DNA of 64,000 nt from Justusliebigvirus alia. The stretch lies in sequence record OZ035799.1; one strand, given 5' to 3'. The notes below the pieces were generated by a model. That model made no database searches. It had not been told where the DNA came from and was given only the letters and a program-made list of their open reading frames with translations. How positions within the stretch are numbered: the first letter of the stretch is position 1; every line of letters starts with the position of its first letter. Below, piece after piece: positions 1 to 64,000 of this stretch. A program made the position numbers and the translations under genes.

Positions 1-138
1 GAATAGCTGGGCGGTCGCTAACTTTGGGCAATGGTCGAGCGTTGAGTACATCGAAGCCTACCAGGTGCCAACGATTAGCCTAACCGATCTGAATGTTGAT
101 CGCTTGTTGTGCCTGGATCAATTAAATTAAAAATAATA

Positions 139-196
139 TTGACAAGATAACTAAAATCAGTAAAATGTAATGCATAGGGCGGCAATAGTGCCGCTC
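139..196 (+). promoter_or_regulatory. sigma70-like promoter (TTGACA-N17-TAAAAT) followed by GC-rich hairpin GGGCGGCAATAGTGCCGCTC (PeSL-like cassette)
   Basis: -35/-10 hexamers with about 17-bp spacer; inverted repeat immediately downstream, about 20 nt before ATG at 218. Confidence 0.6.
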
Positions 197-217
197 CTAG
201 TGAGAGAGATTATCAAA

Positions 218-433
218 ATGACTAATATCCGCACCTTGTTAAAAAATGCAAAGCAAGTTTTATTTTCAGATGACGAATATTTTAATAAAGATATTACAGG
301 CGTGAAAAATTTAAAAGACGTGAAGGATGTTATCGGTATCCGTGGATCTTTACGTAAAGGTGACATATACGGTAACAAGGTGCAATATAAACTGTCAAAA
401 GATTATGATTTTACTTTGACATTTATTTCATAA
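218..433 (+). CDS. hypothetical protein (71 aa; start refined to internal ATG behind RBS)
   Basis: ORF track 170..433; ATG at 218 follows purine-rich RBS and the 5-prime hairpin. Confidence 0.55.
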   Translation: MTNIRTLLKNAKQVLFSDDEYFNKDITGVKNLKDVKDVIGIRGSLRKGDIYGNKVQYKLSKDYDFTLTFIS

Positions 434-478
434 AACCGCTTGCAATACTGCAAAAATAAAGTAAACTGTACTCATCAA

Positions 479-500
479 GGCGGTGGAATAGCCCACCGCC
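479..500 (+). promoter_or_regulatory. 5-prime UTR hairpin GGCGGTGG-N6-CCACCGCC
   Basis: perfect 8-bp inverted repeat upstream of ATG at 524. Confidence 0.45.
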
Positions 501-523
501 TAACAAAGAGAAGAGGAAACATC

Positions 524-694
524 ATGATCACTTTCGCTACCCGTGAAGCCGCTCGCAACGTTGCACGTAAAGTTAACGCCGCCAACCTGGGCGCTACGCT
601 TAAAGCCCCGGTAAAAGATGAATCAGGTAAATGGATCTTCCCTGGTCTGCGTCACGCTGATAAGCTGGGAACGTTAACGCTAAAAAATAAATAA
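524..694 (+). CDS. hypothetical protein (56 aa)
   Basis: internal ATG of ORF 440..694 preceded by RBS AAGAGAAGAGGAAAC and hairpin. Confidence 0.5.
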   Translation: MITFATREAARNVARKVNAANLGATLKAPVKDESGKWIFPGLRHADKLGTLTLKNK

Positions 695-701
695 AATCCG
701 C

Positions 702-760
702 TTGACAGTAGCATCATTTATAAGTAAAGTAACAACAACGGCGGGAAATGGTTTCCCGCC
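702..760 (+). promoter_or_regulatory. PeSL-like cassette: TTGACA-N17-TAAAGT promoter plus hairpin GGCGGGAAATGGTTTCCCGCC
   Basis: promoter hexamers and 9-bp inverted repeat; same hairpin recurs at 3049, 3415, 5061. Confidence 0.65.
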
Positions 761-780
761 ATCAATAAAGAGATAAGATC

Positions 781-1140
781 ATGAAATCAGTAAAAGCAAT
801 TAAAACTTACATTGTGTCGGCTATTTCTTTTGATGGTACTACAACCGAAAAAGAAAAGATCACCGAACTGATGCGCCGTTTTAACTCTGAATACTGGTAT
901 CCCGATAATCAAAAACGTTACAATTATAACGTGATCAAGGCGATAGCCTCATGGTTACAAGGTTTACCGTCAGAAATCAATATTGCTTTTGATTATAACG
1001 AGATCGATCACTTGTTAATTGAATGGAAGTACATAAAAGAAACAAGCAAAGAAACAACCGTTACCCGTGAGCGGGAAAATTATTGGTTATATATTGCAAG
1101 CATGATCGTAATCCTGGCAAAACAGCATAACGTGGCGTAA
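781..1140 (+). CDS. hypothetical protein (119 aa)
   Basis: ORF with RBS AAAGAGATAAG; downstream of PeSL cassette. Confidence 0.65.
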   Translation: MKSVKAIKTYIVSAISFDGTTTEKEKITELMRRFNSEYWYPDNQKRYNYNVIKAIASWLQGLPSEINIAFDYNEIDHLLIEWKYIKETSKETTVTRERENYWLYIASMIVILAKQHNVA

Positions 1141-1155
1141 TTAAGAGGAAGAAAC

Positions 1156-1293
1156 ATGAACGCATCACAGCAGATCGAAAAATTCAACCGCAGCAAGGCG
1201 CGTAAAGATTGGAACGAAGAGATCACCAAAAAAGGCGACAAGCGGAACAAAACAAAGAGAGATCGCAGCACAAAAAGATACTGGAACGAATAA
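1156..1293 (+). CDS. small basic hypothetical protein (45 aa)
   Basis: ORF not in track (<60 aa); RBS AAGAGGAAGAAAC; followed by terminator. Confidence 0.45.
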   Translation: MNASQQIEKFNRSKARKDWNEEITKKGDKRNKTKRDRSTKRYWNE

Positions 1294-1300
1294 CAAAAAA

Positions 1301-1324
1301 GGGCGCAATAAGCGCCCTTTTAGC
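1301..1324 (+). terminator. rho-independent terminator (GGGCGC-AATAA-GCGCCC + T-run)
   Basis: GC hairpin followed by TTTT. Confidence 0.7.
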
Positions 1325-1411
1325 TTATATAGAGGCTTGTTACCCATAGGCAATGGTAATGCCAGGATAAGCCTATAAACCACGTTAGACAGCTTTACAG
1401 GAGCTTTAAAA

Positions 1412-1594
1412 ATGAAATTAGAAGAAATAAGCAAGGCACTAGCCCAGGGGCAAAGGTTAAACGCCCGTTATCGTGATCAATATGGCTTCATAACCAGCGG
1501 CGTGATCCTGGGGATTGAAGGCAATAAGATTTTTATTGACACGTTGAAAAACGTTGTATATAGTGACAATATAATCTCAATAAAACATATATGA
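1412..1594 (+). CDS. hypothetical protein (60 aa)
   Basis: ORF with RBS ACAGGAG. Confidence 0.55.
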   Translation: MKLEEISKALAQGQRLNARYRDQYGFITSGVILGIEGNKIFIDTLKNVVYSDNIISIKHI

Positions 1595-1602
1595 GGCAAG
1601 AA

Positions 1603-2004
1603 ATGAAAAAATTATTGATCGCTGGTTTAATCTCTTTTGGCATGGTTGGAACATCTAGCGCGGCGATATCCTCCACAGTAGCAGAATTAAGCGCCGTTGA
1701 TGCAATGGAAAACGTCATGCTTATTAATAATGCGATCCCCGATGAAATCATGGAGGATTCACACATGATCGCTTATGGTGCTGTTACACAACTAACGGCA
1801 AAAATAGATAAATCTATTGTTAATGGCTTAAATGAAGATGTACCATGTGAAATTATTACCAGTGTGCTCACTACTCAAAATTTTACGCCGTGGTTAAAAA
1901 GTATTCAAAAAGTACACAGTACAGCCGCAGATCGTAGCAATGAAAAACTAGTGTCAGCACTTGCAACGTATACCCTAGCAAAATGTACCGAGATAAAAGA
2001 TTGA
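1603..2004 (+). CDS. hypothetical secreted protein with N-terminal signal peptide (MKKLLIAGLISFGMVGTSSA)
   Basis: hydrophobic N-terminus with A-x-A-like cleavage context. Confidence 0.55.
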   Translation: MKKLLIAGLISFGMVGTSSAAISSTVAELSAVDAMENVMLINNAIPDEIMEDSHMIAYGAVTQLTAKIDKSIVNGLNEDVPCEIITSVLTTQNFTPWLKSIQKVHSTAADRSNEKLVSALATYTLAKCTEIKD

Positions 2005-2027
2005 CAATATAGAAAGCACGTTATAAG
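2001..2027 (+). promoter_or_regulatory. sigma70-like promoter (TTGACA ... TATAAG)
   Basis: hexamers upstream of CDS 2052. Confidence 0.45.
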
Positions 2028-2051
2028 ATACACACAACAAAGGAGAACTAC

Positions 2052-2354
2052 ATGAACGGCATAGCTAAAACGTTTTTTCTTTTTTCTGGTGTAAATGATC
2101 CATCAATAAAAGTCGATAGTGTAAAAGAAAACAATACTATCACAGCTAAATTGTCTCAAGATGAAACAAATAACGTGCTAATCATTAATCTTAAAGAAAT
2201 AACAAAAGGTTATTACACTATTGCTTACCATGCGATCTATAATGCTGGTACTAGTGAGGAAGTGCAAACAAGCAACAACGAAAGCGCGGCGCTACCTGGT
2301 GATCTGGTGCTGGGCGTTATCAGTTTAATTGTCAATGATTTTTTTAAGGAGTAA
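2052..2354 (+). CDS. hypothetical protein (100 aa), hydrophobic N-terminus
   Basis: ORF with RBS AAAGGAGAAC. Confidence 0.6.
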   Translation: MNGIAKTFFLFSGVNDPSIKVDSVKENNTITAKLSQDETNNVLIINLKEITKGYYTIAYHAIYNAGTSEEVQTSNNESAALPGDLVLGVISLIVNDFFKE

Positions 2355-2612
2355 AACCATGCCCTATTTACATTTATTTTTCGGTATCTTATTGACAGGA
2401 TCTTTTTTCTTCTGTATGCTTGTTTCTATTGTAAACCACGTTTTAAGACATTAAGGAAACAGCATGAAAATTATTCCCGTACAGTATAGCGTAATAAATC
2501 CAGCATATGAGGAAGGAAGGAAAACAAGCATGGCTTTATGTTGTATTGCTACTATAGCCATGTTATTATATATTGTGTTTTAATAGGTTTTATAGTTGTA
2601 CGCTTTAAAGGC

Positions 2613-2641
2613 TTGACAATTTTTTGTTATGCTTTAAAATA
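2613..2641 (+). promoter_or_regulatory. sigma70-like promoter
   Basis: TTGACA-N17-AAAATA upstream of CDS 2684. Confidence 0.45.
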
Positions 2642-2683
2642 TATCTTGAAAACGGCAAAGGCCGCAAACAAAAGGGTAAAATT

Positions 2684-3007
2684 ATGAAATCTGTGATCGG
2701 TGTTTATTTGGATAACTCTGATTTTTTCTATCATCGTGCGCGTTTCCTTGATGCGATTGAAATGATAGAATCAGGCTTTAAAGAGTATCGCCTTGCACAT
2801 GATGACCTGGAAGCATTACAGGGCAATAGTGTTTTTACATTGCAAGCTAAAGCACTATGCAAAAGCCGGATCGACATTGCAAGCAAAAAGATAGAACGCG
2901 GCATGTCCTGGTTGCGCACCGCAGAAATCAACATGGGGCAATGGTACGGCGAAAACTTAGAAAATAAACACACTTTTGTAAATGTAGAAAATATTAAAGA
3001 TTATTGA
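2684..3007 (+). CDS. hypothetical protein (107 aa)
   Basis: internal ATG of ORF 2624..3007 preceded by RBS AAAGGGTAAAATT. Confidence 0.55.
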   Translation: MKSVIGVYLDNSDFFYHRARFLDAIEMIESGFKEYRLAHDDLEALQGNSVFTLQAKALCKSRIDIASKKIERGMSWLRTAEINMGQWYGENLENKHTFVNVENIKDY

Positions 3008-3070
3008 TTGACAGCACACCTGATAAGTAATATATTGTATCTCATAGAGCGGGGAAATGGTTTCCCCGCC
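3008..3070 (+). promoter_or_regulatory. PeSL-like cassette (TTGACA-N17-TATATT + hairpin GCGGGGAAATGGTTTCCCCGC)
   Basis: promoter hexamers plus inverted repeat before ATG 3090. Confidence 0.65.
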
Positions 3071-3089
3071 TTAACAGAAGAGATAAGAT

Positions 3090-3374
3090 ATGAAGATCAC
3101 AAAAGCACTTTCCAACTATGCAGCACGTCGCGGCTTATGCTTAACCGTTGAAAACTTAGGGAAAGAAGATTTTTTGTGCTTTTGGGAGCTTGAGAATGAT
3201 AATGAGTGGATCTTCTCTTATTCTATCTGCAAAGATCAAAATGGTTGCTTGTTAACATGGCGAGGTAATATCTATTTACCGGAAGAAATAAAACAAGAAT
3301 TACCAGGCACGATCATGACTGAGAAACAGCTTAAGGAAGTGATCAATTTTGTAGGGCAAAACATTAAAAAATAA
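3090..3374 (+). CDS. hypothetical protein (94 aa)
   Basis: ORF with RBS AGAAGAGATAAG. Confidence 0.6.
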   Translation: MKITKALSNYAARRGLCLTVENLGKEDFLCFWELENDNEWIFSYSICKDQNGCLLTWRGNIYLPEEIKQELPGTIMTEKQLKEVINFVGQNIKK

Positions 3375-3375
3375 T

Positions 3376-3437
3376 TTGACAGTAGGCAAACAACGTAGTA
3401 AAGTTTATCACATAGGGCGGGAAATGGTTTCCCGCTC
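3376..3437 (+). promoter_or_regulatory. PeSL-like cassette (TTGACA-N17-TAAAGT + hairpin GGGCGGGAAATGGTTTCCCGC)
   Basis: promoter hexamers plus inverted repeat. Confidence 0.65.
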
Positions 3438-3458
3438 ACAACAAAAGAGAAACAAATC

Positions 3459-3629
3459 ATGATCCCGACTATGTTTTACGTATCGCGCAAAGGTCACAAT
3501 ATTTTTTGGTCTGAAGATTTAAATGAAGCCATGACGTTTGCCCGTGATCGTGTTGCTATCGGTGGCGTTAATATTACCGTAACCGATGAAAACGGCATTG
3601 AATACTACAACGGCGACGATGAAGAGTAA
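3459..3629 (+). CDS. hypothetical protein (56 aa)
   Basis: ORF not in track; RBS AAAAGAGAAAC; directly behind PeSL cassette. Confidence 0.5.
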   Translation: MIPTMFYVSRKGHNIFWSEDLNEAMTFARDRVAIGGVNITVTDENGIEYYNGDDEE

Positions 3630-3636
3630 TTAATAA

Positions 3637-3658
3637 GGCGGGGGGAGTATTCCCCGCC
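3637..3658 (+). promoter_or_regulatory. GC-rich hairpin GGCGGGGGGA-GTAT-TCCCCGCC in 5-prime UTR
   Basis: inverted repeat 20 nt upstream of ATG 3678, no T-run. Confidence 0.5.
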
Positions 3659-3677
3659 ATCAATAAAGAGATAAATC

Positions 3678-3947
3678 ATGAAAATATCATTGGACGTTGC
3701 AATCAAGGCCATCGAATCCGGTTACACCCTGGTAAAAGATGATAAGGCTAAAATAGTGCATCATGTTAACAAGGAAACAGGCGAAAGCATGATCACATAT
3801 AAAGCCGCCTACTTTCTCCAATCAGTAGCAGATCCGCGCGTACAGCGCCAGGTCACGGCGGCTATTGCTAAAAAATTATGTGCTTTACAGGGCACAAGTT
3901 TTAACGAGATCCCGCCGTGTTTTGACTGGTCGAGCTTGAAAAAATAG
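3678..3947 (+). CDS. hypothetical protein (89 aa)
   Basis: ORF with RBS AAAGAGATAAATC. Confidence 0.6.
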   Translation: MKISLDVAIKAIESGYTLVKDDKAKIVHHVNKETGESMITYKAAYFLQSVADPRVQRQVTAAIAKKLCALQGTSFNEIPPCFDWSSLKK

Positions 3948-3948
3948 T

Positions 3949-4005
3949 TTGACAAAAATTATAAATCGGGTAGAATGTATTTCGTAGGGCGGCAATAGTG
4001 CCGCT
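3949..4005 (+). promoter_or_regulatory. PeSL-like cassette (TTGACA-N17-TAGAAT + hairpin GGGCGGCAATAGTGCCGCTC)
   Basis: same hairpin sequence as at 177-196. Confidence 0.65.
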
Positions 4006-4027
4006 CGCAACTAAAAGAGAAATCATC

Positions 4028-4222
4028 ATGGCGCTTAAAAAACTAACAAGCAATACTCGTTGGGATGAAATCGACGGGGAAGTATACATTTTCGCCCGTA
4101 AACCAGGTGATCAAAAATGGTCAAAGGCTTTTACTTGTCACCCTGCAACAATAGATCTAATAAAAAGTAAAGGTTTACGTGAAGCAGTAGCGAGAAGTTT
4201 ACTGATTCCTTGTAAAAAATAG
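4028..4222 (+). CDS. hypothetical protein (64 aa)
   Basis: internal ATG of ORF 3998..4222 behind RBS AAAAGAGAAATC. Confidence 0.5.
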   Translation: MALKKLTSNTRWDEIDGEVYIFARKPGDQKWSKAFTCHPATIDLIKSKGLREAVARSLLIPCKK

Positions 4223-4223
4223 T

Positions 4224-4285
4224 TTGACAATATGCGGTTATCTGGTAAAGTGTACCACGTAGGGCGGGGCAATAAGGCAACGCCC
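4224..4285 (+). promoter_or_regulatory. PeSL-like cassette (TTGACA-N16-TAAAGT + hairpin GGGCGGGG...CGCCC)
   Basis: promoter hexamers plus inverted repeat; followed by a 34-aa membrane-peptide ORF at about 4304. Confidence 0.55.
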
Positions 4286-4418
4286 ACTAATGAGGGTAAA
4301 ATCATGTTAGAGAAAATTTTCACGGTTGTAATAGTGGGCCTGGCGTTATCGGTTGGAGTGATTGCAACTATGGCTAACATGATCCTATCTTCCCACGGTA
4401 TTGGATAAGGTGAATCAA

Positions 4419-4634
4419 ATGATCACGAATAAGACAGGTAAAACGGAATTTTTACGCGGCTTGCAAATAGGTAAACCTGAGATCTGGCATTGCACTAAAA
4501 GACCACGTGACGAAATGAAAGATTTCACCGCTACTTTACAACGTGTTAAAATATCTATCACACAGAAAAAAGCCTTGTTAGTAGTAGAAAACGAGATCCC
4601 GCAAACCATTATTATTGTCGAGCGTACAGCATGA
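4419..4634 (+). CDS. hypothetical protein (about 71 aa)
   Basis: ORF track 4401..4634; start ambiguous (4401 or 4419). Confidence 0.5.
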   Translation: MITNKTGKTEFLRGLQIGKPEIWHCTKRPRDEMKDFTATLQRVKISITQKKALLVVENEIPQTIIIVERTA

Positions 4635-5017
4635 AAACTGAAATCATTAACGAAATGATCAACGGCTATAAAGAAGCCTTTATTTTTGCCGAACCAGCGA
4701 CGGATCACAATGGGGAATATATTGAGAATCTAGACGATTATGATTTTTCTCCTAGCGCCCTGAAACGTATTACCAGCGATGTGACCGCCTTTTGTAGTGC
4801 CAATGTTGCCGCTATCTCTGAGGCAATGAGCGACGGCGCAACAGCAAACCAGATCGGGAATGACTTACATTTCACCCGTAACGGTCACGGCGTAGGCTTT
4901 TGGGATCGCCCTGAAATATACACTACTAACACCGCCAACCGCCTAACAAATGCAGCTAAATTAATGCCATCGGTGCATGCTTACATTGGTGAAGATAATT
5001 TGATTTATATTGAATAA
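4631..5017 (+). CDS. hypothetical protein (128 aa)
   Basis: ORF, start overlaps upstream stop (ATGA coupling). Confidence 0.6.
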   Translation: MKTEIINEMINGYKEAFIFAEPATDHNGEYIENLDDYDFSPSALKRITSDVTAFCSANVAAISEAMSDGATANQIGNDLHFTRNGHGVGFWDRPEIYTTNTANRLTNAAKLMPSVHAYIGEDNLIYIE

Positions 5018-5022
5018 AAGTA

Positions 5023-5081
5023 TTGACACCGATCCCCAGTATGGTATTATTTACCACGTAGGCGGGAAATGGTTTCCCGCC
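5023..5081 (+). promoter_or_regulatory. PeSL-like cassette (TTGACA-N17-ATTATT + hairpin GGCGGGAAATGGTTTCCCGCC)
   Basis: promoter hexamers plus inverted repeat. Confidence 0.65.
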
Positions 5082-5104
5082 AGGTAATCAAAAAGGTAAA
5101 TACT

Positions 5105-5494
5105 ATGCGCAACCTGGTTTCTGTTTCTAACGTTGAAAAATTCCAATCTTTACAGGGTATCGTTAACAACGTAGCGCCTTTTTTAGTCAATGGCTTGATT
5201 GCAAAGATGAAGAATAAACATCATGCCGCATGGTCTGCTTACTGCTTTGACAATGATGAAAAAGCGGCTGAAATGATGTTAAATATGCTGTTAGACAGTG
5301 TAGAATCATCTTTACCGGAAAACATCGCAGAAGAGATCACCTATCGTTATAATATGGCGATCACTTACCAGGAGGTTGCGCAATTTAATATGATGGATGA
5401 TGACGAACAACAGGATCAGGAAATTTTCTGGGAGTATGCTGATCGCCAATCGGCTTTTGATGAAAAATTAGCGATGTATTATAATGAATATTAA
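5105..5494 (+). CDS. hypothetical protein (129 aa)
   Basis: ORF track start 5069 lies inside the hairpin; ATG at 5105 has RBS AAAAGGTAAAT. Confidence 0.6.
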   Translation: MRNLVSVSNVEKFQSLQGIVNNVAPFLVNGLIAKMKNKHHAAWSAYCFDNDEKAAEMMLNMLLDSVESSLPENIAEEITYRYNMAITYQEVAQFNMMDDDEQQDQEIFWEYADRQSAFDEKLAMYYNEY

Positions 5495-5510
5495 TACACG
5501 GTAAAAGAAA

Positions 5511-5536
5511 GGGGCGCACTAAGCGCCCTTTTTTGT
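5511..5536 (+). terminator. rho-independent terminator (GGGGCGC-ACTAA-GCGCCCC + T6)
   Basis: GC hairpin plus TTTTTT. Confidence 0.75.
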
Positions 5537-5957
5537 ATTCTTTTTTCACAATGGAAGCGACACGTAAAGAATAGGCGTAAAGGTGGCGTAAAACCATCTA
5601 AAACCGACTGTAACCGCTTAAACAAGGTAGGAATGATTAATCACCTTACCAGGATGAAAAAGCCGTTATAAAGCTATCTAGAGCGTTTAAAGCACATAGG
5701 AAATAATTTGCTTTTTATCTTGCCTTTTATTCTGCTTTTGATTATTATTATGGAACGGGCGGCACCTGGGGACAGGGGGAAGATAATCACCGGACGACCC
5801 CGCTATATATTGATAGCTAACATCTATCAAACAACAAAACATCAAAGAAATAAACTATCAAATCTTTACAATCTCATCTATTGACCGATAAATCATAGCA
5901 GTTTAATATTGTTTTTAGAGGGTAGAACATACCCAAAACGAAAACAGGAAAAAGAAA

Positions 5958-6194
5958 ATGAAAGAAGTCATGATCCTCAAAAAATCACCTATTTTACGTG
6001 GTGGCTTTATCGCTTACTCTGATGATCTGTTAATTGCAACGGTTGCAAAAATACTAAAATCAGAAGAGGATAGTAAAAACGGCGTTTATCGTATCTGTTT
6101 CACCCGTGGGAAATTGCAAGGCAAGATCGCCTATGCTTTTGATTTACAAGATGTAAATGATAAAATCTGCGCTGTTATTGATTATGCAAAATAA
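5958..6194 (+). CDS. hypothetical protein (78 aa)
   Basis: ORF with RBS ACAGGAAAAAG; promoter-like TTGACC ... TAATAT upstream. Confidence 0.6.
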   Translation: MKEVMILKKSPILRGGFIAYSDDLLIATVAKILKSEEDSKNGVYRICFTRGKLQGKIAYAFDLQDVNDKICAVIDYAK

Positions 6195-6206
6195 TTAACT
6201 TTCTTA

Positions 6207-6240
6207 TTGACACCGGATCACGCTTACATTATTATTTATC
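6207..6240 (+). promoter_or_regulatory. sigma70-like promoter (TTGACA ... ATTATT)
   Basis: hexamers upstream of CDS 6282. Confidence 0.5.
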
Positions 6241-6281
6241 ACGTAGGGCAAATCATTTTAAACGGTAAACGAGGAAACACC

Positions 6282-6665
6282 ATGAGCAATATCATCAACC
6301 TGGCAGCGACTGTAAACGGTAAAGACTTTAACGGCGCTGTAGACCGTGATCCTATGTGGTGCTTATCAGTGTTTAAAGGCGACCTGGTTGAAGTTAGAAC
6401 AACCGAAGGGTATAGCGATGATTATAAATGCGAGATCCATTTACATAACTGGTACACGGGTAAAACTTATGCGCTGAATCACGCGTTTATCGGGAAAATT
6501 GAATATCGCGAAATGATCGACGAAGAAACGGGGCAAGATTTTAGCGATTATGTTTATATTCGTTCCGAAACATTAGCCGAACGGTTGATCGAGAAAATGA
6601 AAGCAAAAAATAAAATTAATTTATCTCATTGGATTGATATAACAAACGATCCAGCTTATCAGTAA
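6282..6665 (+). CDS. hypothetical protein (127 aa)
   Basis: internal ATG of ORF 6207..6665 behind RBS ACGAGGAAAC. Confidence 0.6.
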   Translation: MSNIINLAATVNGKDFNGAVDRDPMWCLSVFKGDLVEVRTTEGYSDDYKCEIHLHNWYTGKTYALNHAFIGKIEYREMIDEETGQDFSDYVYIRSETLAERLIEKMKAKNKINLSHWIDITNDPAYQ

Positions 6666-6681
6666 ATAACATTCCATACAA

Positions 6682-6707
6682 GGGCGCAATAAGCGCCCTT
6701 TCTTTTT
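6682..6707 (+). terminator. rho-independent terminator (GGGCGC-AATAA-GCGCCC + T-run)
   Basis: same hairpin as terminator at 1301. Confidence 0.75.
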
Positions 6708-6913
6708 ACCTCAATAAAGATGATAGCTTTTACCTATCAAAAACGTTCACCGAAAAAAGTGAATAGATCGCGGTATCGAGCTAATCAAGGAGCAGATGAA
6801 CAACCATACCATGAAGATCATAAGGCGCTTACAACGTGTTTTAGACCGCTTATTTTTAATTTCTTCATGCAACTATCTGGCAAAAACAGCCTTTTTCTTG
6901 TCTTTCCTCTTAA

Positions 6914-6987
6914 ATGATAATCATTCTTATTTATAGCTGATTATTTATGCAATAAACTGCATAATGCAATAATGATAATCATTCTTA
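6914..6987. repeat. two copies of 17-bp direct repeat AATGATAATCATTCTTA, each a Fur-box-like palindrome
   Basis: exact repeat at 6914-6930 and 6971-6987; core matches E. coli Fur consensus GATAATGATAATCATTATC. Confidence 0.55.
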
Positions 6988-7346
6988 ACTTATGACCATC
7001 TAACCTATAAAATAATAAGTTATCTAACTAAATTAAAACTAATTATCTTACTTTTATTTATAACTTACTGTTACTATCTCATTGATAACCTTATATTAAA
7101 CAACAATAACTAATATAAATCATTACTAAGCTAAATATAATCTATCTAACCTTTAAAACTATAACTATAATCTATTGAATTATTGCACAAAGTAACTATT
7201 AAATCGTTAGTAACATTACTAAATAATTAATATCCTATTTATTTATGATCTAATCTTTACCTTACTATCTATTACCTAAATAATCATTTTATACCGTAAT
7301 CATTTCATACAATAATTATAACAAGAAATATAATTAGCAAGCGTAT

Positions 7347-7523
7347 CATTAGCAGCCTATGCCGGACACATAGGCGGCTAATAATAACGCAACTACACAC
7401 CCCACATAATAACCATCACCGATAGTTATTATTTGTGCTTATGTAGCTTGCAACAACTGCAAGCGCAACAATATACATGGTATATTGTATTCCCTTACAT
7501 TGTTGCGGTGCGTTATTATTAGC
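7347..7523. repeat. nested inverted repeats (outer 15-bp IR GCTAATAATAACGCA at 7377-7391 / 7509-7523; inner hairpins at 7347-7369 and 7448-7466)
   Basis: reverse-complement matches seen directly in sequence. Confidence 0.5.
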
Positions 7524-7550
7524 TAATGTTTAGAACATTGGCTATAATAT

Positions 7551-7620
7551 AAGCTATCCAATAATATAAGCTATCCAATAATAATAAGCTATACAATAAT
7601 AATAAGCTATACAATAATAA
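7551..7620. repeat. four tandem copies of a 17-18 bp unit AAGCTAT(C/A)CAATAATAAT (iteron-like)
   Basis: head-to-tail repeats seen directly. Confidence 0.7.
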
Positions 7621-7916
7621 ACATCGTGAATAATGATGCTGATGATCATAATGCGCCACCTTCCAGGGCGGCGCTATGTGAACACAAAGAAATCTTTCTT
7701 GTCAAGAAAAATATTAACACTATTGCGCAAAATTATTTATATATGAATAGATGGTTTTTCATACTATTGCCCCTATAACATACCTCATTTGTTGCAATGT
7801 ACCTTCCTATTTGTTGAGTATAGTTATAGCCTATTTGTTGAGCCTACTTTCTTAAAAGCGCAATAAAGTAGAAATATCTTGATTTTTAGTCGGTTTTATA
7901 GTACAGAAAGTATGCA

Positions 7917-7932
7917 AATGATAATCATTATC
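7917..7932. promoter_or_regulatory. Fur-box-like palindrome AATGATAATCATTATC
   Basis: 17 of 19 positions match the 19-bp Fur consensus. Confidence 0.5.
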
Positions 7933-8097
7933 AGCTATCTTCCACGGGTAGCACTATTTCACGCCAGATCATTTCATTTGGCAAGGTGTATATAGATGTT
8001 TAGACTTGCCAAGCCATTGATTTACTTAGAATTTATCTGTTTTGTTGTGAGTAGTACCTTTCTTGCTCAGAAAATAATCAAAAGTCTTATAAGTCAT

Positions 8098-8133
8098 TGA
8101 ATGATAATGCAAATGATAATTATTCTCATTGAT
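8098..8133. promoter_or_regulatory. Fur-box-like elements (GAATGATAATG / AAATGATAATTATTCTCATT)
   Basis: partial matches to Fur consensus. Confidence 0.35.
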
Positions 8134-8502
8134 ATTTGAGGGGGACGGTCGGCAGAAATCGGGGGGCGCTGAAAATCGCGTTAAGCACCTCTCGCAAGCG
8201 AGCAGTATTTTGCGGCAAGTTATTGATATTATTGACTTTACGCTTATGAAAAGGGGGTGTGTCGAAATAAATCGGGTATACCGGAAAATTTTTGTGGCAT
8301 AGATATTTATTTGTCTATATTATGTACAAAGGGGTGTGTTAAAAATATTAGGTATATATAGAATAATTGATAGGGAAATCCTATGCTAATCCCTCCATTA
8401 ATGATGTTCCTATGTTACTGTTCTTGTAATAGATGAAAAGACGCTGTATGATGTGTGGCATGAAACGTAAACTTACAACGTAAACTTATAAAGGAGTCTG
8501 AT

Positions 8503-8880
8503 ATGTGTGTTCCTCTTAGCAGTCCACTGCTGTTAGAATTTTACAAAGCATGGATGCAAGATCATTCCTCAATGCATCGTGAGAATGTTGGTTTGTGTAT
8601 TTGCCTTATGGATTATCTGGCAACCACTATGTCAAAGAAAAAACCTACGCGAGAAGATATAGAACATTTCAAAATGGTTCGCAGTAAAACGCTGGAAGAG
8701 ATGAAATTGCAATTCACGTGTGCTGGGCTATCCTCCTTCCTGCCCTTTAATGATGATCTTCTGTGTTATGAAGATGAAGGTAAGAAACATTCTTGCCATA
8801 CTAACCCAGAGAGATTGCAGTGGGTGAAAGATCGTATTGCCGATTCATGTTTGGTGTTAGGGGGTGATAATGAAAAGTAA
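8503..8880 (+). CDS. hypothetical protein, paralog family member A (125 aa)
   Basis: RBS AAAGGAG; shares motifs GLCxCLxD, FTCAGL, LPFN, RLQWVKDRI with 8870, 11162 and 12154 ORFs. Confidence 0.7.
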   Translation: MCVPLSSPLLLEFYKAWMQDHSSMHRENVGLCICLMDYLATTMSKKKPTREDIEHFKMVRSKTLEEMKLQFTCAGLSSFLPFNDDLLCYEDEGKKHSCHTNPERLQWVKDRIADSCLVLGGDNEK

Positions 8881-9238
8881 TATTCCGTTGAGTAGTGCAG
8901 CTTTAATACGATTCTATAAAGCATGGATTGCCAACCATCCGGCAATGAATCGCACAACGAGTGGCTTGTGTGGTTGTCTGGTAGATTATGTAGATGATTT
9001 TGTTGGTGAGGTAACTAGAGAAGAAGATAAAAGATGGCGTGATCGTTTGTTGGATAGTTTGAAATACGAAATGAGGAAACAATTTACATGTGCAGGACTG
9101 GACTACAATCTTCCGTTCAATGCAGATTGCATGGATTACCTTTCAGAATGTATAGACTTGGCGTGTCATACCAACACGTTACGTCTTCAATGGGTGAAAG
9201 ACAGAATCGAAGATGCAAATAATGCTTGCATTGAATAG
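8870..9238 (+). CDS. hypothetical protein, paralog family member B (122 aa)
   Basis: RBS AGGGGGTGA; tandem to member A with same motifs. Confidence 0.7.
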   Translation: MKSNIPLSSAALIRFYKAWIANHPAMNRTTSGLCGCLVDYVDDFVGEVTREEDKRWRDRLLDSLKYEMRKQFTCAGLDYNLPFNADCMDYLSECIDLACHTNTLRLQWVKDRIEDANNACIE

Positions 9239-9309
9239 AAATGCCTGTACACTGTGTTCCATAAGATATGCAATATCGCGCATAACAAAACTACTAATGA
9301 GAGGTGTAA

Positions 9310-9768
9310 ATGAAAACTGTATCTTTGTATCTTGCTAACACGGAGCGTGTACATAATCTTGTAAAAGAATGCGGTGTGAGTGTTCAATTTAACATAGGAA
9401 CGCCTTCCGTGGTGACAGGCAGCGAGATGTGTGTTATTGATTTCATCAATGAATATTTTCGTGGGAAGCCTATTGCTCGTCACTTCATTCGAGAAATGCG
9501 AGATGTACAACAGGATTATGAATTCTACCCAGAAATTTGTGAACGCTATGAAACTATTCTTAGTTCTGTAGAAGATCCAGATACCAGTGAAACAGGTGTT
9601 TCCCACTTACTGTGGATGTTGAATGAAATCCAGGATGGGTGTAATGATATGTCTGAAACCAAACGCCATCGTTGGCTAGGCTATATTCAGGGTGTTATGG
9701 TTATGAAAAACCTTATTACAGTTGATGATGAACGTAACGCTACGCGCCCCGTCTTTAATGGAGCATAA
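9310..9768 (+). CDS. hypothetical protein (152 aa)
   Basis: ORF with RBS GAGAGGTG. Confidence 0.6.
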   Translation: MKTVSLYLANTERVHNLVKECGVSVQFNIGTPSVVTGSEMCVIDFINEYFRGKPIARHFIREMRDVQQDYEFYPEICERYETILSSVEDPDTSETGVSHLLWMLNEIQDGCNDMSETKRHRWLGYIQGVMVMKNLITVDDERNATRPVFNGA

Positions 9769-9769
9769 C

Positions 9770-9985
9770 ATGAAAAGCATCCAGGTGTGTATTGAAAATA
9801 ATTGTGGTTATCTGGGATTGACACACGTTGCTTTCCCTCTTATGTTAGATGCCGATATCGCTTACAGCGGAGTTGCTTATGTGTCATTCAAGACAATGAG
9901 CCAAGTACCTGGCTGGAAGTGGGAAGTAGTTGATGTTGTTGAAGGAGAAGACTATGTTTTCCTTCCACACGAATATACTGTTTAA
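9770..9985 (+). CDS. hypothetical protein (71 aa)
   Basis: internal ATG of ORF 9722..9985 with RBS AATGGAG. Confidence 0.5.
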   Translation: MKSIQVCIENNCGYLGLTHVAFPLMLDADIAYSGVAYVSFKTMSQVPGWKWEVVDVVEGEDYVFLPHEYTV

Positions 9986-9999
9986 AAGAGGAAAAGAAG

Positions 10000-10176
10000 A
10001 TGGATAAACAAACTACTGTGTACTTAGTAACAAAGAATACCCCAGGCTGGAGCCAATGCAGCACTGTACCTTACAAAATCTGTGCAACATTAGAACTAGC
10101 ACAACGTGCAGAAGCAGAAGTGAATGCCATGCAATACAGCTATGGTGAAATCATTCCTTTTACTCTTGAACAATAA
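10000..10176 (+). CDS. hypothetical protein (58 aa)
   Basis: ORF not in track; RBS AAGAGGAAAAG. Confidence 0.5.
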   Translation: MDKQTTVYLVTKNTPGWSQCSTVPYKICATLELAQRAEAEVNAMQYSYGEIIPFTLEQ

Positions 10177-10187
10177 GGAGTTGTGTA

Positions 10188-10640
10188 ATGTTTGAAATTG
10201 GTAAAGTGTATCGTTTTAAAAACCCATCTTATATCCGTAAGTTTGCTAACGTGTCTGAGTGCAATAGCAGGATTGCTTCTTTTTTAGGTGATTCCTATTT
10301 TCGTGTATTAGATGTGGATGACTGGTATGGTGTCACTGCTTTGCAATCCTTAGCAGGAGAACAAGAAATTATCGCTCAAAATGAAGGAGACTTTCTTCAG
10401 TGTTACACGTTGCTTGCAAAAAGTGAGTTTGAGTATTTTGTAGAAGTCTTAGAGGAAGCACCAAAAAGTAAACACGAAGAGAAATACCTGCTTGTAGTGG
10501 ATGGAGTTCCGATCATGGAAACCATCTCCCGTGAGGAAGTTGAAAAAGAGGCGAAACGTTACAAACTGGATCGTACACAGAGTGTAGTTGAAGTCTATTC
10601 TCTTGTTGGTGTTGCAGATATTCATGTGAACATTGTATAA
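10188..10640 (+). CDS. hypothetical protein (150 aa)
   Basis: RBS AAGGAG. Confidence 0.65.
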   Translation: MFEIGKVYRFKNPSYIRKFANVSECNSRIASFLGDSYFRVLDVDDWYGVTALQSLAGEQEIIAQNEGDFLQCYTLLAKSEFEYFVEVLEEAPKSKHEEKYLLVVDGVPIMETISREEVEKEAKRYKLDRTQSVVEVYSLVGVADIHVNIV

Positions 10641-10643
10641 TAT

Positions 10644-10856
10644 ATGTGTAATGACAGATACATTCTTCGTGTATCTGATAAGTCTCCTATGTTTGACTGG
10701 CGGGGCTGGTGGCTACTGGCTCCGATGCAAGGTCTGACTGACGTGGAAAAGGAGGCTTATGTGTATACAAAAGAAGATATAGAAGATAACCTTTATTTGA
10801 CAGATAACATTAAGAATGGTATCTTTGAGTGTAAATTGAAAGGAGAGGAAGAATGA
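10644..10856 (+). CDS. hypothetical protein (70 aa)
   Basis: ORF, weak RBS. Confidence 0.45.
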   Translation: MCNDRYILRVSDKSPMFDWRGWWLLAPMQGLTDVEKEAYVYTKEDIEDNLYLTDNIKNGIFECKLKGEEE

Positions 10857-11152
10857 CTGTTACAGAAAAACTGCGTTGTATTGCAAAGCAAAGTGGAGAA
10901 GGCTTATGGTTTCCTATTGATGAAGTTATTCAGGACTGTTATGATCAGGCTAAGACTGGCAAATATTCCAAAGCATTTAAACCATCTGTTTTCGGTTTGG
11001 ATGACTATCCGACAAATGAACAAGCAAGGAAACGCCAAGTTGATTTGATTGATCTTGCTATGGAAGCACTACGAGAGCGTGGGCTTAGTAAGGTGTATGC
11101 TTTAAACACCAAAGAGGGTTTTGTAGATTCAGTGATCGTAGATTGGCATTAA
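10853..11152 (+). CDS. hypothetical protein (99 aa)
   Basis: RBS AAAGGAGAGG. Confidence 0.6.
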   Translation: MTVTEKLRCIAKQSGEGLWFPIDEVIQDCYDQAKTGKYSKAFKPSVFGLDDYPTNEQARKRQVDLIDLAMEALRERGLSKVYALNTKEGFVDSVIVDWH

Positions 11153-11161
11153 GGAGAAGCC

Positions 11162-11530
11162 ATGCAAGAAAATAATAAAGTGTGTAACATGAAAAGCAGC
11201 CCCTATTTGCTACAATTTTATGAGTGGTGGTTAGAACAAGAAGATACAAACTTTAGCAAAAAGCATTATGGTCTTTGCACGTGTCTTGTAGACTTCTTAT
11301 ACAATATTGCTTGGATAAAAGATGTTGAGAATGTATCAAAGCTCCAATCCTCTGTACGAGAGGAAATGAAGGAACAATTTAAGAAAGCGGGTTTGAACCA
11401 TTTACATCCGTTTAATACGGATTTCTCGCACTACTTTACGGAAACAGAGCTAGGCATTGCACACCTTAATAAAGAACGTGTACAATGGGTGATTGATCGT
11501 ATTCGTGATATGGAGGAATACAATGGTTAA
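11162..11530 (+). CDS. hypothetical protein, paralog family member C (122 aa)
   Basis: RBS TAAGGAG; family motifs GLCTCLVD, PFN, VQWVIDRI. Confidence 0.7.
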   Translation: MQENNKVCNMKSSPYLLQFYEWWLEQEDTNFSKKHYGLCTCLVDFLYNIAWIKDVENVSKLQSSVREEMKEQFKKAGLNHLHPFNTDFSHYFTETELGIAHLNKERVQWVIDRIRDMEEYNG

Positions 11531-11741
11531 GTTTAAAACTTTCTGTGCAATCACTGTTTGTCTTATTCTTGCATACGTGTTATTCTCTGGTATCGTTCGT
11601 TTAGGTGAGTATATGGCAAGAGAAGCTCGTGCAAGCGAAGCTAAAAAAGAACAGTGTATTGTGTTCAAGCATCAAAGAGATGCTGAAAAGTTTCTCGCAC
11701 TTGATTGCAATCGTTATGTATCTTATCAAATGTATGAGTAA
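11523..11741 (+). CDS. small membrane-anchored hypothetical protein (73 aa); paralog of 15605..15829
   Basis: RBS GGAGGAA; N-terminal TM helix then KEQCIVFKHQRDAEKFL motif. Confidence 0.6.
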   Translation: MVKFKTFCAITVCLILAYVLFSGIVRLGEYMAREARASEAKKEQCIVFKHQRDAEKFLALDCNRYVSYQMYE

Positions 11742-11750
11742 GGAGGGTTT

Positions 11751-11975
11751 ATGGTAAAACGTCTAGAATGGGATGCGTGTACTGCTCACGCTTGTCACTG
11801 TGATATTGTTGAAGATCCTAACGGAGAGATGGTGTATTATGAGGATTACGAAGCATTGCACAATGCTGTGATTGCTTTGCTGGATGATATTAGCTCACGC
11901 TATCCAGGACAACAATTCACGTGTCCACATATCCAACTATTAGCCGAACTTACGGAGTATCCAAGTGTTCCATAA
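11751..11975 (+). CDS. hypothetical protein (74 aa); paralog of 16511..16774
   Basis: RBS TAAGGAGGG; shared CDIV-DP-GE motif. Confidence 0.6.
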   Translation: MVKRLEWDACTAHACHCDIVEDPNGEMVYYEDYEALHNAVIALLDDISSRYPGQQFTCPHIQLLAELTEYPSVP

Positions 11976-11977
11976 TA

Positions 11978-12145
11978 TGGGTGTCCCTGAACAACTCCTC
12001 TTTATTGTAGGATTAGTAGGCTTATTGGCGGCTGGAGCTAAAGCCGCTTCTCACACGCATCACATAATGTTAAGATTTCTATTCCTGCTCCCTTCTATCC
12101 TCGTACTACTAGTCATACTGATCGATAACATTTTTCACAATTAAG
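11978..12145 (+). CDS. small hydrophobic membrane protein (55 aa)
   Basis: ORF not in track; two predicted TM stretches. Confidence 0.4.
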
Positions 12146-12153
12146 GAGAGGCT

Positions 12154-12738
12154 ATGAGTAAAATTATACCAAGCAGTTATGAATTATTGCAGTTTTATGT
12201 ATATTATATAGACTGGGTTAATAGATCGAATGTTAAAGACAATGCGATGTTTAGTAAAAACATCTGTTTAACAGAAAGTATCTTCCGTTATTGGCACACA
12301 GGCAGAAAGTGTACACACAGTGAAGCTATGCGTATTGTAGGTGAATACCTGGAGCAATTGCAAAAAGCAGAACTTCCTGTCCTTCACCCATTCAATGAAT
12401 CTAAAGAAGAATTAGAACAAGAGTGTAGAGAAGGTAAGTGCCATCTGAATGAAAAACGTATCGAATGGGTGAGGCAACGTTTAGCCGATGCAGGAAATCC
12501 TCCTAGTGACTCTGACTATACGTGGTATGATGTAGAGGGTTTAGTTCAAGGTTTTGAGGCTTGTGCTATAGATAATACCAACTTTGCCAAAGTTTTATGC
12601 GAGGCTTATGACCTGGCAGATAAAATCCGAAATCACGGATGGAAACAAGAGCATAAAGAATCATATGAACGCCTTGACAAGATTTTCAAACAGATCTATT
12701 CTAACCACAAGAAGATGTTCCAAATGGAGGATGTGTAA
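12154..12738 (+). CDS. hypothetical protein, paralog family member D with C-terminal extension (194 aa)
   Basis: RBS TAAGGAGAGG; N-terminal 120 aa carries family motifs (LQFY, HPFN, RIEWVRQRL). Confidence 0.65.
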   Translation: MSKIIPSSYELLQFYVYYIDWVNRSNVKDNAMFSKNICLTESIFRYWHTGRKCTHSEAMRIVGEYLEQLQKAELPVLHPFNESKEELEQECREGKCHLNEKRIEWVRQRLADAGNPPSDSDYTWYDVEGLVQGFEACAIDNTNFAKVLCEAYDLADKIRNHGWKQEHKESYERLDKIFKQIYSNHKKMFQMEDV

Positions 12739-12804
12739 TGAAAGAGATTATGTTTGAAGGGCATCGCATTGAATTGCTAAAACACGTTAAATAAGGAGAG
12801 TAAT

Positions 12805-13209
12805 ATGTGGTCTGTTAAAATCAAATATAATGCGCAGTATTATGGTGGAAAGCCTTACGAAGTTGTTATTTGTGACTGTATCTCTAAAGAAGTTGCACAG
12901 CTTTGTGGTGCTGGTGTTAGTGAAGCTATGAACAAAATGCATAACTCGACTGTGCGTTACCTGGATCAAGATATTCCAGAAGATGTAAATGACTATGCTT
13001 ACGAAGTTATTTACAGTGAAGGTAAGAAGCTCTCTATTGAAGATGCACTTAAAGCACTACCTGCTATGTGCAGCCCAACACCAGAAGCAGTTAAAGAGAT
13101 TTTACCAGAATCCAACCCCGATGAATATGCCTCTATGGTTGCTTCAGATATGTGGAATCTCTGTCGAGAAACTATGATTAAAAATCTTGTGGAAATGGCA
13201 CATGAGTAA
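12805..13209 (+). CDS. hypothetical protein (134 aa)
   Basis: RBS TAAGGAGAG. Confidence 0.65.
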   Translation: MWSVKIKYNAQYYGGKPYEVVICDCISKEVAQLCGAGVSEAMNKMHNSTVRYLDQDIPEDVNDYAYEVIYSEGKKLSIEDALKALPAMCSPTPEAVKEILPESNPDEYASMVASDMWNLCRETMIKNLVEMAHE

Positions 13210-13420
13210 AACGCACTTTATACATCCGTTTGATCCAAAGAACAAAGAGGTTATACACCGCCGTTGGACTGAAACGCGCATTACAAAATGTCCTGTGCCA
13301 GCAGCACAGGAATATAACAAAACATATAAAGCAGAATTTGTGGAGTACACCTTTGTGAATAACAAAGGGAAGGAGGTTTATGTTCCAGAATACTGCCTTT
13401 GGATAAAATGGGAGGAATAA
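13202..13420 (+). CDS. hypothetical protein (72 aa)
   Basis: internal ATG of ORF 13187..13420. Confidence 0.45.
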   Translation: MSKTHFIHPFDPKNKEVIHRRWTETRITKCPVPAAQEYNKTYKAEFVEYTFVNNKGKEVYVPEYCLWIKWEE

Positions 13421-13587
13421 TGCAAACATTTTTTATCGACAAGTTCAATAAAAGTATGAACACGTGGATGGCAACATTCACTATGCAATTTGCGTCATTT
13501 AAAGAAGCTCAAGAATGGTGCGATCAACACAAGGATTTTGATTTTTACTATCAAGTTAATGCAAACCTTTCTCCAGAGGAGAAATAA
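13420..13587 (+). CDS. hypothetical protein (55 aa)
   Basis: RBS GGGAGG before ATG 13420. Confidence 0.45.
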   Translation: MQTFFIDKFNKSMNTWMATFTMQFASFKEAQEWCDQHKDFDFYYQVNANLSPEEK

Positions 13588-13588
13588 T

Positions 13589-13933
13589 ATGTTAGCTGAT
13601 ATTGAAATCCTTATGTACCGACAAGGTATGATCAAAATGTGGCTAGATTCTTTTAGCAACATATACTGCACAGTACGATCAGCAGACGAGCGTAAAACGC
13701 TTATTTTATCTGCTATTGTTGATAAACAACGTTTCTTCAAAGAAATTTTGCAAACAGGCTTCTCCGATGCAGGAGTAGAGATTGCAACGCTTAGTCTTGG
13801 AGTGCTGTCTTACTTGGAATCCGTTGTTTTATATGTCTTCTCTTTAGAAGAACACTTGCAATTTGAAGCATTAAAACTTATCTTAGATGCTGCAATTGAC
13901 ATAGAACAAAATCGAATTGATTCTTTTGAATAA
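13589..13933 (+). CDS. hypothetical protein (114 aa)
   Basis: internal ATG with RBS GAGGAGAAATAA. Confidence 0.55.
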   Translation: MLADIEILMYRQGMIKMWLDSFSNIYCTVRSADERKTLILSAIVDKQRFFKEILQTGFSDAGVEIATLSLGVLSYLESVVLYVFSLEEHLQFEALKLILDAAIDIEQNRIDSFE

Positions 13934-13949
13934 AAATAAGGAGGAAACT

Positions 13950-14408
13950 ATGCAAGAGGTTAAACATTATCCACATGGTCGTAGTTTTGTAGCTGTATGG
14001 CATGTTCCTGCTCGTAATGAACTATTTTGTGCATCTTTTCATTACAAAGATGGACAATATTTCACCTATGACGAAACGATGGATGATTTTATCCCAGAGT
14101 GCGATCATGGGTATACACCAATGTTCTTTAAACGTATGAAAGCTCGTTTCTTCGTTACAGATGTTGATGGTGAACCTACTTGGCACATCGAAGAAGATTG
14201 GCAAGATTCTGTGGATATTAAAGAAGCCCCAGAATGGGCTACATTACTGGTACACGTCAAAACCCCTACTCTTGACGTTATGGCGTGGGTTAATCATGAT
14301 GATACCCATTACCAATACATAAATGGTAGCACAGAGATTTCTGGTGAGATTATTGGTCGTTGGAAGCCTACGAATCAGGTTGCTATTGTCGGGTATAAGA
14401 CAGTATAA
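13950..14408 (+). CDS. hypothetical protein (152 aa)
   Basis: RBS AAGGAGGAAAC. Confidence 0.65.
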   Translation: MQEVKHYPHGRSFVAVWHVPARNELFCASFHYKDGQYFTYDETMDDFIPECDHGYTPMFFKRMKARFFVTDVDGEPTWHIEEDWQDSVDIKEAPEWATLLVHVKTPTLDVMAWVNHDDTHYQYINGSTEISGEIIGRWKPTNQVAIVGYKTV

Positions 14409-14409
14409 T

Positions 14410-14604
14410 ATGAAAAATAGTGTAGATTGGGATGATTTATCCGATTTTGAAAAATGGTTCTTAGGTAGTGGTTGTTATGCAGATGGGGATCTCGAAAGAG
14501 ATCCTTCTGGAAACTACACTATGCCATTAACCCAAGGTTTTTATGAGTGCTGGTGCGCAGCACAAAACAACGTACTGAATAAGGAGACAACACAATGCAA
14601 TTAA
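14410..14604 (+). CDS. hypothetical protein (64 aa)
   Basis: internal ATG of ORF 14323..14604. Confidence 0.45.
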   Translation: MKNSVDWDDLSDFEKWFLGSGCYADGDLERDPSGNYTMPLTQGFYECWCAAQNNVLNKETTQCN

Positions 14605-14834
14605 ACATCGGACAACCCATTTTTGATGCAGATACTGGTCAATATGCAGTGATTGTTGCTCGTATGAGCGGTGATGACCTTATTGTTTCAGAACTACTCG
14701 GATCAGATCCACAACTGCGCGTAGTATGTGACCTATATCTTCGAGACGAAAGTGATCGCATTGCACTGAAAGAAGATGGTATGCTCTACTATACCTGGAC
14801 TAGAGATCCTGGGGTAACGGAGGTAGAGGTATAA
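14595..14834 (+). CDS. hypothetical protein (79 aa)
   Basis: RBS AAGGAGAC. Confidence 0.6.
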   Translation: MQLNIGQPIFDADTGQYAVIVARMSGDDLIVSELLGSDPQLRVVCDLYLRDESDRIALKEDGMLYYTWTRDPGVTEVEV

Positions 14835-15133
14835 TGGTAAGGAATAGGGGTTTACATAAAAGAAGACACCTTACTTACTGGCATCGTAAAGTACATGAAC
14901 CTGTATCAAAGAAAGAATGGCAGTATCTGCCTTATGGGAAGGAGCGAAGAAAGTATTTGTTAGCTCATTTAAGGGTACATGGTTCTCTTCCTGTTAACAG
15001 TAAGTGGCAATTGCAAACAGCTTATGACGAAGATATGAAATATCTGTTAAAGAGGGGCATTATTTGCCTTGTTAAGATCGGACGATGGAAATCTCGTCAA
15101 TCTTATATCGTACTTAAACAGGAGAAACGATGA
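14834..15133 (+). CDS. basic hypothetical protein (99 aa)
   Basis: RBS GGAGGTAGAGG; Arg/Lys/His-rich. Confidence 0.55.
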   Translation: MVRNRGLHKRRHLTYWHRKVHEPVSKKEWQYLPYGKERRKYLLAHLRVHGSLPVNSKWQLQTAYDEDMKYLLKRGIICLVKIGRWKSRQSYIVLKQEKR

Positions 15134-15381
15134 ATATCAAAGATGTTGTAGCATACGTAGAAGATGAAGTTAAAAACCATACAAGTTTACTGAAAGTAAT
15201 GGTTGTGGTTAAAGATGGTATTGGACAAGTAAACGTACAACATGTCTTATCTGACACTGTATATAATGTGTTTGAATGTAAAGAAACACCTCATGGAGTA
15301 CGTGTGGTTTATATTGATAACAATTTCAAAGAATGTGTGAGACATACCTTAGAAAATGAACTAAGGATCACAATCTTATGA
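15130..15381 (+). CDS. hypothetical protein (83 aa)
   Basis: RBS CAGGAGAAAC. Confidence 0.55.
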   Translation: MNIKDVVAYVEDEVKNHTSLLKVMVVVKDGIGQVNVQHVLSDTVYNVFECKETPHGVRVVYIDNNFKECVRHTLENELRITIL

Positions 15382-15551
15382 GTTATTATGTTGTACCTTA
15401 TGCCAATAAGTGGAGAGTAAGAGAAACTTGTTTTCTATTCTCCTGGTGGGCTACGTTCGGAGATGGTTGTGGGAATGATACAGGAAAGCCTGTAGAGTAC
15501 GACACAAAAGAAGAATGTGAACAGTGGATAAAATTAACACAAAGATGTTGA
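15378..15551 (+). CDS. hypothetical Trp/Cys-containing small protein (57 aa)
   Basis: ORF not in track; start coupled to upstream stop. Confidence 0.4.
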   Translation: MSYYVVPYANKWRVRETCFLFSWWATFGDGCGNDTGKPVEYDTKEECEQWIKLTQRC

Positions 15552-15576
15552 CACGATCTTAACTTCTTGTTAGTAT
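15548..15576 (+). promoter_or_regulatory. sigma70-like promoter (TTGACA-N17-TAGTAT)
   Basis: hexamers upstream of CDS 15605. Confidence 0.5.
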
Positions 15577-15604
15577 CAATGTGTACTAACGATAAGGAGG
15601 GTTT

Positions 15605-15829
15605 ATGAAGTCTGTAAACAAGTTGCAACAATTTTTGTTATCAACAGCAATCTTTTTGCTTTTGTTAATTGGTATTCTGTATGGTGCATCTAATTTGTAC
15701 AATCTACATAATGATGTAGAACAGAACAAAGAGAAGTGCATCATTCTAAAACACAATAAACAAGCAGAAGATTTCTTAAAGAATAAGTGTTACAACTACA
15801 TTGATTATGAGGAGACAAACAATGATTAA
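15605..15829 (+). CDS. small membrane-anchored hypothetical protein (74 aa); paralog of 11523..11741
   Basis: RBS TAAGGAGGG; TM helix then KEKCIILKHNKQAEDFL. Confidence 0.6.
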   Translation: MKSVNKLQQFLLSTAIFLLLLIGILYGASNLYNLHNDVEQNKEKCIILKHNKQAEDFLKNKCYNYIDYEETNND

Positions 15830-16064
15830 AGAATTAGGTATGCGAGTATACAGTGAGTGGACTCCAAGCAATGGCCCAGGAGTTGTTGCAGCTAAATGTA
15901 TCAATGGTCGTATTGAGTACCTGGAAGGGTATGAAGATAATGAAGAGTTAGTAGATTATGCTAAATCTTTTATTGAAGATGATACAGACTTTATTGTATT
16001 ATATGATACAGGAGAGTTAGAGTATGGATATGATGGAGATGGGGATATCTTTGAACTTCAATAA
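15822..16064 (+). CDS. hypothetical acidic protein (80 aa)
   Basis: internal ATG with RBS GAGGAGACAAAC. Confidence 0.5.
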   Translation: MIKELGMRVYSEWTPSNGPGVVAAKCINGRIEYLEGYEDNEELVDYAKSFIEDDTDFIVLYDTGELEYGYDGDGDIFELQ

Positions 16065-16112
16065 GAGTAGTAAGTAAGATATAAAGAGTAGTAAGTAAGA
16101 TATAAAGAGTAT
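16064..16112. repeat. tandem direct repeat, about 2.5 copies of 20-bp unit AAGAGTAGTAAGTAAGATAT
   Basis: seen directly. Confidence 0.7.
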
Positions 16113-16292
16113 ATAGTTAGTTATAGAGTTAGTAACATTACATATACTCTTTCCATGTATAACATGGAATATTCTCTACCTCGCTATCGCTCGGTATATA
16201 AGATTAGGGTAGCATGTTTTTCACGAAAAGTAAAACTGTTTATACCGATTGATAGCAGGTTTTTAATAGATTCTATCTATGAGGAGTAGAAA

Positions 16293-16511
16293 GTGTACAA
16301 ATTATATAAAGGAAAAGATAAGTTTACGGGTAATACATCTGGTTTCTATGTAACACCACGTGGTGTTGCTGTATTTGATTGGATTCCTGGTACTCCAGAT
16401 CGTGAAATGATCTCTCTTGTAAAACTGTCGGAACAAGAATATACTTATGGTGACATTACAACATTCTATTCTCGTGCAGAAAATCCAAAACTGATCGCGG
16501 AGTGGGAATAA
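16293..16511 (+). CDS. hypothetical protein (72 aa), GTG start
   Basis: RBS GAGGAGTAG before GTG. Confidence 0.5.
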   Translation: MYKLYKGKDKFTGNTSGFYVTPRGVAVFDWIPGTPDREMISLVKLSEQEYTYGDITTFYSRAENPKLIAEWE

Positions 16512-16774
16512 TGGTTACACGATATGGTTTAGAGGTGTACAGCCAAGGTGCTGCTGGTCAATGTGATATTGTACCAGATCCAGAAGGAGACTATGTTCTT
16601 CTTGCTGATTACAACAAGCTAGAAGAAAGACTTCTGGCTGTGTATGCTAAAGAGAACAAAACAATCTGTCCTTATTGCAATGGAATGGGTTGGGTGGTTG
16701 CAGATGTTGGACAAATGTATGAATGTGTACCTTGTAAAACCACAGGCTTTATTGAAAAGGATACTGACAAATGA
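16511..16774 (+). CDS. hypothetical protein with C-terminal CxxC...CxxC zinc-ribbon-like motif (87 aa); paralog of 11751..11975
   Basis: CPYCNG...CVPC; shared N-terminal motif. Confidence 0.55.
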   Translation: MVTRYGLEVYSQGAAGQCDIVPDPEGDYVLLADYNKLEERLLAVYAKENKTICPYCNGMGWVVADVGQMYECVPCKTTGFIEKDTDK

Positions 16775-17019
16775 CTGTAGCAGATAAAATGAGAGAACTG
16801 GCAGAAAACGCAGAACTTAACAAAGCAAAGGAGAGTTTACAAAACATCTACGCGTATATTGAAAGAGCAGCTAAAGATGGAGACAGAGAAGCTGCTATAT
16901 ACACGCTTTATCCAACTTTTGTAAAAGTTAGCTTGGATGCTGAAGGTTTTTCAACTTTTATTGATACAGAAACATCTCATTACGATGAAAACTTTACTCG
17001 AATAGTTATTCGATGGTAA
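16771..17019 (+). CDS. hypothetical protein (82 aa)
   Basis: ORF, translationally coupled. Confidence 0.55.
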   Translation: MTVADKMRELAENAELNKAKESLQNIYAYIERAAKDGDREAAIYTLYPTFVKVSLDAEGFSTFIDTETSHYDENFTRIVIRW

Positions 17020-17124
17020 ATTTCTGATATTTATGCGCCCTGGCTACCTGGGCGTAATAAATTCAGCTTATATTTGATCCGCGCCTTCGGCGCTTAGGCA
17101 AAGCCACGCCACACAGGAGAGTTT

Positions 17125-17535
17125 ATGTTCAAATGGTTAAAAGAGTTTCTAACATCTTTGGTAGAACCTAAGCAAGACGTTATTAAAAGCTCTATCACAG
17201 GAAAACCGCTTGTTATAGTTACAGGCGGCTTTGGTCATGGGTTTTCTCTTAAACAAACAGATATAGGTTTACAGGGATCTTTGATTAGTTTTAGAATCAC
17301 TCAATTAGGAGATAATAGACAAACAATCTTAGACCTTTTCAATGGGGAATTTGATGACTATTTATCCAAGAGTGGTAAAGAACGTCTGATCGAGCATATA
17401 AAACACCGCTATGAGCATGGTGGTTACTACTTAGATACAAAACGTAATGCACAAGGTGATCTTGACATAGTTCGTATAGCGTGGGATAATGAATTTAAAA
17501 CTAAACTTGGTAAACTTCTGGAGGAGTTATGGTAA
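17125..17535 (+). CDS. hypothetical protein (136 aa)
   Basis: RBS ACAGGAGAG. Confidence 0.6.
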   Translation: MFKWLKEFLTSLVEPKQDVIKSSITGKPLVIVTGGFGHGFSLKQTDIGLQGSLISFRITQLGDNRQTILDLFNGEFDDYLSKSGKERLIEHIKHRYEHGGYYLDTKRNAQGDLDIVRIAWDNEFKTKLGKLLEELW

Positions 17536-17711
17536 ATATTAAAACAGGTGATATTGTACGTCTTGCTAGTGAAGAAATGTTAATGACTGTAATGGTATCT
17601 ACCTACGATACTTGCGAAGTGGTGTGGTTTGATGTTAATGAACAACTACAGAAAGCTACATTTGATAAACGTATGCTTCGTAAAGTTGAAGAAGTGAAGG
17701 AGGAAGAATAA
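17529..17711 (+). CDS. hypothetical protein (60 aa)
   Basis: RBS GGAGGAG. Confidence 0.5.
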   Translation: MVNIKTGDIVRLASEEMLMTVMVSTYDTCEVVWFDVNEQLQKATFDKRMLRKVEEVKEEE

Positions 17712-17712
17712 T

Positions 17713-17925
17713 ATGACAATGTTGCTTCGTATGTTTGTGTTTCTTATGTTCTGGATTATCGTTGGTAACGGTATTGTGTTTTTGATTTTTCCTGAAGTAA
17801 TGACAGGTAATGAAAATAAGGCAGTGCCTTACATTATGCTTATCGGTTACGGTATTGGTACACTCGGATTACTGTTTGCTGACTGGTTAGTCAATACTTT
17901 GTTCTCTAAGTACAGGAACAACTAA
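17713..17925 (+). CDS. small membrane protein (70 aa, two TM helices)
   Basis: hydrophobic stretches. Confidence 0.55.
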   Translation: MTMLLRMFVFLMFWIIVGNGIVFLIFPEVMTGNENKAVPYIMLIGYGIGTLGLLFADWLVNTLFSKYRNN

Positions 17926-17926
17926 T

Positions 17927-18199
17927 ATGTCGGAAAAATTACCTAATGTTTTCTTTTGTTTTGTAGATTGTGTTACACAAGAAATTATAGTTGACGAAGA
18001 AGGTATGTTTACTTATTTTGCATCTGAAGAAGAGGCAAAACTGTCAGCTATGAAATGTATAAGCCAATTGTCAGTACCTGCTGTCAACAGGTTCGGTATT
18101 GCACAGGTGTATAAAACAGTGACAGAGTTTACACCAGATCGAAAACTAACTTTTCTTAACGTTCACTTTATTTGTAAGTTTAGTGAACTACGACATTAA
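17927..18199 (+). CDS. hypothetical protein (90 aa)
   Basis: ORF in operon context. Confidence 0.5.
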   Translation: MSEKLPNVFFCFVDCVTQEIIVDEEGMFTYFASEEEAKLSAMKCISQLSVPAVNRFGIAQVYKTVTEFTPDRKLTFLNVHFICKFSELRH

Positions 18200-18212
18200 A
18201 TCAGGAGTAAAA

Positions 18213-18812
18213 ATGAAAGAATATTGGAGTGGTGAGAAGGGCTTACTAAAGCCAGGAATGCTTTTGCGAGTGAAGAACATGTTGATCACACAAGATTACA
18301 TAATGCCTAATCCTGGAGCATTAGTAGAATTCCTTACTGCGCGAGATCAACCTGGGGTTGGTGAAATGTGGATAGTAACGTGGATATCTCTCGATGGTAA
18401 ATTGCGCGTTGCTCCTATTGACCCAAAACACCTAGAATCTCCTTACGCCAGTATTGATCCTCGGATCATAGATTTGGCTAGAGTTTATAAAGCTCGTACT
18501 GGTGTAGAATTAAATGTGGAAATTTTAAATCAATGTATTGACTTCTTACCGGAAAAAGTGCATAATGCACAACAAGAAGGTAACGGTTTAGAAGTTGTTC
18601 TTCTTAATGATGGGATGTTCTCTGGTTTGGCATCCGTAGATTTTCCAATAACATTAAGATTGTTACCTGGAGAATATGTACTGGATGAAGATACTATTGC
18701 TATATCCTCTAAAATTTTAGAACTCATTCCAGGTGCAAGGTGTGTTGGTGATACATCTTCCTTGCTGTTTACTCTGAATGAAGAAGCCATTATAGTTAAA
18801 AAGGAGAAGTAA
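18213..18812 (+). CDS. hypothetical protein (199 aa)
   Basis: internal ATG with RBS TCAGGAGTAAAA. Confidence 0.6.
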   Translation: MKEYWSGEKGLLKPGMLLRVKNMLITQDYIMPNPGALVEFLTARDQPGVGEMWIVTWISLDGKLRVAPIDPKHLESPYASIDPRIIDLARVYKARTGVELNVEILNQCIDFLPEKVHNAQQEGNGLEVVLLNDGMFSGLASVDFPITLRLLPGEYVLDEDTIAISSKILELIPGARCVGDTSSLLFTLNEEAIIVKKEK

Positions 18813-18967
18813 ATGATGACGTTTATTGTTGGTGTTGTTGTTGGTTATTTTGGTCACAAGTACCAGGATGTTATCATCGCTAAAGTTGACGAAGTAATCG
18901 AAAAATTTAAACACTAATTTTTTAAAAGGCTGTACTGCTGTGCAGCCTATCTTTCAAAGGAGAGTAA

Positions 18968-19141
18968 AATGTTCAAAGATACCAATTATAAATGTGTACA
19001 TTGTGGTAAATCTTTTGGTGATCACAAAGCTAAAACATTCAATTGTCCACGAAAAGGGCGGGGTAGCTTTAAAGGTTTTAATCCATCCCACGTTTATTCT
19101 CCCAACTACGAGAAACCAGAAGAAGAAAAATTTGTAATCTG
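18968..19141 (+). CDS. small zinc-finger-like protein (57 aa, CxxC...H...C)
   Basis: ORF not in track; RBS AAAGGAGAG. Confidence 0.5.
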
Positions 19142-19151
19142 AGGAGGCAAT

Positions 19152-19439
19152 ATGGAACTAGTGCAAGAAGTTTATGAAAAACTGAAAGAAGAGAATCTTG
19201 ATTGGCCTGAACATGCTCTTATTGTCGTCAAAGATACTAATGGTGAAATAAAATTCTCAAGTGTAAGTGAAGATGATGTTGTTTTAAGTCCTACAGGATA
19301 TTATATGAGAGGTGTTACGTGTCTATTCAACACCAAAGTGTATCCTGAAATTAAACTTAGTTACGGTGAACCTGATCATCCAGAAATCGTTACACGTAAT
19401 GAATATGAAAATTATTATTTTGCTCGTGAAAGCAAATAA
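19152..19439 (+). CDS. hypothetical protein (95 aa)
   Basis: RBS GAGGAGG. Confidence 0.6.
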   Translation: MELVQEVYEKLKEENLDWPEHALIVVKDTNGEIKFSSVSEDDVVLSPTGYYMRGVTCLFNTKVYPEIKLSYGEPDHPEIVTRNEYENYYFARESK

Positions 19440-19447
19440 GGAAAACT

Positions 19448-19771
19448 ATGCAAAAAATAAACACTGGTTCTCGTTATAAACAGAAGCAAACAAAAGCAAG
19501 GGTATCTTATGTTGACAACTCTTGTTATAATTTCAAAAATGTTAAAGAAGTTATCATTGATGAAAAAGAAGGTTTGATTCACATTTCATCTGAACGTTTG
19601 AAAGGTAGTGTTACTCTTCGTGAGAATGTATCTATACCTATGAAAGTTGTGGCTACACTCTGTGTTGATAAACCAGATGTTGTTAACTACTATGTGTTCC
19701 GTGATAGTTGTATTTCATTACATAATAAGATTTTTAAATCTTCGCACGTTAAAACAAAACACATTGTATAA
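19448..19771 (+). CDS. hypothetical protein (107 aa)
   Basis: RBS AAGGAAAAC. Confidence 0.55.
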   Translation: MQKINTGSRYKQKQTKARVSYVDNSCYNFKNVKEVIIDEKEGLIHISSERLKGSVTLRENVSIPMKVVATLCVDKPDVVNYYVFRDSCISLHNKIFKSSHVKTKHIV

Positions 19772-19779
19772 CACATAAA

Positions 19780-19800
19780 CCCGCTCCGGCGGGTTTTCTT
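19780..19800 (+). terminator. rho-independent terminator (CCCGC-TCCG-GCGGG + TTTTCTT)
   Basis: GC hairpin plus T-run. Confidence 0.7.
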
Positions 19801-19845
19801 GTATGTGTGTTTTTATTTGTCTTAGCATAAACAATAGGAGGTATT

Positions 19846-20067
19846 ATGTCTGTAGTTGTAGAAGGTAGTATTGGTTTCTTAGTAGATAACCCTCACCCTT
19901 TCGTGGTTAAGGTTCATATTCAAGAAAAGGTAAGCAACAATACGTGGTTGTGCTTGTTAGATAGTAAGATACACTCTTATACAGAGGTTTATCTTCACAC
20001 TTGGCAAATTGGTACGATAACAGCAGAGGATGAATTGATAATTGAACTATATGAACGAGATCTATAG
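19846..20067 (+). CDS. hypothetical protein (73 aa)
   Basis: RBS ATAGGAGG. Confidence 0.55.
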   Translation: MSVVVEGSIGFLVDNPHPFVVKVHIQEKVSNNTWLCLLDSKIHSYTEVYLHTWQIGTITAEDELIIELYERDL

Positions 20068-20148
20068 ATGACTTTATTAGAGAGTATTGTAGTGTTAATC
20101 ATCTTTATCGTTGTTGTCATAGGATATTTTACAGAAGACTAAAATAAA

Positions 20149-20179
20149 GCCCCTAGAAGCGATTCTAGGGGCTTTTGTT
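20149..20179. terminator. bidirectional terminator hairpin (GCCCCTAG-N7-CTAGGGGC + T-run) between convergent blocks
   Basis: 8-bp stem flanked by A-run and T-run. Confidence 0.7.
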
Positions 20180-20242
20180 TGCATTAGATAGGGAAACGTA
20201 TTACTAAAATAAAAAGTGCGTTAGAATGCGTTACAGGAGGTT

Positions 20243-20500
20243 TTAAGAATGCATAAAATCTTCTTCAGGGCAGGTTGAGAGATAAGAGATGCACGTTGGG
20301 ACAACAACAACATTATCTTTAAGGTTTGCAACCAAGCCTTTTGTAATTCCAGCCACTGCCCCGTTAATATCTGCTTGACGGATACCAAAACCTTGTTGTG
20401 CGGATAGATAACAAAATCCCTCACCTTTCTGTTGATTATTATTGAAGTAATAAACGTAGTGCATCATAAAATGGTCTTTAACGATTTGTTCTGTGGTCAT
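20243..20500 (-). CDS. hypothetical protein (85 aa)
   Basis: minus-strand ORF with RBS AGGAGAATATT. Confidence 0.55.
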   Translation of the reverse strand: MTTEQIVKDHFMMHYVYYFNNNQQKGEGFCYLSAQQGFGIRQADINGAVAGITKGLVANLKDNVVVVPTCISYLSTCPEEDFMHS

Positions 20501-20513
20501 AATATTCTCCTAT

Positions 20514-20536
20514 AAGAAAAGGGGCTTTCGCCCCTT
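20514..20536 (-). terminator. terminator hairpin GGGGCTTTCGCCCC (recurrent motif)
   Basis: identical hairpin also at 31806 and 44892. Confidence 0.6.
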
Positions 20537-20543
20537 GGTCAAG

Positions 20544-21356
20544 TTACTTAGTCAAATGATCTTCTATCATTTTTATGAAAGCAGGATTGCTAAAAGCATC
20601 TGCTGCCTTTTCTCTATAAACAAAGACTCCTCTATCTTCGTAAAGAAGAGTTTCTTCGTAATTAATTCCTGGGTTAACAACAATCATTTTTGTACCCATA
20701 CTAAGTGCAGGGAATAATTCCCAATTAAAATTGATAACTTGGTTTGAACATCCTACTACAACAACCAAATCTTGCATGGTCAAAGTATCAAACAAGTGAG
20801 CCATATCTGCATACAAAGGTGCAGCCTCACCAAAAAATACAACATTAGGCTTCACCCAATTATAATCATCTATGTTTATACTATTGTAACCAATGTCTAC
20901 CAGTGTTTTGTAATCTCCAGGATGCATACGGTAAACTACTTCAGGAAGATACCCGTGCACGTGAATAACAGAATCCCTGTCCACACCTGCTCGCTCTAGT
21001 AGATCATCAACGTTTGTTGTCAAGTTTACTACTTGGTTAGGATATTCCTTAAACCACTTTGCTATTTGAATATGTGCAGCATTAGGTTGTACATCTTTAA
21101 GCTCAACACGTCTTTTGTTATAAAATTCGTGTGTTTTGGCATACAAGTCCATACCGTTCTCGTCTACACCACCGACCACTGGAAGATCTGGTGATGTTCT
21201 CACACGATAACCTGCTTGGAAAGCTCCAATATCGCAGATCTCTTCTAAATCCCATTCTTCCCATAAGGCACGACCACTATCTGTGTCTGTTCGGAATGTT
21301 CGAATCCCACTGTCTGCACTTAAACCAGCTCCACTAACAAAAATTACTCTTCGCAT
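20544..21356 (-). CDS. Sir2-family (sirtuin-like) NAD-dependent protein lacking the zinc-ribbon module
   Basis: motifs GAGLSADSGIRTFR, QPNAAH, TTNVDDLLERAG, HVHG, VVFFGE; no CxxC pairs. Confidence 0.75.
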   Translation of the reverse strand: MRRVIFVSGAGLSADSGIRTFRTDTDSGRALWEEWDLEEICDIGAFQAGYRVRTSPDLPVVGGVDENGMDLYAKTHEFYNKRRVELKDVQPNAAHIQIAKWFKEYPNQVVNLTTNVDDLLERAGVDRDSVIHVHGYLPEVVYRMHPGDYKTLVDIGYNSINIDDYNWVKPNVVFFGEAAPLYADMAHLFDTLTMQDLVVVVGCSNQVINFNWELFPALSMGTKMIVVNPGINYEETLLYEDRGVFVYREKAADAFSNPAFIKMIEDHLTK

Positions 21357-21913
21357 TCAATATCCTCTTCGTAATCATCATCCCAAGAAGATGCATCGTA
21401 ACGCTCTTCCTCTTCGAAATCCCAATTAATTTCTACTCCAAAATCTAAAAACAATTTAACAATGTTTTCTGTAGAATAGTATTTATCATAAGCGTTAGCT
21501 AGTTCCCAATACTTGTCACTCAATTTTTTATAAGTAGGATCATTATAGTCATAATCTACTTTATAACCATAGTCATACATCTCTTGTTCAGCTTTAAGCA
21601 TAGCTTCTGGTGTAAGAAGATTAGGGAACGGACGATTTCTTTCTTTTAACTTAGAAGCGATCCAGTTTGCAACATTCACCACTTCACCATCTCGATTATC
21701 ACCTAAACAACTTGCATAATCTCCATCTTCGTAAGTGCCTAAATCCCCACTAACTTCATGTACAATAGACGAATACGATCCACACGTTTCACAATCTGAA
21801 AAAGTGTCTACTGTTGTAATATCAACAGATAAAACTGGTAAAGCCATAGCTTCTTTCACACAAGCCTCCTCATATAATAACATGTCATCAAAACCCATAT
21901 ATCCTCCAGACAA
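21344..21913 (-). CDS. acidic hypothetical protein (189 aa)
   Basis: ORF overlapping Sir2 start; D/E/Y-rich. Confidence 0.55.
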   Translation of the reverse strand: MSGGYMGFDDMLLYEEACVKEAMALPVLSVDITTVDTFSDCETCGSYSSIVHEVSGDLGTYEDGDYASCLGDNRDGEVVNVANWIASKLKERNRPFPNLLTPEAMLKAEQEMYDYGYKVDYDYNDPTYKKLSDKYWELANAYDKYYSTENIVKLFLDFGVEINWDFEEEERYDASSWDDDYEEDIECEE

Positions 21914-21953
21914 ATAAAGCCCCTGCTTGGGGGCTTTGGTTAAGTTTTACGGA

Positions 21954-22562
21954 TTATACCAGACTTTTAAGGTACTTGTCAAGGGCTTCTTGATCACCTT
22001 GACAAACATAGCAACGGAAGTCTTGAGCAGAAGGTTCTTTGTCTTCGTCCCAATCCCAATAGACAGTACCTTTATAGCGTGAACCTGGGAACTCGAAATA
22101 TGCTGTATGAGTAATATGATGTGGGCCACCCCAAAACTGTGTAAAAGTAAATTGAGGATACGCTGCTTTAACTGTATTTTCAAACCAAGTTTTACGATCT
22201 AATGCTTCGTTTATAAAATAAGCATGGCGTTCCATTTCATCCCAGTTTTTCCAAACGCATTTTTCATCCAGAGAAAAAACAAAATCTTCACTGTTGAATT
22301 CATCTGTATCTTCCAAAATATCATAATCATGTGCACTAGGTATCCACCATCCAGCTTCTAGTAGTGCTTTCACGGGTACAAAACCTTTTTCAGCATATTG
22401 ATCAAATTCTTTTACTCTACGTACAGTGCAGTATTCATCTTCACCACCAATGTCCAGTAGACAAGCACCTTTGCGTCTTGCTGCAAGACCATGTGTATCA
22501 AAAACTACAACACTACCTTCACCGTCTTCACGATCTACTTGATATGCAACTTTTTGAGTCAT
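21954..22562 (-). CDS. hypothetical protein (202 aa)
   Basis: long ORF, no motif recognised. Confidence 0.6.
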   Translation of the reverse strand: MTQKVAYQVDREDGEGSVVVFDTHGLAARRKGACLLDIGGEDEYCTVRRVKEFDQYAEKGFVPVKALLEAGWWIPSAHDYDILEDTDEFNSEDFVFSLDEKCVWKNWDEMERHAYFINEALDRKTWFENTVKAAYPQFTFTQFWGGPHHITHTAYFEFPGSRYKGTVYWDWDEDKEPSAQDFRCYVCQGDQEALDKYLKSLV

Positions 22563-22685
22563 ATTACCCCCAATGTATATGGGAAATTAACCAAAAGATA
22601 AATTCCCAAAAACACCAACCAAGAAAAGTTAATGGAATTATAAAAGCTATCAGAGCAGTCTTCCAGCCTTTCCACAATGTTTCCA

Positions 22686-23675
22686 CTATTCCTCCATACA
22701 TTTAAGAATATGTGCAATGACAGGTATAGTCCAACCGTTACCTAACATCTTATATGCTTGTGTATTACTACTCACTTTAAAGTAGTCATCTGGCACACCT
22801 TGCAAACGGCAACACTCTTTAACGGTTAACTTTCTATAATGTACGCCTTCACTCAATTTTTCAAAAGCATCTAAATATCTTCCAGGTGGAATGTAAGCTA
22901 ATAGTACGTCTTTCGGCACAGTCGTGAGGCAACGAGTTTTTTCACTGTCCTGAACTTCCAAACAATGTACCAAACGATCAGTTTTAGATGTACTACGTTT
23001 GCCATTTTCATTAATTCTACGCCCATATATTGCTGCTGGATAAAAAACCAGTTGTCTGCGACTCTTTTCAAAATACTGTTCTATATTACCACCTTTGGCA
23101 TAATTTGCATCTATGCAATAAGCCTTATCTCTGTCTACAATACTATCATCTTCAATGATATCTTGCAACACTTCATTGGTAATATCCCAGGGTTTTATTT
23201 CCCAGTTGCACCAGTATAAACGTTGTCTATTCTGTGCCGTGAAATCTGCGGAGTTAATGAATACGGGATCAACACCTAAGTAACTTGTGATCACGTTTTC
23301 CCACTCCACTTTCATCTTAACGTTTTCGAGCATGAACTTAACATTAGGGTTAAACTTTTTAATATGTTCAAGAATCTCAACATATTCGAAGAATAGCTTA
23401 GATCGCGGATCTTGAAAGTTCAAACCCTTACCAGAAGAAGAGAAGCCTTGACACGGACTACCACCTAACAAAAGATCAATTTCTCCCCACGGAATATCCC
23501 ATTCTCTCCATTTTGTAACATCGCCTAACTGAATAATATCTGGAAAATTTGCTTGGCTTTCAGCTATGGCGAATTTGTCTAATTCTGAAGCATAATATGT
23601 ATCTACTTCAATACCTGCACTTTTTAGCGCAAGCATTCCTCCTGACATACCATCAAAAAGACTTAAAACTTTCAT
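22686..23675 (-). CDS. DNA cytosine-5 methyltransferase
   Basis: motif I FDGMSGG, motif IV GSPCQGFS, motif VI ENV. Confidence 0.8.
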   Translation of the reverse strand: MKVLSLFDGMSGGMLALKSAGIEVDTYYASELDKFAIAESQANFPDIIQLGDVTKWREWDIPWGEIDLLLGGSPCQGFSSSGKGLNFQDPRSKLFFEYVEILEHIKKFNPNVKFMLENVKMKVEWENVITSYLGVDPVFINSADFTAQNRQRLYWCNWEIKPWDITNEVLQDIIEDDSIVDRDKAYCIDANYAKGGNIEQYFEKSRRQLVFYPAAIYGRRINENGKRSTSKTDRLVHCLEVQDSEKTRCLTTVPKDVLLAYIPPGRYLDAFEKLSEGVHYRKLTVKECCRLQGVPDDYFKVSSNTQAYKMLGNGWTIPVIAHILKCMEE

Positions 23676-24088
23676 TATTGCTTCTTCTCCTTAACACTAG
23701 CTGGTAATTCTGCCTTGAGGCAGAAGTTTAAACGGTAAGCCTCATTTTCATTTAAAAGTACAGATTCACACGATAACCAGAACAAGAGATCCTCAATACC
23801 AGGGCTGTTAAGCCAACAGTGCAGAAGAGAATGTTGTTCTATATCAATGTAATTTAGTAACAAGGCTTGTAAGGCGTAACTAGTTCCTGTCGTTTTTGCT
23901 TTTTCAAGGATGATATTGTGTTTACTAACAACTTTCTTCCTAAGACCAAACCATTTATTAACAACAACAGTCTCCTCTTGTAGTTGTTTTCTTATTTTCT
24001 CACATTCTTTAACTACAATCTGCATCTTATCCACTGCCGATTGAAGTTGTTCTTTTGTTGGGTTTACAAAATAATCACTATAATACAT
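23675..24088 (-). CDS. hypothetical protein (137 aa)
   Basis: ORF with RBS GAGGAG; own promoter. Confidence 0.6.
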   Translation of the reverse strand: MYYSDYFVNPTKEQLQSAVDKMQIVVKECEKIRKQLQEETVVVNKWFGLRKKVVSKHNIILEKAKTTGTSYALQALLLNYIDIEQHSLLHCWLNSPGIEDLLFWLSCESVLLNENEAYRLNFCLKAELPASVKEKKQ

Positions 24089-24114
24089 GCTAATCTCCTC
24101 TTCTGTTTTTCTGT

Positions 24115-24143
24115 AGTTTATTCGAAAAAACTGGTGTTGTCAA
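24115..24143 (-). promoter_or_regulatory. sigma70-like promoter on minus strand (TTGACA-N17-TAAACT)
   Basis: reverse-complement hexamers upstream of CDS start 24088. Confidence 0.5.
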
Positions 24144-24170
24144 CAAAAAACCCGCCGAAGCGGGTTTATA
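24144..24170 (-). terminator. rho-independent terminator (CCCGC-CGAA-GCGGG, T-run on minus strand)
   Basis: hairpin flanked by A6/T-run. Confidence 0.65.
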
Positions 24171-24428
24171 TTATTCTACAGGAACTTCTTCACCAAGAGA
24201 GACTTCTAAACGGAATGCTTTACTTTCAATACACTCACTACCTTTTAGAAAATCAAATTGCACTATAGACTGACTTAATAGGATAGATAGAATCACATCG
24301 CAATCTTCACTAGGAGCTAGATGTTTGTATTCTTCCTTCAAGGTAACATCATAAAAACATAAATCCCCTACTCCTAGTTCATCCCATCCTTCCCACGCAT
24401 CTACAAAGTTAAATTCTAAACCTTTCAT
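24171..24428 (-). CDS. hypothetical protein (85 aa)
   Basis: ORF. Confidence 0.5.
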   Translation of the reverse strand: MKGLEFNFVDAWEGWDELGVGDLCFYDVTLKEEYKHLAPSEDCDVILSILLSQSIVQFDFLKGSECIESKAFRLEVSLGEEVPVE

Positions 24429-24949
24429 ACAACCTCCTCGTAGTTGTTATTGTGTTTTACTGTCTCAACATACAATAAAGATTCCATCTGTAATACATTA
24501 CCAGAAATAATAAACCCATAGGCCATTTCAGATGTGTCTATATCATATGCCCCGTCTTCCGGTTTAGCAAAGTGTAAAACTATTTCATCTGGGTTTTCTT
24601 CATCCCATAGTTTAGAAATTTTCCGAACCAGAATGTTCGCTAAAATAGTTGACATTCGGGATAAAGCTGTATCCTCATATCTTTTAAAACCTAGCCAATA
24701 GAGGTTAAGAATTTCTACTTCTTCTTGTGTTAAGTTTTTGTCTAAAGTAATCAGATCTGTAGAGCACGGCGTTTTTGTTGAACCTACTGTTACAAAACCT
24801 GGGGTGTTATGAAAAACAATCTTAACTTTATCACGTATAAAGTTTAAACCTTGTGCCTCAACTATATATTGTATTGTAGGTACAATATCGTTTGTTACAT
24901 CAATAAAACTATCTTTAATGACGCTTATATTATTTCTGGACAAGACCAT
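24425..24949 (-). CDS. hypothetical protein (174 aa)
   Basis: ORF. Confidence 0.6.
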   Translation of the reverse strand: MVLSRNNISVIKDSFIDVTNDIVPTIQYIVEAQGLNFIRDKVKIVFHNTPGFVTVGSTKTPCSTDLITLDKNLTQEEVEILNLYWLGFKRYEDTALSRMSTILANILVRKISKLWDEENPDEIVLHFAKPEDGAYDIDTSEMAYGFIISGNVLQMESLLYVETVKHNNNYEEVV

Positions 24950-25508
24950 TCTCCTCTAAAATAGGCTTAATAAATTCGAAAATTTGTTTTTTACTTTTAC
25001 CTCGAATATTAAAACAAGGAACATTAAACTTTTTAGCCAACATCCAAGCTGTTCTTGTACCACCTAAAGGATCTCCATTTTTATCTGTATTTGCACAAGC
25101 TAAAAGAAAACAAGATGGTTTTGGATTCTCAAGATCTCTTCCAAGAACTTGGTGGATATTTCTTTGATGTAATTTTTTAGCACCTTGAGATAATCTGTCC
25201 CAAGCTGGATGCAATTCTTTTGCATATTGCAAGGTTAAAGCATAGTTTACACTATCTGGTCTATCAAGAACAATAACCTCTCCCTCTATCTCATTACCTT
25301 TAAACGAGAGCCAAGGAATGTATATTTCTTTCTTTGTATTGTTCCCACTCTCATATACCCCGCATTCAAATGCGGAATCTGCACCTTCTGCTTTACCAGA
25401 TCGCAAAATGAACCATGTAGATAACCATTTTGCAACAGATACCATAGTATCCCATTCTTCGTCTGTAATATCTCTGCTACCAACACCTGTGTAGAATAAA
25501 TCGCTCAT
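24930..25508 (-). CDS. DprA/Smf-like (SLOG-superfamily Rossmann) protein, putative
   Basis: N-terminal YTGVGSRDIT motif; start refined to MSDLFYTG with RBS AAGGAGAAAAC. Confidence 0.45.
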   Translation of the reverse strand: MSDLFYTGVGSRDITDEEWDTMVSVAKWLSTWFILRSGKAEGADSAFECGVYESGNNTKKEIYIPWLSFKGNEIEGEVIVLDRPDSVNYALTLQYAKELHPAWDRLSQGAKKLHQRNIHQVLGRDLENPKPSCFLLACANTDKNGDPLGGTRTAWMLAKKFNVPCFNIRGKSKKQIFEFIKPILEENGLVQK

Positions 25509-25518
25509 GGTTTTCTCC

Positions 25519-25839
25519 TTAACAAGTAATATTGGGAGTAACAATTGGATTAACAATTGGAGTGATAGGGTACGTAAACCAAGGGCTTCCAATTTCCCAA
25601 GGATTATAAGGTCTACGAGGATCAAATGGAGGAGTTACTTCAGGCTTTTTCCAAATCTCCGCTAGTTGTTTCTTCCATTTATCCCTTGCTGTCTCATTAT
25701 CTTCATCCAACTGTTCATCATTATCTTTTATTTCTGGTTTTGGAAATAAAAGCTCTTTGACTAACTCAACATCTTCCGTCTCAATAGTAGTTTCTTTCGT
25801 AAGTTCTCCTACTGTTTCTTTAATTGTGATTTTATACAT
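25519..25839 (-). CDS. hypothetical protein with Pro-rich C-terminus (106 aa)
   Basis: ORF. Confidence 0.5.
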   Translation of the reverse strand: MYKITIKETVGELTKETTIETEDVELVKELLFPKPEIKDNDEQLDEDNETARDKWKKQLAEIWKKPEVTPPFDPRRPYNPWEIGSPWFTYPITPIVNPIVTPNITC

Positions 25840-26585
25840 TAGTCCTCCTCTAAAGTAGAATAAAATTGTAACGTATTTGAATCATCAAAATATGCAAAGG
25901 TTAAATTACCATTGAAGCAAGATCCTGTGTCCATATATACCCTATTACTGCTAATTACAGGCTTAGGAACATAAGAATGCCCGTGAAATACATAATCTAC
26001 TCCTGAAACTCTAGGAAGAAGAATCCCTTCAAGTGCGCAATCTATCATATCACGATCCCACATTAAAGATTCTGTGAATCGAGAAACTTGCTCTTTATTC
26101 ATATTCAAACAAAATGGCAAAACTTCTGTCACTGGTAAATGTTCCAAAACTGAAGGATACCCACCGTGAATAAAGCCTAGTTTCATATTACGATAATTGA
26201 CAACAAGTACAACAGGTAAATCTTCTAGCATCAAAGCAAGAGCAGTTGCACCCTCTTCTCCACACTCGTCTAGAACTGTATGGCCTCCGTTCTGAAACCA
26301 ACATTCGTAATATCGTCTATCACCTTCTAGCAACCCTTTAATCATCATATCTTCATGATTTCCACGAATACCATAACGATTTAGCTTTCTGGTGAATTCA
26401 ACAACACAACGAAAATTCTGCTTGCCGCGATCTGTAAGATCTCCTAGAGATACAACAACATCTTGATCTCGGATACCTAAAGTATTAACACCTTTCTGGT
26501 ACAAATCAAAGCAACCATGTAAATCACCAATAATAAACAGGTCTTGATCATCTTTTACACTAATTTCTTGATATACTAACATCAA
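25839..26585 (-). CDS. Ser/Thr protein phosphatase (PPP-family metallophosphatase)
   Basis: motifs GDLHG, GDLTDRG, GNHE. Confidence 0.8.
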   Translation of the reverse strand: MMLVYQEISVKDDQDLFIIGDLHGCFDLYQKGVNTLGIRDQDVVVSLGDLTDRGKQNFRCVVEFTRKLNRYGIRGNHEDMMIKGLLEGDRRYYECWFQNGGHTVLDECGEEGATALALMLEDLPVVLVVNYRNMKLGFIHGGYPSVLEHLPVTEVLPFCLNMNKEQVSRFTESLMWDRDMIDCALEGILLPRVSGVDYVFHGHSYVPKPVISSNRVYMDTGSCFNGNLTFAYFDDSNTLQFYSTLEED

Positions 26586-26908
26586 CTCTCCTCAAAATCC
26601 ATAAGTATAAAGATATTAACTTTACCTTCTATATTATGTTCTACAACAAGATCTGCAAATTCTTTGTAGGCTTTTTCTTCTATTTGTTCAATGTGAGACG
26701 CTACATCTTTGTATATAGCGTCACCATCTACTTTAACAAGGAGGAATAGAGATCTTACTTCAATCTCTTTATTTTTACGGGGTAGAAAATCGACGGCTTC
26801 TTGTATACGCCAGCCGAGATACCCTGGAGTCCTTTGAATATCCTCCAAATGACTTTCTAAGATTTCCCTTCCTTTGTCTATTAAAGCCTGTTCTGTCGTT
26901 ATTTTCAT
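26582..26908 (-). CDS. hypothetical protein (108 aa)
   Basis: ORF. Confidence 0.55.
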   Translation of the reverse strand: MKITTEQALIDKGREILESHLEDIQRTPGYLGWRIQEAVDFLPRKNKEIEVRSLFLLVKVDGDAIYKDVASHIEQIEEKAYKEFADLVVEHNIEGKVNIFILMDFEES

Positions 26909-26918
26909 CCCCTTCTCC

Positions 26919-27491
26919 TTAATGTGTTAATGAAACTGCGTAGCTAAACACAGGTTCAGATATTACATCGGCTACAGTAATAAAAACGTCTTCGTCTTGA
27001 GTTGTTTCTACACGACATACAGTTACACCATTCACCACGAATTCAACGCAATGTGGAATATCTTCACAAACGAAGGTAGTGTAAGTAACACCCAAAGCAT
27101 CATACAAAGATTTAACAGTGTTTGCAAGTGCCGCAGTTTCTTCTTTTTCTGAGACAATGAATGCTGTAACAACAAGATTGTTTGCATAGTTTAGACTGTC
27201 CTCTATAGCCAATGATTTACAAGGTAGTAATGCAAAATATTTACCTGGTTTAATCAGACCTGCTTCCCATTGATTCAAAATTGCCTGGGATGGTTTAGTA
27301 ATATAAAACAGATTTTCACTTGGGTTATCAATATTACTTCTGGCGATACAACGTGAAGGATTATTAATATCAAATACATGATCAAAATCTACACAAACAG
27401 GTAAACTGAAAGGTGTGAATTTTTTACCTAATAATCCTATGGCTGATAATATGTTTGCTGTGCTTATCTTCCCGTTAAAAGCTAAACGCAT
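26919..27491 (-). CDS. hypothetical protein (190 aa)
   Basis: ORF. Confidence 0.6.
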   Translation of the reverse strand: MRLAFNGKISTANILSAIGLLGKKFTPFSLPVCVDFDHVFDINNPSRCIARSNIDNPSENLFYITKPSQAILNQWEAGLIKPGKYFALLPCKSLAIEDSLNYANNLVVTAFIVSEKEETAALANTVKSLYDALGVTYTTFVCEDIPHCVEFVVNGVTVCRVETTQDEDVFITVADVISEPVFSYAVSLTH

Positions 27492-27502
27492 ATTTAACTC
27501 CT

Positions 27503-27706
27503 TTAACTAGCAACCGTAACTTCCGAACTTTCTTCTTTCGTACTGTCTACGATATGCCTGGTGGCAATATACGAGACTTGCCAGTTACCATCTGGTGTAG
27601 TCTCAATAAGTACCCTATCTACTTCGAGAAAATGCAAAAATTCAACCATCGCTCGCTTCGATAGGAATTGTTTTTTAACAGTCTCCTCAAAAGATTGAAC
27701 TGCCAT
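27503..27706 (-). CDS. hypothetical protein (67 aa)
   Basis: ORF. Confidence 0.5.
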   Translation of the reverse strand: MAVQSFEETVKKQFLSKRAMVEFLHFLEVDRVLIETTPDGNWQVSYIATRHIVDSTKEESSEVTVAS

Positions 27707-27715
27707 GTTTCCTCC

Positions 27716-28378
27716 TTATTTAATATTCAATTTTGCACAAAGACGTTGTACCGCTTTGGCATCGAACAAACTCCCACGAATAGTTCTCTTTCCTGATTCA
27801 TTCAGATGCTTTGCAATCGTCATATATGGCGTTCTACAAGCTCTGTATGCAACTAAAGAATCTTTTAAAGAAAGCGCAAACTCTCTTGAGCGTTTTGCTT
27901 CTTCCGTTTTCGTATAATCTGTTCTTTTGTATTTAGGGTTTGCTGCACCAAGAAGCGTTCCCTTCGCTTTTGCTACCTTAAGGCTCTTCTTAACACGATC
28001 AGATATTGCACGAGCCTCTTCTTCTGCCAGAACTGCTAAAATATTTATTATCATATTTTCAGCGGAGGGCATAGTTGCAATCCGTACATTAATCATCTCT
28101 AACAAGGTTGCAACAGAAGCTGTGTTACGTCCAAGACGGTCAACCTTAGCAACAACAAGTGTAGCACCTGTTTCTTTGCAAAGATTAACAGCTTTTACAA
28201 GCTCTCTACGTTGCTTCCAATCGCCTTTACCAGAATAAAACTCTGCAAAGCTACCTACAATAGTATAATTTTCTTGTGAATCCAGGAAGCGTTGGATATC
28301 TGCTTCCTGTGATTCTATACCATACTGGTTGCCTTGTTGTTTCTTCTTAGAAAGTCGATGATACAGTACAAACTTCAT
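27716..28378 (-). CDS. small serine recombinase (resolvase/invertase family) with C-terminal HTH
   Basis: N-terminal YHRLSKKKQ...GIESQ and LVVAKVDRLGRN motifs. Confidence 0.75.
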   Translation of the reverse strand: MKFVLYHRLSKKKQQGNQYGIESQEADIQRFLDSQENYTIVGSFAEFYSGKGDWKQRRELVKAVNLCKETGATLVVAKVDRLGRNTASVATLLEMINVRIATMPSAENMIINILAVLAEEEARAISDRVKKSLKVAKAKGTLLGAANPKYKRTDYTKTEEAKRSREFALSLKDSLVAYRACRTPYMTIAKHLNESGKRTIRGSLFDAKAVQRLCAKLNIK

Positions 28379-28435
28379 AATACCCTCCTGTTCTGTTGCA
28401 GGAAGTATGCACTACCTTAATGTTAAAGTCAACAG

Positions 28436-28651
28436 TTAAGTAGTGGTAATATCATCCTCTTGAATAGCAGGGTCAACTTCTGCAAAGATAGCCTCTACAG
28501 GAATTTCTTCACCTGCTATTCTAGAAAGAAGCACTGAACCAATAGCTTTTGCGTGTTCTTCGGATTCCGCATAAACATTAGTTCCTGTGTCTTTTTTCTT
28601 AGTTTCGTTAAAATATACCAGATAGTAATTGTATGCCATTATTCTTCCCAA
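28436..28651 (-). CDS. hypothetical protein (71 aa)
   Basis: ORF. Confidence 0.5.
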   Translation of the reverse strand: MGRIMAYNYYLVYFNETKKKDTGTNVYAESEEHAKAIGSVLLSRIAGEEIPVEAIFAEVDPAIQEDDITTT

Positions 28652-28890
28652 TCGTTGTTACGAGCACTTTCAAGAACCTTGACAACTTCTGCATACTCTA
28701 CAGCTAAACCAGCACACACTTCAGCTTGTTTTGCAATTGCTTGTTTAAAGAACATAGCGATTGCAACACTCTGTGTTGTGTGAATGTTATCTGCTTTAGT
28801 TGATACATGAAGATCAAAATCTTCTTCATCAAAGGTGAGTTCCATAGTAACAATAAATTTCTCGGTCATAAAAATGCTCCTCTTAAACAA
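28639..28890 (-). CDS. hypothetical protein (83 aa)
   Basis: ORF. Confidence 0.5.
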   Translation of the reverse strand: MFKRSIFMTEKFIVTMELTFDEEDFDLHVSTKADNIHTTQSVAIAMFFKQAIAKQAEVCAGLAVEYAEVVKVLESARNNDWEE

Positions 28891-29392
28891 AATAGAAAGG
28901 TTGAGTTAAACCCAGCCTGTTTTTTGGGTCGTAGACGTACCAAGCATATGCTGTCTTGTCAGTACCACCTGCAACAAAAGATGGTCGTTCAGAAAGAACG
29001 ATCAAATTTGTTGGTGGATTCTGTTTATGGAATTCCCTTCGTTTAATAGACTCTAGGAACCCAAGACGCAACAAGTATATGCAAACGTCTGCTTCTTTTA
29101 AGCTCTTTTGCAAGAACTCAAGTGCAAGTCTGAATGGTGGATTTGTGATTATAATATCCGGCTTAGTATGCCATTCGTGGTTAAAATAATCCTTCCCTTC
29201 TTCTAACTCACAATATTCTGATCCTTCTGGAAAATGTTGATAAATTGCAGCAGCAGCGCCTTTACACGGTTCTGCAAAAATAAAACCTTCTTCTTTAAGG
29301 TTATTAAAATCTATTACACTAAATAATGCATTTATACATTTTTGTGGAGTAGGATAGTAATCAGTTGGTGGACGATCATACTTATTTGCCAC
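28883..29392 (-). CDS. SAM-dependent methyltransferase, probable DNA N6-adenine/N4-cytosine type
   Basis: IITNPPF catalytic motif, DYYPTP N-terminal motif. Confidence 0.55.
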   Translation of the reverse strand: MANKYDRPPTDYYPTPQKCINALFSVIDFNNLKEEGFIFAEPCKGAAAAIYQHFPEGSEYCELEEGKDYFNHEWHTKPDIIITNPPFRLALEFLQKSLKEADVCIYLLRLGFLESIKRREFHKQNPPTNLIVLSERPSFVAGGTDKTAYAWYVYDPKNRLGLTQPFYFV

Positions 29393-29810
29393 TACTTAAA
29401 ATCTCCTCTTTTGTGATTTCAGGGTCTTCTTCAAAAACCATAATATCTCTTAAGAACGTTAATTCTTCCATAGATACTGGTATTGTATCTTCTTCTGTTT
29501 TTCGTTTACATAAATCGTCAAGAAAGTTTTTAAAGTTTTCTGACAAATCATAAAATTTCAACAGTTGATAATCACAGGAGGAGATCCTATCTAGTTCTAA
29601 CATTCTTTCTAAGATATTTTCTGTGTTGCCGTACAACACACGAACTTCTCCAAAAGGGTTGACTGAATATTGTGAAGTTCTGAACCATCCCTTTTTAGAT
29701 ACAGTGTAACGCTGTTCTGCTAAACTTTCAATAAAATTTTTAGCTCTTTTACAGTTTTGTTCTAAAGAGTAGTAGGCTTTTTCTACAAAGGTTACAGGTA
29801 CTGGTAACAT
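29382..29810 (-). CDS. hypothetical protein (142 aa)
   Basis: ORF. Confidence 0.55.
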   Translation of the reverse strand: MLPVPVTFVEKAYYSLEQNCKRAKNFIESLAEQRYTVSKKGWFRTSQYSVNPFGEVRVLYGNTENILERMLELDRISSCDYQLLKFYDLSENFKNFLDDLCKRKTEEDTIPVSMEELTFLRDIMVFEEDPEITKEEILSSGK

Positions 29811-29852
29811 ATCTCCTCCTAATAACCCCCCTTGAAGGGGGTTTATACTAGA

Positions 29853-30506
29853 TTAATTATCAGAGGACACTTTATCAAGTTTTTCAGAGACTGTCAATAC
29901 TTTTTCTTGTGATTCTTTCATTTCTGCTAAAATACTTTCAGCTTCATCACTATCAGGATCACCAGTCAACAGCATACTAATTAGTTGCTCCTTGCTGAAG
30001 TTCAGAATATCTTCCGCTGTTAGCTCCAGTTGTTCTTCGATCTCTTCGATAAAAGTTTCACCGCCGGAAAAAGCATCTCGTAGTTTTGCAACTTCCATCG
30101 CTTCTTCTGGAGTTGCCCCTGCATCTAAAGCTGCTAAAGCAAAATCTGCCCCACTACCAACAGCATAATAATCTTCAGTTAAAGGATATGCTCGCGTGGG
30201 ATTATTACCCTCGTGCATATAAATTTTACCGTCTGGGTGAACAACCAATGCCACAAACTCTTCATCTTCTTTATCAGGATCTGACTGGATCACCAAACCT
30301 GGGATTGTCTCTTGTGCTGCTTGGCATTGTAAGTTTTGTTCGAACCAAGAAAAGAAAGTCAGGATAGAAGACAGACGTCCTGCACCACCAACAAGGTAAT
30401 CCCCAATTTTACGCACTTTCTTGAAATTTAAAGTGTCTACACGACTACCTACTGTTACTTTACCGTCAGACAGAATTTTGTTACGTGTTGCAATAATTGT
30501 TGTCAT
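29853..30506 (-). CDS. HslV/ClpQ-like N-terminal-nucleophile peptidase (proteasome beta-subunit fold) with acidic C-terminal extension
   Basis: starts MTTIIA (Thr2 nucleophile after Met), KKVRK, AVGSGADFALAALDAG resembling HslV GSGG region. Confidence 0.7.
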   Translation of the reverse strand: MTTIIATRNKILSDGKVTVGSRVDTLNFKKVRKIGDYLVGGAGRLSSILTFFSWFEQNLQCQAAQETIPGLVIQSDPDKEDEEFVALVVHPDGKIYMHEGNNPTRAYPLTEDYYAVGSGADFALAALDAGATPEEAMEVAKLRDAFSGGETFIEEIEEQLELTAEDILNFSKEQLISMLLTGDPDSDEAESILAEMKESQEKVLTVSEKLDKVSSDN

Positions 30507-30997
30507 TGTACTTCCTCCTGTAGTGTTTTAAGGACTGCTTTACCACCGCTTACATATTTACGGAGGTAATCAATAGCTCTTAGTGTTTCTTTATCCACAA
30601 GAATTTTATTAGTTCTTGTTAGTGGATGATTTAGTAAATCACTGCAATTTCTTACTAACATAGATTTCTTGTGAAAGATACTGCTAAGAAAAAGAAGTTT
30701 AGAATCTTCTTCATCAATCAGGAGTAATTCTGAATTAGACCCAGCTATATTTATTATACACTCAAACAAGCCTTCTTGACTATCAGATAATTCCTGGTAA
30801 TATTTAGTTAGCCAATCCTCGCCTTTTAACCAACTAAAAAACATCTGAACTTTTTGCAAAGTTGTCATGTTCTCTAAACGAAGAGATATTTCTTTTTCAA
30901 TCTTGTCAATATAAATCTGTCTAAACTCATTCGGCTTAACTAAGCCAGCTTGATAGCATTCATCAATACCATTGCGATCAATCTCAATTAGCGTCAT
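30503..30997 (-). CDS. hypothetical protein (164 aa), translationally coupled to HslV-like gene
   Basis: ORF overlapping downstream start by 4 nt. Confidence 0.6.
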   Translation of the reverse strand: MTLIEIDRNGIDECYQAGLVKPNEFRQIYIDKIEKEISLRLENMTTLQKVQMFFSWLKGEDWLTKYYQELSDSQEGLFECIINIAGSNSELLLIDEEDSKLLFLSSIFHKKSMLVRNCSDLLNHPLTRTNKILVDKETLRAIDYLRKYVSGGKAVLKTLQEEVQ

Positions 30998-31033
30998 TTA
31001 ACCTCCATAACAGGCATCCTTGCCTTGTAATTA

Positions 31034-31786
31034 TTAATATACTTCCGTAATGAACTGAGACAAACGGGAACGTTGGTTATCAGCAGTTGTCATTTCAACA
31101 TAACCAATAAAATCCACAATAGCTTCCCTTTCTCCTTCTTCATTAATAGGAACAACACGATCTAACAAATCACCTAACCCGTTAGCTCTTCGTTTAATTG
31201 CATATGTTTGATTAACATCACCCATAATGACAATACGTGTATTAAGACCTGCTCGCTCAAGGAGAAGTTTTACTGTATTTGGTGACATAAGTTGAACTTC
31301 ATCAATAAGAATAATGCTGTTATCCCACGTAGCACCTAGTGCATAGTTTGGAATATTAAGTTCAATTTTGCCACTTGCAATATCGTTTTCCAATTTATTT
31401 GCAGTCATAAACTGTTGGAAAATTCTTTTAGTTGATTCATAGTGTGCTGCTAGTTTATCAGTCTTATCTCCAGATAAGAAACCAATTTGATCATCACCTA
31501 CTTCTGTCGGGTTTTTAAGGAAAATCAACTTTCTGAAATCACCAGCTTTAAGCATTTGCAATGCTTTCCATAGTGCTGTTGTTGTTTTTCCTGTTCCTGC
31601 TGGGGCATTAACAATGGTTAAATCATTCCAAACCATGCTTCTTACAATAGCTTCTTGATTCCCAACAGGGGTAAATTCATCAAGACGGTAATCATCATTT
31701 CCTACTGCTTTAGCCGCATAACGACTGGCACGTTTGTCATCATTGGCTGCTGATTGACGACGAGCCTTTGCGGTTTTGTTTCCCAT
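31034..31786 (-). CDS. phoH: PhoH-like ATPase
   Basis: Walker A NAPAGTGKTT and PhoH-like length/architecture. Confidence 0.8.
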   Translation of the reverse strand: MGNKTAKARRQSAANDDKRASRYAAKAVGNDDYRLDEFTPVGNQEAIVRSMVWNDLTIVNAPAGTGKTTTALWKALQMLKAGDFRKLIFLKNPTEVGDDQIGFLSGDKTDKLAAHYESTKRIFQQFMTANKLENDIASGKIELNIPNYALGATWDNSIILIDEVQLMSPNTVKLLLERAGLNTRIVIMGDVNQTYAIKRRANGLGDLLDRVVPINEEGEREAIVDFIGYVEMTTADNQRSRLSQFITEVY

Positions 31787-31801
31787 GTTTGCACTCCTTA
31801 T

Positions 31802-31824
31802 AAAAGGGGCTTTCGCCCCTTTGT
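31802..31824 (-). terminator. terminator hairpin GGGGCTTTCGCCCC
   Basis: recurrent hairpin with flanking A/T runs. Confidence 0.6.
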
Positions 31825-32325
31825 TTAGTTATAAGCGTCTAATGTTCCAGTTTTAAGTACCTGAATTACACGCTCTGCGCGATTAGGCGTTTGGCGATAC
31901 CATTTACTTTTACGTAAATTTATAGAGGCTTGAGTATAATATGAATTACTCACTAAAGTCAAGCTATTTTTGAAAGATTCTGCACCTTTCAACCCCATTT
32001 GAAATACCATATTAATAATAGCCATTTTACGATTAGGACTTACTTTATCGTAAATAGGAGATAGTATGGTACTTGAATGGATTTGTTGTATCGCTTTCTT
32101 TACATCACTCTCAAAGATTTTTCTAACTTCCGCTTCAGTAATAACTCCATTGGTTTTTCTACCTACTAAGTTATCAAGAATGCGTATAGCTTCTGCTTTA
32201 TCTTTGCGTTTTGTCAGAAGGTGTCCAATACCAACTGTCCAATACCCTTCGGTATCAGGATATACAGTTAGCTTTAGTCCTTCATCAAAACGTAACATAT
32301 CAAACACATCAACTACTTTAGCCAT
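31825..32325 (-). CDS. T4 e-type lysozyme (endolysin)
   Basis: close match to T4 lysozyme along its length (DEGLKLTVYPDTEGYWTVGIGHLLTK, NMVFQMG, WYRQTPNRAERVI). Confidence 0.9.
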   Translation of the reverse strand: MAKVVDVFDMLRFDEGLKLTVYPDTEGYWTVGIGHLLTKRKDKAEAIRILDNLVGRKTNGVITEAEVRKIFESDVKKAIQQIHSSTILSPIYDKVSPNRKMAIINMVFQMGLKGAESFKNSLTLVSNSYYTQASINLRKSKWYRQTPNRAERVIQVLKTGTLDAYN

Positions 32326-32337
32326 GTTTTCCTTATA

Positions 32338-32481
32338 TCAGTCGCCCTCCCCATGATCTAGCTCTTGAAACAGTAGGTGTTCAGGAGACATTTCACGTTT
32401 AGGCTTCGTCTTTTTAGTTTGGGACTTAAGCTCTGTTGCCAAAGCACGAGAAAAGATCTTACGTTTCTGTTTACCTTTCAT
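32338..32481 (-). CDS. small basic hypothetical protein (47 aa)
   Basis: ORF not in track. Confidence 0.35.
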   Translation of the reverse strand: MKGKQKRKIFSRALATELKSQTKKTKPKREMSPEHLLFQELDHGEGD

Positions 32482-32485
32482 ATTG

Positions 32486-32752
32486 TTACTCCGCAATCTG
32501 AGCCATGAATTCACGTAGTTCAGAAAAACCTCCTACGTGGGTTAGCTGTTCACCATCTTCCACAAAAATCTGAGGAAATGTGCGTGGTAGAACACCTGTT
32601 TTCTCTAAAACCAGATTCTGAATCTGATCTAAAGAATAGTCTTCATCTAAGGTAAGATATTTAAAATCCTGTTCACGCTGTTCTAGTAGAATCTTAGCGT
32701 TAGTGCAGAAAGGACAATTTGGTTTACCGTAGATAATAAAATTCATTTTCAC
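32486..32752 (-). CDS. glutaredoxin-like protein (NrdH/Grx-type)
   Basis: CPFC active-site motif in IYGKPNCPFC. Confidence 0.75.
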   Translation of the reverse strand: MKMNFIIYGKPNCPFCTNAKILLEQREQDFKYLTLDEDYSLDQIQNLVLEKTGVLPRTFPQIFVEDGEQLTHVGGFSELREFMAQIAE

Positions 32753-33579
32753 TCCTTGTTTAAAAGTATAGTTAAAGTTCTTACAATACCGCTATCAACA
32801 CTTCGCGGATTTAAAGTAGGATCTGTTTTTAAATAAGATGTTGCTGGTCTGACTGCTTTGGAATTATAGGTTGAAGCAGATACAGGATTAACTGTAACAG
32901 ATAAATCTATAACAAGAAATATCTTTCGTGCAAAATCATACCAAGAAATATAATCTGCACCTGCATAGTGTACAATTTTACTATTTACACCATCTTTTAC
33001 AAGTTTAAAAATTGTTTCTGCAAGATCAGGTGCATAAGTAGGACATGACAAATGATCACATACTACATTAAATTCTTTTTGACCACCGTTGTAGCGTTCC
33101 AACATAGTTTTCAAAAAGTTATGTCCAAATTCACTATAAACAGAAGCTGTTCTGATAATAAGTGCTGTAGGACAAACTGTTTGTACTAAAGTTTCACCTA
33201 ATTGTTTACTGTAACCGTAGGTGTTCAAGGGGTTTGTTTTACTATCTTCTGTGCCAGCAACACGCCCATCAAAAACATAGTCTGTTGAAATATGTACAAA
33301 CTGTATCAGTAAATCATTACATGCTTTGGCAATGTTTGTTGCACCGTATGCATTAACATTTATACAGGTGTTAACATCTTCTTCAGCTTTATCTACTGCC
33401 GTGTAAGCCGCACAATTCACAACAACATCAGGCACATGCTGTACAAGACTATTCATAACATCTTTAAAGTTGGTAATGTCTACATCACTTGCTTCAATCA
33501 AAATAACATCTTCGGGCGCAACTTTTGCCAAAGACTGTCCTAATTGACCTTTTGAACCAAAGATTAAAAATTTTGTCAA
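32749..33579 (-). CDS. rmlD: dTDP-4-dehydrorhamnose reductase
   Basis: Rossmann N-terminus FGSKGQLG and RmlD-like length; operon with rmlBAC. Confidence 0.75.
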   Translation of the reverse strand: MTKFLIFGSKGQLGQSLAKVAPEDVILIEASDVDITNFKDVMNSLVQHVPDVVVNCAAYTAVDKAEEDVNTCINVNAYGATNIAKACNDLLIQFVHISTDYVFDGRVAGTEDSKTNPLNTYGYSKQLGETLVQTVCPTALIIRTASVYSEFGHNFLKTMLERYNGGQKEFNVVCDHLSCPTYAPDLAETIFKLVKDGVNSKIVHYAGADYISWYDFARKIFLVIDLSVTVNPVSASTYNSKAVRPATSYLKTDPTLNPRSVDSGIVRTLTILLNKE

Positions 33580-34130
33580 AATATGATCTCCTTTAGTGTT
33601 TTGGCTTGCTGATCTTTTTGTGACAAGATAGGTTTAAAATTAATATCATTAAAGATTAAATCAAAACCCCAATCAATATTGATATCTGGATCATTCCACG
33701 CAAGACTACATTCTGAAGTCGGATCGTAATATTCTGTACATTTATATTCAAAATCAGCAATGTCACTAATCACAACAAAGCCATGAGCGAAACCAGGAGG
33801 AATCCAAAATTGTGTTTTATTCTTTTCAGATAAGAGAACACCTACCCATTCTCCAAATGTTGGACTACCAACCCTAATATCTACAGCAACATCATAAACT
33901 TCACCACGAACACAACGTACTAACTTCCCTTGTGGGTTTTTCTTTTGAAAATGAAGCCCACGTAGAACTCCTCGAATAGAACGTGAATGGTTATCTTGGA
34001 CAAAGTTTTGTTTACCTATGTATTGATCATATAAAGCCTGATTAAAACTTTCTAAGAAAAAACCACGTTCATCTCCGTAAACGTCAGGTTGAATGATCAA
34101 CAAATCTTCGATTTTTGTTGCTTGAATCAT
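33576..34130 (-). CDS. rmlC: dTDP-4-dehydrorhamnose 3,5-epimerase
   Basis: motifs RGFFLESF, FVQDNHS, GVLRGLHFQ. Confidence 0.85.
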   Translation of the reverse strand: MIQATKIEDLLIIQPDVYGDERGFFLESFNQALYDQYIGKQNFVQDNHSRSIRGVLRGLHFQKKNPQGKLVRCVRGEVYDVAVDIRVGSPTFGEWVGVLLSEKNKTQFWIPPGFAHGFVVISDIADFEYKCTEYYDPTSECSLAWNDPDINIDWGFDLIFNDINFKPILSQKDQQAKTLKEIIF

Positions 34131-34142
34131 TTAATCTCCCCT

Positions 34143-35012
34143 TTATTTTAATTTAAGTAAATACTTGCCGTAGTCTGTTTTACTTAAAACCTCTCCAGAA
34201 CTTTTTACGGAATCTAAAGTAATCCATTCATTTTTAAAAGCAATCTCTTCCAGGCATGCAACCTTCATACCTTGTTGCTTTTCTATTGCATGAACAAATT
34301 GAGATGCTTCCATAAGACTTTCATGTGTCCCTGTATCCAGCCAAGTGAAACCTCTTCCTAGTTTACAGACACGTAAAGCCTTTTCTTTCCAGTACATCTC
34401 ATTTATATCTGTAATCTCTAACTCCCCTCTAGCAGAAGGTTTAACGCTTTTAGCTTTCTGTATAACAGAATTATCGTAAAAGTACAAGCCTGTGATTGCA
34501 TAGTTGCTTTTTGGTGCTTTTGGTTTTTCTTCAATACTCACCACTGTACCTTCAGAATCAAACTCAACAACACCAAATCTTTCAGGATCATTTACGTGAT
34601 ACCCAAAAATATTAGCTCCACCATTCTTCTCAATATGTTCTTTAGCAGAATCTAAAATGCTACCAAAACTCTGACCAAAGAATAAATTATCACCTAGCAC
34701 AAGTGCTACAGAATCTTCACCAATAAAGTTCTCACCAATAATAAATGCTTCTGCTAAACCTTTTGGGCTGTTCTGTACTGCATACTGTAGGGAAATACCA
34801 AAAGAAGAACCATCACCTAGGAGATTTACAAAATTAATTTGATCTTCTGGTGTTGTAATTATTAGTATTTCCCTAATTCCAGAAAGCATTAGGACAGAGA
34901 GTGGATAATAAATCATAGGCTTATCGTAAATTGGTAATAGTTGTTTACTAACCCCTTTAGTAACTGGGTAAAGTCTTGTTCCACTACCACCTGCTAAGAT
35001 AATACCTTTCAT
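34143..35012 (-). CDS. rmlA: glucose-1-phosphate thymidylyltransferase
   Basis: N-terminus [39 protein letters not shown] nearly identical to bacterial RmlA. Confidence 0.9.
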
Positions 35013-35020
35013 ACTCCTCC

Positions 35021-36010
35021 TTAAACTTTATTTTCCCACCACTCTTTGTTATCTACATACCAATCAATGGTTGAATAAAGTTTTTCTTCAAATGTGCCTT
35101 TAGCTTTCCACCCTAATTCCTTTTCAATCTTATAAGGATTCACTTCATATCTTAAATCATGCCCAGGTCTATCTGTAACCATTTCAATGAGGCTACAAGC
35201 ATCTGTTTCAGATGGATACACCGCATCCATATAATCACAAATCATATAGATTACATCAATATTAGTTCTAGGGTTTCTGCTCCCAATATTATATGTTTCT
35301 CCAGATTTGCCTTTAGTTACTACTAGGTGTAATGCTTCTGCGTGATCGTCAACGTATAACCAGTCTCTTACTTGAAGACCATTGCCATAAACAGGGATTG
35401 GTTTATGCATCAAGATATTTGTTATCGTTTTAGGTATTAGTTTTTCTGGATGATGATACGCTCCAAAATTATTTGAACAATTTGTTATAACTGTCGGAAT
35501 ACCATAAGTACGATGCCACGCTCTTACCAAATGATCGCTTGCAGCTTTAGATGCAGCATATGGACTACTTGGTTTATAAGGATTCTGTTCTGTAAACGGA
35601 TAATCCCCTTCTTCCATATCACCATACACTTCATCTGTTGAAATATGATGAAACATTTTAAGATTTGATTTATCTCCCATTAAACGAACAGCTTCTAGAA
35701 GATTAAATGTTCCAACAATATTTGAATTTATAAAAACACTCGGTGATGCTATTGAATTATCTACGTGACTTTCTGCTGCAAGATGCATTATATAATCTGG
35801 GTTAACATCTGCCACAATCTTAGCAGTTAACTGAGCATTTGTCAAGTCAACACGACAAAACTTTACATTAGGTGTTTCTGATAAATTTCTAGGGTCTGAA
35901 GCGTAACCCCATTTATCTATAACGTAAATATCATTCTTAGTATTTTTAGCCAGGAAACGAACTACCGCACTTCCAATAAAACCTAAACCACCTGTTACTA
36001 AGTATTTCAT
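35021..36010 (-). CDS. rmlB: dTDP-glucose 4,6-dehydratase
   Basis: [15 protein letters not shown] Rossmann and C-terminal RPGHDLRY...WYVDNKEWW motifs. Confidence 0.9.
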
Positions 36011-36204
36011 TTAGTCTCCTTCCAATTATTCCCTTCAGTAAAAATAATACCTTCATAAAACAACCATCTGGAACCTTTTTCAACAGGAACAGGAAGCTCT
36101 TCTTCAGTAAAGTTATAAACCTCTCTAGCATCTTCTAAAAGTGACGCAAATGTTTTTGGACTTACTGTTACGCGAGGAGCATTGATCAGTTGATCTAGCA
36201 TCAT
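36007..36204 (-). CDS. hypothetical protein (65 aa)
   Basis: start refined to internal ATG with RBS AAGGAGGA. Confidence 0.45.
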   Translation of the reverse strand: MMLDQLINAPRVTVSPKTFASLLEDAREVYNFTEEELPVPVEKGSRWLFYEGIIFTEGNNWKETK

Positions 36205-36217
36205 TCTACTATCCTCC

Positions 36218-36544
36218 TTACCAAACGTGTTGAGAAATAATAGTTTCCGTTTCAATGTTATATTTTTCAAGAAGTTGTGCGTAGGCTTCTTTTGCATTCT
36301 TATTTAGTTGCTCAAGATCTACAGCTACACTTCCTTCGCCACCTTCTAAATAAATCCCATATATGCAATAAGATGCATCAGCGTCATAGAAAGGTGAGAT
36401 ACGGCTTAAATCAAGACCTTCTTGTAAGAACCAATTAAAATCTCCATCAAATTCTTCTTCAATTCTAGGATCTTCTCCTACAGCCTCTTCCCATTTATTA
36501 AAAGGTGCACCCTGTAACATACGCCATTCAGTGGCAACTCCCAT
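36218..36544 (-). CDS. hypothetical acidic protein (108 aa)
   Basis: ORF. Confidence 0.55.
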   Translation of the reverse strand: MGVATEWRMLQGAPFNKWEEAVGEDPRIEEEFDGDFNWFLQEGLDLSRISPFYDADASYCIYGIYLEGGEGSVAVDLEQLNKNAKEAYAQLLEKYNIETETIISQHVW

Positions 36545-36680
36545 TATCTTCCTCCTCTTCTTTTTCTTCCGTGTGAACGAAGCCTAAACCGTTACAATTC
36601 CAACACGGAATAAATTGTTCCATACTAACAATAAAATTCCCAGTACCACCGCAGATAGGACAAATACTTACATCGTCCAT
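36528..36680 (-). CDS. small zinc-ribbon protein (50 aa; CPICGG...CWNC)
   Basis: ORF not in track. Confidence 0.45.
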   Translation of the reverse strand: MDDVSICPICGGTGNFIVSMEQFIPCWNCNGLGFVHTEEKEEEEDNGSCH

Positions 36681-36682
36681 TA

Positions 36683-36889
36683 TTAAAGCTCCTCAATCTT
36701 TTCTAACATCTGTTTTAACTCATTCTCTGTTAATAGAATTTCTGTGATACCATCATAAGTTTCTACCATCAGAGTAAAACATTTCTCTCCATCTGAACAT
36801 ATAAAAGCACCACCTTCATCTTCTGTTAAGTCAGAATTAATATCTACATCAACAAAATCAATCATCTTTTTCTCCTTTGATAATTTCAA
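36683..36889 (-). CDS. hypothetical protein (68 aa)
   Basis: ORF. Confidence 0.5.
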   Translation of the reverse strand: MKLSKEKKMIDFVDVDINSDLTEDEGGAFICSDGEKCFTLMVETYDGITEILLTENELKQMLEKIEEL

Positions 36890-37076
36890 ACTTGGCTACA
36901 CCATTAACTATAATATGACCGCAAGACATAACTCCTAGCCAATGATCACCATTCTTTTTTAAACGTTTGCCGTAAACATCACAGAAACCATTCTGTAATT
37001 CGGAAGCCTCATAAGAGGCTCCCTTTTCGAAAACGTCTTTGAAGTCAGAAATTAATCCAACACAAAGTAGTTTCAT
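36858..37076 (-). CDS. hypothetical protein (72 aa)
   Basis: ORF. Confidence 0.45.
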   Translation of the reverse strand: MKLLCVGLISDFKDVFEKGASYEASELQNGFCDVYGKRLKKNGDHWLGVMSCGHIIVNGVAKFEIIKGEKDD

Positions 37077-38161
37077 TAGAAGTCTAACTCCTCGTCATCA
37101 CTTACATCTTTATTTGCTGAATTCAGTTTGTAAGCTGTAATTTGGATCTCCTGTGCTGCTGCTTGAATTTGATCTGGATTTAACCAAACATCCATCCAAG
37201 GCAGTGGACTTTTCTTCGGTGCACGGAATTTGTGTTTCATTTTCAGTCTGCGATAGATAGGCGCAGCATTGAAGTAAACCCAAAGTTTGAACAACTCTGC
37301 GTTACCACCAACGATAATCCTTCCTTCACTAAACAGATAGTCACACCAATCTTCCTCTTGTCCAACTACCGTGTCAAGAATTTCTGTCAGAACGTCGATA
37401 TTATCTTCGTATACTTTTCTCCAGACAGGATCTTTCAGCAGTGCATCAATAATAGCATAATCCATTTTAACGTGCAATAGTTCATCCAACATAATTTTTT
37501 GAATGAGTTTAGCTGCACCTACAAACAGTTGCTGCTCTGCTAAGGCAAATGTTGCAGCAAAAGATGATATGAATTGAATGCCTTCCAGACCGATAAGTGC
37601 AATCATTCCTTTCAGAATCAGTAGACGAAGATTATCATCCTTCTCAATCAGACCTAGAGCATATTTATGTCCTGCCTCTGCCAGATCACTCATTATCTCT
37701 TCAACTATACCCATCCTCTGGAAGATTCTTTCATTCTCCATGATCTGATCGATAACTTCATTTGGATTAGGGATACACTGACGAATAATTTCAGAATATG
37801 TCAAAGCGTGTAAAACTTCCATCTCTGATTGCTTCATCATCATTGCACATGCTTCGTTGTTGCTTAAAAATGGTGCAAACAAAGTGATGATTGATTTAGC
37901 AAGTGAATCATTTTCCCATTGGAAAGATAGGTTTTTGATCATAACATCATAGTTGCTTTTAGAACAAGCTACGAAATCTTTTCGTGTCTGATCTAAGTTT
38001 ACTTCGTTTTCATCCCAATCTTGCTGTTTTTGTAGTTTGTACAGACGATGCATTTCTGGGTATGTTACATTAATAGAATCAAAAATACCTAACTGTTCTC
38101 CCAAAAATACAGGGTAGAAACCTTCTTTGTAAGTGTCGTTGTATAAGTTAATTGCTGCCAT
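37076..38161 (-). CDS. nrdB: ribonucleotide reductase class Ia beta subunit
   Basis: ferritin-like R2 size and motifs; adjacent to nrdA. Confidence 0.85.
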   Translation of the reverse strand: MAAINLYNDTYKEGFYPVFLGEQLGIFDSINVTYPEMHRLYKLQKQQDWDENEVNLDQTRKDFVACSKSNYDVMIKNLSFQWENDSLAKSIITLFAPFLSNNEACAMMMKQSEMEVLHALTYSEIIRQCIPNPNEVIDQIMENERIFQRMGIVEEIMSDLAEAGHKYALGLIEKDDNLRLLILKGMIALIGLEGIQFISSFAATFALAEQQLFVGAAKLIQKIMLDELLHVKMDYAIIDALLKDPVWRKVYEDNIDVLTEILDTVVGQEEDWCDYLFSEGRIIVGGNAELFKLWVYFNAAPIYRRLKMKHKFRAPKKSPLPWMDVWLNPDQIQAAAQEIQITAYKLNSANKDVSDDEELDF

Positions 38162-38483
38162 TTAAATCCTCCACAATATCACACATTGCTTTTATTGTAT
38201 CAATGTGTTCTCTCTCCATACCATCCTCTAGGTAAGCCTTCTCTAATGCGTCCCATACACTCTTTGTGAGTAGTATAGTAACCTCTCCCTCATACCTTGC
38301 TCTGGTTAAAGCATACCAGGTAGCTATGGGATCATTGGAAGCCCATATTTCAACACTGGAAAATTGAAAACCTGCAATATAATGACAACACCAATCGAAT
38401 GTAAAATCTTTACTATCTACCAGTGTATAATTTCCCCAGCGTCTTTGTGGTGTTGCCCCAGGTAATACAACTAATGTAGGCAT
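38148..38483 (-). CDS. hypothetical protein between nrdA and nrdB (111 aa)
   Basis: start refined to MPTLVV with RBS AAGGAGGA. Confidence 0.45.
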   Translation of the reverse strand: MPTLVVLPGATPQRRWGNYTLVDSKDFTFDWCCHYIAGFQFSSVEIWASNDPIATWYALTRARYEGEVTILLTKSVWDALEKAYLEDGMEREHIDTIKAMCDIVEDLNGSN

Positions 38484-38493
38484 ATTCCTCCTT

Positions 38494-38516
38494 AAGAAAG
38501 GGGGACAAAGCCCCCT
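38494..38516 (-). terminator. hairpin GGGGG-ACAAAG-CCCCC with T-run on minus strand
   Basis: seen directly. Confidence 0.5.
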
Positions 38517-38523
38517 AGTTTCA

Positions 38524-40785
38524 TTACATCTTACAAGCCTCACAACCGGATTCTTCATCCTCTTGAGCGAGTGAGGTTGCCGATTTTGTTCTGCTATTTA
38601 GATAGTACAAAGATTTACCACCAAGTTTTGCAAACTGAAGAATATATTGCATTTCTGATTTAATGGATAAACGACCACCTTCCATCTTAGAATAGTCAAT
38701 CCACTTATCACATGATGCACCTTGATCTAAGAATTTAGTCAACAGTCCATATGCTTCAGCCATATCTTTATCTGGTGTATCCCAAGCCGATTGGTAAATA
38801 TCTTTTAGTTTATCGTAGTCTGGCACAATAAACAGAACATTACCCTTTTGGCTTTGTTTATAAACTATAGTATCACGTACAGGATACACAGAGTTAGTCG
38901 TATTACTTACAAGACTACTGGACTCATTTGGAGCAATAGCTGCTAATACGCTATTTCGGATACCACCTTGTGCAATGATATCTTGTCGTAAACCTTCCCA
39001 ATCCATTTTAAGTTTAAAATTGCCAATATCGTCTACAGCTTTAGCGTAGGTGTCAATAGGCAACCATCCTTCAGGCCATTTGGTTTTATGCATCCATTCT
39101 GCATTACCTTTCTCTTTTGCCAAACGAAGAGAAGCTCTTGCTAACCAATAATAATGTCTTTCTGCTAATTCGTGAATTAGTTTTTTGCCGTAAGGATCTG
39201 AATAAGTAACAAAATTACTTGCCAGATAATGTGCAAGGTTTGTAATACCTACACCGATAGACCTACGTGCTTTAGCAGTGATTTCGTTATGTTTAAACGG
39301 ATACTGCATTGTTTCAATAACATTATCAATAGTTAGAACGGTATAATATGCAACATCTTCATATTCTTCTGGTGTAACACGACCAGCTACAATAGAAGAC
39401 AGGAAGCATAATGCCAATTCTTGATCTTCTGTATTCTCACCCGTGAAAAGATCAGTCATATTGTGAAATGCTTTCGTAGGTAAGAAAATTTCTTGGCACA
39501 AGTTTGACTGATAAATAACATCCTTAAACGGAGTATGTTTATTAACATTGTCAGCAAAGAACATATAAATACGTCCTGTCTCTGCTCTTTGTGTAATAAT
39601 TTCTGCCAGAAGATCTCGTGCTTTTACAAACTTCTTCTTAATTCGTTTGCGACTAACTTTTTCATATACTTCTTCAAACTCTTCCTCGCTTTTATAAAGC
39701 GCCTCATAGAGTTCTGGTGCTTCGTCATAACTGACTAGCATCCAATCTTTACCTTTTGCTGCACGACGCAGGAAAGCATTGTTTACTACGATAGAGTAAT
39801 CAAGTTTATCTACTCGTTTTTCACTAACCGTAGTTGGGTTTTTCAAACGTACCAGATCTTCAAAGTCAGGCTCTAATATTGTGAACGTTACTGTTGCACT
39901 TCCACCACGACTTGCTTGTTTTGATGCTCCAACACTTGTTTCCATCCACTTCAGATATGGTAAAAGACCACCGTGAACGATACGGTTGTTCTTAACACCT
40001 TGTCCTGTAGCACGGGTTTGGAGGTTAACACCAATACCTGCATTATTCAAGGTATATTCATGAGCAAGATAGTTAGCAATTGCTAAAGATTCTGCTGTAT
40101 CATCTGCTCTAAACAGACAACAAGAAGCACTACCTTTAATCTTAGTACGCAAAGTTGTTAAATAAGGCGATGGTAAATTAATCTTAAGATCACTTACGTA
40201 GGTATATAGACGTTTAATGTCTTCTACTCTGCGATCTTTTGGTTGAATTTCCATTACCTTCATTGCTACACCAATGAATAAAAACTGTGGTGATTCAAAA
40301 ACAACATCATTGATCGCATCTTTCACAAGATACTTATCAACCATCTGGCGCAGTACGGAATAACCATAAGTTAGGTTTTTATCGTGATTGACAATTTTAC
40401 CAATCTCAATAATTTCTTCTTCTGTATAATCCATTTTTCCCCAATAGCCTTTACTTACAGACATATTGTAGAAATCCAGGAGGGAGGGGATATTGTGATA
40501 TCCCCCATGAGCCTGTTTATAAATCATACCAAGAAGTAACCGACCTGCCATATCACTATATGCCTGATCTTTCTTATCAATACATGCTGCTATCATAGCT
40601 TTATGTAAATCACGAGTAGGCACACCGTCGTAACAACGTTTAACAGCTTCAAGTTCAATTTCAGACCAATTTAATTTACCAGCAGCAAACTCTGACCATT
40701 TACGAAGTTTTTCTGGATTAAATTCTTCTTTCTTGCCGTTTGTTTTTGTTACATAACGGATAGATTTGCTTAGATACTGAGTCAC
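38524..40785 (-). CDS. nrdA: ribonucleotide reductase class Ia alpha subunit
   Basis: 753 aa, N-terminal ATP-cone and catalytic-core motifs. Confidence 0.9.
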   Translation of the reverse strand: MTQYLSKSIRYVTKTNGKKEEFNPEKLRKWSEFAAGKLNWSEIELEAVKRCYDGVPTRDLHKAMIAACIDKKDQAYSDMAGRLLLGMIYKQAHGGYHNIPSLLDFYNMSVSKGYWGKMDYTEEEIIEIGKIVNHDKNLTYGYSVLRQMVDKYLVKDAINDVVFESPQFLFIGVAMKVMEIQPKDRRVEDIKRLYTYVSDLKINLPSPYLTTLRTKIKGSASCCLFRADDTAESLAIANYLAHEYTLNNAGIGVNLQTRATGQGVKNNRIVHGGLLPYLKWMETSVGASKQASRGGSATVTFTILEPDFEDLVRLKNPTTVSEKRVDKLDYSIVVNNAFLRRAAKGKDWMLVSYDEAPELYEALYKSEEEFEEVYEKVSRKRIKKKFVKARDLLAEIITQRAETGRIYMFFADNVNKHTPFKDVIYQSNLCQEIFLPTKAFHNMTDLFTGENTEDQELALCFLSSIVAGRVTPEEYEDVAYYTVLTIDNVIETMQYPFKHNEITAKARRSIGVGITNLAHYLASNFVTYSDPYGKKLIHELAERHYYWLARASLRLAKEKGNAEWMHKTKWPEGWLPIDTYAKAVDDIGNFKLKMDWEGLRQDIIAQGGIRNSVLAAIAPNESSSLVSNTTNSVYPVRDTIVYKQSQKGNVLFIVPDYDKLKDIYQSAWDTPDKDMAEAYGLLTKFLDQGASCDKWIDYSKMEGGRLSIKSEMQYILQFAKLGGKSLYYLNSRTKSATSLAQEDEESGCEACKM

Positions 40786-40796
40786 TTCCTCTCCTA

Positions 40797-41057
40797 TTAA
40801 TTGTGCATGTTTAGAACATCTACATCATAACCGCCACGCATCTCATTATATAAGCCATTTGCGTATAGAAAACCTTCAAAATGATCTATACCTTCAAAAC
40901 CTTTTGCCTTTGCTTTGCGGTCTGCTTCTTGTCTTTTTGGGGATAATCTTTTAGATGTATCAAGGATAACTGTTACATTGCAACCTAATGTTTCATCAAA
41001 ATAGACTTCAATTTCACAGCCTTCATATTTATTACTTTCTGTCATTTGGCCTCTCAA
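40797..41057 (-). CDS. hypothetical protein (86 aa)
   Basis: ORF. Confidence 0.5.
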   Translation of the reverse strand: MRGQMTESNKYEGCEIEVYFDETLGCNVTVILDTSKRLSPKRQEADRKAKAKGFEGIDHFEGFLYANGLYNEMRGGYDVDVLNMHN

Positions 41058-41468
41058 TTAGAATTCAGAATCATCATCTCGTGATGGATCATGTTCATTT
41101 CCGAAGTCTTCCATTTTGATATGAGAGCTACCCCAACCTGTAAAATCTTCTTCTCCAAAGTGCAAAATATCTACACCTTGATAGATTCGCTTATATTTAT
41201 AGTCTTGTCGAACTGGGAAAGTATACAATGTAGTATTTGCAAACACCACACGTCGATTGTTGTTACTACGAATATTAACACCACGTTCTACTGTATAATG
41301 TCCATCGGTAGACATACCAAGCATTACTAATGCTGCTCGCAATGTAGTGTTATGATACTCGTGAGGAATTTTTCCTCCGTGCTTTTTAGCCATTTCTTTC
41401 CAGATCGGTGTAGCCTTAATGGTAGACATACTTACGGTCGCCCAAATGGTTGTATTAATTAGTGACAT
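41058..41468 (-). CDS. hypothetical protein (136 aa)
   Basis: ORF. Confidence 0.55.
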   Translation of the reverse strand: MSLINTTIWATVSMSTIKATPIWKEMAKKHGGKIPHEYHNTTLRAALVMLGMSTDGHYTVERGVNIRSNNNRRVVFANTTLYTFPVRQDYKYKRIYQGVDILHFGEEDFTGWGSSHIKMEDFGNEHDPSRDDDSEF

Positions 41469-41565
41469 AAATTCTCCTTCTCTCTTTTAAGGAGAGCATA
41501 GCTCTCCTAACGTTAGCCTATACTACACGAATCTCAATTAAAAGTCAACTATAATTTTAAGTTGA

Positions 41566-42537
41566 TCACCATTTTGTATGGTTAGTCAAAAGTTGACGAT
41601 GTTGAATCCAACCGCAGAAGTTTCCACTCCACAAACGATGTTTACGATCCATATGTGTAATACCTTCTTCCCAAGAAGTAGGGAACGGAGGAATATTAAT
41701 ACCACCTTTCTGTTGTTTTAATCCTGACAAATCCATTTCTTTCATTGGCGTTGCCTGGTGTTCAAACGGAGATGCATGTACCTTTTGTCCAGACAGCAAA
41801 CGAGAATAGATATCCAATGCTTTATCTTTAGTATCATTCAACTTACGATAACTTACCTGAGCGCAACAAGAAGCTGAAATAGCTTTTGCTTCCTCTTCTG
41901 TCAACATTTTCTCGTTGGAGAAGGTTTCACCCAAGAAATAACGGATCATACCAGTTTCTGGATCTCGATCACGATTAACGTAAGGTGTATGCCATTCCCC
42001 TGGGAAAAGAAGATATGGTTCAGAAGATTCATACAGTTTTTTAATTTCTTTAGCAAGAGCCTCAATAGTAGGATCTGCATCAGCATCTACACGCAACCAC
42101 AAGAAGTTTTCTAGCTCTGTAGTGGTTACTACAGTCTTCATACGCTGGAATGGTTCTAGTAGGCGGTTTGCAACCTGTTTATGATAACCAGCAAGGGCAA
42201 ACTCTTCTGCAAAACGTGCAGCACTTAGTGCAGCCAAGTCCCACCATTCTTTTGCAGTGTAACCTGCATCAATCAGGGCATCGTGATCTGTGCCTTTATC
42301 TTGCATACCTGGTTGGTTAGCACCAAAACGATAAGGACGTGCTGGAGATTGCCGTACCATTTCAATTAGAGTTTTAACAGGGATAGCTCGACTTGATGCG
42401 GCATTACGAGAAAACAAACGATGCGTCATCAATTCAGAGTGAATGATTCGAGGATATTCAAGTTCAAAGGTAACAATATCCTTACCTTCAGATGTTTGAG
42501 AGTGTGCAATAATTTTTGCTGAAATAGAGTTTGTCAT
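41566..42537 (-). CDS. thyX: FAD-dependent thymidylate synthase ThyX-like
   Basis: ThyX-like signature HR-x7-SSR in ELMTHRLFSRNAASSRAIP. Confidence 0.6.
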   Translation of the reverse strand: MTNSISAKIIAHSQTSEGKDIVTFELEYPRIIHSELMTHRLFSRNAASSRAIPVKTLIEMVRQSPARPYRFGANQPGMQDKGTDHDALIDAGYTAKEWWDLAALSAARFAEEFALAGYHKQVANRLLEPFQRMKTVVTTTELENFLWLRVDADADPTIEALAKEIKKLYESSEPYLLFPGEWHTPYVNRDRDPETGMIRYFLGETFSNEKMLTEEEAKAISASCCAQVSYRKLNDTKDKALDIYSRLLSGQKVHASPFEHQATPMKEMDLSGLKQQKGGINIPPFPTSWEEGITHMDRKHRLWSGNFCGWIQHRQLLTNHTKW

Positions 42538-42546
42538 TATTTCTCC

Positions 42547-43137
42547 TTAAGGTAGTAAAATACTTTCAATTTCTTCCCACTGATTATCTAAACCAGTGAT
42601 AATTACATTAGGAAGTTTCTTTAACTCTTCCAAGTATGGATCTTCGTAAATAGTGTTGAAATATATTTTCAACGTTTCATCTGGAAATAGGACAAGATTT
42701 TCAGCCCTATCGTCAATAGTTACGTCGCAAGGTAATAAGTATTTTTCTTTTGTTGCGAAAAAGCCATTACCAGATGTTCTACTAAAGTCCACTTTATCTA
42801 AAGATCGTGTTACGTGTCTATATTTAGAACTAAGGTGTCCACCCTTAGTGTGGCTTGCTATAGATATATTAGCTCCATTTGCAATTATACGATGAACAAC
42901 ATCTGTACTATTAGGTACTACTCCCATAGTATCATATAGATGTTGGTTATCCCAAAAAGAGTAAGGATCTACACCAAATTGCTTTTTAAAATCAGGAAAA
43001 TATTTCGTAATATCATAATGCACAGTCTTTTGTGTCTTATCAAACTTGATATTAGATCTACTTACCGCATTTAACCAACTCAACCATTCTATATCGGCAG
43101 GAGCTATTACTAAATCCCAATCACATACTAGACGCAT
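42547..43137 (-). CDS. HAD-family 5-prime(3-prime)-deoxyribonucleotidase-like phosphatase
   Basis: N-terminal DxDxV motif (CDWDLV); start refined to MRLVCDWDLV with RBS AGGAGAAAAA. Confidence 0.5.
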   Translation of the reverse strand: MRLVCDWDLVIAPADIEWLSWLNAVSRSNIKFDKTQKTVHYDITKYFPDFKKQFGVDPYSFWDNQHLYDTMGVVPNSTDVVHRIIANGANISIASHTKGGHLSSKYRHVTRSLDKVDFSRTSGNGFFATKEKYLLPCDVTIDDRAENLVLFPDETLKIYFNTIYEDPYLEELKKLPNVIITGLDNQWEEIESILLP

Positions 43138-43684
43138 TTTTTCTCCTGTTATAACATTTTCTACACATTGTTTCGTAAATGTCTTCTCCTCCAATAACAA
43201 TCTGTTCTTTAGAGTCGATAAGTCTAGCATTGAAAATAGCTTTTCTTCCACATTTACAAATGCTTTTCAATTCTGTAATTGAATCTGCTATGGCTAATAA
43301 CCGTTCAGAACCTTCGAACAATTCTGTAGCAAAATCTGTTTTAAGCCCATAACAGAATACAGGAATATCGTAATTATCTACCACATCTCCAAGAATGTCA
43401 ACCATATCTTTAGTTAGGAATTGTGATTCGTCCACAAATACTGCATCTACTGGATTTTCTTTAAGTTGTGTATAAATTTCCAGCATATCTTCTTTTGTTT
43501 TAACTGGTTTTGCTTCCTCTTTAATACCTATCCTAGAAGCAATAGCACAACCAGATCTGGTATCTAAAGCTGAAGTTAAAAGAAGAACTTTCATATTTCT
43601 TTCTTTATAGTTCCAAGCTGTTTGTAGCAGATGTGTGCTTTTACCACTGTTCATCGGACTATATCGGAAATAAAGTTTAGCCAT
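43121..43684 (-). CDS. tdk: thymidine kinase
   Basis: P-loop YSPMNSGKST and C-terminal zinc-binding cysteines. Confidence 0.85.
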   Translation of the reverse strand: MAKLYFRYSPMNSGKSTHLLQTAWNYKERNMKVLLLTSALDTRSGCAIASRIGIKEEAKPVKTKEDMLEIYTQLKENPVDAVFVDESQFLTKDMVDILGDVVDNYDIPVFCYGLKTDFATELFEGSERLLAIADSITELKSICKCGRKAIFNARLIDSKEQIVIGGEDIYETMCRKCYNRRKNASSM

Positions 43685-43729
43685 ATTTTCTCCTCTAACG
43701 CTCCCATTTGTGGGAGCGATAATACTTTA

Positions 43730-44305
43730 TTATTTCTCTTCGTCAAGAAGAATTTTTACTATTTGTTTTCTTCGCTTACTTACTGTACTTTCTGGTGAAA
43801 TTCCGCGCTTCGTTAGCCAATTTTTATCCTTTTTAGACTGGCATAAAGCTATCGCTTCCTTCTCCGCTTTTGCTTCCCTGAATGTCATATCGTGCTTGTC
43901 AGCGTAAGCCAGGATAGCGTTACACTGCTTACAAACTACACGCAGGTCGTCTTCTGTTACGTACAATAGGCGTAAAACAAAACTTGGGATATCTTCATAA
44001 CAGGTTAATGTACCTGCTGCATTAATATGGTCTACTTGAAAGTCTTTCATACCTCCTGTATGTCCACACAATTCACATTTACAATTCCAAACCTGTTTCG
44101 GTTTGCCTGTTTTCTTATCTAAAACTATATTTCCATCTTTATCCAACCTATCAGCTTTAAATCGTACAGATTGGATCTTTTTTATCTTATTCGGGTGTCT
44201 CACCCATGCCTTCCTTAAGCAACCCCTTAAATATGTATAAAAGGCTGCTTGAGTTTTCCAAGGTGTTCCATCTCCCCAAATAACTTTAGGTTCTTTATTT
44301 TCCAA
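43730..44305 (-). CDS. endonuclease VII-like / HNH (His-Me finger) nuclease, putative
   Basis: CELCG...QVDH...CKQCN pattern resembling T4 EndoVII. Confidence 0.45.
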   Translation of the reverse strand: MENKEPKVIWGDGTPWKTQAAFYTYLRGCLRKAWVRHPNKIKKIQSVRFKADRLDKDGNIVLDKKTGKPKQVWNCKCELCGHTGGMKDFQVDHINAAGTLTCYEDIPSFVLRLLYVTEDDLRVVCKQCNAILAYADKHDMTFREAKAEKEAIALCQSKKDKNWLTKRGISPESTVSKRRKQIVKILLDEEK

Positions 44306-44489
44306 TAGTGCTCACCTTTTTAGCTACATAATCTCCTGGTGGAATGTTATATTTAAAGAAAAGCATACGGTCTAAACCAGCTTTACACATGTTTTCTGGG
44401 ATTGTGATTGTATATAGGAGTTTATCTCCACGCTTATTGTATATTTTATATACTTCACCCTCTCCGTATTGTTTACCATGAGAAGTCAT
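44295..44489 (-). CDS. hypothetical protein (64 aa)
   Basis: ORF. Confidence 0.45.
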   Translation of the reverse strand: MTSHGKQYGEGEVYKIYNKRGDKLLYTITIPENMCKAGLDRMLFFKYNIPPGDYVAKKVSTIGK

Positions 44490-44874
44490 CTACACTCTCC
44501 TTCAATGTTTCAATAGCACCTGCTGCTTCAATATACTTACCTTTGTACATTGCTTTTAAAGCCTTACGAACAAGATCATCGTCTGTGTATAAATCAATTA
44601 ACTGATTAGCTAACTCAATTTTTACAGGATTTTTTAAGTTAGGGTAGGCTTCATACAACATATTGTAATACTTATCACTTAATTCTTTTTCAATATGAAT
44701 AACGTGAATCGCTTTGTTTAGGTTGATCACACGATCACCTTTGTTTCGACAAGCATACTTAGCTAACTTAGTGAAACAAGGAGTTGCACCAATTAGATAT
44801 GCAAGTTCCAAAGGTTGCATACGCATACGTTTGTAGTGATCACCATCAATTTGAATATCCAGTGCTGTAGTCAT
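44473..44874 (-). CDS. hypothetical protein (133 aa)
   Basis: ORF. Confidence 0.55.
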   Translation of the reverse strand: MTTALDIQIDGDHYKRMRMQPLELAYLIGATPCFTKLAKYACRNKGDRVINLNKAIHVIHIEKELSDKYYNMLYEAYPNLKNPVKIELANQLIDLYTDDDLVRKALKAMYKGKYIEAAGAIETLKESVDDFSW

Positions 44875-44883
44875 AAATCCTCC

Positions 44884-44911
44884 AAAAATAAAGGGGCTTT
44901 CGCCCCTTTTT
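44884..44911 (-). terminator. terminator hairpin GGGGCTTTCGCCCC flanked by A-run/T-run
   Basis: third copy of the same hairpin. Confidence 0.65.
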
Positions 44912-44913
44912 TA

Positions 44914-45876
44914 TTAAATTCCAATAACAGTGTTTACACGCTTCTCTTTGCTACGCAAATTAACACGTCCACGAGACAGGCTATTACATGATGTGCATCT
45001 TAGCACTTGGAATGTACTAACCGCTGTTGTGTAAACCTTACCAGGAACAACTTCAAGGTGCTCTTTACCGCAACGAGGACAACGAAGTTTTTCATCGTCA
45101 TAGAATGCAGATACGTTAGGATGTTGTGGAATCCATGCACGAAGTTTGATGTAAAGATCTCGAAGAGAAACAACATCACCATCATTGTATGTTTGCATAC
45201 GGAAGAAGGCATGTCTATCTCCTTCACAACATGCTTTCCACAAAGGAAAACCTTCATTATCAAGTTTAAAGTTTTCTGTATCAAAATACAAACACATTTC
45301 TTTAAGCGCATTAGAAGGTAGTGCAAACTGCTTCTTAGCTGCCTTGAGTGTATCAATTACAACATAATGTGATGGTGGCTCCATACCGTGAAAAGCAAAA
45401 CGTTGGTTAATATAAGCCTTATCAAACTTAATACCGTTGTGCGCGATCACAATATCGGCATCGTCAAGCAAGTGCCAGAGATCTTGACATAATTCCCAAT
45501 CATCTGTATGATCTATGTCAAACAAGGGGTAATTGCTAAGGTTCTTACCTTCTACTTCCCCTGTTTCTAAATCAGAAGATGAATAGGAAAGCAAGTAACC
45601 TCGACGAATAACTTGTTCAGGTGCAATAAAGGCTTTGAAACGTGAGAAGCTATACACAATCTCCGGTGCTGTCTCTACGTCAATAATTTTAATTACTGGC
45701 CCACCTTTATCTTGCGGAGCACCTCGATGTGGTGAATTTACACGAGCTAAGTAATCATTTACTGTGCTCTTCTTAGTAGAACTTCCCAACACCTCTTGTG
45801 CAATCTTACGCGAAGAATAACCTTGTGCTTTCATAGATACAATCAAGGCTTTCTGTTCGTCTGTTAATTTACTCAA
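44914..45876 (-). CDS. DEDD-family 3-prime-5-prime exonuclease (DexA-like) with N-terminal HTH-like region
   Basis: Exo motifs IIDVETA, HNGIKFD, YNDGD. Confidence 0.65.
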   Translation of the reverse strand: MSKLTDEQKALIVSMKAQGYSSRKIAQEVLGSSTKKSTVNDYLARVNSPHRGAPQDKGGPVIKIIDVETAPEIVYSFSRFKAFIAPEQVIRRGYLLSYSSSDLETGEVEGKNLSNYPLFDIDHTDDWELCQDLWHLLDDADIVIAHNGIKFDKAYINQRFAFHGMEPPSHYVVIDTLKAAKKQFALPSNALKEMCLYFDTENFKLDNEGFPLWKACCEGDRHAFFRMQTYNDGDVVSLRDLYIKLRAWIPQHPNVSAFYDDEKLRCPRCGKEHLEVVPGKVYTTAVSTFQVLRCTSCNSLSRGRVNLRSKEKRVNTVIGI

Positions 45877-46907
45877 TGTTCCTCCTGCTCTGAAATATAT
45901 GCTTGTAGCATACTTTCAAAAGTTGTTTCATCATTCGCCCAACGTTTCATATATACCAACTGAAAAATTGTCTCTATCCATTCATCAGTTGTCATTTCTA
46001 CTTCTTCACCATCCCAAGAAGTAAATTTAACGCCATCTGGGAACCATTCGTAATACTGATCTTTAACTGTCTGAAAAAGTTCAGCCTGTGTTTTACATTT
46101 GGAAATAAGATTAAAGCAAGTAATATCTCCAAACTTAACATCGAAATCTTGGTAAGGTCGAATACTATCTGTCTTATCGCCCATTAGCATTTGATAGGCT
46201 AACCAGTAACTACCCCAGCCCTTAATTTCTTTTTTCTTACCTTTTTCTACGATCCAGATATCACCGATAGATTCATCAATCAGAATAATACAAGGATTTT
46301 TATAAACACCATCCTCTTTATAAAAGTTAAAGAGTAAACTTGGTGTGTGCAAGCTATCTTTGTCGATAGACGCTACAATATGAGAAAACTTACCAGTTTC
46401 CTTGTAGGCTTTATACCCTGCATATCCATAGATTTCTAAAGCATCATCTGCCTCAATACCAGTAACAACGTCACCGTTATGTTTTTCAACTAGATAATCT
46501 TTAGTATCTGATAAATGGATTGGTCTTAAATCTGATCGTTCTGATTTATATTCTTTTGGCATTTTGAAAGAATGCCGGAAGGTTTTTCCTACCCCGATGA
46601 CACCGCAATACTTTTGAAGTTTTAGGTGATCCATCATCTGGGTTATTTTTGTCTTTGCAGCTTGAAACGTAAAAGAAATATTATCTGGGACTATTTGAAC
46701 ATCTTTTATTTCAAAATCTTCTCTAGAGAACAACTTCTTACCAGCAGCTTCGCGTTGCGCGTTAAGTGCTCCTAACCATCCTCCAATATTTTTTGAAGAT
46801 TTACCCCAAAAATCTGTTCTTGTTTCAAACTCTTTTACATTACCGGAAGCCTTGTGTACAGCGTGGATTTTTCTTTGTTCTAAAGCTGAAGATGCTTGGA
46901 ACGCCAC
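45873..46907 (-). CDS. FEN-family 5-prime-3-prime exonuclease / RNase H
   Basis: motifs IEADDALEIY, IDKDSL, MLMGDKTDSIRP resembling T4 RNase H. Confidence 0.65.
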   Translation of the reverse strand: MAFQASSALEQRKIHAVHKASGNVKEFETRTDFWGKSSKNIGGWLGALNAQREAAGKKLFSREDFEIKDVQIVPDNISFTFQAAKTKITQMMDHLKLQKYCGVIGVGKTFRHSFKMPKEYKSERSDLRPIHLSDTKDYLVEKHNGDVVTGIEADDALEIYGYAGYKAYKETGKFSHIVASIDKDSLHTPSLLFNFYKEDGVYKNPCIILIDESIGDIWIVEKGKKKEIKGWGSYWLAYQMLMGDKTDSIRPYQDFDVKFGDITCFNLISKCKTQAELFQTVKDQYYEWFPDGVKFTSWDGEEVEMTTDEWIETIFQLVYMKRWANDETTFESMLQAYISEQEEH

Positions 46908-46999
46908 TTGATCGTAGTCTATTGCAAGAATTGTGTTCTCGTCAACATATTTGTGCAGGTCTTCCGGTTGGATTAAAATGTAACCGCTAATATTACCTC

Positions 47000-47212
47000 C
47001 TATTCATCATCTGAACTCTCTGTTGAGAATGTTCGTGTGTAGGGACACTGACGACTTGCAGAAACCTCTATAACCTTGTCGTACATACCGTTAGAGTAAA
47101 AACAGTATTTTGTACTTCCAGAAACTTGTTCTCCAGAATTAATTAAAGTTATTTGACCAGCATAAGAATAAGAACTGATTACTAAAAGTAAACCGACAAG
47201 AAGTTTTTTCAT
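47000..47212 (-). CDS. small secreted protein with signal peptide (70 aa)
   Basis: MKKLLVGLLLVISSYSYA signal-like N-terminus, two Cys. Confidence 0.5.
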   Translation of the reverse strand: MKKLLVGLLLVISSYSYAGQITLINSGEQVSGSTKYCFYSNGMYDKVIEVSASRQCPYTRTFSTESSDDE

Positions 47213-47287
47213 TGGTGTGTCTCCTTAAAAGCCCACCTAACTAAGTAGGTAGGCATATTAACACATATTAAATTAGTAAGTCAAGTA

Positions 47288-48172
47288 TTATTTTTGAATA
47301 GTTGACTTAATAAGGTCTTGCATAATACCACGGATTTCATTAAAGCACAGAAGGACAGATGCTTCAAAAGATCCTTCTTCATCGTTAAAGTATTTAGGGA
47401 ATTTAATACCACTCAACTTAAATTCTTTATCAACAATAAAGTTAACGAAACCGTCATATTCCAGGCCAATGGCAACAACGTGCTTACCATCTTCCATAAG
47501 TTCTACTGCACGAGATTCATAAAGGGATTCTTTACTCCATACAACCACACCTTCAGAATCTTCAAGTTTAATATAATTACCAAGGGTCAGTCGTTCAGCC
47601 TCATGTTCTTCTAAGATGGTATCAAAACCTTTAATAATGGCTTCTTCGTGTACACTAAACGGCAGGACTGGGAAAGTACCCAACACCTCACGAAGAAACA
47701 CAGCAATATCTTCACTAATTTTCTTAGTACCATTAAGAACGTAGGTAATACTGTTTTCAGTGTCTACAACAACATAGTTATAGAAATCATCTGCCTCTGT
47801 TTCTGGGAGCAGAGAAAACACGATATCAGCCTCAATTGCTTTTTTACTTTCTTTGTCCAAGAAGAATTCTTTAGTAGGATTTGCAGCAATAAACTCTTGT
47901 TCCATCTCTTGGAGTTTTTCATTAAGAATGCGTTTAACTTTTTTCTTGTTAACTTTTTTAACAGATTGCCCTACTTTAATAACCTCTAAACCAGAGAACA
48001 CTTTTACATAGGAACCATCATCTTCAAAACGAACAAGACCAATGGTATGTGCTTGTTGACCCTGTGCCACAACAAAATCCAGCGGTTTGTCTGTTACTGT
48101 GTTCAGTGCGGAAATAGACAGACCATCACCAGAAATCAGGGTTACGCAAGATTTGAAATTTTTAGCAAACAT
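47288..48172 (-). CDS. RdgC-like recombination-associated protein
   Basis: about 300 aa; GTFPVLPFSV resembles RdgC GSLPVVPLSM. Confidence 0.55.
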   Translation of the reverse strand: MFAKNFKSCVTLISGDGLSISALNTVTDKPLDFVVAQGQQAHTIGLVRFEDDGSYVKVFSGLEVIKVGQSVKKVNKKKVKRILNEKLQEMEQEFIAANPTKEFFLDKESKKAIEADIVFSLLPETEADDFYNYVVVDTENSITYVLNGTKKISEDIAVFLREVLGTFPVLPFSVHEEAIIKGFDTILEEHEAERLTLGNYIKLEDSEGVVVWSKESLYESRAVELMEDGKHVVAIGLEYDGFVNFIVDKEFKLSGIKFPKYFNDEEGSFEASVLLCFNEIRGIMQDLIKSTIQK

Positions 48173-48182
48173 AGTTTTCTCC

Positions 48183-48461
48183 TCAAATAATAACTACAAA
48201 ATATTTTACACCATCATATTCGACAATATGATCAGGATATTTAAATCCTTTATAAGATTTACCAAACAGACTAACAGCCTCATTAGCTTTGTTTTGCGGA
48301 TTACTCAGCCACTGTTCTTCTGTGTAAAACTTAAACTCTGTTCTCTTACCTTCTTTTTCTAAACCAACAATTTCCTGTGTGATATCTTCAATACCTGCAT
48401 TCTTCAAGGATTTAATTACCTGACGCAAACCGTGTTTAAAGATATCTTCTGCTGTTAACAT
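48183..48461 (-). CDS. hypothetical protein (92 aa)
   Basis: ORF. Confidence 0.5.
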   Translation of the reverse strand: MLTAEDIFKHGLRQVIKSLKNAGIEDITQEIVGLEKEGKRTEFKFYTEEQWLSNPQNKANEAVSLFGKSYKGFKYPDHIVEYDGVKYFVVII

Positions 48462-48497
48462 AATACCTCCAATAAGCCCCCGAAGGGGCTTTATTTC

Positions 48498-49220
48498 TTA
48501 AGCAATGATTGCTGCGATATTAGGTTTAACAAAGGTAGATGGTTTCATAATTTTACCTTTGTCATCAAAGAATACGTACACCTTTTGAACTTCGTTATAT
48601 ACAGCATGTACCCCAGTATAAGAACCTTCTGCACGATCTTTGCTTCGCATCTCGATAGCATCGCACTCTTTTTCAAGAGCTTCAATAATATCCTTAGTTT
48701 CCCAAATAGCCAGGAGTTGCTTCTTGGTAGGATACTTGGACTCATTGCTATTCAACACTTCACGCATAACCTTCTTCTCGTTATAAACAGAACGCACCAA
48801 AGTATCTCGTGCCATACGGGTAAGTGTAAGAGACATTAAGGCAAATTGCAAGTCATTTTCTACCATTTTATCAAATTCAATGATAACATCGTAAATGTTC
48901 TCTGCCAGAACATCTCCTGTCGGCATTTCCAGAGCTTTATCAACACCTTCTTTACCAAAGAACATAAATGCCAGATAGGATGCTACCACAAAAATATCTG
49001 CTGCTGCATCAAGCAATTCAACGTGATCATTTTCCTGTGCTGCTGCTTGAAACTCTTTAAGTTCTTCTCGTACAAAAGAAAGTTGAGCTTCAAACATCTC
49101 TTGAGTAAATTCTGGAGTTACTCCACCACGTGCCTTAGCATTCCAGGCAACAATTTGATCGGCAGCTTTGATAAAGAAGCTATTGTCCACTTTTACTTGT
49201 TTGAAAAAATTCTCGATCAT
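48498..49220 (-). CDS. MazG-like all-alpha nucleoside-triphosphate pyrophosphohydrolase, putative
   Basis: EELKEF...ELLDAAADIFVV pattern. Confidence 0.4.
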   Translation of the reverse strand: MIENFFKQVKVDNSFFIKAADQIVAWNAKARGGVTPEFTQEMFEAQLSFVREELKEFQAAAQENDHVELLDAAADIFVVASYLAFMFFGKEGVDKALEMPTGDVLAENIYDVIIEFDKMVENDLQFALMSLTLTRMARDTLVRSVYNEKKVMREVLNSNESKYPTKKQLLAIWETKDIIEALEKECDAIEMRSKDRAEGSYTGVHAVYNEVQKVYVFFDDKGKIMKPSTFVKPNIAAIIA

Positions 49221-49229
49221 TGTTTCTCC

Positions 49230-49409
49230 TTATTTAAAATATTGTTCTAACAAAACACTAATGCGAACTACCGATTCGCCCATATACGCCCCAGCACAGA
49301 GGAAAACAACAAATCTACAAAAATTGCAGTACCATTTGTCCACTGGAAACGAGGCTAACATTATAATTGCAATAGCAATTAACATCATAAGAACTGTTAC
49401 TAATACCAT
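49230..49409 (-). CDS. small membrane protein (59 aa)
   Basis: start refined to MVLVTVL with RBS AAGAGG. Confidence 0.45.
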   Translation of the reverse strand: MVLVTVLMMLIAIAIIMLASFPVDKWYCNFCRFVVFLCAGAYMGESVVRISVLLEQYFK

Positions 49410-49417
49410 ATTACCTC

Positions 49418-50533
49418 TTACTCTGCTGGTTCCCAAGTACCTGGAATCATCTTACGTACACGTACCCCAACAGGCTTGGTAGGAATACCTTCGTCTGAAA
49501 ATTCTTCGTACTCTATTTCAACAAATTGACCAATAAGTGTCAAAGCATTTTCTTCTTTACGATAGTTAATGGTTTCATCTGAATCCTTACGCATCAGGAA
49601 TTCGACTACTTTACCATTTTCCATCTCGCCTGTCAATACCCCGTCACCATTTTTATCACGCTTTGCACTTACCACTTTAACTTCAAGCGTCTGACGTGGT
49701 TTACGTTTAATAACATCATAAGAACGTTTATCGAATTCGTAAACACCTTTTGCGTTACGATACACCACACCTTCCGCTTTCTCACGTAGAGCTTTTGCAT
49801 AGAAAGCATCAAACTGTTCTTGGTTTTCAATGTACTCTGTATGTACTACACAAATAAGTTCATCTAAACCTTTATCTTCAACAACTTCTTTTAGAGCAGC
49901 CAAAACTTGAACCCTCTTCTCAAATGGTACAGATGCCACAGGAACATCATATACATAGTATTTAAGAAGCGGTGTGTTAGCATTATGCTTTTTCCACGCA
50001 CTATTAATTTGTTGAAGGCTAAGGATACCTAAACCAGCAAAAACTTCACCGTCAAGAGGATGACCAACTACTTCTTTAATGAAGGTTGGAATTTCTTCCC
50101 AGTGAGGTGGAAGTTTATATACCTCCCCAGCTTTAGATAAACATTCACCTTGCATGTTAATCATTGAACGTAGACCATTCAATTTATATTGTGCATAACC
50201 AGGGAACAAAACACGATCAGCATAATCTTTATAATCCTGACATTTCATGGGTGTGGAAGGAACATGGTTTTCAGCTTCCTCTTTTGTTTTATAGTACCCA
50301 TTCTTAAGTTGCTTTGTCCATTTGGCAAGAGCTTCTATTTCAGCTTGTTCTTCTGCTGTTGTTTCATTTGAGCGACCAATATTTTTAGGTTCTGCCATAT
50401 AAGATTTGCTAGTGATCTTTCCACCTAATTGACCATGAGCAACAGTTACAACACTACCTTCGGTATAGACTGACCACTGTCTAATTTTACCTGTAGAAGT
50501 TTTACCATATAATGTAGGATTAGTTTGTTTCAT
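49418..50533 (-). CDS. ATP-dependent DNA ligase (nucleotidyltransferase with KxNG motif)
   Basis: motif I YKLNGLR; start refined to MKQTNP with RBS GGAGGT. Confidence 0.6.
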   Translation of the reverse strand: MKQTNPTLYGKTSTGKIRQWSVYTEGSVVTVAHGQLGGKITSKSYMAEPKNIGRSNETTAEEQAEIEALAKWTKQLKNGYYKTKEEAENHVPSTPMKCQDYKDYADRVLFPGYAQYKLNGLRSMINMQGECLSKAGEVYKLPPHWEEIPTFIKEVVGHPLDGEVFAGLGILSLQQINSAWKKHNANTPLLKYYVYDVPVASVPFEKRVQVLAALKEVVEDKGLDELICVVHTEYIENQEQFDAFYAKALREKAEGVVYRNAKGVYEFDKRSYDVIKRKPRQTLEVKVVSAKRDKNGDGVLTGEMENGKVVEFLMRKDSDETINYRKEENALTLIGQFVEIEYEEFSDEGIPTKPVGVRVRKMIPGTWEPAE

Positions 50534-50723
50534 CTTTAACCTCCAGTTGCGAAAGAACCCATTTAGCAATTTCAATTTCACCGTGTAGTCTGCCTAGTTC
50601 ATAGGCATCATCAATATTACCACCAGTGTAATCATCCACCATAAAGTAAGGATCTTCACTACTGTTAGGCGCGTTTGCAATTCTCGTTAGTTCTTCAATA
50701 AATGTCATAGTTAACCTTACCAA
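50520..50723 (-). CDS. hypothetical protein (67 aa)
   Basis: ORF. Confidence 0.45.
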   Translation of the reverse strand: MVRLTMTFIEELTRIANAPNSSEDPYFMVDDYTGGNIDDAYELGRLHGEIEIAKWVLSQLEVKDETN

Positions 50724-50941
50724 TTATACACAAGAGTTTGAATTTCTTCCATCAAGTCTTCAAGATCTGTATCAACATATTCAGAAGATGTTGCCATAAA
50801 GTATGTAATCATTGTGAACCCTTCAGAAGAAAGGGCATCAAGAATATCATTAAACATATCTTCCATTTCAGTATTCTCACCAAACGAGAATAACATTTGT
50901 TGATCTTCGCTTACACCTTTAACATAGATAGCTGTGCTCAT
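50717..50941 (-). CDS. hypothetical acidic protein (74 aa)
   Basis: ORF. Confidence 0.45.
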   Translation of the reverse strand: MSTAIYVKGVSEDQQMLFSFGENTEMEDMFNDILDALSSEGFTMITYFMATSSEYVDTDLEDLMEEIQTLVYNW

Positions 50942-50944
50942 ATA

Positions 50945-51265
50945 TTAATCCTTAAGACGTTCATTTAAATCTGCAATAACATCACCTAAATCTTCACATT
51001 CTAGGGTTAACTCTGAAACTTGTCCACTCAAATAACAAACTTCTTCATTTAGATCTGAAATAATGTTTTCTAATGAATCTACTTGGTCATCATATGAACG
51101 TTTTGTTTCTTCAAGTTCTTCCGTAAGATCATTAATCAAATGCAGCAAAGATAAGATATAGCCGTCTCCTGTCTCGTTCCTCCACTCACTTCCGTAGCGA
51201 TAAATAATAATTTCACCATTATCGACTACTGTAAAATACTTACCTTCACCAGAATAAATTTCCAT
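50945..51265 (-). CDS. coiled-coil hypothetical protein (106 aa)
   Basis: heptad-like LxxE repeats. Confidence 0.5.
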   Translation of the reverse strand: MEIYSGEGKYFTVVDNGEIIIYRYGSEWRNETGDGYILSLLHLINDLTEELEETKRSYDDQVDSLENIISDLNEEVCYLSGQVSELTLECEDLGDVIADLNERLKD

Positions 51266-51274
51266 ACACTCTCC

Positions 51275-51679
51275 TTATTGTAGCTTAAGTGAACTGCGAA
51301 GACGTTTTTCTTGCTGATCACGAATATGTTGTGGAACCTCATGAATTGAGTCGTTACCGTGCCTATTTTCAACTACTAAAGAGATAACTTGATAACCAAA
51401 CTCTTCAGCAAGAGTTAAATAAGGTTTAAGTTCTTTCTCTGTGGTTGAAGTGTTAGAGACAATAATCTTTTTAATATTAGATGCCATAGCATCACGAACA
51501 ATACTCTGACACCATGCGTGTGCTTTACCTACATTCTCTGGCTTCCAATCGTAAACACCACTTTCTGTGTAATGATATTGATCTGCCTCACAGATAGGCC
51601 AATAACCTTCAGAAATAATTTCTGCTACTGTAGATTTACCTGCACCTGAAACACCACGTAAGATGATAAGTTGTTTCAT
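51275..51679 (-). CDS. P-loop kinase, polynucleotide 5-prime-kinase-like
   Basis: Walker A GVSGAGKST at N-terminus. Confidence 0.55.
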   Translation of the reverse strand: MKQLIILRGVSGAGKSTVAEIISEGYWPICEADQYHYTESGVYDWKPENVGKAHAWCQSIVRDAMASNIKKIIVSNTSTTEKELKPYLTLAEEFGYQVISLVVENRHGNDSIHEVPQHIRDQQEKRLRSSLKLQ

Positions 51680-52612
51680 TTAGCCTCCAAAGAAGTTTTC
51701 TATTTCTTTACGTCTCTCTTGTGGGTCGAGAGCAGCCCATTGAGCCTTCGTAAATTTATTTCGAAGCCATTCTAGCAAAGTATAATATTCTTCGTCAACA
51801 ATTTGTTTAGCATTGTTTGGGTTGTCCCAAATCATATCCCACTTCTTATTGCCACCACGCATAAGGAATTTCTTAGCAAGATAGTATGGTGACTTAATCT
51901 TTAACAGTAAGTTAAACGGATAGTTTGTTTCACGAACAACAAACCCTTCGTGTTTACAATGTTTAGACATTTCAACAACATCTGAAAATTTAATCATCGG
52001 ATAAACTTCAGGACGTTTAAACTTTGTAATAGATGCAATCCCATCAAGAACACCTTCAGGTAACATGAAACTTGTCCCATCAAGATTTTGAATTCTTGCT
52101 CCAATTAAGTATGCGCCTGGTTCTTCTTCGACAATATGTGGATCAGAAGGATCACAGATTTCAAAAAGAAAAGTTGCTTTTGCACTTTCTGTCCACTTAA
52201 TGAAATACTCTATGTCGTCACACTCGGAAACAATACGGTTCTTTGCCATAATTGCGAAATCTGATTCTAGGCTCCCTGTTGTTGATACAACAAGTTTCCC
52301 TTTGTACACACCTACAGATGCCATAAAACCGTTTACTTTACGGACAGCATCTACAATTTCGTCTGCTGGAAGATCTGTACCATTTTCAAAACGATTAAAG
52401 ATTTTAGTAAAAGGCCAAATAACAACATTGTCTTCTGAGTCAACAACCAACCCACGACAATCTAGAAGTCGTTTGTCAACGTTCCACAAATTATCCCAGA
52501 ATACATTATTTTTGTATTTAAGCACAGCAAGACCAGCATACTCTCCAGATTTAACTTCTTTTTTATGCACTAAACCTTTTGCAATCAGGTCATCACAATT
52601 GAACTTAGCCAC
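51680..52612 (-). CDS. RNA ligase-like nucleotidyltransferase (putative tRNA repair ligase)
   Basis: KxNG motif (RKVNGF); between kinase and phosphoesterase genes. Confidence 0.5.
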   Translation of the reverse strand: MAKFNCDDLIAKGLVHKKEVKSGEYAGLAVLKYKNNVFWDNLWNVDKRLLDCRGLVVDSEDNVVIWPFTKIFNRFENGTDLPADEIVDAVRKVNGFMASVGVYKGKLVVSTTGSLESDFAIMAKNRIVSECDDIEYFIKWTESAKATFLFEICDPSDPHIVEEEPGAYLIGARIQNLDGTSFMLPEGVLDGIASITKFKRPEVYPMIKFSDVVEMSKHCKHEGFVVRETNYPFNLLLKIKSPYYLAKKFLMRGGNKKWDMIWDNPNNAKQIVDEEYYTLLEWLRNKFTKAQWAALDPQERRKEIENFFGG

Positions 52613-52613
52613 C

Positions 52614-53165
52614 TTAATCTCCTTTGATTATCTTATGATGATCTACAACAATAATATCACGCTTATCCATAATAGAGATGATTTCGTCAAAATGCAAGAT
52701 TTTCCCGTGTGCATCCCAACCAACATCCAACATTTTCCCATACAAATGATCAGGGAATGATCCGTGAGAGTGTCCGTGTAGCATGATTGATCCATGCCCT
52801 TGTTTATTCCATGCAGCCATAGGGTAATGGCTTAAGACGAAGAACAGCTTCTGATATTTCACTTCGTCATAATACACAACTTCTCCATACTCTGCAAGCA
52901 CTTTTCTGTGTTTACTATAATCATGGTTCCCAACACAGTAAGTAATATCCCCTTGGAGACGGGAAGCAATCTTACGGGTATCTTCTTCAGTCCCGAAACA
53001 GAAGTCCCCAAGATGGTACATCTTTACTCCTGGTGTTGTGGCACATTTATTCCATGCTTCGATCAGTGCTTCTGTCATATGCTCCATATCTTCCCACGGG
53101 CGATATTCAGGAGCAAACTCTCGGATACGTTTGTGCATAAAATGCAAATCACTTGTAATAAACAT
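52614..53165 (-). CDS. calcineurin-like metallophosphoesterase
   Basis: motifs SDLHF, GDFCFG, GNHDY. Confidence 0.7.
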   Translation of the reverse strand: MFITSDLHFMHKRIREFAPEYRPWEDMEHMTEALIEAWNKCATTPGVKMYHLGDFCFGTEEDTRKIASRLQGDITYCVGNHDYSKHRKVLAEYGEVVYYDEVKYQKLFFVLSHYPMAAWNKQGHGSIMLHGHSHGSFPDHLYGKMLDVGWDAHGKILHFDEIISIMDKRDIIVVDHHKIIKGD

Positions 53166-53527
53166 TAGTATAATCCCTCGCTGAATAGTTCACTGTTGTG
53201 ACCATTTCTTTCGTAGTTAATTTGTTTGGCGTTATCTGCAATGATATAAGCATCTTTGCGACTCCACCAGTTATAATACTGATCAATAAACCCTTGATTA
53301 TCAGGTAAGCAAAACAGTTTATCAATCAATCCTGCATCTTTTAAAACATTAAGTTGTGCAGATAGTACAGGATTTGCATGCCTAACACAAGGAATAATTA
53401 ACTCTTCGCCATTATTGAGAATATACTTATTCGCAGCGCAGACTATAACACGTTGAGCATAGTGATCCTCACCAATCCAAGTAAGAGGTTGGTAACAAAT
53501 ATCATGTTGATTAGTAGCGCACATCAA
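53165..53527 (-). CDS. hypothetical protein (120 aa)
   Basis: ORF. Confidence 0.5.
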   Translation of the reverse strand: MMCATNQHDICYQPLTWIGEDHYAQRVIVCAANKYILNNGEELIIPCVRHANPVLSAQLNVLKDAGLIDKLFCLPDNQGFIDQYYNWWSRKDAYIIADNAKQINYERNGHNSELFSEGLY

Positions 53528-53673
53528 TTTTCTCCGTACTCTTTTAATCTATCAGCGAAAAAACTGTAATCAGGAAGTAAAAGATCATTACTCATATCGT
53601 TACAGTTTTCTTCCTCTTTATAGATAAAACGCCCTTCATCCTCTTCTTGCTCTGACCAAACTGAATAATGCAT
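53524..53673 (-). CDS. small acidic hypothetical protein (49 aa)
   Basis: ORF not in track. Confidence 0.35.
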   Translation of the reverse strand: MHYSVWSEQEEDEGRFIYKEEENCNDMSNDLLLPDYSFFADRLKEYGEN

Positions 53674-53682
53674 AATACCTAC

Positions 53683-54057
53683 TTAATAGTTAACACGTTT
53701 AATTTCAACACCATAGGATGAAATAAAATTTTCCTTAGCTAACATATATTTACTAGCAGCAGAAGGATTTGATGTATGAACATAGATAGTTTTAAGAGCA
53801 TCCCATTCACCTGCGTACAACATACATTCTACGTCTAAGAACGCATGATATCCTTCTTGATCTTCTCCAAGATCATTATCGAAGTGTATCTCTGAGATAT
53901 TATTGAAATTATCTTCATCTGAAACAAAAGATGACCAATCCCCAAAAGATTTTAACCAAATGGCATCCTCATAACCATAATCTTTAGGATCTCTTAAATC
54001 GTCTAACCAAAGAATTTTAGCCACTATCAACCCCCTTCCTGTTTCTCTTCTTTCCAA
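53683..54057 (-). CDS. hypothetical protein (124 aa)
   Basis: ORF. Confidence 0.5.
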   Translation of the reverse strand: MERRETGRGLIVAKILWLDDLRDPKDYGYEDAIWLKSFGDWSSFVSDEDNFNNISEIHFDNDLGEDQEGYHAFLDVECMLYAGEWDALKTIYVHTSNPSAASKYMLAKENFISSYGVEIKRVNY

Positions 54058-54218
54058 GTTTTACCTTTATCTACCAATTGCTTAGAAACAGCAAATCTTT
54101 CTCCATTGACATAAAACAGATAAAGAATAAAGGATTTTCCTATAGTTACAGTATCTACTACTTCTACACGCTTTACACCTTGCATGTATTTGGCTTTACC
54201 TGAATAAATAAGGAACAT
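54027..54218 (-). CDS. hypothetical protein (63 aa)
   Basis: ORF. Confidence 0.4.
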   Translation of the reverse strand: MFLIYSGKAKYMQGVKRVEVVDTVTIGKSFILYLFYVNGERFAVSKQLVDKGKTWKEEKQEGG

Positions 54219-54496
54219 TATTTATTCCTTTTGTTGTTGATCACATCTAAAGCTGTGTAAGGTTTGTTTGTACCGCTGTATTCAAGAATAATTGGTGCAT
54301 GTTCATAGACAAACTCAAAAGTACCATACACAGAATCTGCAACTGAAATAAGCATTTCAGTGTCTTCATCGTTCTTAATTAATGAAAACCTTGCCCCTGG
54401 TTTATTGAGCACTTCATATTTCTTACCTGCTGTCAGCAAACCTGAATACCATTCATTTTGCACAACAGACAAACACTTCAGATAGGTTTTTCTCAT
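54218..54496 (-). CDS. hypothetical protein (92 aa)
   Basis: ORF. Confidence 0.5.
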   Translation of the reverse strand: MRKTYLKCLSVVQNEWYSGLLTAGKKYEVLNKPGARFSLIKNDEDTEMLISVADSVYGTFEFVYEHAPIILEYSGTNKPYTALDVINNKRNK

Positions 54497-54834
54497 TTCT
54501 TTTTGCTCCTTCTTTTAGGCTTCTCGTATAAACCTAACACAGCAGACTCTTTTGCACAGATAGGAACTGACTTCATTCCTCGTTTTTTGGCTTCTGGTAG
54601 ATTCAAAACCCACCAGCCAAACCAATACAATTCATCTTCTGTGAAAGGATCTGCCATAGGATCTGCATCACGTTCTTCAAATCTAGCAAGAGCTTCTTCT
54701 ATCTTCTCTATTGGAGTATCAAAGACAAAAGCCTCTGTGTCAAATTTTTGTTTCTTAGGAGAGGCTTTTGCCGCCCCATCTTTAGATGCGCGCTTTGTTA
54801 CGGATCGCTTCTTCGGTGTTTTCGCCATCAACAA
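54493..54834 (-). CDS. lysine-rich basic protein (113 aa), possible nucleic-acid binding
   Basis: KKR-rich N- and C-termini. Confidence 0.5.
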   Translation of the reverse strand: MLMAKTPKKRSVTKRASKDGAAKASPKKQKFDTEAFVFDTPIEKIEEALARFEERDADPMADPFTEDELYWFGWWVLNLPEAKKRGMKSVPICAKESAVLGLYEKPKRRSKKK

Positions 54835-55021
54835 CCTCCATACGGTGTAAGAAATCTTGCTGGAATCGCCAATACTGTTGACCAGTCCTTACATCTTCGT
54901 AGATCACAACAGGATCAAATACTTTAGATACACCCGCTGGTTTAGGAAAGCCAACTACACGATATAAACCACCTTTGCTAATACAAGAATATGTTACATC
55001 AGTTAAAATTTCTTTTTTCAT
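54782..55021 (-). CDS. hypothetical protein (79 aa)
   Basis: ORF, overlaps neighbour by about 50 nt. Confidence 0.4.
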   Translation of the reverse strand: MKKEILTDVTYSCISKGGLYRVVGFPKPAGVSKVFDPVVIYEDVRTGQQYWRFQQDFLHRMEVVDGENTEEAIRNKARI

Positions 55022-55215
55022 TTTTTAATAAACTCCAAAACAGGTACGTGATCAGCAGTCAAAGTTACACAATTGTAACTTACCTTTTCAACTTCAGAGA
55101 ATGCTTCAACCCAAAGCAAGAAATTCTCTTTAGCTTCTTCATAATTCAATGTTGACTTAACAACATGGAACTCACCAAGAATTACTCTATAGATTGTTTG
55201 CATAGTTTGATTCAT
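55018..55215 (-). CDS. hypothetical protein (65 aa)
   Basis: ORF. Confidence 0.45.
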   Translation of the reverse strand: MNQTMQTIYRVILGEFHVVKSTLNYEEAKENFLLWVEAFSEVEKVSYNCVTLTADHVPVLEFIKK

Positions 55216-55281
55216 TTCTTTTTCCTTTGTTTAAAATGTGTTAAACAATCGCAAATGCTTGTGACGCACTTTGTGATCCCA

Positions 55282-55650
55282 CTAATTAACGTCAGCACTA
55301 TGATTGTTGAGAGTATAGGATACTCCATCGCCCAAGTCAACATGAATCTCAACTCCTAACTGTCTTTCTAATGGTAAACGTTTTGAGAATTGATAATTAC
55401 AAAGTTTACAATCTAAGTCAAGCAACTCATGTTTGCTTAAACCTGGGATGATAACTTTGCTTCCCACTGTCCACTCAATACCTTCAAAGTTATCTCTTCT
55501 TTTCAAAATGTCAAGTAAGAAGATGATTTGTTGCCATTCCGTAGACAAGTCTTCTTCGTAGAACGCAGAACAAAAAGTTTTATCATCGTAGAAAGCATAC
55601 ATTATGCCTCCATCTACTGTTTCACTTCTAACGTAACGTGTGACCCTCAT
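55282..55650 (-). CDS. hypothetical protein (122 aa), first gene of minus-strand block
   Basis: ORF with RBS GGAGGGAATA. Confidence 0.55.
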   Translation of the reverse strand: MRVTRYVRSETVDGGIMYAFYDDKTFCSAFYEEDLSTEWQQIIFLLDILKRRDNFEGIEWTVGSKVIIPGLSKHELLDLDCKLCNYQFSKRLPLERQLGVEIHVDLGDGVSYTLNNHSADVN

Positions 55651-55671
55651 TATTCCCTCCTGTACGGCTCT

Positions 55672-55732
55672 GTAACGAGTTAATAGCCTTTAAGATATGC
55701 AATCACCTTACCTCACAGTAAAACTCGTTACA
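55672..55732. repeat. 10-bp inverted repeat GTAACGAGTT / AACTCGTTAC separated by about 40 bp in divergent promoter region
   Basis: seen directly. Confidence 0.5.
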
Positions 55733-56003
55733 ATCGTTTTTAGGAGGTTTAGGTTGTACTTAAAAATAATCCAAAAAGGTGTTGACAAACGCAAAAAAGT
55801 ATGCTACCCTAACCCCCGAAAAACGCCGAGCGCAGCGAGGGGGTGTTATCTAATCTTGTGATACATGATCTAACAGACAACTGAGTAGTCTACATATAGC
55901 ACTATGTTATGTCTATAATACTAACATACATGCTCTATACTAACAATAGATTCTTTATTAATTTTATTATTAATTAAATAATAAATTAAATAATAAATAT
56001 CTA

Positions 56004-63696: not shown

Positions 63697-63931
63697 GCAG
63701 TGTAAAGCTGTAGCAACACAACAAATAAAAGCCCCTGATTCTGTTAGTATGGAGAAACCATCTACCCCTGTTTTATATACTCCCAATCAAATAAAGAAAG
63801 GGGTTACAAGATCAGAGGTAGTTGATAATCAAACTTTAAACAACGCTTTGTGGGAAAAAGATAGGATAAAACTTATCAGTTTACAAAACTATATTAAAAC
63901 ATTACAAAGTGAAGGAATAATTTCTAATTAG
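63602..63931 (+). CDS. o-spanin (Rz1-like outer-membrane lipoprotein), overlapping i-spanin 3-prime end in another frame
   Basis: signal peptide plus lipobox LMMTGC. Confidence 0.65.
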   Translation: MRKHLLALCLVLALMMTGCASSTTASQPLLIEQCKAVATQQIKAPDSVSMEKPSTPVLYTPNQIKKGVTRSEVVDNQTLNNALWEKDRIKLISLQNYIKTLQSEGIISN

Positions 63932-63939
63932 GAGGAGAT

Positions 63940-64000
63940 GTGGCAAGGAAACCTGTCAAACAATCTTTTGAAAATGTAGATATTGAAGTTAAAGCCCAAC
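63940..64000 (+). CDS. partial CDS (5-prime end only), possible GTG start
   Basis: RBS AGGAGGAG; ORF runs off window end. Confidence 0.3.
   Translation, partial: MARKPVKQSFENVDIEVKAQ

Follow-up and report, generated by a model that had tools for sequence, protein, structure and literature searches.

Organization of the locus

The window analysed here is the last 64 kb of the ~148-kb genome of a phi92-like E. coli myovirus of the genus Justusliebigvirus (OZ035799.1). It encodes a 217-amino-acid protein that is identical or near-identical to gp058 of phage phi92 (100% cluster membership), and whose cluster is 98.6 to 100% identical across Justusliebigvirus genomes; we refer to it as gp058. The features of the locus are collected in Table 1. 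An earlier note on this DNA had described a product of this length with an MTTIIA start and a KKVRK segment, and both are confirmed in the open reading frame, KKVRK corresponding to residues 29–33 and GSGADFALAALDAG to residues 117–130. The gene is already known: the phi92 record has labelled it "putative 20S proteasome" since 2012, and numerous other records carry the label "peptidase HslV family". Its coupling to the 164-amino-acid ORF lying upstream (gp059), also proposed in the note, is supported by an ATGA overlap and by an AGGAGG site inside the 3′ end of gp059, 7 nt upstream of the gp058 start, and the phi92 record has a ribosome-binding site annotated at this junction. Two predicted hairpins flank the gp059-gp058 pair. 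The surroundings of gp058 form an accessory block that comprises a Sir2-like gene, methyltransferases and a pair of Prs-like and Nampt-like genes. The methyltransferases, the recombinase and the Sir2-like gene named as neighbours are all present, but they do not all adjoin the peptidase, the Sir2-like gene being ~8.5 kb away.

Table 1. Features of the gp059-gp058 locus and its surroundings (positions in the 64-kb window)
Feature	Position	Strand	Remarks
Threonine peptidase CDS (proteasome/HslV superfamily, putative)	29853..30506	minus	217 aa; phi92 gp058, YP_009012389
Catalytic beta-sandwich core, residues 1–157	30036..30506	minus	From model secondary structure and conserved columns
Extension motif L162–G182 (LTAEDILNFSKEQLISMLLTG)	29961..30023	minus	Two short modelled helices; mark of the C-extended sub-clade
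Variable acidic tail, residues 183–217 and stop	29853..29960	minus	Long low-confidence modelled helix, pLDDT 49–74
gp059, phrog_14834, 164 aa, predicted all-alpha	30503..30997	minus	Stop/start-coupled to the peptidase; candidate partner
gp059/gp058 junction	30503..30519	minus	ATGA overlap 30503..30506; AGGAGG Shine-Dalgarno 30514..30519; read from the sequence
GC-rich hairpin CCCCC-TTGAA-GGGGG	29827..29841	.	Terminator-like scan; in the 42-nt gap directly downstream of the peptidase stop
Short hairpin, PhoH-gp059 intergenic gap	31012..31025	.	Terminator-like scan
PhoH-like ATPase	31034..31786	minus	Pfam PhoH, E 1.4e-35; upstream neighbour kept in the phage supergroup, context only
Methyltransferase	28883..29392
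Serine recombinase	27716..28378
Second methyltransferase	22686..23675
Sir2-like gene	20544..21356		~8.5 kb from the peptidase

gp058 as a putative N-terminal threonine peptidase

The profile search against HslV and proteasome-beta families that had been suggested as a check gave significant matches: phrog_1040 ("peptidase HslV family") with an E-value of 1.3e-61, Pfam PF00227 (Proteasome) with 25.1 bits, above the gathering cutoff of 22.4, and HslV chains of the PDB with a best E-value of 5e-8. The protein modelled alone with AF2 (pLDDT 81) presents a beta-sandwich with an N-terminal threonine, arranged in the four-layer alpha-beta-beta-alpha fold of Ntn hydrolases with their N-terminal nucleophile. 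Foldseek matched this model to 20S beta subunits, HslV and BPH with a probability of 1.0, E-values of about 1e-9 and TM-scores, normalised by target length, of 0.64 to 0.68. Thr2 (codon at 30501..30503), Asp14, Lys30, Gly43 and Gly117-Ser118-Gly119 are invariant in two alignments (A1 and A3); T2, D14, K30, G43 and S118-G119 are the equivalents of Thr1, Asp17, Lys33, the oxyanion Gly47 and Ser129-Gly130. Counted over 151 family representatives at 50% identity, Thr2 is conserved in 144/145, Asp14 in 147/148, Lys30 in 149/150, Gly43 in 151/151 and the G-S/T-G stretch in 149 to 151 of 151. Profile matches, model and intact catalytic residues agree with the previous proposal of an Ntn-type HslV/proteasome fold whose threonine is exposed once the methionine is removed, and within the proteasome/HslV superfamily gp058 ranks as a peptidase of the N-terminal-threonine (Ntn) type, apparently competent in catalysis.

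The same family offers other chemistries, as it includes connectase, a ligase, and BPH, for which proteolysis was not detected. Accordingly, gp058 might use its Ntn chemistry on some other amide bond, as a hydrolase or a transpeptidase (a connectase-like ligase or a small-molecule amidase), or it might be a silent scaffold. Connectase is marked by helices inserted between S3 and S4, which gp058 lacks, and the full catalytic set of the proteasome is invariant, which rules out the silent scaffold; we regard a function other than proteolysis as quite improbable.

A core distinct from HslV

Membership of the superfamily does not extend to orthology with HslV. gp058 reaches 34.0 bits with the NCBIfam equivalog NF003964 (cutoff 137) and 31.6 bits with TIGR03692 (cutoff 157.75). 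Its alignment with HslV reveals a 12-residue deletion, and the model contains one long helix H1 (residues 45–67) followed by a loop, without the apical helix H2. This loop is acidic (residues 66–84, 7 D/E of 19) and occupies the place where HslV has H2 and a basic pore cluster, namely Arg86/Arg89/Lys90 (PMC5777263). The HslV-like character attributed to the protein holds for the superfamily fold but not for orthology, given these scores and the missing H2 and pore-cluster segment; gp058 is not an HslV orthologue.

Proteasome homologues of phages that have no partner (PPH, AAH and CPH) have already been catalogued, without AAA+ (PMC8665760). In that survey, PPH and RPC were the only ones without H2, and no AAA+ co-occurred with these homologues (Fuchs et al. 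2021, PMC8665760). An HMM built on the gp058 core gave 76 to 112 bits to H2-less proteins of 138 to 155 amino acids, as compared with 42.8 bits for E. coli HslV. The closest-scoring neighbours outside the gp058 sub-clade are H2-less proteins of ~140 to 150 amino acids, PPH-like in size and architecture. gp058 belongs to a compact H2-less branch matching the PPH class and, judged by these proxy scores, is a putative member of the PPH cluster. Carriage of the peptidase by tailed phages is documented by 166 and 323 phage records.

Candidate unfoldases

Pairing with a host unfoldase had been suggested for gp058. Its rings would dock on E. coli HslU or replace HslV, redirecting ATP-dependent degradation, and it is true that gp058 and the host HslV share their superfamily and the MTT start, that the host encodes HslU and that the phage has none of its own. 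This proposal meets several difficulties. gp058 misses both HslV equivalog cutoffs by about 100 bits, and its acidic loop replaces H2, where the HslV segment with Arg86/Arg89/Lys90 is remodelled on HslU binding. In HslV, Lys28 anchors the C-terminal carboxylate of HslU; the aligned position is variable and is Thr25 in gp058. Moreover, in BPH the loss of HslU-interface residues goes with HslU independence (PMC5777263). Since gp058 is far below the HslV cutoffs and lacks the H2 and pore-cluster segment, pairing with host HslU is unlikely rather than plausible, and we consider such a hybrid protease very improbable.

As the earlier note had stated for the window, HslU is not encoded there (no HslU-like sequence by tblastn, E≤10), nor is it in this phage group: a tblastn search of HslU in 50,697 phage records returned only 4 "Escherichia" records, as against more than 50 records of the group. 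The P-loop ORFs of the window are PhoH, an exonuclease and a small kinase-like protein. The claim that no ATPase partner exists stands for HslU/ClpX-type enzymes and for the window, but not genome-wide, as two classical AAA ATPases of 375 and 386 amino acids are encoded 8 to 25 kb upstream of the window. One or both of these paralogues, JR320_gp071 and JR320_gp101 of alia, could unfold substrates for gp058 and form a split mini-proteasome with it. They pass Pfam PF00004 (29.4 and 38.9 bits, cutoff 21.2), have Walker A, Walker B, sensor-1 and SRH-like Arg motifs together with an aromatic pore-loop residue, find their best PDB matches in p97/Cdc48 D2, fidgetin-like and spastin structures, and are annotated as "FtsH-like" in some records. 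Yet no genomic linkage ties their genes to gp058, and neither C-terminus (...GGRSY and ...LASVF) has an HbYX-type end. The AAA family was found in 379 phage records, mostly of Herelleviridae and jumbo phages without the peptidase, while the Vibrio peptidase carriers are largely missing among the AAA-bearing records; conversely, in the complete genome of Shewanella phage 1/40 the peptidase is present and neither HslU nor a phi92-type AAA was found. As their distribution does not follow that of the peptidase, we rejected the AAA paralogues as dedicated partners, and a mini-proteasome of this kind is very unlikely.

PhoH was also considered as the ATPase partner. The order lysozyme-PhoH-(0 to 5 ORFs)-peptidase is kept in phi92-like, Vibrio, Aeromonas and Shewanella phages. 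The PPH-type genes of Kagunavirus, phiCbK-like and Rhizobium phages have no PhoH beside them, and we therefore rejected this candidate and attribute the arrangement to inherited synteny.

The C-terminal extension

The end of E. coli HslV aligns opposite about residue 160 of gp058, and the modelled core ends at about residue 157. What follows is an extension of about 60 amino acids, richer in acidic than in basic residues (16 D/E vs 5 K/R, pI 4.05). An acidic C-terminal extension foreign to HslV had been noticed before: its presence and acidity are retained here, but the length of ~50 amino acids is corrected. The extension consists of two parts (Table 1). The first, the motif, comprises helices 164–168 and 172–181, modelled with a pLDDT of about 70 to 79, and is kept in Vibrio, Aeromonas and Shewanella homologues down to 30 to 36% identity; its pattern (S/T)K(E/D)(E/Q)(L/I)(L/I)..(L/I)F is present in at least 37 of the 151 representatives. 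The second, the acidic tail, is not kept in the alignment even among relatives that are 70 to 80% identical. Pfam returned only sub-threshold matches on the extension (FANC_SAP, E 0.18; Spo0E-like, E 0.03), and the presence of a known domain was rejected on this basis. The C-extended sub-clade is essentially missing from bacterial genomes, where we found one 425-bp contig and a few distant homologues of 25 to 32% identity.

The coupled gene gp059

In phi92- and phAPEC8-like phages the peptidase is always stop/start-coupled to gp059, with a spacing of –4 to +9 nt in 19/19 loci whose peptidases are 41 to 100% identical. The AF2 model of gp059 is all-alpha with a pLDDT of 93. The gene is absent from the Vibrio, Aeromonas and Shewanella peptidase carriers, so gp059 is not essential to the basic function of the peptidase.

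Tandem phrog_1040 genes exist in Aeromonas phage 2L372D, and colinear FFSW, DEED and SGG patches raised the idea that gp059 could be a peptidase paralogue. A degenerate paralogue, analogous to an alpha subunit, was rejected on account of an hhalign probability of 0.1%, a variable residue 2 and the all-alpha model. The gp059 family HMM and hhalign gave nothing significant with the ORFs that precede the peptidase in Vibrio, Aeromonas and other phages, and Foldseek gave one weak match of gp059 to a 150-amino-acid protein of Aeromonas phage 4L372XY (probability 0.57); on these grounds a gp059-like upstream partner throughout the family is unproven.

Possible biological roles

A role in prohead maturation would be suggested by the RefSeq annotation, in which the head module has no head protease. 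The portal gene is, however, directly followed by a 159-amino-acid gene of the XkdF/S78 head-maturation protease type (PF14550, 44.1 bits vs a cutoff of 24; phrog_3017), gp058 sits among the metabolic genes, a long way from the structural ones, and it is not mentioned in the paper on the phi92 virion structure. With this separate XkdF-type protease beside the portal gene, the capsid role was rejected as extremely improbable.

Alternatively, gp058, guided by gp059 and/or by its C-terminal helix, might cleave one particular protein of host defence or regulation, as a counter-defence or takeover protease. Its position among accessory genes, many of them counter-defence candidates, is in line with this role, as are the variable distal tail and upstream partner, which is what one expects of arms-race genes. 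The core and the motif are nonetheless strongly kept across phages of E. coli, Vibrio, Aeromonas and Shewanella, a pattern that fits housekeeping at least as well. PADLOC gave no match for gp057, gp058 or gp059, and on this ground a link of these three genes to a defence system was rejected; gp058 matched no anti-defence family either. In the literature we found no report tying the gp058 family to counter-defence, nor any biochemical or genetic study of a phage member. Counter-defence concerns the role of gp058 and is compatible with the mechanism preferred below; we hold it to be unlikely.

Proposed mechanism and its significance

In our proposal gp058 is a threonine peptidase that assembles by itself and needs no unfoldase, the C-terminal helix and gp059 being its regulating or recruiting modules, and we put the probability of this reading at roughly one half. 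The methionine would be removed by the host methionine aminopeptidase, exposing the threonine nucleophile as in E. coli HslV, with no propeptide involved. Rings would then probably self-assemble with the active sites inside, like those of HslV and BPH, although the loss of H2 might alter or abolish ring formation. No dedicated AAA+ unfoldase would be needed, the substrates being peptides, unstructured proteins or proteins recruited specifically, and access to the cavity would be shaped by the acidic loop that stands in place of H2 and the basic pore cluster. Recruitment, regulation or assembly would fall to gp059, translated together with the peptidase, and to the conserved C-terminal helix, which is expected to project outward from the ring. 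The peptidase would be expressed with a block of genes for nucleotide metabolism and host takeover that run in the same direction, and its targets during infection would probably be cytoplasmic proteins of host or phage origin, and not the capsid.

A more elaborate scheme makes gp059 and gp058 a phage-specific two-component protease, in which gp059 would cap or gate a ring of gp058 subunits, or deliver substrates to it, at the apical face laid bare by the missing helix and/or at the C-terminal helix. The complex would break down one particular host factor, for instance a stress or defence protein, and in phi92-like phages their own AAA ATPases of the classical clade might feed it. We consider this scheme decidedly unlikely. 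If true, it would be the first time that a function is assigned to a proteasome homologue of viruses, and the regulatory architecture would be new to the proteasome family. We know of no substrate or physiological role for any of PPH, AAH, BPH and Anbu, the unfoldase-less peptidases of this family. Here a genetically tractable E. coli phage of the phi92 / BASEL collections carries such a peptidase, conserved, catalytically intact and coupled to gp059, which makes it convenient for assigning a function. To the existing annotation our analysis adds the placement of gp058 outside HslV, as an H2-less core of PPH-type architecture, the C-extended sub-clade with its conserved helix motif, the conserved coupling to gp059, and arguments against tempting partners and roles, namely HslU, PhoH, the phage AAA paralogues and prohead maturation.

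Comparison with known systems

The phi92 gp058 filed under phrog_1040 as "peptidase HslV family" is the same protein, with no difference. With HslV, gp058 has in common the fold, the M-T-T start (E. coli HslV also begins with M-T-T-I), the Thr1 nucleophile, the Asp17, Lys33, Gly and Ser-Gly positions and an identity of about 28% over 130 to 157 amino acids. The two differ in that the H3-H4 loop is 9 amino acids shorter in gp058, and that the extra C-terminal extension is carried by gp058 only, whereas H2 and the basic pore cluster belong to HslV.

BPH descends from HslV; its active site is intact, no unfoldase accompanies it, and like gp058 it has an acidic segment at the pore position. The acidic pore-equivalent loop of gp058 parallels the acidic pore loop of BPH and its apparent lack of an unfoldase (PMC5777263). 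BPH forms tetradecamers, and its pore loop between H2 and S7 is long, ordered and acidic; gp058 has no H2, and of this loop it shares the acidity only. Purified BPH, the nearest analogue that has no unfoldase, was inactive on standard substrates (PMC5777263), a result that counts against activity without a partner.

The resemblance to PPH covers the group-I proteasome-like character, the occurrence in tailed phages, the lack of a propeptide, the Thr/Asp/Lys/Gly set, the missing H2 and the absence of a co-occurring AAA+. PPH proteins have ~140 amino acids and no extensions, whereas the 217 residues of gp058 are made of a 157-amino-acid core and a 60-amino-acid extension. The architecture of gp058 would fit the description of RPC, an H2-less core with an extra C-terminal domain, but RPC has been reported only from proteobacterial genomes (PMC8665760).

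Gene identity, fold and catalytic residues

Across 28800-32400 the sequence matches Justusliebigvirus alia at 100% identity, and phi92 together with some 50 further phi92-like myoviruses of E. coli at 98.7-99.1%. The gene corresponding to phi92 gp058 is real and already annotated, as 'putative 20S proteasome' in the phi92 record and as 'peptidase HslV family', 'putative proteasome component' or 'nucleophile aminohydrolase' in later ones, and its family has already been described bioinformatically; a literature search turned up no experimental work on HslV-family peptidases of phages. The features on which the earlier note had based its HslV-like prediction, namely the MTTIIA start, KKVRK (29-33) and GSGADFALAALDAG (117-130), were all recovered.

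The fold was correctly assigned, as profile searches and structure prediction, which are independent lines of evidence, agree. The protein matches phrog_1040 (E 1.3e-61), Pfam Proteasome (25.1 bits for a cutoff of 22.4) and HslV chains of the PDB (E as low as 5e-8). The AlphaFold2 model of gp058 alone, built from an 18-sequence alignment (mean pLDDT 81), has a proteasome/HslV-type fold, for which Foldseek returned archaeal 20S beta subunits, HslV and the betaproteobacterial proteasome homologue BPH with probability 1.0, E around 1e-9 and TM-scores of 0.64-0.68 (normalised by target length).

Host HslV starts with M/V-T-T-I-V, from which removal of Met1 by methionine aminopeptidase, an established maturation route, would be expected for gp058 as well. 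The catalytic set is intact: M1, T2, D14, K30, G43, S118 and G119 are invariant across the family alignments, and T2, D14, K30, G43 and S118-G119 are equivalent to Thr1, Asp17, Lys33, Gly47 and Ser129-Gly130 of the proteasome (PMC8665760). An exhaustive HMM search retrieved 8363 proteins at E<=1e-3, with 57 clusters better than 1e-30; in its best 151 representatives, conservation reached 144/145 for Thr2, 147/148 for Asp14, 149/150 for Lys30, 151/151 for Gly43 and 149-151/151 for G-S/T-G.

Coordinates of the features discussed (window positions unless another sequence is named; L-numbers are handles of fetched sequences)
Feature	Position	Strand	Remark
Sir2-like gene	20544..21356	minus	overlaps start of next ORF (21344..21913)
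gp057 (phi92)	29382..29810		ORF downstream of gp058
Hairpin	29827..29841		flanks gp059-gp058
gp058 (phi92)	29853..30506	minus	217 aa
gp059 (phi92)	30503..30997	minus	ORF upstream of gp058
Hairpin	31012..31025		flanks gp059-gp058
Hairpin	31803..31822
AAA_33 kinase-like gene	51275..51679	minus
T4-type RNA ligase	51680..52612	minus
Pyrophosphokinase-like gene	56072..56965	plus
Phosphoribosyltransferase-like gene	57037..58770	plus
Post-portal gene	NC_052655 1410-1889 (L028:1410-1889)	plus	159 aa; outside window
alia gp071	NC_052655 58476-59636 (L029:13476-14636)	minus	386 aa; outside window
alia gp101	NC_052655 73617-74744 (L029:28617-29744)	plus	375 aa; outside window
2L372D first copy	NC_048769 (L003) 3432-3983		183 aa
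2L372D second copy	NC_048769 (L003) 4001-4885		294 aa
Longer homologue	L022:8001-8876		HeH/SAP-like C-terminus
Longer homologue	L023:8001-8873		HeH/SAP-like C-terminus
Longer homologue	L002:4001-4831		HeH/SAP-like C-terminus
Longer homologue	L004:4001-4723		HeH/SAP-like C-terminus

An H2-less core distinct from HslV

If the HslV-like fold is borne out, orthology to HslV is not: gp058 scores 34.0 and 31.6 bits against the NCBIfam HslV equivalogs, whose cutoffs are 137 and 157.75, and helix H2 is absent. The model has a single long helix (45-67) and, at the position of H2, a loop (68-83); aligned to E. coli HslV, gp058 is 12 residues short across the Arg86/Arg89/Lys90 segment. In HslV these residues form a basic pore lining that is required for activity and remodelled upon HslU binding (PMC5777263); in gp058 the segment is replaced by an acidic stretch, SDPDKEDEEF (D/E at 7 of 19 residues). 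Among proteasome homologues, H2 is missing only in PPH, the proteasome homologues of phages and their hosts, and in RPC, a class with an extra C-terminal domain (Fuchs et al., PMC8665760). An HMM of the gp058 core gives 76-112 bits to H2-less proteins of 138-155 aa and 42.8 bits to E. coli HslV. On this architecture and these core scores, we therefore describe gp058 as a probable PPH-type H2-less core with a C-terminal extension.

C-terminal extension and phage sub-clade

The acidic, non-HslV character of the extension (16 D/E, 5 K/R, pI 4.05) is as previously noted, but its length is about 60 aa rather than 50, since the end of E. coli HslV aligns to residue ~160 and the modelled core ends at ~157. 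It opens with the motif L-T-x-E-x4-(F/M)-(S/T)-K-E-(E/Q)-L-(I/L)-x2-(L/M)-(L/F)-x-G, modelled as two short helices (pLDDT ~70-79), found in at least 37 representative clusters and kept even in homologues from phages of Vibrio, Aeromonas and Shewanella that are 30-36% identical. Past the motif, the tail varies in length and sequence (183-350 aa in total for sub-clade proteins). The C-termini of such homologues are directed outward from the presumed rings, where they may offer sites of interaction (Fuchs et al., PMC8665760). The C-extended sub-clade is essentially confined to phages: a scan of 185,579 bacterial and archaeal species-representative genomes yielded a single 425-bp contig besides a few distant homologues (25-32% identity).

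The longer homologues end in an HeH/SAP-like (helix-extended-helix) pattern, 'L...lG.......K..L...l' (e.g. YLDLVASEIGMVFEQPAANKSELLDAVL), with sub-threshold matches only (FANC_SAP, E 0.18; phrog_2130, E 4e-5 to 2e-4). This part, a possible nucleic-acid tether for the peptidase, is lacking in gp058. Aeromonas phage 2L372D carries tandem phrog_1040 genes, and its 183-aa copy has Thr2, G-C-G in place of G-S-G and a poor score against the gp058 core (10 bits); the pair could represent a heteromeric or pseudo-subunit arrangement.

The coupled gene gp059

The stop/start coupling of gp059 and gp058 reported earlier is present as an ATGA overlap, and gp058 has a Shine-Dalgarno sequence (AGGAGG) 7 nt upstream of its start. 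The order lysozyme-PhoH-gp059-peptidase occurs in 19/19 related IMG/VR loci, with -4 to +9 nt between gp059 stop and peptidase start, and is kept even in two loci whose peptidase is merely 41-51% and gp059 32-35% identical. The strongest argument for a functional pair, with gp059 as a putative partner, is that this coupling is conserved. The gp059 family is small (34 clusters, phrog_14834), and no match was found in Pfam, NCBIfam or PADLOC. We considered whether gp059 is a degenerate peptidase paralogue and rejected this, given an hhalign probability of 0.1%, an unconserved residue 2 and an AlphaFold2 model that is a confident helical bundle (pLDDT 93). For gp059 the PDB offered no informative neighbour, and BFVD only two uncharacterised viral proteins. 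In the phages of Vibrio, Aeromonas and Shewanella gp059 could not be detected, which makes it an accessory specific to its lineage.

Short GC-rich hairpins, two of them flanking the pair, occupy three successive intergenic gaps of a co-directional minus-strand block, and 5 terminator-like sites were found (2.1 +/- 1.4 in shuffles). Because the T-runs of the three hairpins belong to the plus strand, transcripts of the coding strand would carry hairpins that lack a U-tail; they are possibly RNA-processing or RNA-stability elements.

Candidate ATPase partners

The claim that the peptidase has no partner holds for HslU, none being found in the window. E. coli HslU searched by tblastn against 50,697 phage records matched jumbo Erwinia and Salmonella phages and just 4 'Escherichia' records, compared with more than 50 Justusliebigvirus genomes. 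The claim is qualified by two paralogous classical AAA ATPases encoded outside the window, alia gp071 and gp101 (29.4 and 38.9 bits against PF00004, cutoff 21.2; 47% identity over 254 aa). Both have complete Walker A, Walker B, sensor-1 and SRH-like motifs and divergent C-terminal domains of ~120 aa, and their best PDB matches, all weak, are p97/Cdc48 D2, fidgetin-like and spastin. As a conserved partner they were rejected, not being co-distributed with the peptidase: the 379 phage records of this AAA family are mostly Herelleviridae and jumbo phages without the peptidase, most Vibrio phages that do carry it are missing from them, and Shewanella phage 1/40, whose genome is complete, encodes a C-extended peptidase and neither this AAA type nor HslU. 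PhoH, the conserved upstream neighbour in this phage supergroup, was also rejected, its position reflecting inherited synteny that is missing beside PPH-type genes in Kagunavirus, phiCbK-like and Rhizobium phages. Judging by the AAA and peptidase distributions and by phage 1/40, no unfoldase encoded by these phages is a conserved partner, a result that agrees with Fuchs et al. (PMC8665760).

Other genes in the window and public records

The ribose-phosphate pyrophosphokinase-like gene adjoins a nicotinamide phosphoribosyltransferase-like gene, a pair also present in Shewanella phage 1/40 (S140_100, S140_101) and resembling NARP1-type NAD+ reconstitution, a pathway by which phages counter NAD-depleting defences. 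The Sir2-like gene belongs to the NAD-dependent deacetylase family (phrog_2162, E 7e-104). The small AAA_33 kinase-like P-loop protein gene adjoins a T4-type RNA ligase, a pairing characteristic of PNK-plus-ligase modules for tRNA repair. Five 'Campylobacter jejuni' phage records, including MG065656, MG065639 and MG065650 ('Campylobacter phage C3 / A150 / B15'), match E. coli Justusliebigvirus and Phapecoctavirus genomes at 95-99.5% identity, probably through mislabelling or propagation-host contamination.

Proposed mode of action

A role as prohead protease was excluded, as an XkdF/S78-type head-maturation protease is encoded after the portal gene; the phi92 virion structure paper does not mention gp058. 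RefSeq calls that gene, which directly follows the portal gene, 'DNA methyltransferase', probably a wrong label for the prohead protease, since its product passes the threshold of Pfam Peptidase_S78_2 (XkdF) and also matches phrog_3017, 'head maturation protease'. Host defence had been suggested as a target, and no match for gp058 was found in defence and anti-defence databases.

We infer that gp058 is most likely a self-assembling threonine peptidase acting independently of an unfoldase, in which the acidic pore-equivalent loop and the conserved C-terminal helix would shape access and targeting; gp059, helical and co-translated with it, would contribute as well in phi92- and phAPEC8-like phages. 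The acidic stretch of gp058 is similar to the acidic pore loop of BPH, which apparently also has no unfoldase (PMC5777263).

Follow-up and report, generated by a model that had tools for sequence, protein, structure and literature searches.

The closest described counterparts of this locus are the orthologous rml cassettes of phAPEC8, phi92 and their relatives (Stephanstirmvirinae), which represent the same feature as that of Justusliebigvirus alia and differ from it in nothing essential. The alia operon was called "peculiar" in the description of the phage itself, where DNA rhamnosylation was proposed (Olsen, 2020), and it was discussed again by Maffei (2021) and in an iScience paper of 2024; its presence in alia is already published and is not new. 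The enzymes belong to the same four families as RfbB, RfbD, RfbA and RfbC of the rfb (rml) clusters of E. coli and Salmonella, with catalytic residues kept, and bacterial O-antigen clusters share the low G+C content of the phage rml genes. However, the enterobacterial gene order is B-D-A-C, whereas the phage order is B-A-C-D, and the phage genes are found in a lytic E. coli phage, within a ribonucleotide-reductase module and without neighbouring glycosyltransferase, flippase or polymerase genes. The nearest solved structures of the phage RmlD are from Firmicutes.

Other viruses provide more distant parallels. Mimivirus and chloroviruses synthesize their own UDP-L-rhamnose for capsid or fibril glycans. 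Like alia, these giant viruses combine their own activated rhamnose with their own glycosyltransferases, but they use a UDP-linked, two-enzyme route of eukaryotic type instead of the bacterial four-enzyme dTDP route. RB69 and DLP3 (arabinosyl-5-hydroxycytosine DNA) and T4 (glucosyl-hmC DNA) likewise have their own nucleotide-sugar supply and several glycosyltransferases. In contrast to alia, which has ThyX alone, they depend on a ThyA homolog that hydroxylates or hydroxymethylates the base, all of their cytosine is replaced, and their DNA is restriction-resistant. Synechococcus phage S-B43 (Kyanoviridae), an independent myovirus, has four consecutive genes a few kb downstream of nrdA/nrdB, encoding a nucleotidyltransferase and a 4,6-dehydratase together with an RmlC homolog and an RmlD-like reductase. 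Its RmlC is just 46% identical, and the first step falls to a TagD-like nucleotidyltransferase, which may mean a different nucleotide carrier and product.

We analyzed a 64,000-nucleotide stretch of the alia genome (OZ035799.1; "the window"), in which the intact rml genes and a glutaredoxin gene occupy positions 32486-36010 on the minus strand in the order rmlB-rmlA-rmlC-rmlD-grx. The features of the region are:

31803-31822, reported by the tool on the plus strand only: palindromic G+C-rich hairpin between the endolysin gene and phoH (consensus scan)
32486-32746, minus strand: glutaredoxin with CPFC, 86 aa from the ATG at 32746 (PF00462)
32749-33579, minus strand: rmlD, dTDP-4-dehydrorhamnose reductase, 276 aa, TTG start, 4-nt overlap with rmlC (NCBIfam equivalog and structure alignment)
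33576-34130, minus strand: rmlC, dTDP-4-dehydrorhamnose 3,5-epimerase, 184 aa (NCBIfam equivalog and structure alignment)
34143-35012, minus strand: rmlA, glucose-1-phosphate thymidylyltransferase, 289 aa (NCBIfam equivalog and structure alignment)
35021-36010, minus strand: rmlB, dTDP-glucose 4,6-dehydratase, 329 aa (NCBIfam equivalog and structure alignment)
36007-37076, minus strand: five short ORFs without assigned function, located between nrdB and rmlB (ORF list)
37076-38161, minus strand: nrdB, class Ia ribonucleotide reductase beta subunit, bordering the insertion on its upstream side (84-88% identity to the phAPEC8 and FKP3 counterparts)
38524-40785, minus strand: nrdA, class Ia ribonucleotide reductase alpha subunit (gene identification)
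41566-42537, minus strand: divergent ThyX-type (flavin-dependent) thymidylate synthase (PF02511 Thy1, 36.9 bits against a cut-off of 24.8)

A first-pass annotation had read four consecutive minus-strand genes as RmlB, RmlA, RmlC and RmlD and the pathway as complete, and both readings held. The ORFs lie where they had been placed, and all four products pass their equivalog cut-offs (RmlB, TIGR01181, 441.7 bits against 365.1; RmlA, TIGR01207, 473.3 against 360.7; RmlC, TIGR01221, 260.4 against 155.8; RmlD, TIGR01214, 253.9 against 224.05); the protein letters quoted in that annotation are residues 1-39 of RmlA. Alignments of the four proteins to solved enzymes, which covered most or all of their length, contained no frameshifts or stops. 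RmlB aligned to Salmonella RmlB 1g1a over residues 1-327 (393 bits) and keeps GGxGFIGS, the STDE triad region and PYxxSK, and RmlA aligned to Salmonella RmlA 1iim (419 bits), with its motifs GGSGTRL, SKQLLP, LGDN, EEKP and WLDTG invariant among 33 phage and 67 bacterial sequences. RmlC aligned to Salmonella RmlC 1dzr (219 bits) and keeps the equivalents of His63, Lys73 and Tyr133, and its C-terminal SQKD is presumably the Asp170 region. RmlD aligned to B. anthracis RmlD 3sc6 (154 bits), with GxxGQLG, STDYVFDG and YGxSK kept. Judged by equivalog scores and catalytic motifs, the four rml genes are predicted to encode a complete, working dTDP-L-rhamnose pathway.

The same annotation placed a CPFC glutaredoxin and then nrdAB after the rml genes; the glutaredoxin was found there, but nrdA and nrdB are upstream of rmlB. 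In transcriptional order, nrdA and nrdB precede rmlB and grx follows rmlD, and the rml genes therefore lie between nrdB and grx. The most likely grx start is the ATG listed above, 3' of an AAGGAG Shine-Dalgarno sequence, in agreement with the annotation of relatives. Its product matched PF00462 (45.4 bits against a cut-off of 22.9) and the phrog_22 thioredoxin domain and scored below the cut-off of every NCBIfam Grx equivalog. The glutaredoxin is part of the ribonucleotide-reductase module and stands outside the rhamnose pathway. The rml genes adjoin or share 4 nt, without a terminator-like site inside, and their GC3 of 0.20-0.23 is the same as that of neighbouring phage genes. A consensus scan, in which counts of promoter-like and terminator-like sites were not above those of shuffles, found no minus-strand terminator from 38501 down to the hairpin, the terminator-like element reached first on descending in coordinates from the rml-grx-endolysin block. 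The phage dTTP supply comprises ThyX, which carries an RHR...S-type motif (THRLFSRNAASSRA) and whose Murica homolog is annotated as ThyX, together with thymidine kinase and two ribonucleotide reductases, in a genome of 37% G+C. The phage also encodes a Sir2 protein, a macrodomain protein, a phosphoribosyltransferase and an NAD salvage pair, as well as its own C5-cytosine methyltransferase.

Comparison with relatives bears on the origin of this arrangement. In Vequintavirus Murica and Klebsiella phage KP13-16 (Stephanstirmvirinae), a grx homolog lies directly 3' of nrdB with no rml gene between them, and rml genes are absent throughout KP13-16. phAPEC8 has the same gene order as alia (nrdA, nrdB, small ORFs, rmlB-A-C-D, grx, lysozyme, phoH). 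The small ORFs (36007-36297, 36218-36544, 36528-36680, 36683-36889 and 36858-37076), chained by short overlaps and including matches to phrog_27883 and phrog_15453 (unknown function), belong to the segment lying between nrdB and grx in phages with rml genes, and phAPEC8 has equivalents. The two that were tested (36007-36297 and 36218-36544) have no homolog in KP13-16, and a homolog of 36218-36544 is retained in Klebsiella phage FKP3, a close relative of alia. As judged from these gene orders, the rml cassette is an insertion into an older nrdA-nrdB-grx module, in what appears to have been an ancestor shared by Justusliebigvirus and Phapecoctavirus.

The cassette is under purifying selection, with dN/dS of 0.02-0.04 for rmlB, rmlA and rmlC between alia and PaulScherrer. 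About 55 records carry the operon at 95-100% nucleotide identity. Annotations of it exist for well over 100 Stephanstirmvirinae genomes (for phAPEC8 since 2012), and more than 130 sequenced genomes, from at least two genera, hold an intact copy. Between the two genera, Rml proteins are 54-72% identical, compared to 84-87% for NrdA/NrdB. Phage RmlA sequences form one clade in a neighbour-joining tree with bacterial sequences sampled at about 70% identity. Matches of E. coli rfbC to phage rmlC reach just 66-71% nucleotide identity, which excludes recent capture from the host; rfbC is detectable in at least 2,125 of 5,426 complete E. coli genomes. FKP3 keeps rmlC and rmlD intact at the same site and lacks rmlA and rmlB, which implies selection on the product, dTDP-L-rhamnose, rather than on dTTP consumption. 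In Enterobacterales, as far as is known without exception, RffH and RffG supply dTDP-4-keto-6-deoxyglucose for the synthesis of enterobacterial common antigen. Together with the incomplete detection of rfbC in E. coli, the very broad host range of these phages (Maffei, 2021; iScience paper of 2024) favours a rhamnose donor that does not depend on the host.

The first-pass annotation recognized no glycosyltransferase next to the rml genes, and none lies beside them within the window; a search of the genome, however, revealed three adjacent predicted glycosyltransferase genes about 69 kb away (OZ035770.1, 46196-48386), directly upstream of the primase/helicase and DNA polymerase genes. Two encode GT-A enzymes (GT-A228 and GT-A187) and one a GT-B enzyme; all are acidic (pI 5.3-6.2), and none has a membrane-spanning segment. 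AlphaFold models of close homologs show a canonical GT-A fold for both GT-A enzymes (P0121, 77% identical to GT-A228, pLDDT 89.8; P0139, 99% identical to GT-A187, pLDDT 95.2), and DxD or DDD motifs are invariant among the homologs. Structural neighbours of the phage glycosyltransferases include PBCV-1 and Mimivirus glycosyltransferases, and the cluster lies near a secreted cell-wall hydrolase gene and a Ter-like membrane-stress cluster. Distant GT-A187 homologs occur in two unrelated phage contigs, in one beside a sugar 4,6-dehydratase/epimerase, a DegT aminotransferase and further glycosyltransferase-like genes, and in the other between terminase and portal/capsid genes, with a GT2 enzyme, a deacetylase and two methyltransferases. 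GT-A228 is weakly but significantly similar (about 26% identity, E about 1e-7) to right-end glycosyltransferases of 88 mycobacteriophage genomes, a class that two papers tie to capsid and tail-tube glycosylation. Virions of Che8-type mycobacteriophages are reportedly glycosylated by soluble phage-encoded glycosyltransferases (Freeman et al., 2023), and methyltransferases and adjoining head genes accompany related clusters in other phage contigs. Unlike the Che8-type phages, alia has a Gram-negative host, glycosyltransferase genes in the replication module and a full sugar-nucleotide pathway.

The reading that we favour, tentatively, is that the phage's own dTDP-L-rhamnose pathway is a host-independent donor supply for a phage-directed glycan, perhaps a coat on virion proteins. 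The cassette, apparently transcribed with the nucleotide-metabolism genes, would convert glucose-1-phosphate and dTTP to dTDP-glucose, then to dTDP-4-keto-6-deoxyglucose, to the epimerised keto-sugar and to dTDP-L-rhamnose, from which the soluble glycosyltransferases would assemble the glycan, with a virion protein as a more probable acceptor than bulk DNA. Several observations weigh against this reading. The rml genes and the glycosyltransferase cluster are 69 kb apart, and their coupling is not strict: KP13-16 has all three glycosyltransferases and no rml gene, and FKP3 has rmlC and rmlD, yet only GT-A187 is clearly intact. In the rml-bearing genera, GT-A228 homologs number 55 records at ≥95% identity and 71 at 60-80%, compared to 54 and 77 for RmlC, but this co-occurrence within E. 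coli genera represents one phylogenetic event and provides no independent evidence. The glycosyltransferase genes stand outside the structural module, no obvious Ser/Thr-rich C-terminal tail was seen in the virion proteins, and our literature search found no report of glycosylated virions in the Stephanstirmvirinae.

Alternatively, the dTDP-L-rhamnose might be used by host or phage transferases that alter surface glycans of the infected cell (LPS, O-antigen or enterobacterial common antigen), thereby blocking superinfection or keeping progeny off infected cells and debris. Sugar-nucleotide and LPS genes are recurrent phage auxiliary genes, a review ties phage genes for dTDP-L-rhamnose to the O-antigen and to superinfection exclusion, and the receptors are LPS core and surface glycans, probably enterobacterial common antigen (Maffei, 2021). 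The independent rml-like cassette of a cyanomyovirus, the generic GT-A and GT-B folds, which also occur in polysaccharide builders, and the hydrolase and Ter-like genes near the cluster agree with such a role. Nevertheless, we consider it unlikely: the three glycosyltransferases lack transmembrane segments, no Wzx, Wzy, WaaL or GtrABC-type protein was present among the proteins scanned, and a lytic cycle probably leaves little time for replacing a surface glycan. Moreover, E. coli K-12, to our knowledge, has no O-antigen, although these phages grow well on it.

The published DNA rhamnosylation hypothesis, in which glycosyltransferases encoded beside replication genes add the sugar to phage DNA, possibly at sparse or sequence-specific sites, accounts for the position of rml among nucleotide-metabolism genes and of the cluster upstream of primase/helicase and polymerase. 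The invariant R...DDD...ED pattern of GT-A228 resembles the R...DDD...EDY/F signature of DNA-modifying GT-A enzymes, GT-A228 has a sub-threshold match to PF20691 (TET-associated glycosyltransferase; 24.1 bits against 27.5), the phage has a C5-cytosine methyltransferase, and RB69 and DLP3 set a precedent in which phage UDP-arabinose genes and several glycosyltransferases glycosylate DNA. Even so, this hypothesis appears distinctly unlikely. phi92-like phages, including PaulScherrer, whose rml operon is 98.6% identical, are "exceptionally susceptible" to RM systems (Maffei, 2021). In a study of APEC phages, HincII cut all phage genomes but those of ESCO10, ESCO47 and ESCO58; the cut set includes the sequenced isolates ESCO8, ESCO9 and ESCO32 (Justusliebigvirus) and the isolates ESCO25 and ESCO37 (Phapecoctavirus), with genera taken from sequence match lists. 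Searches of 30 uncharacterised proteins, each 164 aa or longer, detected neither a hydroxymethylase or hydroxylase of the ThyA family nor a TET/JBP or any other 2OG oxygenase, and the sole thymidylate synthase is ThyX, which is relevant because known phage DNA sugar modifications begin with ThyA-family enzymes. In addition, the glycosyltransferases are acidic and occur without rml in KP13-16, and no Phapecoctavirus occurs in the accessible part of the table from a published HMM-based survey of GT-A DNA glycosyltransferases in viruses. DNA glycosylation was among the options raised in the first-pass annotation, beside that of virion proteins and host surface structures, the targets of the two readings above; in bulk form it is unlikely because relatives are highly RM-sensitive and cut by HincII, and because no enzyme that makes hydroxymethyl- or hydroxy-pyrimidines was found.

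The soluble, cytoplasmic-type glycosyltransferases from the replication-gene region might instead modify a non-structural host or phage protein, by analogy to the rhamnosylation of EF-P by EarP in other bacteria, or a small molecule. The further host-manipulating enzymes of this phage (Sir2, macrodomain, phosphoribosyltransferase, NAD salvage pair) would fit such a target. This residual category has no positive evidence, however, and no Pfam match to EarP or toxin-type glycosyltransferase families was obtained; we regard it as improbable and rank it after DNA rhamnosylation. Draining of the dTTP or dTDP-sugar pool had also been suggested, with the pathway as a sink or buffer and rhamnose as an irrelevant product. 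The nrdB-grx gap within a nucleotide-metabolism operon invites this idea, but a permissive insertion site accounts for that position, FKP3 lacks rmlA and rmlB, the sole dTTP-consuming steps, while keeping rmlC and rmlD, and a phage with a 37% G+C genome, ThyX, thymidine kinase and two ribonucleotide reductases builds dTTP and does not waste it, making this role very improbable. We give almost no weight to a currently functionless passenger cassette, even though KP13-16 and Vequintavirinae manage without one, given its intactness in more than 130 genomes across 28-46% protein divergence, its low within-genus dN/dS and its invariant catalytic residues.

To the published operon, this analysis adds its insertion into the nrdA-nrdB-grx module, the purifying selection on it, the FKP3 evidence, the three distant glycosyltransferases and the evidence against bulk DNA glycosylation. 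The cassette would provide these phages with their own dTDP-L-rhamnose, irrespective of the O-antigen type of the host.

The 3,525-base region that holds the rml genes and a glutaredoxin gene is 100% identical to OZ035770.1 116928-120452 from Justusliebigvirus alia, a lytic myovirus of the phi92-like group (Stephanstirmvirinae); the window is the final 64 kb of that record (OZ035770.1 position = window position + 84442). A further ≈55 phage records match the region at 95-99% identity, and almost all of them already annotate the four rml genes plus glutaredoxin; the relative phAPEC8 (JX561091) has carried the same rml annotation since 2012. The rml operon in alia is already annotated and published, and its observation in a genome scan repeats known facts. 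The genes are as follows:

window 35021-36010, minus strand: rmlB (TIGR01181, 441.7 bits vs a cut-off of 365.1 bits)
window 34143-35012, minus strand: rmlA (TIGR01207, 473.3 bits vs a cut-off of 360.65 bits)
window 33576-34130, minus strand: rmlC (TIGR01221, 260.4 bits vs a cut-off of 155.75 bits)
window 32749-33579, minus strand: rmlD (TIGR01214, 253.9 bits vs a cut-off of 224.05 bits)
window, ending at 32486, minus strand: glutaredoxin-fold ORF with a CPFC motif (PF00462, 45.4 vs 22.9 bits)

The cut-offs for the four Rml enzymes are curated NCBIfam equivalog thresholds, and Pfam gave the expected family for each of the rml and glutaredoxin ORFs. In RmlA, the GGSGTRL, SKQ, LGDN, EEKP, and LDTG motifs are all present and invariant. 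In RmlB, the equivalents of T133, D134, E135, Y167, and K171 are identical to those of 1g1a (aligned over residues 1-343), and GGxGFIGS and YxxxK are kept. The equivalents of H63, K73, and Y133 of 1dzr are conserved in RmlC, where the Asp of the His/Asp dyad, which lies outside the printed alignment, is presumably that of the SQKD motif. RmlD, the most diverged of the four enzymes, retains STDYVFDG and YGYSK. Thus, the intact rmlB-rmlA-rmlC-rmlD set with glutaredoxin proposed in the first-pass annotation is confirmed by ORF positions, family scores, and catalytic motifs; moreover, the alignments to solved structures, which span most or all of each protein without interruption, contain neither a frameshift nor a lost catalytic residue. 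A candidate change in the RmlA regulatory site (FFGQSF vs FYGHDL in Salmonella) was dropped, since it is not specific to phages: the 67 closest bacterial RmlA proteins also carry F-[W/Y]-G-Q-G-F.

The rml genes abut or share 4-nt overlaps, and a consensus scan found no terminator-like site within the block; a promoter scan gave counts equal to the shuffled expectation, and no promoter was assigned. The ATG at 32746, preceded by an AAGGAG Shine-Dalgarno sequence, is the most likely start of the glutaredoxin gene, whose product reached the cut-off of none of the Grx1, Grx3, and NrdH NCBIfam equivalogs. Next to rmlB, the mechanically called 96-aa ORF at window 36007-36297 (minus strand) is probably shorter: PHROG 27883 aligns to residues 32-96 only, relatives annotate 65 aa, and in the shorter form it no longer seems to overlap the 108-aa ORF upstream. 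The four-gene cassette very probably both yields dTDP-L-rhamnose and is kept for that product.

The position of the cassette among DNA-metabolism genes has been termed "peculiar" (PMC7552041). In phAPEC8, the gene order is identical to that in alia (nrdA, one ORF, nrdB, four small ORFs, rmlB-A-C-D, glutaredoxin, one ORF, lysozyme, and phoH). In the outgroup Vequintavirus Murica, a glutaredoxin gene homologous to that of alia directly follows nrdB, and the region examined contains no rml genes. The same adjacency is found in Klebsiella phage KP13-16 (Stephanstirmvirinae), in whose whole genome local tblastn gave no match to RmlA, RmlB, RmlC, or RmlD. These arrangements identify the rml cassette, together with the small ORFs on its upstream side, as an insertion into an ancestral ribonucleotide reductase and glutaredoxin module, and the insertion explains the location with no need for a nucleotide-related function. 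This evolutionary anatomy is new as far as we have found.

The cassette looks like a single old acquisition, to judge from its sequence relationships, and not a recent capture from the host. In a neighbour-joining tree without bootstrap, limited to the top 120 matches, phage RmlA formed one clade relative to the closest bacterial sequences sampled (≈70-72% identity), and the nearest bacteria include Vibrio, Providencia, and Pseudoalteromonas. Recent capture from E. coli was rejected on the basis of this distance and of rfbC matches of 66-71% nucleotide identity. The base composition and GC3 of the rml genes match those of flanking phage genes. Within the genus, dN/dS is 0.02-0.04 for rmlB, rmlA, and rmlC, and 0.36 for rmlD, a value derived from nine substitutions only; across genera, identity is 54-72% for the Rml proteins, vs 84-87% for NrdA and NrdB.

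"Acinetobacter phage MD-2021a" (CAKLQH020000002.1) was rejected as an independent rml phage, because the 254-kb record is evidently bacterial chromosome, with glnE, ilvE, aspS, cardiolipin synthase, and an rffG-rmlD-rfbA-rmlC cluster. The T4-like cyanophage Synechococcus phage S-B43 has an independent rml-like cassette a few kb downstream of nrdA and nrdB (positions 8091-10345 of the stretch L012), composed of a TagD-like nucleotidyltransferase, a 4,6-dehydratase, an RmlC homolog, and an RmlD-like reductase. Four "Campylobacter jejuni" phage records (MG065645, MG065650, MG065656, and MG065689; "Campylobacter phage A145, B15, C3, A110a") share genome sizes with E. coli Justusliebigvirus and Phapecoctavirus and encode proteins 97-99.7% identical to theirs; their host labels look wrong, or the lysates mixed.

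A natural variant bears on what selection maintains. The closely related Klebsiella phage FKP3 (NrdB 88% identical) has, at the same site, nrdB, two small ORFs, rmlC, rmlD, and glutaredoxin. Its rmlC and rmlD are intact (77% and 62% identity, with catalytic motifs present), and its whole genome contains no rmlA or rmlB. All Enterobacterales are known to make dTDP-4-keto-6-deoxyglucose through RffH and RffG for enterobacterial common antigen, whereas RmlC and RmlD are known only from strains with rhamnose-containing glycans. Thus, FKP3 keeps exactly those steps that a host may lack. This retention argues that dTDP-L-rhamnose itself is what selection maintains and against consumption of dTTP as the purpose, so that the dTTP drain raised in the first-pass annotation is disfavoured. 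Consistent with this, rfbC was detectable with the phage gene in only 2,125 of 5,426 complete E. coli genomes, a lower bound given the sensitivity of blastn. Alia-like phages have very broad host ranges (PMC8594841; PMC10844046).

Use of the product calls for glycosyltransferases (GTs). The first-pass remark that none lies near the operon holds within the 64-kb window, which contains no GT gene, but fails for the genome, where three adjacent genes were found ≈69 kb from the rml genes:

OZ035770.1 46196-48386 (10197-12387 of the alia stretch L004), minus strand: GT-A187, GT-A228, and GT-B327, predicted GTs named by length in aa, all three in PHROGs glycosyltransferase families

In the direction of transcription, the three lie immediately before the genes for primase/helicase and DNA polymerase, and the curated annotation of the same-genus phage PaulScherrer also lists them, with a duplicated GT-B (two paralogs). 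GT-B327 matches PF13524 above the Pfam cut-off. GT-A228 has a sub-threshold match to PF20691 (TAGT; 24.1 vs 27.5 bits) and an R...DDD...ED pattern, and its structural neighbours are generic GT-A enzymes. AlphaFold models of the homologs P0121 (77% identical to GT-A228; pLDDT 89.8) and P0139 (99% identical to GT-A187; pLDDT 95.2) are confident, and both show a canonical GT-A fold in which the DDD or DxD motif is invariant. A GT-A228 homolog occurs throughout the rml-bearing E. coli genera. Co-occurrence of the rml and GT genes was rejected as proof that the two are linked: the E. coli genera show it, but strict coupling is broken by KP13-16, which has all three GTs and no rml genes, and by FKP3. 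The latter combines rmlC and rmlD with an intact GT-A187 and a GT-B that seems to be divided among three frames, and its sole counterpart of GT-A228 is a distant paralog.

With moderate confidence, we propose that the cassette would supply phage-directed glycosylation performed by the phage's own GTs. Independent context gives this reading some help. In two phage contigs (≈50 kb) that are unrelated, distant homologs of GT-A187 belong to multi-gene glycan clusters. The first cluster includes a DegT-type sugar aminotransferase, an NDP-sugar 4,6-dehydratase/epimerase, and additional genes that resemble GTs. The second, which has terminase on one side and portal/capsid genes on the other, contains a GT2, a polysaccharide deacetylase, and two methyltransferases.

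Virion proteins are, with low confidence, our preferred acceptor, ahead of DNA, glycans of the host envelope, and any other target. GT-A228 is weakly similar (≈26% identity, 66-88% coverage, E 1e-6 to 1e-7) to GTs that 88 mycobacteriophage genomes encode at their right end, a class that two papers tie to glycosylation of capsid and tail tube. The three predicted GTs of alia may be related to those of the Che8-type virion glycosylation of mycobacteriophages. Inspection of the capsid, decoration, tube, and sheath protein sequences revealed no convincing Ser/Thr-rich C-terminal tails. Modification of the host surface is known from O-antigen-modifying (seroconverting) phage systems of the GtrABC/Oac type. 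Those systems, usually of temperate phages, use a membrane-embedded flippase, a bactoprenol GT, and a serotype-specific transferase, whereas alia is lytic; protein family scans of alia and PaulScherrer proteins found no Gtr-, Wzx-, or Wzy-type families, and the three GTs contain no hydrophobic segment (maximum Kyte-Doolittle 19-residue mean ≈1.1).

Alternatively, rhamnose could be moved onto DNA, as in the published suggestion that hydroxymethylated nucleotides are rhamnosylated (PMC7552041). This possibility is favoured by where the rml operon and the GT cluster lie in the genome, the R...DDD...ED pattern of GT-A228 invites comparison with the DNA GT-A signature, and RB69 and DLP3 provide a precedent of phage-encoded UDP-arabinose genes with GTs. 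However, the BASEL paper, which described a "putative dTDP glycosylation machinery", found these phages "exceptionally susceptible" to restriction-modification (RM) systems in vivo (PMC8594841), and both points are repeated in a 2024 paper (PMC10844046). Likewise, HincII cut the Stephanstirmvirinae isolates of an APEC collection in which only ESCO10, ESCO47, and ESCO58 were uncut and which includes isolates with an rml operon ≈99% identical to that of the window. T4 glucosyl-hmC, RB69 arabinosyl-5hoC, and the TET/5mYOX-GT systems each have an enzyme that makes the base hydroxyl; by contrast, Pfam scans of 30 uncharacterised alia and PaulScherrer proteins of at least 164 aa found no ThyA-family hydroxymethylase/hydroxylase or TET/JBP dioxygenase, a result that leaves room for small proteins and very divergent enzymes. 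Moreover, the alia thymidylate synthase is of the ThyX type, and the GTs are acidic. Glycosylation of DNA in bulk is therefore disfavoured, as is the dTTP drain, and these are two of the four uses suggested in the first-pass annotation; sparse, site-specific modification of DNA may occur. Our literature search returned no paper that identifies the rhamnose acceptor and no published nucleoside or virion glycan analysis for Stephanstirmvirinae.

Other genes were seen in passing. The ThyX protein (323 aa; window 41566-42537, minus strand) is long and divergent, with a partial and modest Pfam match of 36.9 bits over residues 22-170. In this lytic phage, the minus strand of the window also encodes an orphan C5-cytosine DNA methyltransferase (22686-23675; PF00145, 150 bits), a small putative N6-adenine methyltransferase without a Pfam match (28883-29392), an HslV/proteasome-like peptidase (29853-30506), and a serine recombinase/invertase homolog (27716-28378). 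A PRPP-synthetase-like protein (56072-56965, plus strand), the adjacent nicotinamide/nicotinate phosphoribosyltransferase (57037-58770, plus strand), and a Sir2-family protein (20544-21356, minus strand) are an NAD-salvage set of the kind proposed to act against NAD-depleting defences; KP13-16 has nadR and pnuC instead. Window 59517-62140 (plus strand) contains 15 tRNA genes, including two each for tRNA-Met, tRNA-Leu, and tRNA-Ser, vs 13 in the genome paper. Outside the window, L004 14392-25301 (OZ035770.1 ≈50.4-61.3 kb) holds a Ter-like cluster with TerD, vWA-TerF, TelA, and TerC, all above Pfam cut-offs, along with a predicted lipoprotein, a macrodomain protein, a phosphoribosyltransferase, and a HAD hydrolase. 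Both PaulScherrer and KP13-16 conserve the cluster, which adjoins a secreted SleB-type cell-wall hydrolase, and the FKP3 annotation also includes TelA along with a membrane protein. The alia DNA polymerase (859 aa; L004 5066-7645) lacks the intein annotated in that of PaulScherrer (L002 41715-45029), whose UvrD/Rep helicase has an intein too, and FKP3 carries many HNH endonuclease genes, one of which splits its terminase.

Taken from gene content and homology, the overall chain from dTDP-L-rhamnose supply through the phage GTs to a virion-protein glycan is a tentative proposal that falls a little short of being probable. That the four-step pathway and three GTs place a rhamnose-containing glycan on the alia particle, or on DNA at sites sparse enough to go unseen in RM assays, we regard as possible but rather unlikely. 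If true, no phage of a Gram-negative host would, to our knowledge, have been described with a glycan-decorated virion before. The acceptor question is approachable with BASEL phage Bas60 and with the natural variants FKP3 (rmlC and rmlD only) and KP13-16 (no rml genes). Justusliebigvirus and Phapecoctavirus have among the broadest host ranges of coliphages and are components of therapeutic cocktails, and a decorated virion would bear on immune recognition of such broad-host-range therapeutic candidates. If particles are coated with rhamnose or the host surface is altered, antibody recognition, pharmacokinetics, and host-range engineering would be affected.

Follow-up and report, generated by a model that had tools for sequence, protein, structure and literature searches.

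A split kinase, RNA ligase and metallophosphoesterase cassette in the phi92-like coliphage Justusliebigvirus alia as a candidate RNA healing-and-sealing module

Defence systems that cleave tRNA are now recognised as common, and to our knowledge the T4 enzymes Pnkp (PseT) and Rnl1 (gp63), which counter PrrC, form the only phage repair answer that is experimentally understood. Repair of anticodon-nuclease damage by this pair is cited in three papers (PMC7824862, PMC6379707 and PMC12409363). [quoted passage not shown] In the bacterial Pnkp of Clostridium thermocellum (CthPnkp) a kinase, a lambda-phosphatase-like metallophosphoesterase (MPP) and an Rnl4 ligase make up one polypeptide with Hen1 as its partner, and fungal and plant Trl1 combines a ligase, a kinase and a 2H cyclic phosphodiesterase. 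Healing and sealing by phages is thus an idea already known, present both in GenBank records that read 'RNA ligase/RNA repair' and in the comparative-genomics papers describing such modules, and what is added here is therefore incremental and leaves the general understanding unchanged. Our literature search returned no biochemical or genetic data on the cassette proteins considered below, and no experimental work on the cassette in Vequintavirinae or Stephanstirmvirinae or on aq_1665/1xm7.

Justusliebigvirus alia is a phi92-like phage of the Stephanstirmvirinae and belongs to a coliphage lineage of 148 kb. We analysed a stretch of 64,000 nucleotides from sequence record OZ035799.1 (the window). 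An earlier note, made from the letters alone, had read three consecutive genes in it for a P-loop kinase, a KxNG nucleotidyltransferase and a calcineurin-like phosphoesterase. Retranslation bears this out and places all three on the minus strand. These are the genes for an aq_1665-type binuclear MPP of 183 aa and candidate RNA 2′,3′-end healing enzyme (52614..53165), an Rnl1/Trl1-like ATP-dependent RNA ligase of 310 aa with a GTG start (51680..52612) and a stand-alone, polynucleotide 5′-kinase-like P-loop protein of 134 aa (51275..51679). Neighbouring genes are separated by 0–1 nt, Shine-Dalgarno-like GGAG(G) sequences fall within the 3′-terminal part of the gene before, and the gene order along a leftward array is MPP, RNA ligase, kinase. 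Each gene has hundreds to thousands of homologues (2574 clusters for the ligase, 317 for the kinase and 11297 50%-identity clusters for the MPP), which excludes chance ORFs. Genes of DNA and nucleotide metabolism surround the cassette, namely those for RNR, thymidylate synthase, exonucleases, RdgC, MazG and a DNA ligase. The phage does carry its own tRNA set, as the earlier note had it: 15 tRNA genes lie at 59517-62140, about 6 kb from the cassette, and the same region holds a likely NAD+-restoring gene pair.

Compared with T4, this would be the same kind of RNA repair system made of partly different parts. The 134-aa protein corresponds to the kinase domain alone. Unlike in T4 Pnkp, the C-terminal HAD (DxDxT) 3′-phosphatase domain is absent, and removal of phosphate is assigned to the separate binuclear MPP. 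The P-loop GVSGAGKST is recovered by direct translation as residues 9–17 (51629..51655, minus strand), in which G12, G14 and K15 do not vary across 28 homologues. D33 and R106 are likewise invariant and align to T4 Pnk D35, the general-base Asp after strand 2, and R126, the Arg of the lid. The top PDB profile matches are RNA-repair kinases; in fold and profile the protein is nearest to polynucleotide 5′-kinases and not to nucleoside kinases or to nucleotide kinases, the latter being the alternative that the earlier note had named. It also differs from T4 Pnk at position 36. Arg38 of T4 Pnk is essential and binds the phosphate of the 5′-terminal nucleotide; at this position, three residues after the catalytic Asp and equivalent to R41 of CthPnk, the phage kinase has a nearly invariant His36 ('ADxYH'). 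The His36 variant is also present in the kinase-ligase fusions described below.

The 310-aa protein matches PF09511 (RNA_lig_T4_1) at 54.0 bits against a gathering score of 28.3 (E 2.8e-14), in an alignment that spans profile positions 2-227 of 227. A PDB search with the single sequence gave nothing meaningful, and T4 Rnl1 (PDB 2c5u) was reached only by a profile of 26 family sequences, at 2.4e-9. The nucleotidyltransferase motifs I, III, IV and V are invariant in 26 homologues at K92/G95, E151, E222-G223 and K238/K240, for which the T4 Rnl1 counterparts are K99/G102, E159, E227-G228 and K240/K242. Direct translation places motif I, the KxNG of the earlier note, at 52328..52339 on the minus strand; its sequence K92-V-N-G95, in which N94 is also invariant, aligns to T4 K99-E-D-G102, and K92 is the predicted adenylylated lysine. 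R53, K70 and F72 are invariant too and align with T4 Rnl1, the functional roles of the equivalent residues in Rnl1-type ligases having been assigned (PMC6379707). By classification the protein is thus an Rnl1-type RNA ligase, and not the DNA ligase or capping enzyme that the earlier note had allowed for. Its closest structural relatives are T4 Rnl1 and Trl1, both of them tRNA ligases.

Differences from these relatives lie in motif Ia and in the C-terminus. The motif Ia lysine, which in Trl1 (K135/K169) contacts the ATP gamma-phosphate, is absent: the position of its T4 counterpart Lys119 is taken by an invariant Thr112 in an 'STTG' motif. At 310 aa compared with 374 aa, the ligase also lacks the all-helical C-domain of T4 Rnl1 (about residues 255-374) and ends instead in a helical tail of some 50-65 aa. 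It is the appended C-terminal domain that defines an RNA ligase family, and that of T4 Rnl1 confers specificity for the tRNA anticodon loop (PMC6379707). Since this domain is replaced by a short helical tail, the tRNA specificity of the T4 enzyme is not transferable to the phage ligase. The Trl1 C-domain with its 2′-PO4 site is missing as well, no 2H phosphodiesterase is found here, and in the kinase-ligase fusions the kinase is N-terminal, the reverse of the domain order in Trl1.

The MPP carries the full set of metal-ligand motifs (DxH, GD, GNHD, H and GHxH), and D6, H8, H11, D54, N80, H81, H113, H132 and H134 do not vary among 19 diverse homologues. It belongs to phrog_547 (8.5e-55) and stays below the cut-off of Pfam Metallophos_2 (20.6 vs 27), which 12 of the 19 homologues do match, the best at 4.3e-9. 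Searched against the PDB, the family profile matches 1xm7, the structure of aq_1665 with no assigned function, at 1.6e-21; it gives no match to the phosphatase of CthPnkp or to lambda phosphatase. aq_1665 is the only solved relative of the MPP. Both CthPnkp phosphatase and lambda phosphatase are binuclear MPPs that hydrolyse 2′,3′-cyclic phosphates (PMC2190708), and bacterial Pnkp provides a characterised precedent for an MPP in place of a HAD domain, although the phage MPP is of a different clade. This analogy, taken with the linkage and fusions below, makes the protein a candidate for action on RNA>p and RNA-3′p ends. With 11297 clusters the family is much larger than that of the ligase, and most of its members therefore probably work outside RNA repair.

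We scored neighbours within 6 kb of the ligase gene in 80 IMG/VR loci, whose ligases are 38-96% identical to that of the window, and dereplicated them at 50% ligase identity to 21 clusters. The kinase is found in 73 of the 80 loci and the MPP in 66; 19 and 20 of the 21 clusters, respectively, retain them. Unrelated neighbours from the window recur far more rarely (MazG in 2/21 clusters, RdgC in 1/21 and a 106-aa ORF in 1/21). Gene order varies between mpp-lig-kin, kin-lig-mpp, lig-kin-mpp and lig-cRec-kin. Judged by these neighbourhoods, linkage of MPP, ligase and kinase is the rule for this ligase clade.

Several fusions point the same way. In 11 viral loci one ORF encodes both kinase and ligase; none of these loci has an MPP within 6 kb, and in one of them (L055) no other phosphoesterase recognisable by Pfam lies nearby. 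The same fusion occurs in Cardiobacteriaceae, with the MPP gene directly next to it or up to about 700 bp away. In Leptolyngbyaceae cyanobacteria one protein of about 730-770 aa joins a kinase, a CthPnkp-type phosphatase (matching PDB 4j6o at 5e-25) and a ligase of the cassette type. An Rnl2-type RNA ligase is joined to the MPP in P0241, which at 55% identity is the closest to the phage protein among the 50%-identity cluster representatives of its family, and two other representatives carry a fusion to the HAD (HAD_SAK_2) domain known from 'Swiss Army Knife' RNA repair proteins. Conserved linkage and independent fusions together support the view that the three families are tied to one another and to RNA repair, and with it the healing-and-sealing reading of the earlier note.

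A further gene, absent from the earlier note, lies about 520 bp upstream of the MPP gene in the same leftward array (53683..54057, minus strand). Its product matches PF20274 (cREC_REC) at 1.9e-13, with 51.3 bits against a cut-off of 27. The ORF reaches a TTG at 54057; the start in relatives corresponds to a GTG at 54024 (113 aa), downstream of a Shine-Dalgarno-like GGAAGGGGG. The motifs W-DD-RDP, HFDNDLGE, VH(T/S)SNPSA and K-x-MLA fit the DD/D/T/K set of the Receiver type, and conservation of the DD, D, T/S and K positions extends over 11 sequences. cRec has been predicted to open 2′,3′-cyclic phosphates and is reported to be linked to RNA ligases (PMC7824862). In six related loci, from rV5-like relatives, its gene lies between those of the ligase and the kinase; in L004, L006, L008 and L013 the interval between ligase and cRec holds no other ORF. 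It accompanies the ligase in only 10 of the 80 loci. From this placement and the conserved motifs, cRec is probably a fourth member of the RNA repair module, and its association is a further difference from the T4 system. Elsewhere in the window (25839-26585) there is a lambda-phosphatase homologue, which by analogy could be a further enzyme acting on cyclic phosphates.

In its composition, an ATP-grasp-type ligase of the Rnl1 family with a PNK, a calcineurin-like phosphoesterase and an RNA-ligase-linked cRec, the cassette is an instance of the modules described by Iyer et al. Their survey, however, concerned jumbo phages, with the calcineurin-like option in 'a small number', and the present lineage is one of 148-kb coliphages (PMC7824862). 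With its enzymes on separate polypeptides, the cassette falls outside the CthPnkp type. The earlier note had also counted a separate ATP-dependent ligase at 49418-50533 among the repair enzymes. This gene is real but its part in repair did not stand: its product is a DNA ligase of the ordinary ATP-dependent kind, with PF01068, an OB domain and a match to phrog_114 at 5e-75, and we rejected it as the sealing enzyme since an RNA ligase is already present in the cassette and the pathway does not need it.

We consider it probable that the cassette is a split RNA healing-and-sealing module of phi92-like coliphages that counters damage by host nucleases, with tRNA as the likeliest substrate. From the family and fold assignments, the conserved catalytic residues, the linkage and the fusions we infer activities and an order of steps as follows. 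A host ribonuclease, most likely an anticodon nuclease that belongs to a defence or toxin system and cuts tRNA, would leave a 2′,3′-cyclic phosphate and a 5′-OH. The cyclic phosphate may be opened by cRec, after which the binuclear MPP would take off the terminal phosphate to give a 3′-OH. The Pnk-type kinase would transfer phosphate from an NTP to the 5′-OH, using Asp33 as general base, Lys15 and Ser16 in the P-loop and Arg106 in the lid. The Rnl1/Trl1-like ligase, adenylylated at Lys92, would then activate the 5′-phosphate and seal the break. In its proposed counter-defence role, such a module could act alongside the 15 phage tRNA genes to keep translation going under attack.

The enzymes may work as proposed on a substrate other than tRNA cut by an anticodon nuclease, in a general repair or processing of RNA ends; toxin RNases might supply cut mRNA or rRNA, and phage tRNA precursors or RNA circularisation are further candidates. 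The sequence holds no pointer to the substrate, the C-domain that makes T4 Rnl1 specific for the anticodon loop is missing (PMC6379707), and the MPP family also pairs with nick-sealing ligases of the Rnl2 type. Against this, both of the closest structural relatives of the ligase act on tRNA, the tRNA array and the likely NAD+-restoring pair are in the same region, and T4 sets a characterised precedent for repair of anticodon-loop cleavage (PMC7824862); we regard a general RNA substrate as unlikely. The recurrence of the MPP near the ligase in 20 of the 21 clusters despite the shuffled gene order, the fusions that join it to an RNA ligase or to HAD domains of RNA repair, and its place downstream of the kinase-ligase fusion in Cardiobacteriaceae bear on another question, namely whether it heals 3′ ends at all. 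It might instead act on nucleotides or cyclic nucleotides as a phosphodiesterase, or on proteins as a phosphatase, and simply accompany the ligase; 3′ ends would then be healed by cRec, by the lambda-phosphatase homologue or by host enzymes. Such a bystander role would fit a very large and mostly stand-alone family whose solved member has no known function, the 11 fusion loci with no MPP within 6 kb, and the 2′,3′-cNMP phosphodiesterase activity of lambda phosphatase; given the evidence of association, and the scarcity of cRec among the ligase loci, it seems to us quite unlikely.

T4 Pnkp is active on DNA ends too, and a module for DNA repair or replication could be envisaged in which kinase and MPP heal 5′-OH and 3′-phosphate ends so that the ATP-dependent DNA ligase encoded nearby can join them. 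The surrounding array is one of DNA and nucleotide metabolism, and a DNA ligase gene lies within 6 kb of the RNA ligase gene in 33 of the 80 loci. Among the 21 clusters the DNA ligase is present in 10, whereas kinase and MPP track the RNA ligase in 19 and 20; moreover the kinase is fused to RNA ligase and never to DNA ligase in the loci examined, and the fusion partners of the MPP are RNA-repair domains. We therefore hold a role on DNA ends to be improbable. Even less can be said for a main role of the Rnl1 homologue in tail-fibre attachment, which T4 gp63 catalyses as its second activity, and we give it almost no credence: the PHROG/pharokka label 'RNA ligase and tail fiber protein attachment catalyst', inherited from gp63, is all that suggests it, and the catalytic residues are all invariant, the gene is linked or fused to those of RNA-end-healing enzymes, it sits in a nucleic-acid-metabolism array and not among structural genes annotated nearby, and homologues in cyanobacterial chromosomes are part of Pnkp-like proteins.

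Beyond the RNA-repair reading of this one cassette, a wider joint reading may be offered tentatively, at somewhat less than even chances. The aq_1665-type MPPs (about 11,000 50%-identity clusters with one orphan structure, 1xm7) would be a widespread family healing RNA 2′,3′ ends. The 310-aa ligase would found a separate RNA ligase clade, in which an adenylyltransferase domain of the Rnl1/Trl1 type lacks the motif Ia lysine, is followed by a new module that is short and basic, and has a dedicated partner in the His-variant Pnk. With cRec they would make a modular RNA repair kit, split or fused across phages, Cardiobacteriaceae and cyanobacteria, which in phi92- and rV5-like coliphages would confer resistance to tRNA-cleaving defence. 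Should the cassette itself act as proposed, a large group of myoviruses of E. coli, Klebsiella and Salmonella used in phage-therapy collections would possess a repair kit alternative to that of T4, with consequences for which host defences can stop them, and a first function would be at hand for a large orphan metallophosphoesterase family and for the cRec domain. The compact pair of RNA ligase and kinase might also find practical use.

Scans of positions 47000-57500 showed no excess of promoters (39 vs 35.1 ± 6.6 in shuffled sequence) or of terminators (6 vs 4.9 ± 2.4), and because both counts are at the shuffled level operon boundaries are not assignable. Between cRec and the MPP gene lies a 120-aa ORF (53165-53527), which we rejected as a cassette member because it occurs in 3 of the 80 ligase loci; it has no match in Pfam or the PDB and is a homologue of T4 arn.3.

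The earlier note had placed a kinase, RNA ligase-like and metallophosphoesterase (MPP) cassette at 51275-53165, and translation of the minus strand yields three consecutive ORFs filling exactly this interval: the kinase (51275-51679), the ligase (51680-52612) and the MPP (52614-53165). All motifs quoted for them were located, namely GVSGAGKST in the kinase (51629-51655, minus), KVNG in the ligase (52328-52339, minus) and DxH, GD, GNHD and GHxH in the MPP. The genes are spaced by 0-1 nt and Shine-Dalgarno-like sequences lie within the preceding gene, suggesting that the cassette may be co-expressed. A simple scan for promoters and terminators around the cassette gave no excess over shuffled sequence. 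The separate ligase at 49418-50533, which had been drawn into the same system, is indeed ATP-dependent; it is an ordinary DNA ligase, and the pathway we propose does without it. Over bases 49400-54100 the window matches Justusliebigvirus alia at 100% identity, and about 55 further phi92-like myoviruses of E. coli (~146-149 kb, Stephanstirmvirinae) share 97-99% identity with this segment.

By scanning IMG/VR we identified 80 loci with relatives of the ligase (38-96% identity). In 73 of these the kinase is found no more than 6 kb from the ligase, and in 66 the MPP is. When the ligases were clustered at 50% identity, 19 of the resulting 21 clusters retained the kinase and 20 the MPP, and other window neighbours dropped away (MazG 2/21, RdgC 1/21). 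Several gene orders occur (mpp-lig-kin, kin-lig-mpp, lig-kin-mpp and lig-cRec-kin), and in 11 loci kinase and ligase form a single ORF of ~430 aa. Among cellular genomes, Cardiobacteriaceae carry the identical fusion type, with an MPP of the clade of Aquifex protein aq_1665 adjoining or no more than ~700 bp away. In Leptolyngbyaceae and other cyanobacteria (loci L084-L111, L114 and L115; e.g. L086:4705-6903 and L102:4588-6903) one protein of ~730-770 aa joins an AAA_33 kinase, a CthPnkp-type metallophosphatase (PDB 4j6o at 5e-25, 4gp6 at 1.9e-9) and an Rnl1-like ligase, which in Leptolyngbyaceae has 31-35% identity to that of the window. This architecture resembles characterised Pnkp, but with an Rnl1-like ligase in place of Rnl4. 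Computationally, nothing argues more strongly than these independent fusions for a single RNA-end pathway shared by the three families.

The ligase matches Pfam RNA_lig_T4_1 (54 bits, threshold 28.3), and its family profile matches T4 Rnl1 in the PDB (2.4e-9). Residues invariant in a 26-sequence family alignment (R53, K70, F72, K92, N94, G95, E151, E222, G223, K238 and K240) pair in the profile alignment with R54, K75, F77, K99/G102, E159, E227/G228 and K240/K242 of T4 Rnl1. The outcome that the note named as refuting, a protein classed with DNA ligases or capping enzymes, is not borne out, since these families score lower (≤10 and ≤8.5, respectively), as do Rnl3 (16-17), Rnl2 and Rnl5 (12-13) and the Pnkp Rnl4 ligase (7.8), and Foldseek ranks the families in the same order. 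The ligase has an invariant Thr in motif Ia where T4 Rnl1 has lysine K119. After motif V it has only a helical, basic tail of ~50-65 residues, whereas T4 Rnl1 has a C-domain of ~120 residues, the source of its anticodon-loop specificity. Since appended domains define RNA ligase families (PMC6379707), Rnl1/Trl1-like is the most fitting name for the protein, which probably represents a clade of its own; the tRNA specificity of the T4 enzyme cannot be transferred to it.

The kinase belongs to Pfam family AAA_33, and its family profile finds its best PDB matches in Pnkp1, a Trl1 kinase, T4 Pnk (an end-to-end alignment) and CthPnk. Because these are RNA-end kinases and because K15, D33 (T4 general base D35) and R106 (T4 R126) are invariant, the protein is predicted to be of polynucleotide type, and the alternative of a mere nucleotide kinase finds no support. 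A near-invariant His occupies the position of T4 R38.

The MPP belongs to a very large family (11297 clusters at 50% identity), and its metal ligands are all invariant among 19 diverse homologues. Its sole solved relative is aq_1665 (1xm7, function unknown; profile E 1.6e-21), and since the profile reaches this protein and misses the CthPnkp and lambda phosphatases in the PDB, the clade is distinct from that with known RNA-end activity. In the library of 50%-identity representatives the closest (P0241, 524 aa, 55% identity) is an MPP fused to an Rnl2-type RNA ligase (PF09414), and in two others (P0269 and P0274) an aq_1665-type MPP is fused to HAD_SAK_2, a HAD domain known from 'Swiss Army Knife' RNA-repair phosphatases. 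The MPP-HAD fusions hint that MPP and monoesterase may perform different steps, for example with a cyclic phosphate opened and then removed. A second metallophosphoesterase (25839-26585, minus) is clearly homologous to lambda phosphatase (PDB 1g5b, 2.1e-29) and annotated in phage Nernie as 'NinI-like serine-threonine phosphatase'; it is another candidate, unlinked to the cassette, for healing RNA 3' ends.

About 520 bp upstream of the cassette, on the same strand, lies a gene absent from the earlier note, encoding a cyclic-phosphate-processing Receiver (cRec) domain (53683-54024/54057, minus; PF20274, 51 bits, cut-off 27) with the Receiver-like acidic residues conserved among homologues. cRec has been predicted to open 2',3'-cyclic phosphates, and its linkage to RNA ligases noted, by Iyer et al. 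(PMC7824862). In rV5-like relatives it sits between ligase and kinase. Since only 10 of the 80 ligase loci carry it nearby, we class cRec as accessory to the cassette and not as one of its core genes. Between cRec and MPP are a 49-aa ORF and a 120-aa homologue of T4 arn.3 (53165-53527, minus; ~45% identity, 1511 phage records), whose stop overlaps the MPP start codon (TAATG). Pfam and PDB searches with the arn.3 homologue gave no match, and it is not conserved with the cassette (3/80 loci); the 'anti-restriction nuclease' label that some records give it was apparently inherited from the neighbouring T4 arn gene. A 113-aa lysine-rich ORF (54493-54834, minus; no Pfam match), 'transposase-like' in one record, is found again no more than 6 kb from the ligase at 14 of 80 loci, for the most part in rV5-/phi92-like phages, a frequency above that of the other neighbours from outside the cassette.

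Of the models considered, a split pathway of healing and sealing has the best support; its substrate is inferred to be tRNA and its role counter-defence. Here, the MPP would yield a 3'-OH, possibly once cRec has opened the cyclic phosphate, the kinase would yield the 5'-phosphate, and the ligase would seal via a Lys92-AMP intermediate. The first step is within reach of binuclear MPPs such as CthPnkp and lambda phosphatase (PMC2190708). T4 offers the biological precedent in its RNA repair against the PrrC anticodon nuclease. The genomic setting fits this pathway: an array of 15 tRNA genes, including Lys, Tyr and Asn, lies ~6 kb from the cassette, and a PRPP-synthetase-like gene (56072-56965, plus; PF00156, PF14572, PF13793) and an NAPRTase-family gene (57037-58770, plus; PF04095, 2.5e-37) adjoin the region, immediately upstream of the tRNA array and transcribed divergently to the repair genes. 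Together the two genes look like a putative counter-defence pair of the NARP1 kind, for reconstitution of NAD+.

The same components may be read as general rather than tRNA-specific RNA repair. The cassette is also embedded in an extended run of genes for DNA and nucleotide metabolism, and DNA-end healing is a further rival, as is tail-fibre attachment; alternatively the MPP may be unrelated to the pathway, a reading against which its linkage and its fusions speak. More speculatively, a yeast-type pathway might operate, in which cRec yields a 2'-phosphate/3'-OH end, the Trl1-like ligase seals it and a 2'-phosphotransferase is needed; however, the presence of the MPP counts against this.

Healing-and-sealing systems are already known, experimentally in T4 and bacterial Pnkp/Hen1, and computational work by Aravind and colleagues has described them in phages, with calcineurin-like phosphatases and cRec among the components (PMC7824862). 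The cassette genes are already annotated along RNA-repair lines, with public labels of 'putative RNA ligase / RNA repair', 'phosphoesterase', and 'ATPase', 'polynucleotide kinase' or 'nucleoside/nucleotide kinase'. The window cassette differs from every characterised system in its three-protein architecture, aq_1665-type MPP, His-variant mini-kinase and distinct ligase C-terminal module, and a literature search for experimental work on these components found none. Elsewhere in the window, a SIR2-family protein (PF02146, 2.8e-22) and a 190-aa ORF ('histidyl tRNA synthetase' in a relative's annotation; no Pfam match) are assigned, respectively as listed, to 20544-21356 and 26919-27491, both minus. 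Taken with cRec and the NAD+ salvage genes, they suggest that the phage has a broader toolkit for conflicts over NAD+/ADP-ribose and translation.
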